Origin: Octopus sinensis
Taxonomy: Eukaryota
DNA: 64,000 bases
Assembly: GCF_006345805.1 (NCBI RefSeq)
Contig: NC_043005.1
Coordinates: 11,842,001-11,906,000, forward strand
Reading direction: 5' to 3'
Made by a program: the position numbers and the translations under genes. Shown here piece after piece: positions 1-64,000 of the stretch; positions within the stretch are counted from its first letter, which is position 1; each line of letters opens with the position of its first letter. The notes beneath the pieces were generated by a model. It was not told the origin of the DNA, made no database searches, and saw only the letters and a program-made list of their open reading frames with translations.

Positions 1-866
1 CTCACAAGCCATTGAATATAGCAGAACAGAAACACCATAAACCAAATTCTCAGATCGAGCAGCACAACACATATATGAAATCATAAACAATCATATATAG
101 AAGAAATGAGCCTGTAAAACTCAGAATAAATAGCACGAGATCACACCAAACGCAGAAAAGGAAGTTACTGTAACAAAATTAACACATGCAGAAAAAATCC
201 AATATCTAAAACTGAGTTTGTAGAGCAGAGAATTGCTCACGATAAAAGAGGAGAAAAAAACTATATAAAACACTAGTCACATGCGAAAATATACTGGATC
301 CATACACACATTAAGCAGAATAAAAACATCGTATAATAGATTAGGCAGTTGCAGTAATGAAGAAAACTCTAAGGAAAAGTAAAAATATTCGCAGTAATCG
401 TAAAAAGTTGAATAAGACACGAATAAACGCAGATTTATGAGGAAATGATAACCAAATAAAACTGAACATTCGAAGATATTATTTCGATTGAAATAAAGCC
501 TAACGTTAATACAATGACCTGATTTACACAGTAACCATGGCAATATGAAGCCAAAGTTTCAACTCAGGAATAGTCGCAAGAAAATCTATTTTGCACACTA
601 TTACAAAAAAAGATAAAACACCTCATGTCGTTCCGTGAAAAGTAGAAAGAAGTGTGTTTAATTTTAACATTTCAATCGTTTCAAAATTGCATGGATCACA
701 GTAATTATTTAATTATTATTAAGTGTCGAACCGCTAAGTTTCACTAATTCTTGTCATGAAATCAGTAAATCCTAACACAGGGATTGACAAGGAAATGAGT
801 GCGGGTCTGGGCATGTGTATGTGCATATGTGTGTGTGTTTCAGTGTCCATGTATATATATAGTGAA

Positions 867-1187
867 GGTGCGTGGCTTAGAGGTTAGGGCATTCGGCTCA
901 CGATTGTAAAGTCGTGAGTTCGATTCCCGGCGACGCGTTGTGTCCTTGAGCACGACACTTTATTTCACGTTGCTGCAGTCCACTCAGCTGGCAAAAATGT
1001 ATAGTACCTGTATTTCAAAGGGCCAGCCTTGTAACACTCTGTGTCACGCTGAATCTCCCTGAGAACTACGTTTGGGGTGCACGTGTCTGTGGATTGCTCA
1101 GTCGCTGGCACGTTAATTTCACGAGCAAGCTGTTCCGTCGATCGTATCAGCTGGGGCCCTCGTCGTCGTAACAGACGGAGTGCTCCT
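867..1187 (+). mobile_element. tRNA-derived SINE with CORE-like central domain; 3' half shared with the 5183/15277 family
   Basis: A-box-like TGGCTTAGAGG, B-box GAGTTCGATTCCC, CORE-like GTGTCCTTGAGCACGACACTT...CAGTCCACTCAGCTG, then tail TGTGTCACGCTGAAT...CGTCGTCGTAACAGACGGAGTGC as in copies at 5183-5564 and 15277-15658. Confidence 0.85.
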
Positions 1188-1188
1188 T

Positions 1189-1265
<77 letters not shown>

Positions 1266-2056
1266 ATATATATATATATACATACATACATACACACATA
1301 TACACACACACACATATAACATTAGGCGAACGTATTCTCCTGTCTGTAATCTTATAAACTTATAAATTTGCCTATGTAGAAGTTTCATACATACACACCT
1401 TGTCTCTGGTTACGGACATGCTAGCCTATCACTTGAGATATCCTAGAAAGAGCCGTAGGACTTCAAGTTTATCCTAATTAAATTATTCTTTATGACATGA
1501 GATACTCATCCTGCCTTGGTTTTTATTGTCCTTTTCCTCTAATATAATATATACCTGCTAACACAGAAGCCTAAAACAGATCCGTAGCTCCAGCCTTAGC
1601 TGTGAACTTCAAACCTAACGGCTGACCAATTACAGCACATGCTCAGCGTACCTATATTTTTAGGTCACCAGTGAAATATTGTCTCTGAGGAGAATCATTC
1701 TCTTTTAGTGCCTTATTTAACACACTTACCGGTCTGATTTCCACTCATTTACTTCTTTTTACTGAAATTTTCGTTGCCTCTGTCAACCTTTTCAATAGTC
1801 TTGATTCTGTCCCAACTTTTGAAAAGGTTGAAAGATGCAACGAAAATTTTAGTAAAAAAGATAAGTAAATAAGTGGAAACCAGACTGTGAGAGTGTGTTA
1901 AATTAATAAGAGACTCAAAGAGAATGACTCTCCGCAGACGCAGTACAATATGCTTCAACACACAAATTCACATAAAGAATCTTGCAAGCCAAAAAGAAAA
2001 ATGAAATATATATATATATATATATATATACCCATATCCATATATACATATTTATG

Positions 2057-2134
<78 letters not shown>

Positions 2135-2559
2135 TATATAAACACACCTAGGGACTCTGCTCAATAGTGATCTGTGAAATTCAACTAAGATATTGTTTAA
2201 GCAGAAGATACAATATAAACATTTACTTAAGTCAATCACAGTCAGATCGAACACTCAAACACGTTATCCTTTATTTAACATTTTAACTACGCGGCTCTAC
2301 ATATATCTAGTATTTAAAAGCAAAACGAAGAAAATATAAAAATCAAAATAACGAAGACTTTTCAGGTGTATACGAATTACATAATCGTAGATAAATGCAT
2401 ATAAATATGATTGCTCCTTCAACGAAAATCATATATTAAAACGTATACAATAGAAACTATAACTTATGATGGGAAAGAGACGAAAGCGATAAGAATATAA
2501 AATAAAATATGAACATTAATTGTCCATCTTAATTAACTGGTATATGTGTCTCAATGGCT

Positions 2560-3200
2560 TGTAAACCTGCAGAAGTTCCACATTTTTAAAGATATATATA
2601 GAGATCTTGTAGCCACAATTCAATGAATTCTAACAGAGACTATAGTAAATAACTGGTTTGTTATCGAAATGGAAAAATATAAATTTCTGGAAAAGTAGGA
2701 AACCTATTCACAAAAATCTTGCTACCAGTTTCCATCTGTCTGATATTTATATATTCTTAAGCATTAGTTGCCCATCTGGAAAATATTTGCATTTTACTAG
2801 AAAACAAAACAAAAACAGTTTGCCTTAAAGAGGTAAGTATGGATGTAAACCCAGCAGTTATTTGACACAGCAAAGAGACTTCAACACATTGGATAGATAA
2901 AATATCGAAAAAGATTTGACCACACACTGTACTTTTGAGCATTAAAGACTTTGTACAAAAAGAAAGCAATTTAGCACAGGGACGATATATCAGCAGCAGC
3001 GACATAGCAAAAGTAAAAACATATCATATTCCATTGTAAGTCGAATGAGCCGAATAATCTGTTGGGGGAAAAAGGAGAAGACTTCTCACTGTATTCGGAA
3101 CAATTTTATCATGAAGCTGAACAGGCAGGTTTATGTCTACCACAGATAAGAAAGAAGTTGTTGGTACAAAAATAGAACTAAGAACTATTACTAAGTAATC
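2560..3200 (+). mobile_element. Heavily decayed LINE reverse-transcriptase remnant
   Basis: Broken frames faintly resemble RT motifs (PVS.., LD..K.FD, GE.GEDFS); many stops. Confidence 0.25.
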
Positions 3201-3287
3201 ATAGCCAGTCTAAACAAATATTTGAAAAATAGAAAAATACAGTGACAATTATAAAGGATAGACAAAACAGAGAGTTACCTTCCCATT

Positions 3288-3329
<42 letters not shown>

Positions 3330-3595
3330 TGAGGTGTGATTCGTTAAGAATGTATTACAGTGCAAATAGAGGTCGTTCATACTTAGAATAGATGTTATCA
3401 TAGAGGTACATTATTACTTCATTTAATTCAATTTAAATTTAAATTTAAATTTAAATCTTCCTTATATACGTAGATCTATATGTATCGAAACATTTGTAGT
3501 GATCATTAACAAGCTTCCTAACCGTACTTAGTTACTCTTCTTTTTGACTCTTTTACTTTTTACGTGCTCTCTCTCTCTCTCTCTCTCTCTCTCGC

Positions 3596-3650
<55 letters not shown>

Positions 3651-3776
3651 TTTCTTATACTTCATTTACTGTTTTTGCAAATACTGAATATATATTTACC
3701 TGGACTGTACAGGGGGACTTGCATGTTTGAAATCCCTTTGAAAGATTTCGGTCCTCATCCCTATACATACATACAT

Positions 3777-3807
<31 letters not shown>

Positions 3808-3809
3808 AT

Positions 3810-3881
<72 letters not shown>

Positions 3882-3911
3882 ATCTCTCTCTCTGTCTATA
3901 TATATATAGAT

Positions 3912-4020
3912 ATACGACAGGTTTCTTTTTATCAATTCTAGGCGGCCCGAAGCTACAATTGAAGACAGTTGACGAAGGTGCCAAGCAGTGGGACTGAACC
4001 CGGAACGATACAGCCACCTC
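3912..4020 (-). mobile_element. Degenerate 5' half of family-C SINE
   Basis: GCAGTGGGACTGAACCCGGAAC and ACGACAGGTTTCTTT match the reverse complement of the full copies at 29000 and 58855. Confidence 0.7.
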
Positions 4021-4039
4021 ACATCCTTTATATATATCT

Positions 4040-4520
4040 AAAGCACTTTGTTCCTATAATCTTTGACTTGTTACATGCCCTCTGATGCCCAACTACATTG
4101 CTTTGGATTTTTCCCAACCTTATCCATTTTCCACTCATTTTTTCCGAATTTTCCTCAGCACTTCTACCTATTTCTTCTCACTATACCGTCTTTTTCACCG
4201 TTTACTGCTCTTTTTCCTCGCCTTCCTCTCAACTTGTTTACATTCCACCCTACTCCACTCGAAACCCACAGGTTGTAGCGATGCACCTTGCATTTTTTAT
4301 CTCTTCTCAACTCCCTCCAATAGAATAGCATTCCCACACTGCCCCTAAAATTTATCGGATTTTTCAGTCTAATTTGCCTCTACCCACTACCCTTCTTCGT
4401 GTTCCTTTTCTGAGGAAGGATCGTATGTCCGAAACGTAAAAGAATCTTTGCCTCTTTTCTAATCAAGCATGAGTTGAATAACACCTTTGGAGAAACAAAT
4501 CTCCTTACATTTCTTTTCAT
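4040..4520 (+). mobile_element. Penelope-like element terminal fragment carrying a hammerhead-like motif
   Basis: Pyrimidine-rich stretch ending in CTGAGGAAGGA...TCCGAAACGTA, the pattern typical of Penelope-like element termini; followed by (TG)n. Confidence 0.5.
4403..4445 (+). ncRNA. Minimal type I hammerhead ribozyme-like motif with intact core
   Basis: CTGAGGA (4410-4416), extra A, stem II GGA/TCC, GAAAC (4431-4435), GTA cleavage triplet, short stem I TTTT/AAAG, palindromic ACGT stem III. Confidence 0.55.
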
Positions 4521-4929
4521 GATATGTGTGTGTGTGTGTGCGTGTGTGAGTGTGCGTGCATGCATGTGCGTGTATGTGTGTATGTGTATACACAAACTTA
4601 CACACATAGATAACAATGAAACAGAAAGCAAAATGATACACTGAGCAGTATTTAAATAATGCAAAACAACAGATATGTGAATAAGAAGCTTAAAAATTAA
4701 ATCCTCAGGCGAGGATATACCGTTCAATATCGCAGTATAGAATACGCTCATTTCTCATTAGTTGTGGAAAGTATGATGAAATCATAAATTATATTATCCC
4801 TGGTTGTATGCTGCTATAAATCCGCACCTATAACAATGCAGCGGTGTAATTGCACGGGAAAATATACGCGAGTTGCAAGAGGAAGACAAGTAAAACAAAA
4901 ATACTGAATGCAGCGATGTCTATATCCTC

Positions 4930-5150
4930 TAAAATATGCTCGCTCACATGGATAGAAAAGAAAAGCTAACAAATCCGATAACGTTATCAAGGCCATAACT
5001 GATTGGTGGTACATATTTATGGAAATACCAATACCATATAGTAATAATATTTCTTTGAAATCACTGAGAATAAGACGTAAAGAGATCGAATTCAACAAGA
5101 TTTGGAACATGAAGAACAAAACAATACCAGGCAACATCAAGTCCATAATA
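4930..5150 (+). mobile_element. Decayed C-terminal end of an R4-like (RLE) non-LTR retrotransposon
   Basis: Translates to RP.../MEIPIPYSNNIS...IEFNKIWNMKNKTIPG, resembling RPD..IDISIP..EI.KIW.MK..TIPV of R4-type elements. Confidence 0.4.
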
Positions 5151-5182
5151 ACCCCACCCCCTTGGGAAAACCCACATACTGG

Positions 5183-5564
5183 TGGAAGCACTCCGTCGGT
5201 TACGACGACGAGGGTTCCGGTTGATCCGACCAACGGAACAGCCTGCTCGTGAAATTAACGTGTAAGTGGCTGAGCACGCCACAGACACGTGTACCCTTAA
5301 CGTAGTTCTCGGGGATATTCAGCGTGACACAGAGAGTGACAAGGCCGGCCCTTTGAAATACAGGTACAACAGAAACAGGAAGTAAGAGTGAGAGAAAGTT
5401 GTGGTGAAAGAGTACAGCAGGGATCGCCACCATCCCCTGCCGAAGCCTCGTGGAGCTTTAGGTGTTTTCGCTCAATAAACACTCACAACGCCCGGTCTGG
5501 GAATCGAAACCGCGATCCTACGACCGCGAGTCCGCTGCCCTAACCACTGGGCCATTGCGCCTCC
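5183..5564 (-). mobile_element. Full-length tRNA-derived SINE (family D)
   Basis: Reverse complement near-identical to 15277-15658; 10-bp direct repeat CCCACATACT at 5171-5180 and 5570-5579 (TSD). Confidence 0.92.
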
Positions 5565-5629
5565 ACCTACCCACATACTAGGGAATGTGGCATCAATCAT
5601 GTGATAAAAATGTATATCATGGATCTCAA

Positions 5630-5631
5630 TA

Positions 5632-5670
<39 letters not shown>
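5630..5670. repeat. (GAT)n microsatellite
   Basis: Direct reading. Confidence 0.95.
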
Positions 5671-6400
5671 ACTTTTCTTTCGTTCGCCTTTTGGATATTA
5701 CAAAACTGAATTGTTAAGAATGCAGGTGCTTTGAAATCAAAAACAAACATGGAATGGGCCATCCAAGTATGATATCAACCACTACAAGCAAAGAAGGCAC
5801 GCCCTTGAATACACGATTTCAGAGCATTTCTAGAAACACTGGCCCATATTTTAGCTAATTCACTGCAGGGAAGTAACTATATATCTTCACCATTATCTTT
5901 ATATAAAATTCGAAGAAATTTATGACGGCTTGGCCCAAGAGGGTAAAATCTGTTTTCGGCCTGTCACTGTTGTACAACGTACAACCTTTCTCGCCATGTC
6001 CTAAAGAGTGACAAATTTATCTTTGTAGTCTTGGAGATGTTATCAAAAGTTGAATGTCAACGCAGGTCCTGCAAAACATCCTGTAATTTATTATGCCTGG
6101 TCTTACCACCTGTCCGTATTAAGAGTGTTCTTCACGCACCAAATCTGCCTCTCGCTTTGCCAGTTCTCACTTTCAAAAGCCTTCCTATTGGTGACAAAAC
6201 AGAAAATGTTACACAGCAGCCAGGATCCATTCAACTTGTTGGTTTATAGAAACTCCCTTATGTTGTTTTATCTCTTGCCTATTGTCAATATATCCCGTGA
6301 ATAAGGAAGCACTATTCTTGTAATATATCTGTCTCGTGCCTGTCCATTTTCTTAGATCCCACCTATATTGAGTATTTCTGTCTGCCTCTAAGTTTTTCGC

Positions 6401-6401
<1 letters not shown>

Positions 6402-6467
<66 letters not shown>
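6402..6467. repeat. (CTTT)n microsatellite
   Basis: Direct reading. Confidence 0.95.
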
Positions 6468-6468
<1 letters not shown>

Positions 6469-6629
6469 GTTATCATTGTTATTAATTATATTAACAAATG
6501 AAAAATAATATTTTAAATGAGGTTCAAGTGTGAATGAGTGTTGTATACGTTTTTCATATATATATTCAATTCAAATCTTTCTGTTTGTTTCGGTGCTATT
6601 AAACTTACTGAACAACAACAAAATCTACA

Positions 6630-6835
6630 CCAACTACGACAACAACACAACAGCAACAACAATACTAACAACGCTTTCTAATTTCGGTAGAAAGCCAGCA
6701 ATTTCGTGTGAGGGGTTAAATCGATTAGGCTGATCCCATTACGTAACCAGTAATTGTCTTATAGGCTCCAGAATATGAACGATTTCGACGGAGTTTGAAC
6801 TCAGAACGCGAGAGAGCTGGAAGTAATAACATTAA
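6630..6835 (-). mobile_element. Degenerate family-B SINE with (AAC)n tail
   Basis: TTTGAACTCAGAACG B-box region and tail similar to copies at 27030 and 63465. Confidence 0.6.
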
Positions 6836-6949
6836 TCCTTTTTTTATTATCTTTATAAGCGCATAGGATAAGAAGGCATCAGGTGGACAAATTACATAAA
6901 ATTTCTTCAGTTTAGAAATCTTCAACTGCAATAAACTCGTAATGGATAA

Positions 6950-8900
6950 AGAAGTACACAGAATAAATAAGTTATTTCATGAATATAAGAAATAAAGCTG
7001 GAAGTTTCATACAGTTGCATAGATCAATTACTGGGCAACAAAGGCATAACTGGAATCTGCAGGAAGAAAAATGCTTGCCAATAGATTCTTTTTACAGTTC
7101 CCTATATGCGGTTCTTGGAAACATTAGCCTTGAGTAAAGTATCACGCACAATAAAGAGATATTTTAAATCACACCATCCATGAGTGAATGGCAAATAATT
7201 CAGTGGATAGAAAAAAGAGGGAATAATTAAAAGTAGCCTCAACTGCATTAGAAAAAGAATACGTATTTTAGGAGGATTCCGTTACTCCACTCGCTTAGAA
7301 ATACTATTGTAGACAATAACACAGATTTGCTAGCGGACTGGAAAAAATGGGACAAAATAACCTGGAAGACAGGAAAAGGAATTAACAGCAATAATATTTA
7401 AGTTAGATGATGAAACATGTAAGAAAATTAGACCAAACATATACAAATACTTCGAGATCAATAAACTAGACTTAGTAGAGCACAAATGGTAGAAAAACAT
7501 TGGAGGAATATTATATACACATTAATACTTAAAATAGAACATATTAGGGAAATAGGCATGAAACCTTTGGCAGTACAACTATTAAGATAGTCATAACATT
7601 CTAAATTGGCATTTGATGAACCGTAAGTCTATACAGTAATCCAAAATGTGACGTACAAATATGATATCACTAGGATATAGCAATAGGGACTTTATGTAAC
7701 GAGGAGACTGTTAAAATAATCGTTATAACTATTAAAATAACTAGAATAAATAAAACAGTAAAAAGTTTTAAAACACGAACGCAGTGACGAAAAGCAGCCA
7801 CATGTATTGTAAATAAGTTACAGAAAGAAAAGAAAATGCTAAAATTTGGGTTACAGAATTATCCATCCCGGTCAATAGATGAAACAGTTGAATGGAGTAG
7901 AAATTGACAATGAAGAATCGTTACTCTATTTCAGAAGTACAGAACCCATTGTCTTGTTTGAAAGATTTTTTTTTCAGCCGAGAAACAAAGCTAAAACTAA
8001 TACAGTATATAAAGAAGCAGAATTCAATAAGTCGCTGAACATTATGTGAAGGCTGGAAAGAAGGTGTTAACTACATTGTTTTTGGCCAGGTGATAGCTGA
8101 TTTCACATATTAGAAATTGCTCCAACATTAATGACTTATAGGGTCGTGATATTTCGTTATGCAACCATAATATAATGTAGACAACATAAAACTTTTTTCA
8201 TAGGTCAATAGTGTGCCCTACTGTGTTAGCAGTGCAATGTAAAGTGCACTGTGTTAGCAGTGCACTTTACATTACTTGTTAAGGTTATTTCTACACATGG
8301 CTGCTGATGAAGGGGCAAAACCTCTCGAAATTTGGCACATACCTCCATTACCCTTTTTTTCACCTTCTATCTCATTGTTTATTCACATCTGGCGTCTCGG
8401 ATTCGAAACGTCTGAACAAAAATCAGTGATGGCTATAATATCTGTAGAGATATCTTTAACAAGTGATATTCCAATGTTATGAAAGACTAACTGAAATAGG
8501 CTGGTGTAAATATACAACAGTAATTTAGCAAGAAACGACGGAGTGAAAATATTCTGAAATATACCAAAACACAGGATGGAGTTCAAAATTAATCGATCAG
8601 ATATTATTGACAAGGAGTGAAAAAAAGCAAAGAAGTACCCCAATTGAAATATCTGTCTAAATAGATGATAATATATCGATAAAAAAAATACGAAGTGATT
8701 GCATAAATATTTTATATTTGTGTTCTGATAATTTCTCAATTTTCTCCATTTCTTCATGGAAATGGAAAATTACTAGAATGTGACTGCTGAAAACACAAAA
8801 ACAAAAACAAAATCAAACCCTTACATAATAGGGAATGATTCTCAAATGTAAATACTAATACATTAACTAAACTCCAGGACTTATAACTTCGTACATGAAA
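6950..8900 (+). mobile_element. Very old LINE (CR1/L2-like) remnant
   Basis: Purine-rich, stop-riddled frames; near 8610-8680 GVKKSKEVPQLKYL..DDNIS resembles the YADD region. Confidence 0.25.
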
Positions 8901-9868
8901 CAGGAAATAAATTACTAGGTACTTCCCTCTCATTAGGTGATTTATTACAAATTGAATAGAAATTAAAAAGGAATATAATGATCCAGCAGCTTACAGAACT
9001 GAGCTTGGTAGTACAGTGAAATATATAAATATGACTATTGAAAAATAATAATAATGGCATATTACACGGTTAATACAACTATTCTGACATAAACCATAGT
9101 TGTGCTAAGCCATAATAATGAGATTACAAGTATAAAAGAACGAAAAGAAGACATTTTAAAATATTATCATGAAATCTGAACTTATCTGTGTCAGTAACAC
9201 AGCAGTACGTCGTTTAATATCATTTGTTGAATAAAACATATAATTCATAGCAGCATGTGTAAATAAATATTAAACCTACGTCATATCAACTTCTGCAGAT
9301 TGTTTAACTTCCTTTTCTCTCTTTCTCTCCCGTTCTCTATCTCTCTCTCAAACTGATAACACATGAGGATGTGTTTATGGCTGTATGCACATTTGTACGT
9401 AATTTGTGTGTCTGTGTTGTGCAGGTATTTCTGCGCATCTGTGTATGAGTATATGTCTGTGTCTCTTGTTCATGTGTACTGTAGTATGATAGAGAGAAGA
9501 CTTGTAACAGTGCCAAGAGAAAAGTTTCTTAGGATCATATCTTTGTAGGTCGTACGCATTCTGGATTTAAATTTGCGTGTCAGAGATAACAACACATGAA
9601 CATTTCTAAAACTAACCCAGAACTTTGCATTTCTTCATATCATTTTTTTCAATAATTCATACTGGCGCTAACATGCTATCATAAAGAAAGCATTTTGATA
9701 AGGACTTTAATAATCAGAAAATAACATATATGGTTTGAGAATGAAAATAAGGAAGTAAATGGCGCACTACATTAAGTCAAGCGCGGTAAATCACAGTGGA
9801 AGGGTTAAGAATGATTGAATTGTTAGAAGATACGATGTGTGTGTGTGTTTGCGCGCGTATGTGTTTGC

Positions 9869-9901
<33 letters not shown>

Positions 9902-10305
9902 TATGTGTGTATATTTGCAGATTTAAGAGAGGGTCGAAACTACACTACCGCCATAGAATTAACAGTATACAGGCAAAAATTGATAGAGAGGGATAGAAAG
10001 AGAGGAAGACAAAGAGAGAGTTGGAGAGTGATACATACATCTATCCTGCCATTTTGTTTTTGATTTTTAGCATAAAGATACTCTGTTTGTTTGCCACCCT
10101 TATTCACTTTTGTTTATTATCAAAAAATTCTACATGCTTCTCTAACATGTTTGTTCCCCACAACACTACTCTCACAATTCCACATACACATTTCAGTCCC
10201 CCACCTAAAATTATACACACGGAAACTTAAACTTACGTACATCATTCTAACACACACATCACTCCCACTTGTATTCATGTTCAGAAACAGATACATTGTC
10301 ACGTA

Positions 10306-11183
10306 TAGGGTGTCCCGAAAAGATTTACCCATGTTTAAAACAAATTCCTAAAGAATATCGTTTCAGGTAATATTATCTACATTTTATATGTTTTTTGTTC
10401 ACGTGTCTAACGTTTCGTTCGTCTGTAACAGGTTTGTAAACAAACATTAGATTGAAAGCAAAACGTGACCAGATTGTCTCTTTGAAAACAGATGATTTGA
10501 GCAACAATGATATAACAAAACAGTTGAATGTGTGTCAATGCATAGGATTTTAAAATAGGATTTAAAGGTAGATGCATAGAGAATTTAATTTCAGCAGCTT
10601 TCAAAAAGATACGGCTCGACGGTGGTAAAACCACGTTAGCAGAGATGAAGCTCTCCGCCAACAAAATGTCGATCTCGTCTAACGAGATTTCCACTGTGGC
10701 GGCAGTTACCGACAATCAGAATGACATGCTTTATGCACGTCACGCAGGGGACTTGCCTGAAAGTAGGAGCTATTTACGCCATCAGAAACCAGCTTCACTC
10801 ATGGTGCGGACTGCAGTTGTATCTGATTGAGCCAAGCCTCACTTCATCTTCATCGATGCTGGCGTCAAGGTTAACAGTGAAGTTTATGTGGAAATTTTGG
10901 ATGAGAAAGTGTTACCTTGGGTTACAGAAAACTTTGGTGACCGTTACACCTTCCTTCAAGACGGAGCTCCGGCCCACACATCCAATTTGACACAAAGGTG
11001 GTGCAAAGAGAATTTCAGCGTTCAGGCTATGATCAATACAAATGGTGACCATTTTGAAATATAATTACTGCTTTGGATCGGCAATTTATATTAAAAGGTG
11101 TGTGCCAAATTTCATTACGCTACCTTAAATTTATTTCGAATAATTAAGAACTATCAATGGGTAAATCTTTCTGGGACACCCTG
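10306..11183 (+). mobile_element. Internally deleted Tc1/mariner element (maT/DD37D-like)
   Basis: TIRs (T/C)AGGGTGTCCC..AAAGATTTACCCAT at both ends, flanked by TA; peptide QKPASLMV...GVKVNSEVYVEILDEKVLPWV...YTFLQDGAPAHTSNLTQRWCKENF joined directly to AMINTNGDHFE. Confidence 0.9.
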
Positions 11184-11697
11184 TACAGATATACATCTAC
11201 TTCAACTGATTTTATTAACTCCCTGCCTCTAAACATCATTGCCCTTTGTTTCTAACCTTCAATTCCCGCTTACGTGTTCCTCGCTTTTTATCGGCATATA
11301 TAAAAGGCAGGATGCGAGTGTGTACGGGAGTGTAATTTATGCACGTCCACAAATTAGCACGCTTGTCGCTCCAATTTTAGGAGGACATTCGTCATGAACG
11401 TAGCTGTATTTTCGTCAACTTATTTTCCCCAGACACAGCAGCGAATAGTAGTAAATATAAATTTTCAACCGAAACTTTTAACAATCTTCAAATCGGAGAA
11501 ATCACCATTGTTTGCAAACAGGAGGTAATTCCCATTCTAACGATCAGTAAGTTTTTGTTTAGACTTTTGTTTTTTTTCTTTTTTCATTGAGGAAAAAAGT
11601 GTTTTGTCGATTTACGGGCAACACAAACACACACACAACACACACGCGCGAGCGAACATGTATGCAATAGGTGTACGTACGTATGTGTGTGTGTTGC

Positions 11698-11739
<42 letters not shown>

Positions 11740-11740
<1 letters not shown>

Positions 11741-14700
11741 ATCAATATAGGGTGCCAAAAAAAAATTTTGTAGAATTTTTTTGCCACCAGCGGCCTAGTG
11801 GGAAAAAATTAAATAGTCATAGACCATTTTTAAGTTCAACATCAACAATCAAGGAACGGCCATAATAGGCCATTCACCCACTAGAAATAACAGCCAAAGC
11901 TTCAACCGCAAATAAAAGTCAATTCCGTAAACAGGAGAAAATTTAAAAAACATTTACCCTGTAATTTCTTATACGATGCACCGTTTCGTCTGCTGTTTAA
12001 TGGTAAACTAACCTGATTAAATTAAATCAAGCCAATCTTCCATAGGCCCTCAGATTCTTCAGTAAGAAATAGCCACAAGTCGGAACAGATATTTTCACGA
12101 GGCATTTCCGACCCTGCCAAGTTAATATCTGACCTAAAATTTTCAAATCATCGCACTCGCGCCAAATTTATCGGCAGCAAATAAATATAAGCCGTCGATT
12201 CCATTACGGAATTAACCAGAAAATTCATAATTAATCAATATAGGGTGCCAAAAAAAATTTTGTAGAATTTTTTTGCCACCAGCGGCCTAGTGGGAAAAAA
12301 TTAATAGTCATAGACCATTTTAAGTTCAACATCAACAATCAAGGAACGGCCATAATAGGCCATTCACCCACTAGAAATAACAGCCAAAGCTTCAACCGCA
12401 AATAAAAGTCAATTCCGTAAACAGAAGAAAATTTAAAAAAAATTTACCCTGTAATTTCTTATACGATGCACCGTTTCGTCTGCTGTTTAATGGTAAACTA
12501 ACCTGATTAAATTAAATCAAGCCAATCTTCCATAGGCCCTCAGATTCTTCAGTAAGAAATAGCCACAAGTCGGAACAGATATTTTCACGAGGCATTTCCG
12601 ACCCTGCCAAGTTAATATCTGACCTAAAATTTTCAAATCATCGCACTCGCGCCAAATTTATCGGCAGCAAATAAATATAAGCCGTCGATTCCATTACGGA
12701 ATTAACCAGAAAATTCATAATTAATCAATATAGGGTGCCAAAAAAAATTTTGTAGAATTTTTTTGCCACCAGCGGCCTAGTGGGAAAAAATTAAATAGTC
12801 ATAGACCATTTTAAGTTCAATATCAACAATCAAGGAACGGCCATAATAGGCCATTCACCCACTAGAAATAACAGCCAAAGCTTCAACCGCAAATAAAAGT
12901 CAATTCCGTAAACAGGAGAAAATTTAAAAAACATTTACCCTGTAATTTCTTATACGATGCACCGTTTCGTCTGCTGTTTAATGGTAAACTAACCTGATTA
13001 AATTAAATCAAGCCAATCTTCCATAGGCCCTCAGATTCTTCAGTAAGAAATAGCCACAAGTCGGAACAGATATTTTCACGAGGCATTTCCGACCCTGCCA
13101 AGTTAATATCTGACCTAAAATTTTCAAATCATCGCACTCGCGCCAAATTTATCGGCAGCAAATAAATATAAGCCGTCGATTCCATTACGGAATTAACCAG
13201 AAAATTCATAATTAATCAATATAGGGTGCCAAAAAAAATTTTGTAGAATTTTTTTGCCACCAGCGGCCTAGTGGGAAAAAATTAAATAGTCATAGACCAT
13301 TTTTAAGTTCAACATCAACAATCAAGGAACGGCCATAATAGGCCATTCACCCACTAGAAATAACAGCCAAAGCTTCAACCGCAAATAAAAGTCAATTCCG
13401 TAAACAGGAGAAAATTTAAAAAACATTTACCCTGTAATTTCTTATACGATGCACCGTTTCGTCTGCTGTTTAATGGTAAACTAACCTGATTAAATTAAAT
13501 CAAGCCAATCTTCCATAGGCCTTCAGATTCTTCAGTAAGAAATAGCCACAAGTCGGAACAGATATTTTCACGAGGCATTTCCGACCCTGCCAAGTTAATA
13601 TCTGACCTAAAATTTTCAAATCATCGCACTCGCGCCAAATTTATCGGCAGCAAATAAATATAAGCCGTCGATTCCATTACGGAATTAACCAGAAAATTCA
13701 TAATTAATCAATATAGGGTGCCAAAAAAAATTTTGTAGAATTTTTTTGCCACCAGCGGCCTAGTGGGAAAAAATTAAATAGTCATAGACCATTTTTAAGT
13801 TCAATATCAACAATCAAGGAACGGCCATAATAGGCCATTCACCCACTAGAAATAACAGCCAAAGCTTCAACCGCAAATAAAAGTCAATTCCGTAAACAGG
13901 AGAAAATTTAAAAAACATTTACCCTGTAATTTCTTATACGATGCACCGTTTCGTCTGCTGTTAATGGTAAACTAACCTGATTAAATTAAATCAAGCCAAT
14001 CTTCCATAGGCCCTCAGATTCTTCAGTAAGAAATAGCCACAAGTCGGAACAGATATTTTCACGAGGCATTTCCGACCCTGCCAAGTTAATATCTGACCTA
14101 AAATTTTCAAATCATCGCACTCGCGCCAAATTTATCGGCAGCAAATAAATATAAGCCGCCGATTCCATTACGGAATTAACCAGAAAATTCATAATTAATC
14201 AATATAGGGTGCCAAAAAAAATTTTGTAGAATTTTTTTGCCACCAGCGGCCTAGTGGGAAAAAATTAAATAGTCATAGACCTTTTTTAAGTTCAACATCA
14301 CAATCAAGGAACGGCCATAATAGGCCATTCACCCACTAGAAATAACAGCCAAAGCTTCAACCGCAAATAAAAGTCAATTCCGTAAACAGGAGAAAATTTA
14401 AAAAACATTTACCCTGTAATTTCTTATACGATGCACCGTTTCGTCTGCTGTTTAATGGTAAACTAACCTGATAAATTAAATCAAGCCAATCTTCCATAGG
14501 CCTTCAGATTCTTCAGTAAGAAATAGCCACAAGTCGGAACAGATATTTTCACGAGGCATTTCCGACCCTGCCAAGTTAATATCTGACCTAAAATTTTCAA
14601 ATCATCGCACTCGCGCCAAATTTATCGGCAGCAAATAAATATAAGCCGTCGATTCCATTACGGAATTAACCAGAAAATTCATAATTAATCAATATAGGGT

Positions 14701-14774
14701 GCCAAAAAAAATTTTGTAGAATTTTTTTGCCACCAGCGGCCTAGTGGGAAAAAATTAAATAGTCATAGACCATT
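11740..14774. repeat. Tandem array of ~491-bp units (6 full units plus a ~88-bp partial)
   Basis: Unit starts (AATCAATATAGGGTG) at 11740, 12233, 12723, 13214, 13706, 14197 and 14687; units near-identical; both array ends abut (TA)n. Confidence 0.97.
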
Positions 14775-14804
14775 ATATATATATATATATATATAATATA
14801 TATA

Positions 14805-15032
14805 TATATATATAAACCAATGTCAAGATGTATGCAATAGGTGTACGTACGTATGTGTGTGTTGTCCATATATATATATACATATATATATATGTACATA
14901 TACATATAAGCTAATTTCAACGGATTTCGCTCAAATTTGACGTCGATGTTATCTAGTTTGGTTTAAAATAAAGAACTCGATTAGCTTAATAATCGTAACT
15001 TAATCCCGGGCAAAGCTGGGTTATACTGCTAT
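14805..15032 (+). mobile_element. Short non-autonomous Helitron-like element
   Basis: TATATATAAA start, (GT)n body, then GC hairpin CCCGGGCAAAGCTGGG (15005-15020) followed ~8 nt later by CTAT, a degenerate CTRR terminus. Confidence 0.45.
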
Positions 15033-15276
15033 TCATTCACTATTTCTATCTCTCAATCTTCTTATGTTCGTAATTCCTCCTTTTTAACTAATGAAATATT
15101 AACGTCCAAAATGTTACCTTACTATCTTCATCTTCCGACATTTGAAGCATATTTGCAAAATTACGTTCTTACTCTTATTCTTTTTAATCCTGATTGTTTT
15201 TACACTATGCTTAAATACGTACAGATACATATATACAGACAAATGCACACATATATGCATGTGTATGTGTGTGATA

Positions 15277-15658
15277 GGAGGCGCAATGGCCCACTGGTTA
15301 GGGCAGCGGACTCGTGGTCGAAGGATCGCAGTTTCGATTCCCAGACCGGGCGTTGTGAGTGTTTATTGAGCGAAAACACCTAAAGCTTCACGAGGCTCCG
15401 GCAGGGATGGTGGTGATCCCTGCTGTACTCTTTCACCACAACTTTCTCTCACTCTTACTTCCTGTTTCTGTTGTACCTGTATTTCAAAGGGCCGGCCTTC
15501 TCACTCTCTGTGTCACGCTGAATATCCCCGAGAACTACGTTAAGGGTACACGTGTCTGTGGAGTGCTCAGCCAGTTACACGTTAATTTCACGAGCAGGCT
15601 GTTCCGTTGATTCGGATCAACCGGAACCCTCGTCGTCGTAACCGACGGAGTGCTTCCA
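15277..15658 (+). mobile_element. Full-length tRNA-derived SINE (family D)
   Basis: A box TGGCCCACTGG, B box GTTTCGATTCC; 11-bp TSD ATGTGTGTGAT at 15265-15275 and 15662-15672. Confidence 0.92.
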
Positions 15659-16575
15659 TCCATGTGTGTGATGCTCTTATTTCAGATATTTGTGTTTTTT
15701 AACCCCGAACTTCGTTACTTGTATTTTTGTAGCATTTCGCTCCGGTAAAAGAGAAGCACACTCGCGTAAAAGTTTTCTCATTGGCTGCAAGCATTTATAG
15801 CCATTGTGGCTTTAGATCCGGGTTATTTCAGATTGACTGATAGAATATTTTCTCTGAACCTAACCTGTCTTTTTGCATTATTAAGAGCTACATTGTCCAT
15901 AGTATACACTCACTGACACACCCAATATATACACATGAACATATAAAATGAGATATTAAAGATCAGATACAGAATGAGTGAAGGGGAAATAGAAAGAGAG
16001 AAATTTCCAAACGAAAAGAGACGGAAAATATTGAATCCAATAACGAGCAAAGCAGAACATTACTTTAAAGTGGACTTGTTACATGTTATTTCTCATAAAG
16101 AAATGAGACGAATATACGCTTATACATATGTGTGTGTAGTGTAACTATCTGCTCATACGTTGTTCTTCAATATCTAGAAATTGATGTCAGCAAAACCCAT
16201 TTCATTTCAATATATATTTTAAGTTATGTAGGATGCGATGTTTTGCCTAAGAGGAAGCGTATCATCCTAAGTACCTTGCAGTATTTCAGTTTCAGTATTA
16301 CATATTTCAGACTGTAATTTTGGATTCCCCATTTCGAGTGAGTCAGTTATTTCAACATCTATACTGGATTTGACAACAAAGCAAACACACAAAAACAAAA
16401 TGTATTTCAATGAGAGAGAGCTGGCTCCATTCTAATATGTTTACTGACATAATCAACATACCATACAGTTAACCGTATGTGAGGGCGCACATACGCACAC
16501 ACGCGCGTATTATATATATAATATATATATATATATTATATTCATATATATATACATATATACAAACATATATAT

Positions 16576-16622
<47 letters not shown>

Positions 16623-16814
16623 TAACGGGAAAGTTTACGAAAATAAACAAAAGACGAAGGCAGGTGGTGTACAAACAAACAAATGTATTAGTATAGCGCT
16701 CAGGAATAGAAAAAGTCTGTTACGTTTTGAGCTTACGCTCTTCCACAGAAAGATACACAGAAAAAAACAAGGAGAGAAAAAAATTCGTGTTATAGCTAAC
16801 GATCTATCATGGCG
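16623..16814 (-). mobile_element. Family-E ~200-bp element (Penelope-like terminus) with degenerate hammerhead motif
   Basis: Homologous to 17382, 34986 and 44879; ends CCCGTTA then (TA)n; GAAA core changed to AAAA. Confidence 0.8.
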
Positions 16815-16939
16815 TCTGTATATATATATATATACATATATATCAATATCAATAATACAGTGATTGTTTCTTGTCAGGAACAAAAAGATTAATAGGACTG
16901 CTCTAGAAGTGCTCTATTGAAAGAGACAAAAATATCAAC

Positions 16940-17187
16940 CTAAAGTTATTGAACAAACAAATGCAAGGCCATCCGCATAGCATTTCATAATTCGAACATT
17001 TAATCATAGAATATACATATAAACATCCCGCAAGATGGAACATAATTCATCTGTACAAGCATTTAAGCATATAATAATAATAAGGATCGAGAAAAATTTT
17101 TTTTTTCTTCACAGTTTAGAGTTAATACTTTAGCGATTCAGAAATGCTATGCGGATGACCTTGCATTTGTTTGTTCAATAACTTTAG
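16940..17187. repeat. 47-bp inverted repeat (1 mismatch, 154-bp spacer) encoding an RT YADD fragment
   Basis: 16940-16986 is the reverse complement of 17141-17187; the latter reads KCYADDLAFVCSITL. Confidence 0.85.
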
Positions 17188-17268
17188 TTTGAATATATAT
17201 ATATATATATATAATATATATATATATATATTATATATATATATATATAATACATAATATATATATAG

Positions 17269-17587
<319 letters not shown>

Positions 17588-17601
17588 ATATATGTATATA
17601 T

Positions 17602-17677
<76 letters not shown>

Positions 17678-17889
17678 TATAGGTATATATGTTATATAAT
17701 ATATATATATACATATATATATATAATATATATGTTATATATATATATATAAAAATATATATATATTATATATATATATACATACATACAAACATATAAT
17801 ATATATGCAATTCAAGATGGTAGGGAAGCCGTAGCGTCCAGAGCCCCCAAGTTTCACTACGGCCGCTAACCTCATTCTACCAGATGATC

Positions 17890-18170
17890 CACAGAAAGAT
17901 ACATGAGTGGAACCATTTTAATGAGACTTTCGAAGCGTACCAGGCATTAATGGAGTGCCATAACAGAAAGGAGTCGAGGATCACGTGAGTTTTTTGCGTA
18001 GGTGGTTAGCAGGTCGTTACTTAACCAAGGCTTTTGGATTTCTGGGTATTGCAGAAGAAAACAAGTGAAAAGCCATCAGGAATGACATCACGGTTAAGGT
18101 GAAAATATCTATATTATTCTGGCTAGAAAGAGGCGATGAGAAGGAAGGAACTAACGGAATATCTGCTTGA
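17890..18170 (+). mobile_element. Decayed C-terminus of a HERO/NeSL-like RLE retrotransposon
   Basis: LRRWLAGRYLTKAFGFLGIAEENK*KAIRNDI resembles CRGFAG.SL.KA...LGI.G..KRKAI. Confidence 0.45.
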
Positions 18171-18339
18171 CAATCTGTCACGAGGCTTTTCGAGCTTTAT
18201 TGCAACACTCGTAAATACCTAATGGCGTCTCATCAGCAATGGTGATATGTTTAAGCTTTGTAATCGTATATGCATAAAGAGTTATAAGCATACATACACA
18301 CACATACTCACATACACACACATACTTAAATATATGCAC

Positions 18340-18388
18340 ATACATACATACATACATACATACATACACACATACATACATACATACA

Positions 18389-18420
<32 letters not shown>

Positions 18421-18458
18421 AACATACATACATACGTACATACGTACATACGTACATG
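18340..18458. repeat. (CATA)n microsatellite
   Basis: Direct reading. Confidence 0.95.
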
Positions 18459-18499
18459 ACATGCCCGATATAGTGATTTAGAACGAGAAAGGGAAACTG

Positions 18500-19025
18500 T
18501 GCAGTTATGCATCTCAGCGGGTGTTACTATAAAGCTAAAGATCAGTGAAAATGAAAATACCTATACTAAAGTATTGAAAAATCTGCAGATTCTCTAACCA
18601 GATTACAAGTTCATGTTGATACCTGTAATTAGTGGGGCACTGAGATAGGTAACAGATTACCTAAGTTCCAATCTTCAGAAATTATACTTCTCGAAATTAG
18701 AAAAGAGAAAGCTAATTGAAAGACTACAGATCCAGTCCATCACTGGAACTGTAAAAATCTGTAAAACATTCCATAAGGTTAACGTTTACGTACGTATGCA
18801 CATTTATAGACATGCAACTCTATGCACGAGAATACATTCATAAAACAAAACATACAAAGTTGCATATGCACTGACTCCAAATACTGCACATATGAATACA
18901 TACATACTTTCATACATGTATTCAAAAATACCCTGTTGAAATTCCTGTGAAGTAGTTTTGGATCTTGGACAGGAACCAGCTCCTTCTCTATTGGCAAGTA
19001 ATCATGAAATAAAACCGAATAATGA
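18500..19025 (+). mobile_element. 3' end (ORF C-terminus plus 3' UTR) of an R4-like RLE retrotransposon
   Basis: NLQIL*PDYKFMLIPVISGAL...LIERLQIQSITGTVKICKTF; UTR homologous to 44545-44790 and 45095-45205. Confidence 0.65.
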
Positions 19026-20082
19026 CATGCATGCATACATAATACATACATGCATACATACATACATACATACATACATACATACATACATACATGCATA
19101 CATACATACACAAATGGTGGCTGCCCCTTCGTTATCAAGTATGGCCATTGCACGAAGCTTAATCAATGTTGTTATCGTGCAATGCCTGAGCAAGAAGATT
19201 TTTTTAAAGTGTGGAAAGGCTGTGCACTGAGTCAATCCCACTCACTAAGCAACAGCAGCCATAATCCGAAAAGAAGAACAAGTCAACATCATCGGTAACC
19301 ACTGAGCCGTAGGTTTTATGTCGGAGTTATCCCAGTTACCTGAGTTACCTTCACCTAGGAGGATGCCCTAACAAAGGCTAGGAGTCCTTCACTCCCAATG
19401 GTTTAACCGCACAATCGGGTATTCAGTCCGATTATTTCTATGTCCCCGCGCATGATACAGCCTTAAGACATTTATTGGATGGCCGTTGACTCTCAACGTA
19501 TATATATATACATATATACATACATGCATATTGACAGGCAGACAGACAGAATCTTTACGGTTACGCGCAGCAGGGCCGAATTTTTTTTTTAAATATCTAA
19601 ACATGTAATGTTTCATAATATTTTCAAGAACTCAATAACCTGAAGTTAGTTTGCTTAAAAAATTGAAATTGTGGTTAATTTCAGCCATTCTAATGAAGCC
19701 GACGCTCATAAGCAGTTTTATTATTGTTATTATTACTATTACTTTTTGTTTTTGAGGGTGAGACACGTCTTTATGTAGAAATGTATGTAAAGATTTGAAA
19801 TACCTGATGAAAGAAAATGAAATTAATAATAAAAGTGTAACACAGATGTTTTAAATATGTGAAATATTCAATGTAAAATTCTCCCACCATTACCACTACC
19901 ATCACCCCCCCCAAAAAAAAAAAATCGGATCTTATATGTGAAATGAAAAACAACCTCTGTGCATACATACATTCATACAGTCAAACGCTCAAACCTACTT
20001 AAACACACACACATGTATGCAAATATATTAATGTGTACATGAATGTGCGCGAAATTGGGAGTGTAGTATATTTTTCCTCTTG

Positions 20083-20376
20083 AAGGTGGCGAGCTGGAAG
20101 AAATGTTAGCACGCCGGGCGAAATGCGTAGCCTAATTTCGTCTGCCGTTACGTTTGTCTGTCCTCGTTTGTCTTCTCTGTGTTTAGCCCCTTGTGGGTAG
20201 TAAAGAAATAGGTACTTCGTCTGCCGCTACGTTCTGAGTTCAAATTCTGCCGTGGTTGACTTTGCCTTTCATCCTTTCGGGGTCCATAAGCTAAGTACCT
20301 GTTGCGTACTGGGGTCGATCAAATTGACTGCAACCATCCCTCAAACTTCGGGCCTTGTACCTAGAGTAGAAAAGAA
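20083..20376 (+). mobile_element. Composite A/B SINE (head, deleted A unit, B unit)
   Basis: Head GGTGGCGAGCTGG..GTTAGCACGCCGGGCGAAATGC; internal junction AAGAAATAG|GTACTTCGTCTG; B tail GGCCTTGTACCTAGAGTAGAAAAG. Confidence 0.8.
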
Positions 20377-20506
20377 TGTTTTTTCATATTTATCACAGTA
20401 ATACTAACTACTTACTGTCGAATTTGTGTACGCCAGCATGTTCTTTTATGTGTTTCAGCCAGGTGGCTGTGGTTATGCTGGAGCACCACCATGAAAAAAA
20501 AAAGGT

Positions 20507-20576
20507 TGTCCCTGGGTGGGCTCGAACCACCAACATTTCGGGCAATAGCCGAACGCACTACCGATTGCGCTACATT
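20507..20576 (-). pseudogene. tRNA-Asn-derived pseudogene
   Basis: Minus strand TGTAGCGCAATCGGTAGTGCGTTCGGCTATTGCCCGAAATGTTGGTGGTTCGAGCCCACCCAGGGAC matches metazoan tRNA-Asn; anticodon loop mutated, 5' acceptor strand lost, oligo-T downstream. Confidence 0.75.
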
Positions 20577-20868
20577 TATTTTATACGCGCGAACACACAC
20601 TTTATATAAATTCCTTTCCCTACATCGTATTTATCAAATGCTAATTTCAGTACAGTTGCCACTAGAGTTACAAGTAAACGAAAATTCTATAGGCATTATG
20701 AATAATATATAGTTGACATTAATCAGATAAGATGAAGGCATGGAGGCTAAATGTGAATTGATGTTGGAAAGATACTGATGTAATGTGAACAGCGCTGACA
20801 AACTAATACCGCGGTGCCTTGAGCAAACATTTTCTAGTATTTGTTTCAAACTAATTCGACAGAGAATA

Positions 20869-21282
20869 CCTATTTCTTTGCTACCCACAAGGGGCTAAAC
20901 ATAGAAGGGACAAACAAGGACAGACAAACGGATTAAGTCGATTATATCGAGCCCAGTGCGTAACTGGTACTTATTTAATCGACCCCGAAAGTATAAAAGG
21001 CAAAGTCGACCTCGGCGGAATTTGAACTCTGAACGTAGCGGCAGACGAAATACCTATTTCTTTATTACCCACAAGGGGCTAAACATAGAGGGGACAAACA
21101 AGGACAGACATAGGTATTAAGTCGATTACATCGACCGCGTAACTGGTGCTTAATTTATCGACCCCGAAAGTATAAAAGGCAAAGTCGACCTCGAGGGAAT
21201 TTGAACTCTGAACGTAGCGGCAGACGAAATACCGCTAAGCATTTCGCCCGGCGTGCTAACGTTTCTGCCAGCTCGCCGCCTT
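20869..21282 (-). mobile_element. Family-A SINE with internally duplicated body (head+A+A)
   Basis: Two ~180-bp body units in tandem after one tRNA-like head. Confidence 0.85.
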
Positions 21283-21539
21283 TCTCAACAGACCTTGTAA
21301 CCATGACCGTCGTAAATGATGTGAACCATAATTATCTGAGAAAAATAATAATATATGAAAATCTTATTTTAGCTTCGATAATAATTTGGATGAAATTTAC
21401 TTTACTTAATGCTGCAGATAATTTCGAAAAAGAGCTGAATGTTCCATAATTTTCTTTCTTTTAATGAGTATGTATAGAAAATCAACTGACTTCCATATAC
21501 AAAGAAATAAGCTTAGGCAGGGGAAACAATTCTTCAAGA

Positions 21540-22230
21540 AGAGCACTGGATGAGCGACAATGAGTCCTTACACTTGGGCTCCAGGAACTCTCTTGTGGAG
21601 TTCGGGAGGATTGAGAAGCTAATTTCATGCTCACCTCAGCAGCCGATGCCCTTCGCGATAATGGGTGCATTCTCATCGGAATGGCGCAGCGCTTCGGTCC
21701 CCGTGCATGTGAGCTGCACAAATGCCATTGTGGGACAGTAGTCGATGAATTTCGCCTGCAAACATTATCTTGCAGTCATAGAGCGGGTCTGTTACCCTGA
21801 ATTGCCGCTCAGAATGACATAATTATGAGGGTCATCCTAAGTAGTTTCCCGCAGTTAGCTTCCTGTTTCAAGAGGAACCAGTAGTTCTTGACCGCGGAAA
21901 TGGTGAACACCCTGACGGAATAAGATTTTTCCATATGGCAGATTCCTGATCTGAGACGCGACTTGCAGCAACACGTTCTGCGGCTGCTCCAGTCTTGCTG
22001 CAGCGTAACTCAGAAGAACAAGCCTAGTTAAACTCAAGGGCCTGACCGGCCGCTATCAGTTTGGGCTGGTCGTTATCAAGGACCCAAATGTTCTCGGAGT
22101 CTACACTTCCAATTTCCATCGCAAAATCAGCATGAACCCCACGGGGTGGAGTGGCTACTGCAGCGAACGTTGTTGGCCATTCTCCGTGGCACGCCGTTGC
22201 AGTCATGTCGGTGGAGCGCGGCTGAACACG
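21540..22230 (+). mobile_element. Decayed 3' fragment of a CRE-clade non-LTR retrotransposon (CCHC knuckle plus restriction-like endonuclease)
   Basis: AQRFGPRACELHKCHCGTVVDEFRLQTLSCSHRAG...NDII and LDRGNGEHPDGI match CRE C.CG...D..G.H.LSC and RGDGKRPDG; GC-rich relative to flanks. Confidence 0.75.
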
Positions 22231-23611
22231 CCATTTGTTCTACGGTGTACAACCCGTTACTCTTTCCCCCACCATCTTCTTACATTTTGATACTGCGTTA
22301 TGGTGACAAATAATATTAACGTATATTGTAGATGGCAACCATAAGTTAGAATTTACGTGTCTATGAATCGCTAGAGGACATATTTTCCAATTTATGATAA
22401 ATAATAATTTATCCAATAGCTAGTATCATTCACTATCTGTGGTTCACTGTGATATTTCCAATATATTTCCAAGTATTTATTTGTAGTCATTATCAGTTTT
22501 ATCTATTGACTTAAGAACAGTATGACTCTCCCAGGAATATTTACCTCCAACTGTTCTTCGTTATGAATAACCTGTACTGGTGTCAGCCGAACCATGGCTG
22601 ATAATAACCTGTCAATCGTACCAAGTGTATCTGATGTACGTTTAATAAAGTATTTGTGTAATCCTAAGACATCATTTCTCCTGATTTGAACTACAGTTAC
22701 TTTCACATATCATTTATATAGTGTTTACATCCTGAGCAAGAGATATAAATGACTCCATACTCATTTTAATTGTTGCTGTTTAGCCACAGATCAACTCCGA
22801 TCGAATAGACTTGCAAACTAAAGCATTCTGTTCATGGCCATAACATTTTCCTACAATTTGCTAGAGTTGCATTAACAACTCTTCTTTGCTCTTTTTTTTT
22901 AAGACACGGGGGTAAATTCAGGAAGATTTAACAGCTTTGAAACCATGTAGAGTAAAATTTGTTAGCCAATAGCTCTCAGGCTGGTTGAAGTGCGCACAAC
23001 AGATCCATTTAACGTCTATAAAATTATGGCTAAATATTACACTGGCATATAATTTAGCAAGAACAATTGGACTTATTTTTATCCTTCAATAGTAAACAGC
23101 TGATTGTTAAGCTTGTATAATAACATTCATTTAGCCGAAGAAACTAGCATTATCTGTTGCAAAAATTTCGTTCTTTCAGCTTCATTCTAACACACCTGAG
23201 TTCAGCTATACATGATTTATAATTAATATTAAGATTTTCAGCCCTGTGTTTCTTAACGAGGATATAACACCTGCTGCAAATATTATATATTTCACTTGCT
23301 CTGCAATAAGTTTTCTTCAGTCTTGTATATTCTTCTTCTTGTTATCCACACATATAGTCATATGCATACATCCTGTGTAACACACACGCACGAACACATA
23401 CTCTATTTAGCAGTTAACTAGTATTTATATACCAATTGTTATAGATCTTGAATCAGGCTAAGATCTTATCTTCAATCTGTAGTTCATGAATAAACAATGG
23501 TCATAATCATTACTAAACTGAGTTCCAAAATTTATATACATATATAAATACATGTATACACATACATACGCGTGCGGTGTATGTGAATGTGTGTGTGCAT
23601 GTATGTATGTA

Positions 23612-23645
23612 TTGGGTTGTCCGGAAAGTTCGTGCCGATTTATAG
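23612..23645 (+). mobile_element. Solo mariner-type TIR fragment
   Basis: TA followed by TTGGGTTGTCCGGAAAGTTCGTGCCGATTT; no partner TIR seen. Confidence 0.5.
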
Positions 23646-23827
23646 TAGCTTACCTTTCGACTTATTTAATGATATATAATCTTATAATCTATATATATAA
23701 TATATAATCTTTAAAAAAAGTGAAGTAGACTGACGTAATTTTTGAACCTGTGGAAGGCACGCTAGATGCTGAAATATCGTTCAACCAATTTCACATGTTA
23801 ACTATGACAATCTTCTATCTATCTATC

Positions 23828-23900
<73 letters not shown>

Positions 23901-23960
23901 CATTATTATCATTATTATTATTATTATTATTATTATTGTTATTGTTGTTGTTGTTGTTGT
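23828..23960. repeat. (TTA)n/(TTG)n microsatellite
   Basis: Direct reading; source of the poly-Leu ORF. Confidence 0.95.
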
Positions 23961-24164
23961 CTTTCAATTTTATTTTCATTTCTTACCGAGTGTCTTCCCA
24001 AAACCTAGGACAAAGAAACTCGCTGTTTACATAGGTAGGCCATTAAAATAAATACACCCTGTTTGTTCGTTTACAGAGTCATGTGATACAAAAAAATGTG
24101 AAGAAAGAAGAAAGCAGGAAAAGAGAAAAAAAAAGACAAAAAGCAAAGAAAATAAGGGGGAAAG

Positions 24165-24700
24165 AAGATTCACAGAGACAATGATCTTCTCAATATGTGA
24201 CCTGCCAGTTAAGACAAATTTTTTGCCCTTCATGCCAGGGATCATCCTCAAGTAATTTTCAGTCCGCTTTTCGATCATTCCAACTTCTCCTATTATCACT
24301 GGTACTGTAACCGTCTTGAGATGTCACATTTTCTCAATTTGAGTCGGCAGATCTTTATATTTTCTGAACTTGTCAGGAGACTTTTGGCGAGATATTATGA
24401 TGACAAAGTATGCTCATGTCAATCAATAAACAGATTTTATTGGTTTGGCCTTTCGTTGCTGATGTTGCTGTTGTTGCTGTTGTTCCCTCCCCAAATGTCA
24501 AGCCTTTTGCCTATATTAGAAAAGATTGTTATCATTATTATAGATGTGGTTGTGGTGGTTTCCGCATGCGGCTGTTTGCAACATTCGGGATTTGACCTGC
24601 AATTGAGTGCTTTTCGCTAATAGCTTTCTTGTTTATCCAGACAAATACGTGTCATAAGCATTGACCTATTCACGCAGCAGCCCTTCCGCTACAGCTTTTT
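24165..24700 (-). mobile_element. Decayed R4/Dong-like RLE retrotransposon C-terminus
   Basis: ICLLIDMS...DKFRKYKDLPTQIEKM*HLKTVTVPVIIGEVGMIEKRTENYLRMIPG. Confidence 0.7.
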
Positions 24701-24999
24701 TTTTTTTTCAAATGTCATCGCCAAAGTGACAGGTGTGAAGACATTCCCAGAACATATGACAAAAAGTTTTACACCGAAATTGGATAGATAAGTAGAATAA
24801 AAAAGGAAATAAAAATATGATAATAAGCCACACACAGTATGTAATATACAAATACGTTTTAGAAAATACCACTTCCATCTAGGGTCAGTCAATAACAACA
24901 CATATTTGAGATTATTTTCACAATCAAGAGAAAATACTTTCTCCCAATAGTTATATCTTGGCTTGCAAAAGAATCGCATTGCAGAGGTCATTTGCTTTT

Positions 25000-25400
25000 C
25001 ACTGCCGAATGCAGTTGCTGATTTACTGGGATCACCATTAGGTGGAAGATTATGCTCTATGTCTCAGTTTTCACATTAATCAGAATTTCCACCACCATCC
25101 TAAACCATTATATCTTTCGGAATCTTTATATACGACGTTGTACTACGATCTCTTAACACAACACATTTTACCTCCCACTAGAAGTTTATCTCTGGTGGTA
25201 GGTTCGAGATGTTTGGTACCAGTGAGAAATCTGCAGTTCTTTGAGGAAAGCTACTGTTCTTTTGGTGAAAGTTTGTGAAGTAACTCTTACATACGCAACT
25301 TTCTGGAATGTGTCCCAAAATTAGTGTTATCCTGAAAATAATGTAGCAGAATTCAGTTAGGTCTGAACATATACTCCCATCATCTATAACCACAAGCTGA
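25000..25400 (-). mobile_element. CR1/L2-like RT N-terminal remnant
   Basis: LTEFCYIIFR...GHIPES...FSLVPNISNL resembles L..LF..I...G.IP..W...PISL...ISK. Confidence 0.4.
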
Positions 25401-25499
25401 CCAACATATTTTGGATGAATTAGACAGATGGAAAATGAAAGAGGTCCGTTGTATATATGTACATGTGTGTGTGTTTGCGTATCGCATGTATATGTTTTT

Positions 25500-26580
25500 G
25501 TGTCGCTTTGTATTGCAGAATCTGCATTTAAGGTCAAAACCGTTTTGAAGAACGTTAGCCTGTAGTTTTTTATAAGCAAGCTTTGATCTTCTACCACTAA
25601 TATGAAACCTCCAGTTTCTGCTTTCAGTCCTGAACTTCTCAGCCACTGATAGGTTGTTGCTTGGTCTACATCAGCATTTCGGCTTTGAACTGTATATTGT
25701 CCATGCAGAGGCTTCTGGCTCCACCGCTCCTCAATTTGTTTCTACCCGTTCTTTTTCAGTCTGTTTGCACATGTTTTGAATGTTTTCTAGCAGTGGTTTC
25801 AGGTTCTTCAACTATTTCAGGATTAATGCCAAGTTCCCTAGCGAATTTGCAAGCTTCCTTGACAATAGAATCTGATATTTTGGTGTTTTCGTGTTTGCAC
25901 ACAAGCCGCAACATCCAGTCTTCTGTACTAGATAAGTACTTGTTCATTGCTATCATGGAGGTCTTATTGCACAGTTTTACCTGCATCACTTCTCTTTCCC
26001 CCTTACATCTAGCTAGGTCCATGTCCTTAGATGTTATTAGCTTACTTGTCCTCCTGTCCAGGTGTTGGAACTCTGTAAGATTCCAGTTAATGATGTTAAA
26101 ACTATACTAGACTATTAGAAGTGCCAGGGTGTTAATGGCTTCGATGCGGCGACTTTTCCGAGTTAAGTTCAGTTTTTAGTATGAGACTTACTCTCCTGTA
26201 ATACTCCTTGTTTTATACTTTTTCGTTCATAGTAACATGTTGTATACCATATCCTTCATTTATCCCCTGGTATTTTTAATTTTCTTGTGGGTCAAGCTCC
26301 TTGATGGTAGAGTCGGTATCTAATTCAATGGAAGCTGCTTGCCTGAGCTTGTCTCTTACAAAAGTTGCTTTAGCAAACAATCAAGGTCAAAATCCAACCC
26401 GACGTCATTGTTGAAATCTTTCAAAGTTGTTAGCAGCCGTACTAGCTCTTCGTTGTTTCTAGCAAACAGTTTCAGATCTTCCGTATAAAACAGACGGTTT
26501 ATTGTTGTATTATATACTTTGAACACATGTCTGGTGTTATTTAATTCATTTGAGAATGAGATCAGTGTCATGCAAAAGAA
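25500..26580 (-). mobile_element. R4/Dong-like element, inverted 5' segment (RT motifs 5-7 to zinc knuckle)
   Basis: LFFCMTLIS..INRLFYTEDLKLFARN (YMDD region), DWMLRLVCKHE.., DLKCRFCN. Confidence 0.8.
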
Positions 26581-27020
26581 TAATTAGAAGGCCTGACTCG
26601 GTTGTAGTAGATAAAGAGAATAGAGAGGGCTAGATAATTGACTTTACAGTCCCAAATGATGAGAAAGTCAATATGAGAAGCTAGAGAAAGCATCACAGTA
26701 CCGGGAACCAGCTTTTGAGATGTAGAGACTATGGGAAATGCGGGTAAAATGTATCCCAGTAGTTACAGGTGCATTTGGAATTAACCCTAAAGATTTGAAC
26801 GGATGGATAGAGGAAATAGGTATAAAACCCAACTTAGTACAGCTCCAGAAAACAGTGTTATTAGGGATAACGAAGATACTTAAGAGGGTTCTTGGCATCT
26901 AAGTTTACTTGTTGTAGCCCGATATTACGAAATTTTTTCCGCAAGACTTTAACCTGTTGTGCGTATATGTGATAATAACAATAATAATAACAAGGATAAC
27001 AATAGTAGTAATAATAATCT
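26581..27020 (+). mobile_element. R4/Dong-like element, direct 3' segment (RLE domain, UTR, (AAT)n tail)
   Basis: IRRPDSVVVDKENRE..IIDFTVPND..RLWEMRVKCIPVVTGAFG...QLQKTVLLGITKILKRVLGI* then (AAT)n. Confidence 0.85.
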
Positions 27021-27024
27021 CTAC

Positions 27025-27165
27025 TATACGCATTAGGCCTGAAATTCTGGGATAGTGGGTTAGTCGATTATATCGATCTCAGTGCTCAGCTAGTAATTAT
27101 TTCATCGATCTCGACAGGATGAAAGCAAAGTCGACCTTGGCCAGCACGTCGCCTTGCCATCCATA
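27025..27165 (-). mobile_element. Degenerate family-B SINE
   Basis: AGGCCTGAAATT...GGATGAAAGCAAAGTCGACC. Confidence 0.7.
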
Positions 27166-27182
27166 ACAACAACAACAACAAT

Positions 27183-27227
<45 letters not shown>

Positions 27228-27784
27228 TAATAATAATAATAATAATAACAATAATAATAATTGCTACTGTCCATTATTTATAATTGATATAATTGGAAAA
27301 TATTGCATAATCACCAATGAAAGAAAATAACTAAAAAGTATAGGATAACAACATTTTTCCAGAAAAAGGCATGTAAAAGGTCCTGAAAATATTGTTAAAA
27401 CATTCCTATCCTGGATTTGCTAATGTAGAATATTTGTGCATATGCTTTTCAAGATGTACTTTATTCTTTTCTGACAGAAGAAAAGAAAATATGAAGCTTC
27501 CTCTGAAATCATGAATAGTTCAAAGAACTATTTGGAAACGATCAATATGCTGCTAATTCTGGTATTAACCTGCAGCTTCGATATAATAAATGGGCAGATG
27601 GAAAAGAATGAAGCAAAAAAAACAACAAAAAACAAACCAAACACGACAACAAAATATGCATAAGATTACCCATTCTAAAATGTGACGCAGAGGCACTACA
27701 CATAACACACATATATACACCACAAACAAACATAAACATTATATATATATATATATATATAATATATATAATATATATAAACAT

Positions 27785-27829
<45 letters not shown>

Positions 27830-27849
27830 CATATATATTATACACACAC

Positions 27850-27910
<61 letters not shown>

Positions 27911-28999
27911 GTATGTATATGTACCATACATATATGAAATATGCACAAAATGAAATAAGGGGTCTTGCTCAAATGGAGATGGCCTATAAAACCTTTTCTA
28001 TTGCTTTAACCAGTTGTCTTCAAAAGAAGCAGGGCACTACTGGAGATAGCTTTAAAAACATGAGAGAAAGAACAGAACGAGAACGCAAATAGTACACAAA
28101 GGAGAATAAACATATTTGATTGAAAGTGGAAAAACTAAGCAGATATATACACACATATATAAACAAACATATAACCAAAAACGAGGTGAGCAAAAGAAAT
28201 CATACACATTAGGAAGGAAATAAAATACATTTAATAACACGAAAAAGATCATGTCTTATGTGTAGGTTGAAAAATTCACCAAATAGAAAGATGTAGAATG
28301 GTAAATAATACAAACATGGAATATGGACATAAGAACAGTTTCTATGATCATGGAAAATAAATTATCTTTGAAAATCTGCGCTTTATTAAAGAGTAGGTTT
28401 GCCTGTCATCCAGCATGTTATAGAGGAAAGAGAGTTAAACTCCGATCAAGCGGAAACGCCCAGATTCATACATAACTCTCTCTCTAGATTGTGTGTGCAT
28501 ATATATATATATAATGTATATGTATATGTATATATTTGTCCATATATGTATGTATGTATATATACACACATCCTTTGAATTTTGTATTGGGCAGATATTG
28601 TGCACGATTGGTGTGCGTATGCATGTGTGTATGTGTGTGTGGATGAGGATGTGTTCCTGTTCCTGGAAACAATGCTAAGCAAAGGCAAATTTCCAAGGTT
28701 TCTGCTACAGTCTTGTCCAAAATCTTTAACACTATGTCTTCGCAAATTCTCTTTACGTCTTACACAGAAAGAGAAAACGAATGCTCTTTAACTTCTCCTG
28801 ATGCTGTGACTATTGGGAGAAAGGGAGGAGGTTATCGTCATGCTGGAGACCTTGTTCGAATGAAGCTCTGGTCTGCTTTGTACTTACTATTGAAATCATT
28901 CATCTAATTCTACAAATCAAGAACTTTTCTTCTAGACTAAATTTCACAAGATTTCACTAAGAAACTGAAATATTTTGAGTAAAACTTACACAAGCTTAC

Positions 29000-29410
29000 A
29001 GGCGCAGGAGTGGCTGTGTGGTAAGTAGCTTGCCTTCCAACCACATCGTTCCGGGTTCAGTCCCACTGCGTGGCACCTTGGGCAAGTGTCTTCTACGATA
29101 GCCTCGGGCCGACCAAAGCCTTGTGAGTGGATTTGGTGGACGGAAACTGAAAGAAGCCCGTCGTATATATGTATATATATATATATATATATGCATGTGT
29201 GTGTACATGTTTGTGTGTCTGTGTTTGTCCCCCCAACATTGCTGACAACCGATAATGGTTTGTTTACGCCCCCGTAACTTAGCGGTTCGTCAAGAGAGAT
29301 CGATAGAATAAGCACTAGGGTTACACAGAATAAGTCCTGGGGTCGATTTGCTCGACTGAAAGGCGGTGCTGCAGCATGGCCGCAGTCAAATGAATAAAAC
29401 AAATAAACGA
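29000..29410 (+). mobile_element. Full-length family-C SINE (tRNA head, Nin/Inv-like domain, internal (TA)/(TG) tract)
   Basis: GGCGCAGGAGTGGCTGTGTGGTAAG...GGGTTCAGTCCCACTGCG...GACGGAAACTGAAAGAAGCCCGTCG(TA)n...CAGCATGGCCGCAGTCAAATGA. Confidence 0.9.
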
Positions 29411-29520
29411 AAAGAAAAGAAGACAGCTGTTTCAAAGTGCAAGTGGATCAGGAACATTTAATTGCGGACTCTTATGTTCGAATCATTTACTCAAAATTGT
29501 CCTTAATTACCTAACAGCTG

Positions 29521-29998
29521 TGTGGCAAGAAGCTTGCTGCTCAGCCACATGGCTCTGGGTTCAGTCCCACTGCGTTACACCATGGACAAGTGTCACCCAT
29601 TATAGCCTCGGGTCGACCAAATGCCTTATGCGTGGATTTGAAAGAAGCCGGTGGTATTATGCATACATGTATATATCTATGCGTAAGTGTCTCTGTGTCT
29701 ATGTTTGTCTCCAGCAACGCTTGACAACCGGTAGCAGTGTGTTTGCATCTCCGTTACTTCGCGGTTCGGCAAAAGAAACCGACGTAAAAGGTACTAGATT
29801 TCAAAAAATAACAAGTTCTAGGGTCGATTAGTTCGACTAAAACCCTTCGAGGTGGTGCCCCAGCATGGCCGGCCTCGCTCAAATGACTTAAACAAAGATA
29901 ACTGATCATATATATGCGTGTGTGTGTGTGTGACCAAAGACTTGAGAGTGGGTATGGTAGACGGAAACTGAAAGAAGCCCGTCGGACATGCATATGTG

Positions 29999-30038
<40 letters not shown>

Positions 30039-30112
30039 CGCGTGTGTAACCAAATCCTTCAGAGTGGATATGGTAGACGGAAACTGAAGGAAGCTCATCG
30101 TACATGCATATG
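29521..30112 (+). mobile_element. Diverged family-C SINE followed by two partial duplicates of its middle segment
   Basis: One full diverged copy to ~29895, then GAGTGG.TATGGTAGACGGAAACTGAA twice (~29945, ~30062). Confidence 0.75.
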
Positions 30113-30624
30113 TGTGTGTGTGTATAAAGGAAGAGTGAAATGAATGTGGCTGGTTGCAGGCAGAGTGTCCATTTCACACGTCAGACAATATCATAGGCCG
30201 TTCACTTTTTTCAACATTTCTGATGAAGGTTGTATTGTTTAGCAGAAATACACTTTAACGCCGTTTTGACATCCATCCAAAATTGAAATGACAGGGTCAC
30301 TTTACCCTCTTTCTCATTCATTTACATATGTATATGATTCCTGTTGACAAAACTGCAAATAATAATCTATATGTGTTCGATATGCTTAATTACTGCGGAG
30401 GGAGTGTGATTGAGCTAACATTTAGGGATGTTAAAATTTCTTTGGAGTAAGGAGTTCAGAGAAAACGATATCCTTACTTTGGCTTCGATCAAGTACGTCA
30501 GAGACTTCATCTCTGACCACAGCTGAATTTATTTAACTCGACGAACTAACTCTTCTGTAACAAGGCTACCATCTCACTTTACTGAGGGCAATTAATGGAC
30601 GAGTGAGCGTTGTAATCAAGACGC

Positions 30625-31375
30625 ACGCATGGCTGTATCGTAGGAAGCTTGCTTTCCAACCACATGGTTCCAGGTTCAGTCACACTGCATGGCACCTTGA
30701 GCAAGTGTCTCTTACTATAGCTTCGGGCCGACCAAAGTCATGTGAGTGGATATTGTAGACGGAACGGAAAGAATCCCGTCGTATATATACATAGATATAT
30801 ATATATATATTATGTTGAAATAGAAAGATGAATAATCTTGTAGTAGATATATCAAAGTTTAACCGATACCTTAGTAGCAAAAATCACAGCAGTAAACAGC
30901 ACGGTTGGAGGTACACCATCTGGCGTTGCAACCGTGCGTTGGTGCGGATAATTGAAATTAAAACATTATTGGTGAATTGAAGAAATGGAGCTGAACGCAG
31001 ATTGAACAGAAATCGTTTTATTTCATTCTACACGTGTTTCGAAAGGCCCAAATTACCAAAATCCGATTGAATAATGGGACCATATTGTGTCTTTCTCTTC
31101 AGGAAGAAAAAAGGAAATCCGCTGGAAAAACAAAAACAGAACAGAGGCGGAGCAAAAGCAATCGAACTATAGTTCGATTTGCTTTTGCTCCGCCTCTGTT
31201 CTGTTTTTGTTTTTCCAGCGGATTTCCTTTTTTCTTCCTGAAGAAAAGACACAATATGGTCCCATTATTCAATCGGATTTTGGTAATTTGTGCCTTTCGA
31301 AACACGTGTAGAATGAAATAAAACGATTTCTGTTCAATCTGCGTTCAGCTCCATTTCTTCAATTCACCAATAATG

Positions 31376-31435
<60 letters not shown>

Positions 31436-31630
31436 TTGTCTCCCACCACTGCTTGACAACCGGTGTTGGTTGGTGTGTTTACGTTCCTGTATCTTAGCGA
31501 TTCGGCAAAAGAGGCCAAAAGAATAAATACCAGACTTTGAAAGGAAACAAGTCCGAGGTCGATTTGTTCGACTAAAATGCCTTGAAGGTGGTACTCCAGG
31601 ATGGCTGCAATCAAATGACTGAAACAGGCA
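30625..31630 (+). mobile_element. Family-C SINE split at its internal (TA)n by a ~570-bp insert
   Basis: 5' half at 30625-30790, 3' half at ~31405-31630, insert at ~30812-31377. Confidence 0.75.
30962..31377. repeat. 416-bp near-perfect palindrome with no spacer
   Basis: Centre CGAACTA|TAGTTCG between 31169 and 31170; arms ~208 bp with ~3 differences. Confidence 0.97.
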
Positions 31631-33389
31631 AAAAAAAAAAAAAGAAAAAAAAAAGAAAGAAGCAAACGGAGTGTGAGTGATAAAATAGAGGCATGCACTT
31701 ACATACAGCTGATGAGTCATGACCCTGTTTCAGGAAACCACGCGATAGTGAATGCTTTATGCACATATCCTGTAAATGGTATACTTGGAGTGAGATAAAA
31801 AAAAAACATGTATGCACTTTCCTTCGATATCATTAAGAGGAACTGGGATTCTATAAAAATTCCGAATTTCTCTTAACGATATCGAATTTACTTCTCAAGG
31901 TATTATTTAATATCTATGTAAAAAAAATAAAATGTAAGTCTTATATTTGAAGTATGAATATTGCTATATTTCCTTTTCGTTTAAGGGGGATTCTTATGAT
32001 TTCCTACCCATAACCATGAAGCATTTAATTTCTCTTTCATTAATTCATCCATCAGTTTCACGTTGAAGCTTCCATGAACCGTGAGGAGCTAGATGAACTG
32101 GAAAATCATAATTCATCGCCATTTTAAAAAACTTTTTATTCTGCAGAAAATTTTCAGAAAAGTTATCAATGTATTTGTGTAGCGAATCATGGCTGTACGT
32201 ATCAGGAAACTATTGCAGCCAGTTATGGATATTTTATTTTGTTCACGCCGAGAAGATGAGATATTAAGAGAAGCTCTCCCACGTTAAGCCGTTTTAAGCG
32301 GCAAATATGCTACTCTAAGATAGCACCATTACATCATAAGAAAGAGGTCACAAGAAGTCACACAATTTAAGAAATTTTCTCTGTATAAAAAATGTTCTCA
32401 TCGCGGATTGAACCTATTAAGTCATACTTTGTTTAATCAACAAGAAAATATATATTTAAAGAAAATAATCAGACGTTCTTCAAAGCAGAATAGGTTAGTC
32501 TCGGAAAAATACACCAGCATCACATCGTCTCTTAGAAATACCTTAATGTTCACCATGCAGCTTTTTTGGCTTAAATTTTCTGAAAACCTAGTAACGCGAA
32601 ATCAGTAATATGTACTGATACAAACAAAAATACATACATACGCATATATGTATATATATACATATATATGTATATATATATAGCTTTATAGATATATTTT
32701 TCTCTCAATAGATTTTAACCTAATAGCTGCTTAGTAGTGTTCACCTGATAAAGATTGTATGAAGGATTTATCACAAGTGAAGTTCACTCAAAAAGAAAAA
32801 AAAGAAAATTTTTAAACGTTTTTATGTGTTCAGGGATAGAGAGAAAATTCTTTTGATTTATTTATTTGCTTCTTTCTTACTTCAGTCTGCAGAAAACAAG
32901 TTGCAAGTTATTGATTTAAGAACGAAGTAGAAAGTAAAATAATAAAATATAAAATAAATCATAATATATAGACAAAAAAATTTCAGTGCTTCGTGAATGT
33001 TCTAAATAAAATGAGCAACGACAATGCTTCGAGGAGAGTTTCTTTAATAAATATTTTCAGTTCTGTGGTTCTACTTATTCTTCTGTCAATGGTCATAACC
33101 AAAGGCTGATAGATGTGATAAAACTTATCTTTTCTATTTTAATTGCTAATTTGTTACTTTAAATTCAAACGCATACACACACACACAAACACAAGTTCAG
33201 CAATCCTTCGACTATCGCAGGTGCTACGTTCCAAAAACCAGCGCAATAGGTGTAAATCCACGAAGTACAAACAGTACTGTATATCTTTTTTTATTTATTT
33301 TTATAATTTGTATATACTTATTATAAATGCAAAACAATGCCACAAAGGAATCGACGTAAGCTTAGATAATAGACCGCGATAGTTGAACC

Positions 33390-33540
33390 GCAATATGACA
33401 GACAAACGGATTAAGTCGATCACATCGACACCAGTACTTCACTGGTACTTAATTTATCGACTCCGAAAGGATGAAAGCAAATTCGAACTCGGTAGAATTT
33501 GAACGCAGATCGTAAAAACGGACAAAATGCCAGCTCACAA
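33390..33540 (-). mobile_element. Degenerate family-A SINE
   Basis: GACAGACAAACGGATTAAGTCGAT...CCGAAAGGATGAAAG. Confidence 0.75.
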
Positions 33541-33616
33541 CCTGAATGATGATAATAATAATAACGATGAATGTGTAGAGATGAGGATTATAATTAATGC
33601 CATGATTTCTGAATGT

Positions 33617-33927
33617 AGGCGCAATGGCCTAGTGGTTAGGGCAGCGGACTCGCGGTCGGAGGATCGCGGTTTCGATTCCCAGACCGGGCGCTGTGTGCGT
33701 TTATTGAGCAAAAACACCTAAAAGCTCAACGAGGCTCCGACAGGTGGTGGTGGCGATCCCTGTTGTACTCTTTCGCTACAACTTTCTCTCACTCTTGTTT
33801 CTTGAGTTACGCTGCAATGGACTGGCGTCCCGTTCAGCTGGAGGGAACACATACGCCACAGAAACCGGGAAACCGGGCCCATGAGCCTAGCTAGGCTTGA
33901 GAAGGGCGACGTTTATCGTTTTATCGT
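33617..33927 (+). mobile_element. SINE with family-D head and V-domain-like 3' half
   Basis: Head as at 15277; 3' part GCAATGGACTGGCGTCCCGTTCAG resembles the V-SINE domain. Confidence 0.8.
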
Positions 33928-34843
33928 ATGGTTTCTAAATGATGCACCAAACACACACACACACACACACACATACATATAAATATAAGTTTATGTTGGA
34001 TAAAAGTCCAGTGTATTCCTTATGTAGCCCTCAATACGAACTGCCGCTATCAATGCTTTAAAATTTGTATTTAAGAAAGTCGTACAAGACCAGGAACTCC
34101 AGGTAATTTTCAATGGTATACCTGGTCTGTAGAATAAAATATAACACATTGCATAGAGTAAAATATAGCACATGGAAAATGAACATATTAATAAAGCATA
34201 AATTTAATACTGGTTAAATTATTTCATTACCCTACCGCTTCATATCACATTACCTGGAGATGAATCTGTGTGATAAATTACATACCAAATGTATAAATTT
34301 ATCTATGGTTGAATAGATATCATACATGATATTATGTATACAAGCAACTTTTGAAGAGTTTCTTACGAATGCCACGCTGGGCTATTCAAGCATAGAAAAA
34401 TTTACATAATCCTGCTGTAATTTGCCACACGTAATTATATCTCTGTATTGTGGTTTGAAGTGAAACTTACTGAAACAAATATAACGTCTATTAAACTCCC
34501 ACCATATTGATATTTTCAGCTTATATTTTATCTTATATTTATACACAAGCACACACATATCAATATCAATATATTATATATATATATATATAATATATAT
34601 ATATATATACGCATATACATACATATATATCTATTTATATCTGTGTGTGCATATATATATGCACATATATATATGTATATATATATATATACTTATATAT
34701 ACTGTGTGTGCATATGTGCATATGTATACACACAAAGAGACACCATATAATATACGTGTGTTTCTCTTTGTATTAGCATATCAACATTTTATGTTAATGT
34801 ATGCATGCATATTTATACACTTAAGTATATTATCCATCCATCC

Positions 34844-34980
<137 letters not shown>

Positions 34981-34985
34981 CATAT

Positions 34986-35197
34986 CGCCATGTTGAATCG
35001 CTAGCTTCTGCACGCATTTTTTTTCTCTCCTTGTTTCTCTCCGTGTTTCTTTTCTGTGTATCTTTCTGTTGAAGAGCGTAAGCTCGAAACGTAAAAGACT
35101 TGTTTTATTTATATTCCTGAGCGCCATACTAATATAATTGTTTGTTTGTACTCCACCTGCCTTCGTCTTTTGTTTATTTTCATAAAGCTTCCCGTTA
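34986..35197 (+). mobile_element. Family-E element with hammerhead-like motif
   Basis: CGCCATGTTG...TCTTTCTGTTGAAGAGCGTAAGCTCGAAACGTAAAAGA...CCCGTTA then (TA)n. Confidence 0.85.
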
Positions 35198-35423
35198 TAT
35201 ATATATGTGCGTGTGTGTGTGATTGTATGTGTGTGTGTGTGTGTGTGTGTATGCATGTATATATTGATATTAAGCAATTAAATCCAGTGGGTTAGCATAT
35301 TTAAAAAATCCGAAAATTTTGTTGAAATTCTTCTTGAGATCCCACTCTTCGTGGTAATGGTGATTTGACGTCTATATTTAAAATATTAGGAGTCCACTTT
35401 ACTGGTCATTCCTCTTAATTTCG

Positions 35424-35468
<45 letters not shown>

Positions 35469-36650
35469 TTCTCATATACCTGTGTGTGCGAATGTGCGCG
35501 TGTGTGCATGTATGTATATATGTATATATATTGGCTAAACAGGCAACATGAACCCCCCAAATAGAACAATATATAAATATATATACGGTGTGTCTATATA
35601 TTTATTTCCTAAAAATATACTTGCATGAGAATTTAAATACACAAATGAATTACTTGTGTTTTAGAACTGTATATGTAATTGAATCATATGATTCAGTAAG
35701 TTATTTGCTGTAAAAGGAGACAAAAAAGAAATCAATTTAAAATAAAAATCTATCGTTGGAAATCGTTTTAAGTCATGTAACCGCTTATTGAAAACTGTAA
35801 GCTATATTGGTAACAGTTGGGACCCAAATTATCAAGCTCTTTATGGAATAAATACTGATTTTTTATTCAATAACTAACATTTTGAAGACATTCCAAAGAA
35901 ATTTCAATTTCACTTTAGAAATAAGTTGTCTGGTGAAGGTATTTATGAGTTTGGTTACTTCTTTAATGATATTTGTTATTTGTTAGTTTATAATAACTTT
36001 AGATACATGAGATTTTAATATACACTACTAGCATGTTTCATTTCAAGTAAAATAATACGTATGCGCATGTGTGTATAGACACGCAATGTCAGCTGAAATA
36101 GAGTATGATTCATTGACAATGAAACAAAACAGAGAATCTTGTTCCTGTTTCACTCTAAACAAAGAAAACTTAGGAGAAATGTTAAGACTATATTTTAATA
36201 TAGTTAACGAATGAAAAACAAAGATGGGGCATATAGCGATATGTTTGAAAGAGAGAGGAAGGAAAAGAGAGAGGAAGTGAGGCAGAGAGAATGAGAAAAT
36301 AGAGAAAGAGGGAAAGGAAAAAGAGAACAGTAGAAAAAGGAATCCATAGACGGAAGGAAAGGAATCTTGAACTTGAATATTTCTATTTCGTAAGTTGCTT
36401 CAAGTAAAGTAATTATAACAAAATGAACGAAGCTGAGTTCATTAAATTCTTGGTTTCTTAATCTTATTTGCAATGCCATTGTATATATATTGACCCTCAA
36501 AATATGAGGTGCATATCGATTTGTGTCTATGAAAAGGTTATAGCAGTAAGTTACATAAAATATAAAGTTACACTGTGCACAATAAATAAGCAATGATCGC
36601 AATAATGATATATTTATGATTGGATTAAGTTCATGCATTTGTAAGTATGT

Positions 36651-37056
36651 TACTCTTTTATACTCTTTTACTTGTTTCAGTCATTTGACTGCGGCCATGC
36701 TGGAGCACCGCCTTTAATCGAGCAACTCGACCCCGGGACTTATTCTTTTGTAAGCCCAGTACTTACTCTATCGGACTCTTTTGCCAAACCGCTAAGTAAC
36801 GGGAACATAAACACACTAGCATCGGTTGTCAAGCACTGCTAGGGGGACAAACACAGACACACAACACACACACATGCATATATATACATATATACGACGG
36901 GCTTCTTTCAGTTTCCGTCTACCAAATCCACTCACAAGGCATTGGTCAGCCCGAGGCTATAGTAGAAGACACTTGCCCAAGATGCAACGCAGTGGGACTG
37001 AACCCGGAACCATGTGGTTGGTAAACAAGCTACTTACCACACAGCCACTCCTGCGC
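36651..37056 (-). mobile_element. Full-length young family-C SINE
   Basis: High similarity to 56233 and 58855; tail (TACTCTTT)n on the plus strand. Confidence 0.92.
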
Positions 37057-37329
37057 GATAACATTTCATGTCAAGTAGTGAAGATACCTGGTTTAGTGGC
37101 TATGATGCTTGTCTCCTGGCTGTGATATCAAAGTTTCAATTCCTAGACAGGGGAGTACATTGTGTCACTGAACTAGACACTTCGTTTTACATCGTCTACT
37201 ATCCGTATTTTGGAGCGGTCTTCTCCCTCTACAGCCAACACATCCTGGAATATCTGCCGGATCAAGAGAGAGAGAGAGAGAGACTGAAAAGCTTTCGATA
37301 TTTATTTACAAGCATATACAAGCACCTCA

Positions 37330-37500
37330 AAGTGGCGATCTACGGCAACCGTTATCAGGACGGGCATAAGGATTAGCAGCATTTCGTCTGAGTTCAAATT
37401 CCGTCGCCAGCTACTTTGCATTTCATCCTTTTTGTAGTCAATGAAAATAAGTTTCAGTTGAACATTGTGGTTGATGAAGTCGACGTAACCCATGTCTTAA
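37330..37500 (+). mobile_element. Degenerate family-A/B SINE
   Basis: GAGTTCAAATTCCG...CTTTGCATTTCATCCTTT. Confidence 0.55.
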
Positions 37501-37714
37501 AAGTGCTGGACTTCCGTCAAAATTTGAAGCCGATTTATGATACTTTAAATCAAGTAGCGAGTGCAGAATATATGCAAGCATTTATTACTCGTTTATGAGT
37601 GACGGCTGCACTTTATGCATACCAAGTATTCTATCGACTTTCAGAATAGTGAGATCCACTTCGTTCAAATCGCAAAGCATAATTTTACCCATTGCATTAT
37701 TAATCACAGTTCTT

Positions 37715-37812
37715 TAGTCGATTGATAAGTTAGTCTGAAAATTTTAGTCGATTGATACAGGTAAGTTAGTCTGAAAATTTTGGTCGATTGATACAGGTAG
37801 CCGAAAATTTTA
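37715..37812. repeat. Short ~37-bp tandem repeat, about 3 copies
   Basis: TAGTCGATTGATA(CAGGT)AAGTTAGTCTGAAAATTT repeated. Confidence 0.8.
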
Positions 37813-37991
37813 GAGCTTATCAGATCCTCATGTATTGTCGCCAGTTCGATCCATCCACAAAGGCTGAATATGAACAATAAATACTAGGGGATTTGAACCC
37901 ATTTTTTAAAAATATTGTTAACGCAAAGTCAAACATATACATGTAAAGATGCGGCTACACAAACACAGACACACACACACAGACACATGCA

Positions 37992-38022
<31 letters not shown>

Positions 38023-38029
38023 ACATGTA

Positions 38030-39297
38030 CTATGTTGAGTCAAACCTTTCAAGTAAGGTGACATTAGCCTCGAAGACAAACCGAGTTCAGGGTAAACGAA
38101 ACCATGCTTGAAATAGTTGAACAACAGCTAGCACAAACGCTGCTACATTACTGGCAGAACTTGATTCCTCACAAAGCACCATCAGTCGACACCTCCATAT
38201 GTTCGGCTTTGTGAACAGACAGTGTCGAGAAACTCCTCATGAACTGACCAGCACAAGAACGTGTGAACTTTTGCTAACAACTGCTGGCATTCATCAAGAT
38301 GCCCGTTTTTGAACAGTAAATGGGGATGCATGATGGGTTTATTTTCATAATTTTAATAAGAGAAATCAGTGGCTTCCTACCAGCCAGACTTCAGAGCATG
38401 TTGTCAAACAAGGGATGTTCGAGCAGAAATTCGTGTTATGTTCTTGATGGAATTTCGAAGGTTTGTTGCACTTTGAATATGTCCCAGATGGCCACGCTGT
38501 GAACGCTAACATTTATATTCAACAACTTCAGTGAGCATATCATACTTAGAAAACGCACAACCAGGCAATGATTAATTGAAGACACACACTTGTTTGTTGT
38601 TTGTTCCAATGAGCCATGCCTGGCCCATTGGGGCCGGTTTCCCGGCTTCCTTGCCGTATAGCTACCCCACCTGGACGGGACGCCGGTCCGTCTCAGTTGA
38701 GCTGCAAAATGCAGGAGGGAAGAGTGAGAGAAAGATGTGGCGAAAGGTTCGGCAGAAGTTCGCCATTACCTTCTGCCGGAGCCGCGTGGAGCTTAGGTGT
38801 TTCGCTCATACACACACACATCGCCCGGTCTGAGATTCGAACCCCCGATCCTCCGACCGCGAGTCTGCTGCTCTAACCACTAGGTCATGTATCTCCACAG
38901 AGACTCACACTGTCACAGCATGAGAATGCCTCAAGACGTTCTGACAATGTGGCCTAGCAAAAACCTGCAGAATTTGAGGGACTGGAAGTGCTGCCTCACC
39001 CTACATACAATCCAGACCTTGCATCATCAGATTGCCACTTTATCCAAGCCATAGCTCAGTTCCTTCAAAGACGGAGATTGAGCAATGTGGATGAGGTTGA
39101 AAACGGTTTCAGAGTATTTTGAGCCTTTAAATCAGTCACATGATATAAGCCAGACGCTTCGTCTGGCACAACGATGGCAACATACCATAGAATATGAAAG
39201 GATAGACTTTGATGAATAAACGCTTTCCATATGTAATTTGATTGAACTATTAATTAAAGCTTGATATTAAAAAAAGCAAACGTTTGACTCAGCCTGG
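38030..39297 (+). mobile_element. Decayed mariner (D,D34D) element interrupted by a SINE
   Basis: ETPHELT (WVPHEL), WNFEGLLHFE, QHENA, EVLPHPTYNPDLASSD (YSPDLAPSD), RWQHTIE; degenerate TIRs ..TGAGTCAAAC.TTT flanked by TA. Confidence 0.85.
38591..38900 (-). mobile_element. SINE with D-type head and V-domain-like body, inserted in the mariner
   Basis: 11-bp TSD AGAC(A/T)CACACT at 38580-38590 and 38901-38911. Confidence 0.85.
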
Positions 39298-40079
39298 TAT
39301 ATGCGCACACAGACATAACTCCACTTATTACTGTATGCACATACTCACACACGTATAAGTAAAGTGATTCCGAGTCGACTCATGCAGGTCACTATTATTT
39401 GTGGGATTTCGTAAATGATATTACAATAGGATAAACAAGTTGTTTCAGAACTTAAAAGTAGATTATACTAAAAGCTATCAACAAACAGTGATTCTGATGA
39501 ATTTCCTCCAGATATATTTTAACAGATTTACACAGTCTGTTTGTACAGTCATTTATGTAAAATAAGAAGCACTATGTAAGCCACATTAAAATGCAAAAGA
39601 CCACGATTATCTAAGTTTTATGCTAAAAGAAAACTCATTTGAAAAACTAATATTCTTTAAATCTATCAACAGTTTATTTCCTGTTTTAAAAATCTACAAG
39701 TGAGAATATTACAAACCTGCTCATAACATTGCATATCTATTTTTATTCTTTTATTTTTTTCTTCTCACTTTTGATAAATAATGTCATTTTCTTGACTTTC
39801 TATGTATAGAATTACGAAGCGAAGTACGGTTATTAGCTTCGTTGACGTCACTGGCCAAGATAGCCAATGTATAGAAGATATTAATGATAAATGGTATCTC
39901 TTTCCTCCTTCAGTGTTAGAGAAATTCTGAAGCCAGCACGTAAAGCAACTGCTTATGTCAATTCGAAGACCTATAAGGAATTATCAAAAATATTTTCCTT
40001 CCGTGAGACATCCATAAACAATCGATGGCAAAATGACACTGGGGTAAAATATACGAACTCCCGTGTACCCATCATGGCT

Positions 40080-40520
40080 GCTCGTCTGATAAGAGTACAC
40101 CAGGCACATCACAACCATACGTGCGCGACATGGTGATCTCATATCAAAATAAACAGCGCATGACCTTGCAGGTCGGGTCCAGTTAAAATTTTCTTCAGGT
40201 CGATTAGCCCATCCCGCTCAAAAGATCCCCGAATAAGGATCATTTAAGGATGTTAATCGAGGTGAATTTTTCAAAACCCTAAAAATTCTTCTCAGCTCAT
40301 ATCTATGGTGCTCCCCCACTACTTCTGCTCATGAACAAAGATGCACATGTCAGCCACTGAGGCTCATGCTTAACTGGTTGAGGTTACGTAACTGATAAGC
40401 AAATTTGTGATATTAGGCACAATATTTGCTGTAACCCATCTTTTATACCAAGACAAAACAAAGCACATGATAACACTTCCAATCAGTTAAGATCAGAAGC
40501 CATGACAGCCACTGCTCCAC
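40080..40520 (+). mobile_element. Interspersed repeat, family unassigned
   Basis: GC-richer block recognised as repeat-like; no second copy in the window. Confidence 0.35.
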
Positions 40521-41482
40521 GTAAATTTTTACGTTCCAGTCTGTTTCCAGTAAAGTGGTTAAGGAACTATTATGCTTTATAATATTTCTATATATAAAAT
40601 AGAGACGAGGTGTAAGAGAAATTAAGATAGACACGAGTTTATACTATTAGTTGCAAAGTATGTTTCACCACTCTGGTTGCGTGAAATTGTCATTTTATGC
40701 TCCAAGTGCATATGGATGCTTAGTCAGAACTGATCACCAGAGAACACTTTACAGCATTAAGTTACAGATAACTAATGTCAAGAGTTGTGTACATGGTGAG
40801 GTATCTTATAAGTAATTGTTAGGGAAATTGAAAGAAGAAAAAAATGGCAGAGAAAGAGAAAGACGTACTAAGAAAAAAGAGAGAAGGGGAGAGTAGAACA
40901 GAGGAAAAGAAGACAAAGAAAGAATTTTAAAAAATGATGAGAGCAAATATAAGAGATAGAAGATAAAAGAAGAGCTGAACAGGAGAAGCAGCGCAAGGAA
41001 AAGGAAAAAGTGTCTAAAGAATGAAACAAGAAAGAATAAATATTTTAAAATATATAACCAGAAAAATGAATAAATACATAATTAAATATATCTAAAAGAA
41101 ACAGAGAGAGAGAGAGACAGACAGGGAGAGAGAGGAGGATAAAGAGAGCGAGAGAGAGAGAAAGGAAAGCGAACTCGGAAAGAGAACAAATGAGAGAGGA
41201 AGACAAGTAAGAGATGATAAAAAGGGGAGTAAAATTGTGAGTCATTAACTTATTTAATTAAAACCAAGGAGATAGGAAAATGATTGTACACAAATATATA
41301 CTTAAGTATACGGAGGTCTTGATTCCGCACATAATAAACATCCAGAGGTTATGTTCTGTAGTTCAACACATACTTACAAAAGCTAAAACTCATATAAACA
41401 GGCAATAAACCACCAGCAGGTGCCCATACACCAACGCTGAACCTCAAACAGGCAGACATTAAATGCATATATACATAGCGAC

Positions 41483-41640
41483 GAACGTGGCCCTGTGGTA
41501 AGAAGCTTGCTTCCCAACCACATGACTCAGTGATTAGTCCCACCGCGTGGCACCTTCGGCACACGTCTTTTACTATAACCTCGGGCCGACTAAAACCGTG
41601 TGTGTTGATTTGGCTGACAGGGACTGAAAGAAGCCCATCC

Positions 41641-41645
<5 letters not shown>
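41483..41645 (+). mobile_element. 5' half of family-C SINE
   Basis: GTGGTAAGAAGCTTGCTTCCCAACCACATG...CTGAAAGAAGCCC then (TA)n. Confidence 0.8.
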
Positions 41646-41702
<57 letters not shown>

Positions 41703-41764
41703 ATATGTGTGTGTGTGTTGTGTGTGTGTGTGTGTGTGTGTGTGTTGTGTGTGTGTATGTATAT

Positions 41765-41795
<31 letters not shown>

Positions 41796-42073
41796 TATAT
41801 ATATAGGATTACGTGAGTGATTTATTCGTTAATAGACGAAACCGGTATACGATTAATTCTTGATTTTTATATAATTTTCATCTGTCTTGCCCGCCTATTG
41901 TTCTAGTGTCCGCTGAATTTTCTCTAGAGAACATTCTTTCTTTGCAGTTTGATCTAGGTGATCAATTTCTAGCATATGGCTGTCCACATAGTGGTTTTTA
42001 GCACTTAATACATACACACACACACACACACACCCACACATATATATATATATACACATACATACATATATAC

Positions 42074-42305
42074 ATTTCTTTACTACCCACAAGGGGCTAA
42101 ACACAGAGGGGACAAACAAGGACAGGCAAACGGATTAAGTCGATTACATCGATCCCAGTGCGTAACTGGTACTTAATTTATCGACCCCGAAAGGATGAAA
42201 GGCAAAGTCGACCTCGGCGGAATTTGAACTCAGAACGTAGCGGTAGACGAAATACAGCTACGCATTTCGCCCGGCGTGCTAACGTTTCTGCCAGCTCAAC
42301 GCCTT
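42074..42305 (-). mobile_element. Family-A SINE monomer (head+A)
   Basis: Single body unit with tRNA-like head. Confidence 0.88.
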
Positions 42306-43034
42306 TCATATATATATATACGCACATACATATATACGCACACCGACACAGGCACACTCAACTCACATTCTCATACGAACACACACTCACACACAGGTAA
42401 TGCGTGCAGTAAATATTTTATTTTTTTTCAGCAACCATCTTCGTATGCGTTTGTGTGTCAATAGGCAAAGAAGACCTAAACGTGCACAAGTTGATAACGG
42501 GAAATAGAAAGCTGTGATAGACATCCTAGAAATGAAAAAAAATTCACTAGCGTTATGATAACCAGAACAGCAGCTGCATTTGCAACAATAACTCTTGTAC
42601 GAAGCCTACTACTACATGGCAATTTTTTTTAAGTACACACACAAGCATAAGTACATCGTATCATACTGAGTACACACTTACACACACACATACAAACACA
42701 CACACACATATTTGTTAGAATTTGTGTTTTCATGCATATTTCAAATAAAAACAATGACGCGTTGATTTGTATGGTTGCTATATATTTTTGTACATTATAA
42801 GTTTATTCTTATACAATACGAATTTTGATACTGACTTCGAAATTTCGGCCAGTTGGAAGTCAATGGCAACAATATACATTATATATAATATAATATATAT
42901 ATAATATAATATAATATAATATATATAATATAACATAATATTATATATATATATATAATATATATATATATTATATATATATATATTATATATATATATA
43001 TATGCATATATACATATATATATGTATTTTTTTT

Positions 43035-43140
43035 TCTAGTTTCAGCTCAGAGCTGCGGCCATGCTGATGCACCGCCGTTTTGTGCTACACTGTTATTGCG
43101 ACGAACCTCGTCTAATATGTGGCACTTGGTGAAGAATGGA
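43035..43140 (-). mobile_element. 5'-truncated retroelement 3' stub sharing its terminus with family-C SINE
   Basis: GCTGCGGCCATGCTGATGCACCGCC then non-SINE sequence similar to 47820-47920. Confidence 0.55.
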
Positions 43141-43221
43141 GTTTGATACAGCTATATATACATATATACATATATATATACACATATACATTTATATATA
43201 TATGGGTATATGTGTGTGTGT

Positions 43222-43385
43222 AGGGGCAGGAGTGGCGGTGTGGTAAGTAGCTTGCTTACCAACCACATGGTTCCAGGTTTAGTTTCACTGCGTGAGACCT
43301 TGGCCAGGTGTCTTGTACTATAGCCTCGAGCCGACCAAAGCCTTGTGAATGGATTTGGTAGACGAAAACGGATAGCAGTCCGTCA
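43222..43385 (+). mobile_element. 5' half of family-C SINE
   Basis: GCAGGAGTGGCGGTGTGGTAAGTAGC...GGATTTGGTAGACG. Confidence 0.82.
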
Positions 43386-43402
43386 TATATATTATATATA
43401 TA

Positions 43403-43504
<102 letters not shown>

Positions 43505-43544
43505 TATATATATAGATATATATATATAGTATTAATCAGTACAC

Positions 43545-43978
<434 letters not shown>

Positions 43979-44149
43979 TATACATATATATTCAGTTTTA
44001 TATATATACATATATATTAATAGTCATGCGAGTATTCTATCTTAGATAATACAAAAAAAGAACCTAATGAGTATATCTGAAAGTAAACTCATGGTATCCA
44101 TTTGCACATCACGATATAATACTTAAAGGACATAACCATGATACTACCA

Positions 44150-44393
44150 GGGTATATACTATACTTCCTTAATTATCTCCTACTATAATACATACATCTC
44201 GTGTGTACTGTTGGCTATTTATTTCCTCTGTCTTCCCTTCTCTGGATCTTTCCTTCTCCTATGTTTCCGACGAAGAGCTCCGCTCGAAACGTTAAATCCT
44301 CCTTCTTTCCTTCTTTCCTGAGCGTCCAATAATACTATATTTGTTCCGCGTCCTCGCGTTGCTGTGTTTTTTTGTGCTTTCTTGTTTGGATTA

Positions 44394-44398
<5 letters not shown>
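44150..44398 (+). mobile_element. Penelope-like terminal fragment with hammerhead-like motif (third family)
   Basis: TTTCCGACGAAGAGCTCCGCTCGAAACGTTAAA; downstream TCCTGAGCG.CCAAT motif shared with family E; ends at (TA)n. Confidence 0.6.
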
Positions 44399-44478
<80 letters not shown>

Positions 44479-44544
44479 AGTGAGAGAGAGGAGGAGTGGG
44501 TGGTTCTACCGGTAATTATTGGCGCTCTGAGAATTGTAACACTG

Positions 44545-45205
44545 TCTAAGTACAAATCTTGAGAAAATCAGGGAGGAGAGAAACATCAATGGAACTGTAA
44601 AAATCTGTAAAACGTTCCAGAAGTTTAGCATTTAAGTATATATGCTCATGTCTAGACATGCAACTATATGCATGGGAATACATGCATAAAACAAAACATG
44701 CAAATCTGAACATGGACTGACTCCAAATACTGCATATATACATACATATATACACACATCCAGACCCCTCCCACGCACTTTTAGCTGGTTCCTCAACCCC
44801 TTTTATCAACCCTATTATCTCCCCTTATTTCGCTCTCGCGTCTCATGTTTGATCTTTGACCTCTGGCCGAAATCAGATCGCCATGTTGATTCGTTAGCTA
44901 CTGCACGCATTTTTTTTCTCTCCTTCTTTCTGTGTTTTTCTCTCTCTGTGTATCTTTCTGTTGAAGAGCGTAGGCTCGAAACGTTAAAGACTTGTTTTAT
45001 TTATATTTCCTGAGCGCCATACTAATACAATTGTTCGTTTGTTTTCCACCTGCCTTCGTCTTTTGTTTATTTTCATAAAGCTTCCCGTTACATATATGCT
45101 CTGCCCTGTTGATGTTGTTGAAATTTCAATGAAGGTGCCTTGGATCTAGGTTAGAACCCGGCTCTTCTTTTTTAGCAAGACACCTTGAAATAAACCTGAA
45201 TAATC
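44545..45205 (+). mobile_element. R4-like 3' end/UTR copy split by a family-E insertion
   Basis: GGAACTGTAAAAATCTGTAAAAC.TTCC and UTR match 18745-19025; continuity resumes at ~45095. Confidence 0.7.
44879..45090 (+). mobile_element. Family-E element with hammerhead-like motif
   Basis: Stem I TCTTT/AAAGA, CTGTTGA-A, stem II GAGC/GCTC, GAA-ACGT-T. Confidence 0.88.
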
Positions 45206-45213
45206 GCTCGCAC

Positions 45214-45244
<31 letters not shown>

Positions 45245-46354
45245 TACATTCTCTTTCTCTCTCTCTCTCTCTTTCTATCTCTCTCACACTCATAATATTG
45301 ATTTCGTTTATAAGTCGAAGGCATCCACGTTTAAGTAACGTGTATAGACCAAATATCTAGGAACCTGACTAGTGGTTAGTTAAATGTTTGTTTCAGCTGA
45401 GACGATTCCCACACTAAATTCGTTTCTAATATGAAATATGATGTAAATCTTTGACACTTTTAGAAGTTCAAAACTTAACGAAATAAAAATTTTTGTAAGA
45501 AAAATCTTTATATATCGATAGGTAAAAATCTATGATATGAATTCCAATGAGATATCGAGATATACAAGATGAAGGCATTCCTAGGTACAGCAATTCGATA
45601 TATCAGATTTTTTAAAAACGTTTTTTACGTTTCATCTATGAATATTAAATTGACTTATTTCACATTTAGATCACTGAAATTTCTGCTAAATTTCCTGCGC
45701 GTTTTACTTTATATCCGTAGAAACGACAAACTCGTCTTTAACAATTTTCAAACGTCTGTCTGTATCTAAACACACTATACAGTGACTGTTGCACATCACG
45801 CATACATACACACATACTGAGGCATATACCGACAGAACAGTTTTACATGAATAAAAGCTACATTATTACTACATGTAGTACACTGATGATGTTGTTAAAG
45901 ACACCTCAATATCGATCGATGGCAAGTTATAAAACTATTTTATCTCTTTCGTCTAGAGACAATGCTCTAGATTAACACCATATAACTTAAATTCTTCTCG
46001 TACGACTGAGTGAAAACAACACTCAAATCTTTCACAAATCCCACTCTACCGTCTTTAAACAATGACAGGTTGTATTTGGTATTGTTAAAGAAGCTAAGTG
46101 ATGGTCGTATTTTGAATGGTTTATAGAAGATTTGTTCAGTTAGAGATGACTTGGGACTATGAACAGGCACAACAAATATGTACAAACTTTCTTGTTTTTG
46201 AATTAAGAGTGGTTATTCTGATAATTTTACTGAAATGACGTAAGTGACTATTTAACTAGTTCTAACAGCCCAGAGAATGAATATCACGATCAAGTATCAC
46301 AACACAATTGAACGTCTTGCACTCACATTAAAATGTTTCAGACAAGGCTACCCG

Positions 46355-46480
46355 TATATCCCGAAAGAATGAAAGGCAATGTCGACCTCAGCGGAATTTG
46401 AACTCAAGACGTAAAGACACACGAAATACCGCAAAGCATTTCGCCCGGCGTGCTAACGCTTCTGCCAGCTCGCCGCCTTC
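46355..46480 (-). mobile_element. Truncated family-A/B SINE head
   Basis: GCATTTCGCCCGGCGTGCTAAC.CTTCTGCCAGCTCGCCGCC. Confidence 0.82.
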
Positions 46481-46496
46481 AACATAAAACCAGAAC

Positions 46497-46898
46497 ATTC
46501 ATCTCTTTTCTACTCTAGGCAAAACGCCTGAAAATTTAGGTGGGGTGCAGTCGGTTAGGTCGACCCCAATACGCAACTGGTATTTAATTTATCGACCCCG
46601 AAAGGATGAAAGGCAAAGTCGACCTCGACGGAATTTGAACTCAGAACGTAGACAGACGAAATACCTCTTTCTTTACTACCCACAAGGGGCTAAACACAGA
46701 GGGGACAAACAAGGACAGACAAAGGGATTAAGTCGATTACATCGACACCAGTGCGTAACTGGTACTTAATTTGTCGACCCCGAAAGGACGAAAGGCAAAG
46801 TCGACCTCGGCGGAATTTGAACTCTGAACGTAACGGCAGACGAAATATGGCTACGCATTTCACCCGGCGTGCTGACGTTTCTGCCAGATCGCCGCCTT
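46497..46898 (-). mobile_element. Composite SINE head+A+B
   Basis: A unit ending GTAAAGAAAGAG joined to a second unit ending with the B tail CCTAGAGTAGAAAAG. Confidence 0.85.
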
Positions 46899-47758
46899 GA
46901 ATATATAACTAGAACATGGCGAGATGAATGTTTTTATAACAAGCCAAACCATAGCTTACATTAAAGTTCTTAAGTAAACATGTAACTTGTAAAACTCATC
47001 TCTGTGAAATGCTGATTATCACAAGATAATCACTGTATTACATAGAGAAACACATGACTCATAAAAATGAGACAAAACGCTACGTTTAAATCATTATATA
47101 TAAACATGTCTTTTGCCTCATCTGCCTATGCTTCTATTGAAATACGTACATACCTAACTACCAATTTAACCTACATACCTACCTGCCTACTAACCTATCC
47201 TCTTCGAAGGGTGTTGTTAACAATAAAGATACCAAGAATGTAATGTTTAAAGCTACAGCGGCTCTCATTTAATAATCGTCACCATCGTTCTTAACGTCAT
47301 CATCTATCATCATCGTCATCATCCTCATCAACATTATCATCACCCTTAAAGCTACTTTCACCATCACTTATCATCACCGTTGTCGCCGCTGTTACTATAA
47401 TAACCATTATCCTTTTCATTATCACCCCAGCCATTTAAATTGGTTGTGGTGATAATGTAGTAATCATCACCATTGCTAAAATTATTTTAACAATTAATGA
47501 AGTGGCCATGAAAGAGTAAATTTTCAATTGGCTTTTAAAAAATTTCTTACATCAGCCTCTTTTCTTGTCTTTGCTTCTATATTCGTGGACAGCTGCCTAT
47601 GTCCTTTTCTCACAATAATACAGGCACTTTTACACTAACCGCCGTTTTCACATAAAATGTTACAAGCAACAAATTACATTTACAAACAAAAATATTTTTC
47701 ACTCTGCCCTGTTAAATGTACGCAGGCGCAGCAACATATATATATGTATGTATGTATG

Positions 47759-47797
<39 letters not shown>

Positions 47798-47819
47798 TTA
47801 AATCCTTAAATCCTTAAAA

Positions 47820-47925
47820 ATGTTTCAGCCCGAAAGCTGCGGCCATGCTGGGGCACCACCGTTGTATCAGCTACGCTAGTATGTGAAACTACCTCTGATA
47901 CGTGGCACTTAGTCAACAAGTGAGT
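47820..47925 (-). mobile_element. 5'-truncated retroelement 3' stub sharing its terminus with family-C SINE
   Basis: GCTGCGGCCATGCTGGGGCACCACC; GTGGCACTT.GT shared with the 43035 stub. Confidence 0.55.
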
Positions 47926-47981
47926 TCGACGCCGCTGCCCGCATCTGTGTTTCCTGACAACAAGAGATCCAGTTTAGTTAT

Positions 47982-48014
<33 letters not shown>

Positions 48015-48069
48015 CCAATTAAGGAATGAACACGAAAAGTGGACAGTCAACATGCTAGATATAGACATG

Positions 48070-48116
<47 letters not shown>

Positions 48117-48714
48117 ACTAAAAATCACCCCACAAAATTTTATGGGTAATACCATAAAAAATTCTGGTGCATCTAAGTTAAGTACCATATTCATTTCAAT
48201 CTAAATTGTTTTGCTGAAATTATATATATATATAAAACCTACATTAACTATGGTCTGTCCATAGCACGTCTTCAGCATTACCTGACACCGTTACCTCTCA
48301 TAACCTCTCTCTCTCTCTCTCTCCATATATATATATATATAGAGAGAGGGGGAGACAGACAGACAGACGGAGACAGAGAGAGATATATACTCATGTATGT
48401 CTATATGTATGCATACACATAGATATACATCAAGTTGTTAAATTACATTCAAACATATTCTTATTCACGAACGCACACATACATATCCCATTACTTCGCA
48501 TAGTCATAGAGGTATACGCTTATTTGGATGTACTCACGCATACACATGCGCGCAAACACGCACACGTCGGAGCTATTTTTTCTTAGTATTTGATTCTCTT
48601 TTCTGTTTTAATTTTGGTGTTTTTTCCTTCGTTTGCCTTTTTGTTTCGCGAATATTTCCGCTTTCCAGCCACATTGTGCAAATGCCGGAATTATGATAAA
48701 TGACTTCTAAAGGG

Positions 48715-48750
48715 TATGTATGTATGTATGTATGTATGTATGTATGTATG

Positions 48751-48781
<31 letters not shown>

Positions 48782-48800
48782 GTATGTATGTACGTATGTG
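48715..48800. repeat. (GTAT)n microsatellite
   Basis: Direct reading. Confidence 0.95.
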
Positions 48801-50708
48801 TGTGTGCGTGTGTGTGTGTGTGCGTGCGTGTGTGTGTGTATGTGTGTTTGTGTGTGCGTGTCTGTACATTTAGGTGGAAAATGAATTTAGTGAAAAACAA
48901 TGGCGTCATTTACAATGAACATATTGACTTTTACTTGGCAAAATGAATCTAATAAACTGCAATTTGTTTAAAGAAATCTCACAGAATATAATTGAGAACT
49001 GAATAACAGATATCAGTGAATAATTAAAGAAAACAGCAACAACATTAATCTTCCATATTTATATGTCGTTATGCTGCTAATCTTTTTATTCTGTGTGAGA
49101 GATATGCTTTTGAAAGTAATTCATCTGTCATTGAGAAAGCAATATGCGTATAAATATCCCGAATACAGACTGCCCACATGTACAAGGAGTAACGAATACT
49201 CATATATTAAAATTTATATAGCCGAAGACATAAATACACTTCCGCACTCACACATGCAGTAATTTCCTCCACATGTGGATATTAGACACTGATAAATATG
49301 ATATACACATAATTTTTTTTTATGTTACCATATCAAATGCAGAGTGCAGCATAAACGCAAGTAAAAATATCTTCGAGTTGAGAAAAAGAGAAAAAAAAAG
49401 CGTTTATAGGATTAGTATACGTTTATTTTATTTCACAATAGTCTTGATATGGCTGTACAGGGGAGGTTATGCTGAGGTAATGATTAATTAATGTTCAGGT
49501 AGTATTTTAAGGAGGGAGAAAAACACCAAAGCGTCATATTTTATTTTGGTATACCGTTATTATGCTGAGGAGATATCACCGCATTTAAGGGTACACATTA
49601 TTTATTATGCATACGTGCTTATTTGATACTACTACGCTTATTAAGTAGATCTATGTTTGACGGTGTTATGGCAATCCACTCTTATTTTTAGGAATACTAT
49701 ATTTCTGGGATGACTTTATCCCATCAACATATTTTCAAGGATACTTGGCTGTTATTTCTAGAAAACACAGTGACTACTAACAGAAAAATTATTTGATTTT
49801 TGTTTATTCAATATTTTGGTTTCGTGTTTCGGGATTGATATCCTATCTCTGTTAAAGTAAATCAATAAAATGGATTATTTTTTCGCTGTAACATATAACT
49901 CTCTCGGAAAAAAAAAATCTTTAAGTAATATATTCGCACATTAAATGCCTCTCCTGCACTGTCAGCACAAACACATACCGGCACACATACGCACACACAC
50001 GCACATACACACATACATACACACACGCATACATATATATATATACACACCTACATGCGCGAGCGCATATGTTTGGCAGATACACAGACAAACAAAATCT
50101 GTTATGAAATGATTCGTCAACAAAACTGAAAGAAAATTAATTAAGGCAAATGCTCCAGCATGGTCACAATCCTATGACTGAAACATCTAGAAAGATAAAA
50201 CATAAAGAACAAGCACACAGGCAAAATATCACTTAAGAAGCAACATGATAGTGTAATAATAGATCTAAATACACATATTCTGAAATGTAACGTTAAAGTG
50301 CAACTACTTTTAATGTAAAGTACGAAATATTTACATTTTTCATAGATGAAGATTCTGTTTAACAAAGTTCGCATCTTTTAGTTCTGTATTGTACAATATT
50401 AATTTCAGTTCCTATATTCAGTTACAAACGTAACAAGGCTGGGAAAATTCCAGAAAGAAAGATTTCATGTAAAATAGTAAGGATCTGAAAGATACTCAAT
50501 TACTTCTAGTTCAAGATTAGGAAATTTATGTAGATGGCAGGCTACAACATTTGCCATACATGAATACTTACAACATGGAAATATTTAAAAACCATTCAAT
50601 AATATAATACTGGAACTAAATGTAAAGTTCAACATTAGACCAAGTTAAATATCACTGTTTCTGGTCTTCTCTACCTGCACAGAAATGTTAAATGGCTATA
50701 CATTATAC

Positions 50709-51120
50709 AAGGCGGTGACCTGGCAGAAACGTTAACGGCCGGGCGAAATGCTTAACGGTATTTCTTCTGCCGCTAGGTTCTGAGTTCAAACTCCACCGAT
50801 GTCGACTTTGCCTTTCATCCTTTCGAGGACGATTAAATAAGTACAGTTACGCACTGGCGTCGATATAATCGACTTAATCCGTTTGTCTGTCCTTGTTTGT
50901 CCCCTCTGTGTTTAGCCCCTTGTGGGTAGTAAAGAAATAGGTATTTCGTCTGCCGTTACGTTCTGAGTTCAAACTCCATCGATGCCGACTTTGCCTTTCA
51001 TCCTTTCGAGGACGATTAAATCAGTACAGTTACGCACTGGGGTCGATATAATCGACTTAATCCGTTTGTGTATCCATGTTTGTCCTCTCTGTTTAACCAC
51101 TTGTGGGTAGTAAAGAAATA
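50709..51120 (+). mobile_element. Family-A SINE with duplicated body (head+A+A)
   Basis: Junction GTAAAGAAATAG|GTATTTCGTCTGCC at ~50940. Confidence 0.88.
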
Positions 51121-51149
51121 TGTTATATATTATACATTTAAAATTAAAG

Positions 51150-51630
51150 CCATCTGAAGCCAGTTTTAAAAACTAGTCGAAACACTTGGACATCGGCCTT
51201 AAGCACCACCAAGTGATATTCAATCTGGATGTACACTACACAATAGTGGTTGAGAGGCGGTTGGATGGAACCTACACTCGCCTCCTTATGAGAGCTCAAA
51301 ATCTCTCGTGGAAGCGCCATCCAACCAAAATGCAAATATATGGGAAACTACCACCTGTGTCATCTCTTGTGAAGGGTTGGAGAGTCCAGTTTGCTGGACT
51401 CTACATTGTTGTAGAGCTGAAAAAGAGGTAATTTCTGCTCTTCTCCTTTGGAAGCCATCTACTCGCAATACCAGAGGGCGCACACTCTCCTACCCTGATG
51501 TAATCTCCAGGGATACAGGCATCCAGCAACAGGATCTCCGTAATGCCATGATGGACCGTGAAGTCTGGCGTAGCATGGTAAATTCCATTGTCTCGACCAC
51601 GGTCGAACAATGATGGTGATGATGACACAA
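51150..51630 (+). mobile_element. 5'-truncated RTE-clade LINE 3' end
   Basis: RLDGTYTRLLMRAQNLSWKRHPT..IYGKLPPVS...LLLWKPS...RGRTLSYPDVISRDTG..DLRNAMMDREVWR; (TGA)n tail. Confidence 0.85.
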
Positions 51631-54089
51631 TAGCGACTTAGATATAAGAAGAATAATAAAAAATTCACAATATAAAAATAGGAAGACACAGATTATCAGG
51701 TTTATGTCAACTTTTAACATTGATTTTAGTCTTATATGTACCTGGACAGTCTAGGCCAATGAAAAATGTATCTCTGAGACGTACAAAAAAAAAAGGTAAA
51801 AAGTGATTATCGAAGTAAAATTCTAGGCTCGAAAGAAACTACCGCTGGTCTGAGGAAGCAAAATAGTAATTACAGCCAGCTAACAACTTAATGTTTGAGT
51901 ACTATGTGAAAAAGGAGAGGATTGACGTTTTGTTCAGGGTTCATCATCCGATGAAAGCTCTGACAGAATGGCAACTCATTTCTCATTTAAAATGCAAATC
52001 AATTTAACTTTGTCGACAATTAGTTAATGTTAGTTCAATTTGTATTGATAAAATCAGAATTCACGTGCTTTTGATGCAACCAAATTAATGGCCTTATGAG
52101 TAAACTAAATCAACGATCTAATGGAATCTTCACCAACACCAATTCATTTCCACTCAATGTCGGATTCAACACGAATAATTGGTCTATTGACAATATACAA
52201 TCCACAAATATTGTCGAAAATAACTGAACAGCGCTAACAGAGAACACACAAAAGTAGACGAACGTAGTCTACTAGTTCTTTCAGATCTAGAGATAAATTA
52301 AAAACAATCAATTTTATGCCAGTATGCCAAGAAACAGAAAAAGAATAAAAATTACATTATCGCCAGAACTTGGTTTACAGTTCGGACAGCAATAGCATCC
52401 ACTAATAGATAAAAATGCTACGATCTTTATCGGGTTGTGAAATATAACATACGATGCACTCATTAAAAATTAAATAAACGCAATAAACATTTCTTAAAGT
52501 GAGACAGAAATAAAGTACAAATTTCACGTAATAAAAACATCACATTGTATAGTTCTGTGTTATATGTAATACAGTGATATAACATACCACTACTTCTCCT
52601 CCATATTTCCTTCACCGAGAACATTCTATCTGAAAGACAAGCAACTTCGACTGAAGAAACTCATCTCTTAATACCGACTGGCACTGTATGCGTTTGATGC
52701 TCGTAAAACCATCAATGCCTGAGGAAATATGATCAAAGAAAATAATGGAATAATTGCCATTGTGTTACTCAAACGTGTATCTAGAGATGTTCTAGCATTA
52801 ATGCTGATACTCAGGTCTTCTCTCGTATGCTGCAACCTTTCATATTTCTATTGATAGTGATTAAATATTGTTAACATTTAAATTTTGATGATCCAGTATT
52901 GCACATTTAATGAAGCATATGTCTTTTGGAAAAACAAAATGGCAAATGGTTCTAATAGTATGCACATTCACAAATTTACACATCTGCATATGTAAACATG
53001 CTACAGGCACACACAGTGTTTTATAATGCGTATGCATATATCTGAATGTGTTTATATAAATCAATAAATATATATACATATATACAGGTAAGTGCGCGCA
53101 CGCAAAGAGAAAAGAGAAAATTGACTAAAAAGGAGAAGTGACTGCAATTATATATGCTTATAGATGTATACATACCTATGTAAAATTGCGCGTATACACA
53201 CGTATTCACGTACGTATGTATATTAATAATTATTTTATGCATTGCGTTAACATCACCTTATATAGAATTATATCGATCTTTACATCGGTGGAGAAGATTA
53301 AAGCAGAGATATACATGATGATAAAGAAGAAGAGAGAAGAGGTGGATATATTATGCAAGGAGACGTAATGTATTTGGCTAACGGTTTTTAAATGATAAAT
53401 AACGTAAGGTAGAAGAGGTAGTGGGATATGACTCGATACACGTTGAACTAAAAGACGTTAAAAAAAATTCTAATATTACCATAGATAGAAAGTCCACCTA
53501 ATCTAGTTATGTTTTCAAACTGACAGTATTGTAATGTTGGTTGTAATTTTCACTTCTGTTGAGAACTAACAGGTGCATTGCAATTGTTATAGCCATTTTC
53601 CAAGTCTGTACGCACTCTCTTCTCTTTTTAATTTTAGTTATTCGCCATTTTCTTTGCTAGTTCATTCCACATGAACTATATACGAGATACTTGTTTAATA
53701 CTATCTATTCGTGCTGCACGAATTTGGGGTGTATGTGAATCTATCAATCTATCCATCTACACGATATGTGTGTGTGTTTTCCATTGTGTATTCGTGTAAA
53801 TATGAGCATGCACACATGTGTATACTGATATATATATATATATATATATATCCATCTGTATTAAATCGATAATCAAAAAGAGAAGTCCATGCATATCCAC
53901 TCATGCAAGCAAAAGAACTTTTGGGAGTAAAAGATGAGTGCGTGGTTAGATATACATACATACATACATACATACATACATACATACATACGTACATACA
54001 TATATATTTAAATATATTTATATATATATGTATATATATATATACGAAGAAATACATGTAAAACTTTACACACAAACACACACACACAG

Positions 54090-54131
<42 letters not shown>

Positions 54132-54164
54132 ATATATATACATATGTATATATATATATATATA

Positions 54165-54226
<62 letters not shown>

Positions 54227-54244
54227 CATATGTATATATATATA

Positions 54245-54300
<56 letters not shown>

Positions 54301-54756
54301 GTATACAATACAGTGTACATTTAAACACATAAGGAATCCACTCATGGGATTCAACACGCTAGAAAGAACAGCTACGTTCCATAACCACAAAAATTAAGGA
54401 TAAAATTCGGCAGGAATAAAATGAAAAAATAAAAACATTTTAACATCTAATTTCCTGGACCGATTGGTTTCTGGTTTTAGTTTAGCAAGTAAATAACTTA
54501 TACTCGCGAGCTGAAATCGTTTTCAACAGGGACACCTTAGATTAAGTATATAAACACGAGGCGATCATCTATGTGCCTCTTGTTTATACATCCTAATCTT
54601 TTCAAAATCTACTGCTCAGGCGTGTGGTTTCCTTATGTGTTTAAATGTACACTGTATTTCATGACTAATACATAGTCTTTGGACTAAATTTTTTACACGC
54701 TAGGCCTCTGTAAAGGAAAAGTTTTATAAATTTCCATTTCCCTTCGATATGATTAG

Positions 54757-54789
<33 letters not shown>

Positions 54790-56232
54790 CATATTATATA
54801 TATATGTATATGTGTGTGTATGTATGTGTGTGTAAGTATGTATGTATGTATGTATGTATGTATGTATGTATGTATGTATGTATGTATATATATATGTATG
54901 TATGTATTTATGCATGCATGCATGCAGGTATGTGTATGCACACATACGTGATTTAAATATGAGTTCATCATCATTATTACGCGATTCACCAGTTCGAAAA
55001 AGATGTGCATGATTACATAACTGAATGTATATGTGTGTGTGTGTATTTATAAGCAAACGTTACATATATAACTTGTACATATGTATTCACACCCATCTGC
55101 ATACGTATGTGTGAATGTATAGGCATACATGCACATATGTGTAAATGTCAATGTTATAATTCATAATGTTTTACTAAAAAGCGTTGATTTCTCTTTTGTT
55201 GATATTTTGAAATACTTTATTAAACGGCAGTCCTAACAAATTTTGTTTATCATCTGCTACTAATATTAATATGGTGTAAACCTTTTTAAAATGAGAATAA
55301 CATTTAAATTACAGATGTGAAAAATGTAAATGATATTAAAAATTAAAATAATATAACATAAAATTATATCTATACAGCTATGGATTAAGTTCTATGAAAT
55401 ATCAGAATTCTTGTGCTGTATGAAAGATACATATTAACAATATAAATATATTAATGATACTTTATAAGCACTGACTGGAGAAGATATGATGTGCTCTGGA
55501 ATAGTGGAAGTATATGGTTCAATTCTCGTGAACGACTTTTATACATTTCTTCTCTTCTGATTTGTGCTTATAATGCATTATATTAGATCCAGTGTTTATA
55601 TAATTGTAGCCTTCATACGGTGAATATGAAGGAAAAATCTATTGACTGTATAAAAAAAAAATCAATTTATACTGGTAATATTTGCTCAGCCCATCCAATG
55701 ATAAAAATTGACTTGTAAATAAATTATTAGTTTTACAGTAAACAAGCAGGCTAACATAATTGTATGCTAACTAAAGAGAGGCAAAACTTTGATTAGGTTT
55801 GCTATGTACTCAAAGACACTTCTAAAAGTCATATACTTAAATATTCATACATATAAAAGCACAGTCATACGCAGCATGTTACACATATTATTCAAATTTA
55901 AAATCCAAACACTCATGGAATATAAGCAATTATTTTATATCCGAGTATATACCTTGTAGCATGGTATTTAAAGCCCATTCATGTACGAATATTTGTCCAC
56001 TAGTGCCTGACATATACGCGTGCACAAACGTTTGGCATGCATGAATGGGTGTATGAGCCAGTGTATATTCTCACATTTGTGTGGAAACGTATGAGTACGT
56101 CCTTGTATGTATGGTAAAACAAATACGCTTGAGTGTACGCGTTTATCTCCTGTGCGTGTGAGGTAGACTTTTTCAGAGGCGGTCCCCAGCGTGGCCCCAG
56201 CCTCTGCCACAAGCCATTACAAGATTATATAT

Positions 56233-56442
56233 ACTCTTTTACTCTTTTACTTGTTTCAGTCATTTGACTGCGGCCATGCTAGAGCACCGCCTTGAGTCGA
56301 GCAAATCAACCCCGGGACTTATTCTTTGTAAGCCCAGTACTTATTCTATCGGTCCCTTTTGCCGAACCGCTAAGTGACGGGGACGTAAACACACCACCAT
56401 CGGTTGTCAAGCGATGGTGGGGGGACAAACACAGACACACAA

Positions 56443-56473
<31 letters not shown>

Positions 56474-56646
56474 CATATATACGACAGGCTTCTTTCAGTT
56501 TCCGTTTACCAAATCCACTCACAAGGCATTGGTCGGCCCGAGGCTATAGCAGAAGACACTTACCCAAGATGCCACGCAGTGGGACTGAACCCGGAACCAT
56601 GTGGTTGGTTAGCAAGCTATTTACCACACAGCCATTCCTGCGCCTG
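56233..56646 (-). mobile_element. Full-length young family-C SINE
   Basis: Near-identical reverse complement of 58855-59274. Confidence 0.92.
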
Positions 56647-56663
56647 GAGTGTATATATGTATG

Positions 56664-56694
<31 letters not shown>

Positions 56695-56712
56695 ATGTGT
56701 GTGTGAGCGTGC

Positions 56713-56751
<39 letters not shown>

Positions 56752-57284
56752 ACTATATTAAAAAATCTATGTAAAGGGCCGGATAGAAACATCATAGTAT
56801 TCAAACAAGTATGCACAAGCAAACACGCATACAACAATGTCACTAACGGCTGCAGCAACAACAAAACGAACAACAACAACAACGGCCACGATGGTAGCGG
56901 GGTGAACGAACACATAAGACACAGAGGGATACAAGAACAGTATCAAAAGTAAGGGTCAAGCGCAGCAGAAGCAGCAGCACATATAGATAAAGACACAGCC
57001 GCATGCGCAGATAAGGAAATACATCATAGAAGGGCAGAATGGATTAGGCAGAGCAGAAGGAAATACGTGGAAGGAAAGTGTAGCTCTCCAAAATCTTCAC
57101 GCAAATTCAACATGAGGTGGATATAGTTGTCTTCAAAACAAAAATGGATTGCCCTTGTCAAGTGTTCCGGACCAACCCACCTCGCGGTAGGTAACACAGA
57201 TGAGGGTAGCAACATCAACCTCACTCATTCACCAAATTCCACATATTAGGGAAAGTTTTCGAGTTATAGAGTAAACATGCCAGA

Positions 57285-57565
57285 TCCACTGGCAGTGTGC
57301 ACCATGGAAGAACAGTGATCAATGATCCGACTTCTGTCGTCTGAATGTGTGGCATGGGCTGAAATTCATCATGTAGAAGTGTGTATGAGGGGATCGAGAA
57401 CTTTAAAAATGGACGGAAAAGCGTGAAGTACGAAGTGGGGGCTGGACGTCTATCAACCAACCATCACTGACGTGAAGATTCAACTATGTTGAAGGATAGT
57501 TCTGGTAAACCGACAAGTGACGATCGAGGATGTGGCTTGTTCTCTGCAAATTAGTCATTGTTCTG
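57285..57565 (+). mobile_element. Mariner transposase N-terminal remnant
   Basis: EEQ*SMIRLLSSE..AEIH..VYEGIENFKNGRKSV...NRQVTIEDVACSLQISH. Confidence 0.75.
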
Positions 57566-57569
57566 CACT

Positions 57570-58330
57570 ATCTGCTTCTGTATACTGATGACAATGTTGT
57601 GTAACATTCAATGCCAGTGTATTGTACAAGTTCTTCTAGGCTTTTCCAGCCTTTGTTATAGAGTAGAGTCTCAACTTTTTCAGCTTCTCTCACTAGGTGA
57701 TATGTCGCATTGAGACGACCTCCGTTGTGTAGCTTCACTGGATTGTTTCGAAATCCACCGTTAATTTTACACTGTGATGTGTGGCCATAGTTGGTAGCCG
57801 TAGTCTAAACGGCTGAGGGCAAATGTCTTCCAGTGGACCACTATGGTTTTCTGTTCTCTAGTTCTGAAAGTTCGAAGGATCCACCCGGCCAACTGCCTGC
57901 ATTTTATTGCCAACTCAATAATATGCACCTAAAGAGAGGCACCACTACTCATGTCAATTCCAAAGTCGCACATTGATTTTGATAGAGTGTTTGCAATCCC
58001 TTCTATGCTAGTGTATCCAGTCTGCATTTAATTTAGCTTCGTGTGCTGGTGGCGCAGGGATTCGAATTTTCCACCATTAAAATGCATGTTGTCCTCAGCT
58101 CAAATGTATATTGCGCCCAACTCCTGTTCCAGTGCGCAACATTTTCAGGGTTCTGTATCTTAAAAAGAAAATCTTTTGTGAGCATCTGAGCAGATCAGGG
58201 TATTTCTGAAAGGGTGACTATGACTATAGCAGTGGCCCCCAAAAAGTTCCCTTTGGGACACCACTCATTATTTGACTTTCATTGGAGGTAGCCCAAATGG
58301 CTCTGTAGCCTTTCTCTCCAAGTTTTCCGT
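57570..58330 (-). mobile_element. CR1-clade LINE RT/C-terminal remnant
   Basis: SQIMSGVPKGTFWGPLL; RTFRTRE..VHWKTFALSRLDYGYQLW. Confidence 0.75.
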
Positions 58331-58854
58331 CTATGCCGAGATTGCGCAGGTTGTGATTTGTCATACCATATGTGTGTGTGCGTGCGTGCGAGTGTATATG
58401 TGCATGTATGTGTGTGTATGTGTGTGTGTGTGTGTGCATGGGGCTGCGTGTGTACATGCACTCATACAACATAAACATATCTAAGTACTCATCAATGCGC
58501 ATGTGCTTGTGTACGTTTGTATAATAATCTACGTAAATGTAGTATTTCCACTATCATTCACTTTTCTCTTTCGCCCTGAATTTCATCCTTCTTTTCACAT
58601 AAACATTCTACGTACAAATATCCGTATTCGCTGCGTTGTTGCTAATTCTGTCTTTCACAGTATGCTATTCTTTTGTGTCTCCTAATTGAGATGCCTAGGC
58701 TATACGAATGATTATATTTGTGCAAATAACATCTCACACTGTGTGTTATAGCACTTACATTGATGCTGATGACTACGATGTTATTCACGTAAATGTATCT
58801 ATCAATCAATTGATATCTATCCATTTCTATATATATATATATATATATATATGT

Positions 58855-59274
58855 AGGCGCAGGAGTGGCTGTGTGGTAAGTAGCTTGCTAACCAGCCACA
58901 TGGTTCCGGGTTCAGTCCCACTGCGCGGCATCTTGGGCAAGTGTCTTCTGCTATAGCCCCGGGCCAACCAATGCCTTATGAGTGGATTTGGTAGACGGAA
59001 ACTGAAAGAAGCCTGTCGTATATATGTATATATATGTATGTATGTATGTGTGTGTATATGTTTGTGTGTCTGTGTTTGTCCCTCTAGCATTGCTTGACAA
59101 CCGATGCTGATGTGTTTACGTCCCCCGTCACTTAGCGGTTCGGCAAAAGGGACCGATAGAATAAGTACTGGGCTTACAAAAGAATAAGTCCCGGGGTCGA
59201 GTTGCTCGATTAAAAGGCGGTGCTCCAGCATGGCCGCAGTCAAATGACTGAAACAAGTAAAAGAGTAAAAGAGT
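58855..59274 (+). mobile_element. Full-length young family-C SINE
   Basis: Complete head, domain and tail AAGTAAAAGAGTAAAAGAGTA. Confidence 0.93.
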
Positions 59275-59628
59275 ATATATTCACGTCTCTATCTGCCTGT
59301 CTATCTATTTATATATGTCTATCCATTTAATCATTTCTCTCTCACATTTGATTCCCAACACTAATTACTTCTATGACATTTTACATCTAATTATTTCTTT
59401 GTATAACAGTGCTCACTTGCTTTCATTATTTTATCACAGTCATCATCTCTCTTTTTTTAAACAAACATCACAGCAGTCCAACAACAGAAGGAGGAGCGCA
59501 GTTTGTAAAGTTTTACCTTCTCCTCGAAATGATGGGGTTGGTGGGGGGTGGGGGGTGGGGGGAATCTTTGCATGAAAATATGTTTTGAAAACATATATTT
59601 TACACCACCTTCCCTCATTACCCCAATC

Positions 59629-59771
59629 CCGATCTATTTTGGCCAATTTCTTTGCACTTAAAAATAATGGGAAGAACATTTTCGGTAACAAAAAAAAAAA
59701 GAATTGTTAATATTTTCAGAGGGAAAAGTGAGTGATTTAAGGGCGGTTTGGCTGTTGTTTCTAGCACATCC
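59629..59771 (-). mobile_element. Old interspersed repeat; inverted homolog at 60244-60730
   Basis: GTGCTAGAAACAACAGC.AAAC..CCCTT.AA..CTCAC.TTT.CCTCTGAA.ATATT shared in opposite orientation. Confidence 0.65.
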
Positions 59772-60313
59772 AAAGACAACCGTCCTCGTTTCTTTATCAC
59801 TCTCGCATGTATTAATGTTTTTCAATATTTTCCCCCATAAACATATTAATAGGCTATAAAAAAGAAAATTTGAGAATTTATGAACTTTTTGCAGCCCAAC
59901 TCCCAGCCCCCGATAGTTTCTGTTTAGAAATTCAAACACCGGGGAGCCTGAGAAAGTCCTTGCGGGCATTTATCCACAGTGATTTAAAAAAAGGAGTTAT
60001 GTAAACGATAATTTAATTTAATAGCATACTTTTCGGTTAGAAAATATTTCTCTTACACATACACGGCTTCGCTTGATTGAGGTGTGGGTAAAAATTTAGA
60101 TTACAAATTATTTTCTGGCTTATATTCCACCAATGGACAACGAGTGTTTTACTTCGACATCATCATCCTATAAAATGTATTTAATGGGAGAAAAATATAG
60201 ACAAAACGTCAATACATGTGAGAATGAAAAGGGAGGAGGGTCTGGGTTGTGCTAGAAACAACAGCGAAACATCCCTTGAATTGCTCACCTTTTCCTCTGA
60301 AGATATTTACTCT

Positions 60314-60635
60314 TATTTCTTTACTGCCCACAAGGGGCTAAACACAGAGGGGACAAACAAGGACAGACAAACGGATTAAGTCGATTAGATCGATCCCAGT
60401 AACTGGTACTTAATTTATCGACCCCGAAAGGATGAAAGGCAAAGTCGACCTCGAGGGAATTTGAACTGCCATTACGTTCTGAGTTCAAATTCCTCCGAGG
60501 TCGACTTTGCCTTTCATCCTTTCGGGGTCGATAAATTAAGTACCAGTTACTGGGATCGATCTAATCGACTTAATCCGTTTGTCTGTCCTTGTTTGTCCCC
60601 TCTGTGTTTAGCCCCTTGTGGGCAGTAAAGAAATA
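60314..60635. mobile_element. Head-to-head dimer of family-A SINE bodies (154-bp inverted arms, 14-bp spacer) with 12-bp TSD
   Basis: GATATTTACTCT at 60302-60313 and 60636-60647; arms at 60314-60467 and 60482-60635. Confidence 0.92.
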
Positions 60636-61220
60636 GATATTTACTCTTGGTCTTTTTCTTTTGTTTTCTTTTTTACCGGAAATGTTCCTCTCGGGGATTT
60701 TAATTTAAAAAAGAAAATGGCCAAAATCCGGAGAGTTATTATTGTAAGGCTTATACCATTGCAACAGCCGTACAACAAAATCACTTTAAAATATTTTGAC
60801 AAAAATTATTCGGGTATTTAAAAAAAATCACATTCAGTAAATAATGATTGTGCATTACGTATGCATTAATAAAATAAATTGTCGGTTTTCCAAACAGCGA
60901 ATTAAAACTAGAAAACAAAACATTGAAAGAGAAAGTGAGAGACTATGTAACTGAAAATGGAATACTCCGCAGTGAATGTAATGAATATTTAAATTTGCGA
61001 AGAATTGGGCGCCATGAATGCAATGAATATTTAAATTTGCGAGAACTTGCAGTTAGAAAATTCAATAAACTTGGCAAATAGAAATTATGGAAAATTTCTT
61101 TGAACACTAATTTATAAAAATATTTCCAGACGGTCAGCCCTTTAATAATTGCTTCGTTTTAGTACTTTTAGTAACTGGTGCACTCCTAATTGTAAGCAGC
61201 TTTCTCCATTATAGTGTATG

Positions 61221-61349
<129 letters not shown>

Positions 61350-61944
61350 CATATATATATATATACATATATATAGAGAGAGAAAGAGAGAGCGCGAGAT
61401 AGGTAGATATATAGAGTGATAGATGAATAGATAGATAGCTATATGTATGTGCATGTCCATTTATTTATATATTGACCAATGTATCGGCATCTTACGGATA
61501 TATATATATATATATATATATTATCGGTGATGTAAAAAAAAATATATATAACGTGTAAGATATAAGACTTATATTATTTATATATATATATGAGTATGAA
61601 TGCGTGTGTGAGAGAGAAAGAGAGAGAGTGTGTGTGTGCATGTGTGCGTGTGAGTGTGTGTGCATGTATGTGTGTGTTTTGCGTGTACATTTACACACAT
61701 GCCGATGAATCTCGGTCAGAGCTTCCGAACGAGAATATGATTTCAATTAATGAAAGTGCATTGTGAAGCAATAACACACACACACACACGGATGCACAAC
61801 CACCCTCACACATATATGTACACACATAATATATATATACGTGTGTGTGTGTGCATACGGGCACTTACACGCCCGGAGACACACAACTCGCACATTACAT
61901 ATATATAATTATATAGTTAGATAATTGTATATAGCTAGCTAGCT

Positions 61945-62070
<126 letters not shown>

Positions 62071-62383
62071 TTAAGTATGTATGATTCAGTATATAATGCT
62101 GATAGTAAATGATCCTAGAATTCTTCCATCACACAATACAGATAACGATGTGTCTATGATTATCATTTAATATACTGCATCCACTTTGTATTTCTGTAAC
62201 TTTAATTGCCCTTCTAATCACAATATTTTCGTAGCTGCTACTAGTTTCGTATATTTAGCTTAAATTTCTTATTGAGAACTTTAGCGAGGAGTGATTTTTA
62301 TATGAAATAACATATGCAGTAACATCAAATGTATGCATTATATATATGGACGTAGTGTTGGATATATATATTGATGCACACAT

Positions 62384-62415
<32 letters not shown>

Positions 62416-62841
62416 CACTGTATTATAATATATCATAATATATATTCTACGATTTGAAGCGACAGTTTTTACATATAAATGGCAGAAAATGATGAACTAA
62501 CACTAGGTTGTTTACAAATATTATATATGTATATATATATATAATATATATATATATGGGTTTGTGTGACTGCGCATATATATACATATACGCATATATG
62601 TATATATATATGTGTGTGTGTTTATGCATAGATATGGTTTTTCGTATAAGCATATATACATATATATATATAATTTAAATGTAGAGATATTACATTGACA
62701 AGCCACTAATTTATTTATATTACAACAGTACATTAAATGCTATGAATACAATATAACATACCATAATAATATATAACATAAAGAATTAATTATATAATCT
62801 ATAAAAGGCCAACATCATATATATATATATATATATATATA

Positions 62842-63025
62842 TCAACATCACAATCAAGGAACGGCCATAATAGGCCATTCACCCACTAGTGGGTGAATGG
62901 CCTATTATGGCCGTTCCTTGATTGTGATGTTGAACTTAAAGATGGTCTATGACTATTTAATTTTTTCCCACTAGGCCGCTGGTGGCAAAAAAATTCTACA
63001 AAATTTTTTGCCACCCTATATTGAT

Positions 63026-63029
<4 letters not shown>
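62842..63029 (-). mobile_element. Solo fragment of the 491-bp array unit terminus with a 92-bp perfect fold-back, inside (TA)n
   Basis: Minus strand TTTAATCAATATAGGGTGGC...CACCCACTAG equals unit positions 1 to ~145; palindrome at 62842-62933. Confidence 0.95.
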
Positions 63030-63071
<42 letters not shown>

Positions 63072-63464
63072 ATATATATATATCGTTTAAACATATATAT
63101 ATGTTTAAGACCGGGAGTGATGAAGTGAATGAGGATAATAGAAGTGGTGAGAGGGAAATGGTGAATAGGAATCTAGAAACATGTTGTGCAGATGAATGCC
63201 GAAAGGATACAATTGTTTGCAGTTGTAACTACGAGTTTTATGAAGCATAAAACTGCATGTGAAGATATCGCTGTATTTATTCATATAACATTTAGGTACA
63301 ACTTGAAATCATATATAACAGGTGGAGTAAAAATGATAAAGCACGACTACAGCAACTACAAGAATAGCATGTTCCTTTTTCAGTATTTGCCCATTATTTA
63401 ATATTGAGATTATTTGCCATGAAACGAGAATCATTAATACTTCTTATAATAATCCTTTCTACTA

Positions 63465-63665
63465 TTGGTACAAGGCCTGATATTTTGGAGCAAGGGGGCC
63501 AGTCGATTACATCGACCACTGTGTTTGCCTGGTACTTAATTTACGATTCCCGAAAGGATGAATTGCAAAGTCCACCTAGGCAGAATTTGAACTTAGAACG
63601 TATACACGACGAAATGCCGCTAAGAATTTTGCTCGGCGTGCTAAAGATTCTGACAGCTCACCGCC
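63465..63665 (-). mobile_element. Degenerate family-B SINE
   Basis: TACAAGGCC...CCGAAAGGATGAA..GCAAAGTC.ACC...GCTCGGCGTGCTAA. Confidence 0.75.
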
Positions 63666-63667
63666 TG

Positions 63668-63696
63668 ATTACTACTACTACTACTACTACTAATAC

Positions 63697-63755
<59 letters not shown>

Positions 63756-63775
63756 GTAAAATAATAATAATAATA

Positions 63776-63813
<38 letters not shown>

Positions 63814-63905
63814 TAATATTATTATAAGAAGACGAGGTAGAATGAGAGGAAGAAGAAGAAGAAGAAGAAGAAGAAGAAGAACAACAACAACAACAACAAC
63901 ACGAC
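63668..63905. repeat. Compound triplet microsatellite (ACT)(AAT)(ATT)(AGA)(ACA)
   Basis: Direct reading; explains ORFs 63404-63967, 63641-64000 and 63658-63939. Confidence 0.95.
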
Positions 63906-64000
63906 AGCAGACAGTATGTGGACGAAAACAAGTTAGCAAATGTTTGGAGGGATATGCTCAGAAATAAAAGACTCACAGATTGTGGAATAACTGCGATCAA

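What the first reader, a model, noticed from the sequence alone, without database searches (positions are those of the whole stretch)
11740..14774. Young ~491-bp head-to-tail array inside (TA)n: candidate microsatellite-anchored, rolling-circle-type element becoming a satellite
Seen: 6.2 near-identical units. The array starts exactly at a unit boundary next to (TA)n, junctions read CATAA-TTAA-TCAAT, and there are no TIRs or ORF. A 15-bp-stem hairpin (GGTG.CAAAAAAATT/AATTTTTTTGCCACC) lies ~12 nt from the terminus, and there is an internal CTAGTGGG/CCCACTAG inverted pair. The same terminus recurs beside (TA)n at 63029. Established: Helitron/Helentron elements have subterminal hairpins, lack TIRs, form concatemers and seed satellites. 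Inference: an unrecognised non-autonomous element targeting (TA)n and amplified as concatemers; integration of a circular intermediate is an alternative.
Basis: partly seen in the sequence, partly recalled or inferred. Interest (0 to 1): 0.75.

Follow-up and report, generated by a model that had tools for sequence, protein, structure and literature searches.

The report
Short satellite array inside a TA microsatellite
A real, young, non-coding 491-bp tandem repeat sits inside a (TA)n microsatellite, and a fold-back fragment of it sits in a second (TA)n; it looks more like satellite DNA copied between TA tracts by break repair than a rolling-circle transposon, but the window alone cannot settle this.

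Summary
There are 6.2 head-to-tail copies of a ~491-bp non-coding unit at 11738-14774, 99% alike, between (AT)19 and (TA)21. A second fragment at 62843-63028 abuts (TA)n at the same nucleotide, next to a 12-13-bp hairpin.

- The second locus is a perfect 45-bp-arm snap-back palindrome.
- The other end of each locus falls at a different unit position (88 and 96).
- At both of those ends the (TA)n tract is bracketed by a short direct duplication of unit sequence.
- Units 3/5 and 4/6 share substitutions, which indicates a two-unit duplication.
- A ~45-bp flank is duplicated around the array.

The Helitron/Helentron features I could test fail: no TC/CTRR ends, no subterminal inverted repeats and no shared flanking modules. 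Only the hairpin-bearing end is fixed.

The pattern of one fixed hybrid junction and one variable junction, at sites that already hold an abundant repeat, matches the spread of Rsp-like into 1.688 in Drosophila. My best reading (confidence 0.42) is a satellite-type repeat that spreads to (TA)n tracts by homology- or microhomology-mediated break repair and then grows by unequal exchange.

No eukaryotic genome was searchable, so copy number, empty sites and any match to a described repeat remain untested.

The parts
11658..11699 (+). Flank segment X (ATGTATGCAATAGG...TTGCCC), left copy of a direct duplication that brackets the array
   Evidence: family D5, 83 nt at 88% including the TA tract; 75/83 identical; X is found nowhere else in the window
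11700..11737 (.). (AT)19 microsatellite abutting the fixed terminus of the array
11738..14774 (+). Tandem array: 6 full units of 490-493 bp plus the first 88 nt of a seventh. It begins TTAATCAATATAGGG and ends ...AGTCATAGACCATT
11751..11788 (.). Subterminal hairpin of unit 1 (GGTGCCA8...T7GCCACC), repeated in every unit, 11-13 nt from the fixed terminus
   Evidence: pair I2, 13 nt, 92%
11795..11884 (.). Inverted 8-mers CTAGTGGG (11795-11802) and CCCACTAG (11877-11884) in unit 1, repeated in every unit. The second 8-mer is the centre of the palindrome at locus 2
12723..14686 (+). Units 3-6. Units 3 and 5 share C>T at alignment column 101, and units 4 and 6 share C>T at column 310, which is the mark of a two-unit duplication
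14775..14813 (.). (TA)~21 microsatellite at the variable (position 88) end of the array
14814..14827 (+). 14-nt spacer AAACCAATGTCAAG. It matches unit positions 79-92 at 10/14, and also matches 14908-14921 at 10/14. Origin unresolved
   Evidence: a match of at least 10/14 occurs at 9e-4 of window positions; sequence
14828..14867 (+). Flank segment X', right copy of the duplication, followed by an imperfect (AT)n at 14868-14907
62810..62817 (+). CAACATCA, left copy of an exact 8-nt direct repeat that brackets the (TA)12.5 tract of locus 2
   Evidence: this 8-mer occurs at 1.4e-4 of window positions; sequence
62818..62842 (.). (TA)12.5 tract on the variable side of locus 2
62843..62887 (+). Locus 2, arm 1: unit positions 96-144 in unit orientation, beginning with the second CAACATCA
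62888..63028 (-). Locus 2, arm 2: unit positions 144 to 1 in reverse orientation (96.5% to the unit). The first 45 nt pair perfectly with arm 1, in a palindrome centred on CCCACTAG|TGGG. It ends at the fixed terminus ...CTATATTGATTAA
   Evidence: (dG -71.3, z -18.6)
62981..63015 (.). Locus 2 hairpin with a perfect 12-bp stem (GGTGGCAAAAAA/TTTTTTGCCACC), 13 nt from the terminus
   Evidence: dG -12.7, z -4.1, 0 of 200 shuffles fold as well
63029..63102 (.). (TA)~37 microsatellite abutting the fixed terminus of locus 2

Best explanation
The 491-bp unit is a non-coding, satellite-type repeat with no machinery of its own. It spreads to places that already hold a (TA)n microsatellite. The proposed steps are as follows.
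1. Long (TA)n tracts break or stall replication.
2. The broken TA end pairs with the TA tract of a locus where (TA)n already adjoins the unit. This is a '(TA)n/unit hybrid junction', either at another chromosomal locus or on an extrachromosomal copy.
3. Synthesis then always starts at the same nucleotide, (AT)n|TTAATCAAT, and stops at a variable point.
4. The gap is closed by error-prone joining or template switching back into the TA tract.

At locus 1 about 3 kb, or fewer units, was copied, and the array then grew in place by unequal exchange, including one two-unit duplication. At locus 2, 144 nt were copied, the new strand snapped back on the palindromic CTAG of CCCACTAG, copied 48 nt of itself and was joined.

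Shown:
- the fixed junction at two loci;
- the variable second junctions;
- the snap-back palindrome;
- short duplications bracketing the TA tracts;
- the mark of a two-unit duplication;
- absence of coding capacity and of transposon termini.

Inferred:
- breakage at (TA)n;
- the copying pathway (SDSA with template switching, MMBIR, or capture of an extrachromosomal circle);
- the existence of a source elsewhere in the genome.
For: - The fixed junction is identical to the nucleotide at both loci, and the other junctions fall at different unit positions, 88 and 96.
- This is the signature described for Rsp-like clusters entering 1.688 arrays in Drosophila: the same junction shared between distant clusters, a variable second junction with duplications, movement to loci where the abundant repeat was already present, and later unequal exchange (PMC7403614, read).
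- Locus 2 is a spacer-less palindrome with 45-bp arms centred on CTAG, which is what self-primed snap-back synthesis produces.
- An exact CAACATCA lies on both sides of the (TA)12.5 tract at locus 2. A degenerate AGACCATT/AAACCAAT pair lies around the (TA)21 tract at locus 1. Junctions made by a transposase are not expected to look like this.
- A ~45-bp flank plus TA is duplicated around the array.
- Units 3/5 and 4/6 share substitutions (about 3% by chance on my count). So the array grew, at least in part, by intralocus duplication.
- Locus 2 is 3.5% diverged, while the units differ by 1% or less. The (TA)n/unit junction is therefore older than the present array.
- A second, unrelated ~205-bp family shows the same layout, with a fixed (TA)n|ACGGGAAGC boundary and a variable other end, and it has no terminal hairpin. 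The hairpin is therefore not needed for anchoring to (TA)n in this genome.
- Mollusc satellite junctions that map within a palindrome are on record (PMC5139131). Satellites on extrachromosomal circles and junctions in A/T tracts with microhomology are also on record (PMC11610590).
Against: - There are only two loci, 48 kb apart, so the shared junction could have a single origin.
- No source array, empty site or circular DNA was seen.
- The hairpin lies 11-13 nt from the only fixed end. I estimate roughly a 10-15% chance of that by position alone, and it is what a strand-specific nuclease or terminator signal would look like.
- Microhomology at the fixed junction is minimal: (AT)n|TTAATC against the internal AATTAATC.
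- The short bracketing duplications were found by eye after looking at several junctions, so their p-values are optimistic.
- The X...X' duplication may be an older tandem duplication unrelated to the insertion. Its copies are about 93% alike, against 99% for the units.
Confidence: 0.42

Rival explanations
1. A non-autonomous rolling-circle element (HUH-nuclease type, like Helitron or Helentron). Its hairpin-bearing end is recognised by a transposase encoded elsewhere, it inserts at A|T steps of (TA)n, and it forms concatemers by reading through its terminator or going round a circular intermediate.
For: - A hairpin lies 13 nt from the one fixed terminus on the minus strand of the array, with a perfect 12-bp stem at locus 2 (z -4.1).
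- There are no terminal inverted repeats and no ORF.
- The array is head-to-tail with identical junctions.
- Both loci lie inside (TA)n, which offers A|T steps.
- Helitron-family elements carrying satellite-like arrays are documented in molluscs (PMC7492417; PMC5139131).
- A snap-back copy is plausible for a single-stranded DNA intermediate.
Against: - The terminus is ...GATTAA, not CTRR. The adjoining 5' end in the array would be TTATGAA, not TC.
- No 5' subterminal repeat complements the sequence before the hairpin, and the two loci share no left or right module.
- With the hairpin at the 3' end, the 5' ends vary (position 88, or a snap-back), although rolling-circle transposition starts at a fixed 5' end. 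On the other strand the hairpin sits at the 5' end.
- The substitutions shared by units 3/5 and 4/6 need a later two-unit duplication.
- The duplications bracketing the TA tracts are not expected from a clean insertion without a target-site duplication.
- Family B is anchored to (TA)n without any hairpin.
Confidence: 0.22
2. A retroposed sequence. Read on the minus strand of the array, the unit ends in a stem-loop plus a (TA)n tail, like 'stringent' LINE/SINE partners whose tails are simple repeats. The UA tail primes reverse transcription on nicked (TA)n targets, 5' ends are truncated, and the array is a read-through transcript of tandem units or grew later.
For: - The 3' end is precise, is followed by (TA)n at both loci, and has a stem-loop just upstream.
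- The 5' ends vary.
- A long direct duplication of the flank brackets the array, and long target-site duplications do occur with LINE-mediated insertion.
- LINE and RTE remnants are present in the window.
Against: - The 5' side also ends in (TA)n at both loci.
- The inverted arm of locus 2 duplicates the same region as the direct arm. Twin priming gives non-overlapping segments.
- There is no tRNA, 7SL or 5S resemblance.
- No LINE in the window carries this tail.
- The X' copy does not abut the element: a TA tract and 14 nt intervene.
Confidence: 0.1
3. The array grew in place from a ~579-bp insertion that carried an 88-bp terminal direct repeat (unit 1-88 ... unit 1-88). That insertion would be a small element with terminal direct repeats, or a 1.18-unit rolling-circle product. 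Both array ends, positions 1 and 88, are then true element termini, and unequal exchange between the repeats built (repeat-internal)6-repeat.
For: - The array is exactly n units plus 88 nt, and both ends abut (TA)n.
- The end of arm 1 at locus 2 (position 96) lies only 8 nt from position 88.
- The two-unit duplication shows that unequal exchange acts here.
Against: - There are no TG...CA ends, no primer-binding site after position 88 and only a weak purine tract before position 1 (sequence).
- Any arbitrarily truncated array also has a fractional unit.
- Only one locus shows position 88.
Confidence: 0.12
4. An assembly artefact: a collapsed or expanded repeat, or a chimeric join in TA-rich sequence. 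In that case the array length and junctions are not real.
For: - Half of the differences between units are homopolymer-length indels typical of long-read error.
- TA-rich regions are hard to assemble.
Against: - Unit-specific substitutions follow an ordered pattern.
- An independent second locus has the same terminus.
- The flanks are coherent.
Confidence: 0.04

Closest known systems
Rsp-like satellite spreading into 1.688 arrays on the Drosophila simulans/mauritiana X (Sproul et al. 2020, PMC7403614)
   Same: - One junction is identical at distant loci and the second junction varies, sometimes with short duplications.
- Insertion occurs only where an abundant repeat is already present.
- Arrays later grow by unequal exchange and movement of higher-order repeats.
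- No transposase is involved.
- Extrachromosomal circles, MMEJ, MMBIR or SDSA with template switching are invoked.
   Different: - The 'host' repeat here is a dinucleotide microsatellite, (TA)n, not a 359-bp satellite.
- Only two loci are seen.
- Microhomology at the fixed junction is 0-2 nt here, against 4-7 nt there.
- No data on extrachromosomal circles are available.
Cast1-9 euchromatic satellites of Tribolium castaneum (PMC11610590) and mollusc satellite junctions (PMC5139131)
   Same: - Short arrays of a few kb are dispersed in gene-rich DNA.
- Transitions to the flank are abrupt.
- Some families have junctions in A/T tracts with microhomology.
- One mollusc satellite breaks preferentially within a palindrome.
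   Different: For the Cast satellites no monomer position is favoured at array ends. Here one end is fixed to the nucleotide at both loci, and both ends lie in (TA)n.
Helentron non-autonomous elements (HINE: Cg_HINE of Crassostrea gigas, DINE-1) carrying satellite-like arrays (PMC7492417)
   Same: - Short head-to-tail arrays occur next to a microsatellite.
- A palindrome lies at one end.
- There is no target-site duplication.
- The setting appears to be molluscan (from my memory only).
   Different: - A HINE has a left module (5' subterminal repeat, its complement, then a tetranucleotide-type microsatellite) and a ~60-bp right module (3' subterminal repeat plus palindrome) outside the array.
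- Here there are no such modules and no subterminal repeats, the palindrome lies inside every unit, and the microsatellite is (TA)n on both sides.
Plant transposons that target (TA)n: Micron/rSaTar2, gSaTars, TAFT, MuTAnT (PMC5907723, PMC4486113)
   Same: Elements of 380-1700 bp are flanked on both sides by (TA)n and stack modularly in TA tracts. This is the precedent for anchoring to a microsatellite.
   Different: - All of these are Mutator-like, with terminal inverted repeats of 40-250 bp and target-site duplications of 9-10 bp outside microsatellites.
- Their copies are separated by (TA)n.
- Here there are no terminal inverted repeats, the units are joined directly, and the genome is an animal-type one.

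Membership tests
Helitron (canonical) | Termini 5'-TC ... CTRR-3' | tested here: not met
   The fixed end reads ...CTATATTGATTAA|A(TA)n. Within the array the adjoining start is TTATGAA on that strand, or TTAATCAAT on the other.
Helitron (canonical) | Hairpin about 10-12 nt upstream of the 3' end | tested here: met
   A 12-13-bp stem lies 13 nt from the fixed end on the minus strand of the array. It is perfect at locus 2 (z -4.1) and has one mismatch in the array (z -1.5).
Helitron (canonical) | Insertion between A and T without a target-site duplication | tested here: inconclusive
   Both loci lie in (TA)n, where every step is A|T or T|A and a duplication would be invisible.
Helitron (canonical) | Both termini recur among copies, with a fixed 5' start | tested here: not met
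   Only the hairpin end recurs. The other ends fall at unit position 88 (array) and at a snap-back ending at position 96 (locus 2). Only two loci were available.
Helitron (canonical) | An autonomous partner encoding Rep/helicase with the same ends | not testable with these tools
   No long ORF is present in the window. No eukaryotic genome collection was available. Unit-derived peptides found nothing among 5.8 billion proteins.
Helentron / HINE | A 5' subterminal inverted repeat complementary to a 3' subterminal repeat that precedes the palindrome | tested here: not met
   CCCACTAGGCCGCTGG, which precedes the hairpin, has no inverted partner outside the units at up to 3 mismatches. The unit has no terminal inverted pair.
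Helentron / HINE | Conserved left and right modules flanking the central array | tested here: not met
   Beyond the (TA)n tracts, the flanks of the two loci share only microsatellites and unrelated SINE-like repeats.
(TA)n-targeting Mutator-like elements (Micron, SaTar, TAFT, MuTAnT) | Flanked on both sides by (TA)n | tested here: met
   (AT)19 and (TA)21 at locus 1; (TA)12.5 and (TA)37 at locus 2.
(TA)n-targeting Mutator-like elements (Micron, SaTar, TAFT, MuTAnT) | Terminal inverted repeats of 40-250 bp | tested here: not met
   The longest inverted pairs in the unit are internal and 13-18 nt long.
(TA)n-targeting Mutator-like elements (Micron, SaTar, TAFT, MuTAnT) | Target-site duplications of 9-10 bp at copies outside microsatellites | not testable with these tools
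   No copy outside (TA)n is present in the window.
Satellite DNA (dispersed short array) | Non-coding monomers in head-to-tail tandem with high identity within the array | tested here: met
   6.2 copies at 99%. The longest stop-free stretch is 53 aa. The unit is 36% G+C, like the window.
Satellite DNA (dispersed short array) | Growth by unequal exchange (higher-order pattern) | tested here: met
   Alignment column 101 is T in units 3 and 5, and column 310 is T in units 4 and 6. Only two informative sites.
Satellite DNA (dispersed short array) | Many arrays or high abundance elsewhere in the genome | not testable with these tools
   Exact-pattern scans of metagenome, prokaryotic-genome and viral collections gave 0 hits. 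None of these holds eukaryotic genomes.
Spread by hybrid junction (Rsp-like/1.688 type) | The same junction with an abundant resident repeat at different loci, and a variable second junction | tested here: met
   (AT)n|TTAATCAATATAGGG occurs at 11738 and 63028. The second junctions fall at unit positions 88 and 96, with bracketing duplications. Only two loci.
Non-LTR retroposon with a simple-repeat tail | Pol III promoter or tRNA/7SL/5S-derived head, or a LINE with a matching tail | tested here: not met
   Rfam gave no match at E up to 1 across two units. ARAGORN found none. No other copy of the tail is in the window.

The most novel reading that the evidence does not exclude
This animal genome, probably a cephalopod by my recollection of its SINE-like repeats, may have a general copying pathway anchored to (TA)n. 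At least two unrelated non-coding families would use it: the 491-bp unit and the ~205-bp family B. In this pathway a sequence adjoining a TA tract is repeatedly re-copied into other TA tracts, always from the same nucleotide. The copying could be driven by an unrecognised strand-specific nuclease or element that reads the subterminal hairpin, or by TA-tract fragility alone. The copies then seed new satellites.
Probability: 0.2. Interest if true: 0.7.

Novelty: new member of a known kind. Interest (0 to 1): 0.36.

Why it matters
How satellite DNA reaches new euchromatic sites is still argued, with transposon carriage, extrachromosomal circles and interlocus conversion all proposed. This locus is young and both of its junctions are intact. 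It also has a diverged snap-back sister copy and a mark of two-unit duplication, so insertion and later growth can both be read from the same small example. If the same fixed junction recurs across the genome, TA microsatellites would be landing pads for satellite birth in an animal. Targeting of (TA)n is so far documented mainly for Mutator-like elements in plants. If only these two loci exist, this is an ordinary local rearrangement in TA-rich DNA.

Tried and rejected
1. Other copies of the unit:
- Exact-pattern scans with two unit 21-22-mers of metagenome contigs, prokaryotic genome contigs and viral contigs all gave 0 hits.
- An exact look-up of a 39-aa unit ORF found nothing.
- A 530-aa composite of all stop-free unit peptides, searched against 5.8 billion proteins, gave no hit at E up to 0.01.
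- Full-text searches for unit and SINE sequence strings found 0 papers.

2. Naming the organism:
- Peptides derived from the SINE-like repeats and from LINE remnants hit only unnamed ENA contigs with 88-91% relatives.
- Those contigs contain no unit copy.

3. Structured RNA or a SINE head: Rfam and ARAGORN were negative.

4. Other transposon classes:
- piggyBac-type (a TTAA duplication at the unit junction) was rejected because there are no CCC/GGG terminal inverted repeats.
- Tc1/mariner or MITE was rejected because there are no terminal inverted repeats.
- A small LTR element (TRIM-like) was considered because the array is n units plus 88 nt. There are no TG/CA ends and no primer-binding site.
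- A replicon with a CRESS-DNA-type origin was considered because of the stem-loop. There is no Rep ORF and the loop lacks the nonanucleotide.

5. Unit sequence in the flanks: local alignments did no better than shuffles.

6. Larger shared element: the flanks of the two loci share nothing specific.

7. Pfam on ten neighbouring ORFs returned nothing.
Full report
OBSERVATION

Tandem Repeats Finder reports one array at 11734-14774 with period 490, 6.2 copies, 99% matches and score 5968. The motif AATCAATATAGGG recurs at 11740, 12233, 12723, 13214, 13706, 14197 and 14687.

The array is bounded by (AT)19 at 11700-11737 and by (TA)~21 at 14775-14814. Every internal junction reads ...TTCATAA-TTAA-TCAATATAGGG.

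The six full units differ at only 12 alignment columns, six of them single-base indels in homopolymer runs. The longest stop-free stretch in any frame is 53 aa. There is no terminal inverted repeat and no Rfam or tRNA resemblance.

BLASTN of a unit against the window finds one further locus. It holds unit positions 1-144 in reverse orientation at 63026-62886 (96.5% identity), plus a second copy of positions 96-144 at 62842-62889.

The 18-mer CTATATTGATTAAATATA, which spans the unit end and the start of the TA tract, occurs without mismatch only at 11733-11750 and 63016-63033.

Three corrections apply:
- The hairpin is a 13-nt stem with one mismatch in the array (z -1.5). It is a perfect 12-bp stem at the second locus (dG -12.7 kcal/mol, z -4.1).
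- The 'unit boundary' is defined independently only by the second locus.
- The array ends inside a unit, at position 88.

(TA)n tracts of at least six units cover 3.3% of the window. Two independent placements inside such tracts have a probability of about 1e-3. A shared breakpoint within a 491-bp unit has a probability of about 0.2-0.6% (my arithmetic).

(a) Locus 2 is a fold-back. Positions 62843-62887 pair without a loop with 62888-932, centred on CCCACTAG|TGGG (dG -71 kcal/mol, z -18.6). The fragment then continues to the fixed terminus, and (TA)n lies on both sides.

(b) The non-fixed ends differ, at unit position 88 at locus 1 and position 96 at locus 2. They lie only 8 nt apart in unit coordinates.

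(c) At both non-fixed ends the TA tract is bracketed by a short direct duplication of unit sequence.
- At locus 2 an exact CAACATCA lies at 62810-62817 and again at 62843-62850. This 8-mer occurs at 1.4e-4 of window positions.
- At locus 1 the pair is AGACCATT|(TA)21|AAACCAAT, which extends to 10/14 identities. A match that good occurs at 9e-4 of positions.
- I found these by eye, so the probabilities are optimistic.

(d) A 42-nt flank segment X (11658-11699) recurs as X' (14828-14867), and each copy is followed by a TA tract. X occurs nowhere else in the window. The copies are about 93% alike, less than the units are to each other.
- The 14 nt between (TA)21 and X' match both the unit (positions 79-92) and the sequence after the second TA tract at 10/14.
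- I therefore cannot tell an older ~100-bp tandem duplication from a duplication made at insertion.

(e) The only two informative substitutions are shared by units 3 and 5 (column 101) and by units 4 and 6 (column 310). This is the pattern left by duplication of a two-unit block. By my count, about 3% of random placements of two shared variants would fit a single such event.

(f) Locus 2 is 3.5% diverged, while the units differ by 1% or less. The (TA)n/unit junction is therefore older than the present array.

SURROUNDINGS

The window is eukaryotic, 35% G+C, and packed with microsatellites and SINE-like repeats. Nothing coding lies near the array. A mariner-like transposase remnant lies 0.7 kb upstream, identified by eye only because Pfam was silent.

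I compared the 100 nt next to every TA tract. This showed that fixed boundaries with (TA)n are common in this genome.
- A ~205-bp family, which I call B, has four copies. All start at (TA)n|ACGGGAAGC and their other ends vary by up to 12 nt.
- Three of the four copies lie between long TA tracts. The fourth lies in unique DNA and is 99% identical to one of the other three.
- B has no terminal hairpin.
- A SINE-like family carries a (TA)n at a fixed internal position.

WHAT COULD NOT BE TESTED

No eukaryotic genome or repeat library was available. The following all returned nothing:
- pattern scans of metagenome, prokaryotic and viral collections;
- an exact ORF look-up;
- a composite of all unit peptides against 5.8 billion proteins;
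- full-text sequence searches.

Relatives of the window's SINE-like and RTE repeats exist on unnamed ENA contigs at 88-91% identity, but those contigs carry no unit copy.

MECHANISM

The anatomy has five parts:
- one junction with an abundant resident repeat, identical at two loci;
- a variable second junction with small duplications;
- placement only where that resident repeat already exists;
- later intralocus growth by unequal exchange;
- a snap-back copy.

Except for the snap-back copy, this is the signature reported for Rsp-like clusters entering 1.688 arrays on the Drosophila simulans and D. mauritiana X chromosome. There, a rare hybrid junction is proposed to seed new clusters through homology of the resident-repeat part. 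The pathways invoked are MMEJ, MMBIR/FoSTeS, SDSA with interlocus template switching, or re-integration of extrachromosomal circles (PMC7403614).

Dispersed short satellite arrays with junctions in A/T tracts, and satellites on extrachromosomal circles, are described in Tribolium (PMC11610590). Non-random junctions within a palindrome are described for a mollusc satellite (PMC5139131).

My best reading (confidence 0.42) is the same process with (TA)n as the resident repeat:
1. A broken or stalled TA tract pairs with the TA tract of a (TA)n/unit junction.
2. Copying therefore always starts at TTAATCAAT and stops at a variable point.
3. The end is joined back by error-prone, template-switching repair.
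4. The array then expands in place.

The junction anatomy, the palindrome, the two-unit duplication and the lack of transposon features are shown. The breakage, the pathway and the source are inferred.

THE HELITRON/HELENTRON READING

What fits this reading:
- the subterminal hairpin;
- the absence of terminal inverted repeats and ORFs;
- the head-to-tail arrangement;
- the presence of A|T steps in the target.

What fails:
- The fixed end is ...GATTAA, not CTRR, and no TC start can be placed.
- No subterminal repeat complements the sequence before the hairpin.
- No conserved left or right module exists, unlike the HINE structure defined in PMC7492417.
- Only the hairpin end recurs. On the strand where the hairpin is 3'-subterminal the 5' ends vary, although rolling-circle transposition begins at a fixed 5' end. 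On the other strand the fixed end is 5', but so is the hairpin.
- A one-step concatemer of a monomer cannot give the variants shared by units 3/5 and 4/6.
- A simple circle integration would give a whole number of units, not 6 units plus 88 nt.

I keep a non-canonical HUH or rolling-circle element as the main rival, at 0.22. The other rivals are:
- a retroposon with a (TA)n tail (0.10);
- in-place growth from a 1.18-unit progenitor with an 88-bp terminal direct repeat (0.12);
- an assembly artefact (0.04).

Transposons that target (TA)n are known in plants (Micron, SaTar, TAFT, MuTAnT; PMC5907723, PMC4486113). All are Mutator-like, with long terminal inverted repeats that this unit lacks.

VERDICT

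The feature is real and tidy, and its junctions are informative. The evidence favours a satellite-type repeat moved between TA microsatellites by repair and then amplified in place. That is a known kind of process with a new host repeat, rather than a new rolling-circle element.

I file it as a new member of a known kind, with interest 0.36. The most novel reading still open is a general copying pathway anchored to (TA)n, used by several families and possibly nuclease-driven. I give it a probability of about 0.2, and it would deserve an interest of about 0.7 if true.

Noticed in passing
window 16625-16802 (+), 17384-17586 (+), 34991-35195 (-), 44884-45088 (-): A ~205-bp interspersed family, which I call B. 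All four copies share the boundary (TA)n|ACGGGAAGC, and the other end varies by up to 12 nt. Three copies lie between very long TA or CA-TA tracts. The fourth lies in unique DNA next to only CATATATGTA and is 99% identical to copy 2. There is no terminal hairpin. The layout is the same as for the 491-bp unit.
   Followed up: partly
window 29172, 30795, 41644, 43393, 43778, 56455 (TA tracts): A SINE-like family carries a (TA)n tract at a fixed internal position, with conserved sequence starting within 1-14 nt on both sides. TA tracts at fixed positions in repeats appear to be the rule in this genome.
   Followed up: partly
window 11658-11699 and 14828-14867: A ~42-nt unique segment, each copy followed by a TA tract, is duplicated on either side of the array at about 93% identity. 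It is either an older ~100-bp tandem duplication or a long duplication made at insertion. I could not resolve which.
   Followed up: partly
window 62810-62817 and 62843-62850: An exact CAACATCA lies on both sides of the (TA)12.5 tract at locus 2. The left copy has no further unit sequence upstream. Unexplained.
   Followed up: partly
window 20513-20574 (-), 20865-21233, 50757-51120: An Rfam tRNA hit (40.6 bits) that ARAGORN does not call. It lies next to two dimeric ~180-bp SINE-like repeats that look tRNA-derived. From memory the family resembles octopus SINEs. Not verified.
   Followed up: no
window 10546-11061 (+): A frameshifted remnant with a mariner/Tc1-like transposase C-terminus (...TFLQDGAPAHTS...), 0.7 kb upstream of the array. 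It was recognised by eye and Pfam gave no hit.
   Followed up: no
window 25181-25741 (-), 51254-51610 (+): C-terminal remnants of LINE/RTE-type reverse transcriptases. The RTE-like tail (51248-51631) has an 88% nucleotide relative on unnamed ENA contig L002 (sample ERZ27289496), and some protein relatives carry PF00078. A separate SINE-like family (for example 56232-56540) has an 89% relative on L001 (sample ERZ1023377).
   Followed up: partly
window 59700-59810 and 60210-60320: An inverted pair of ~100-nt segments that share CTAGAAAYAACAGCCAAA with unit positions 141-158. A third match lies at 49745-49761. This may be chance or a shared short motif.
   Followed up: no
window 15263-15670 versus 5173-5578: A ~410-bp repeat just right of the array is 95% identical to an inverted copy 10 kb upstream. 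Further copies lie at 33617, 1004 and 38712.
   Followed up: no
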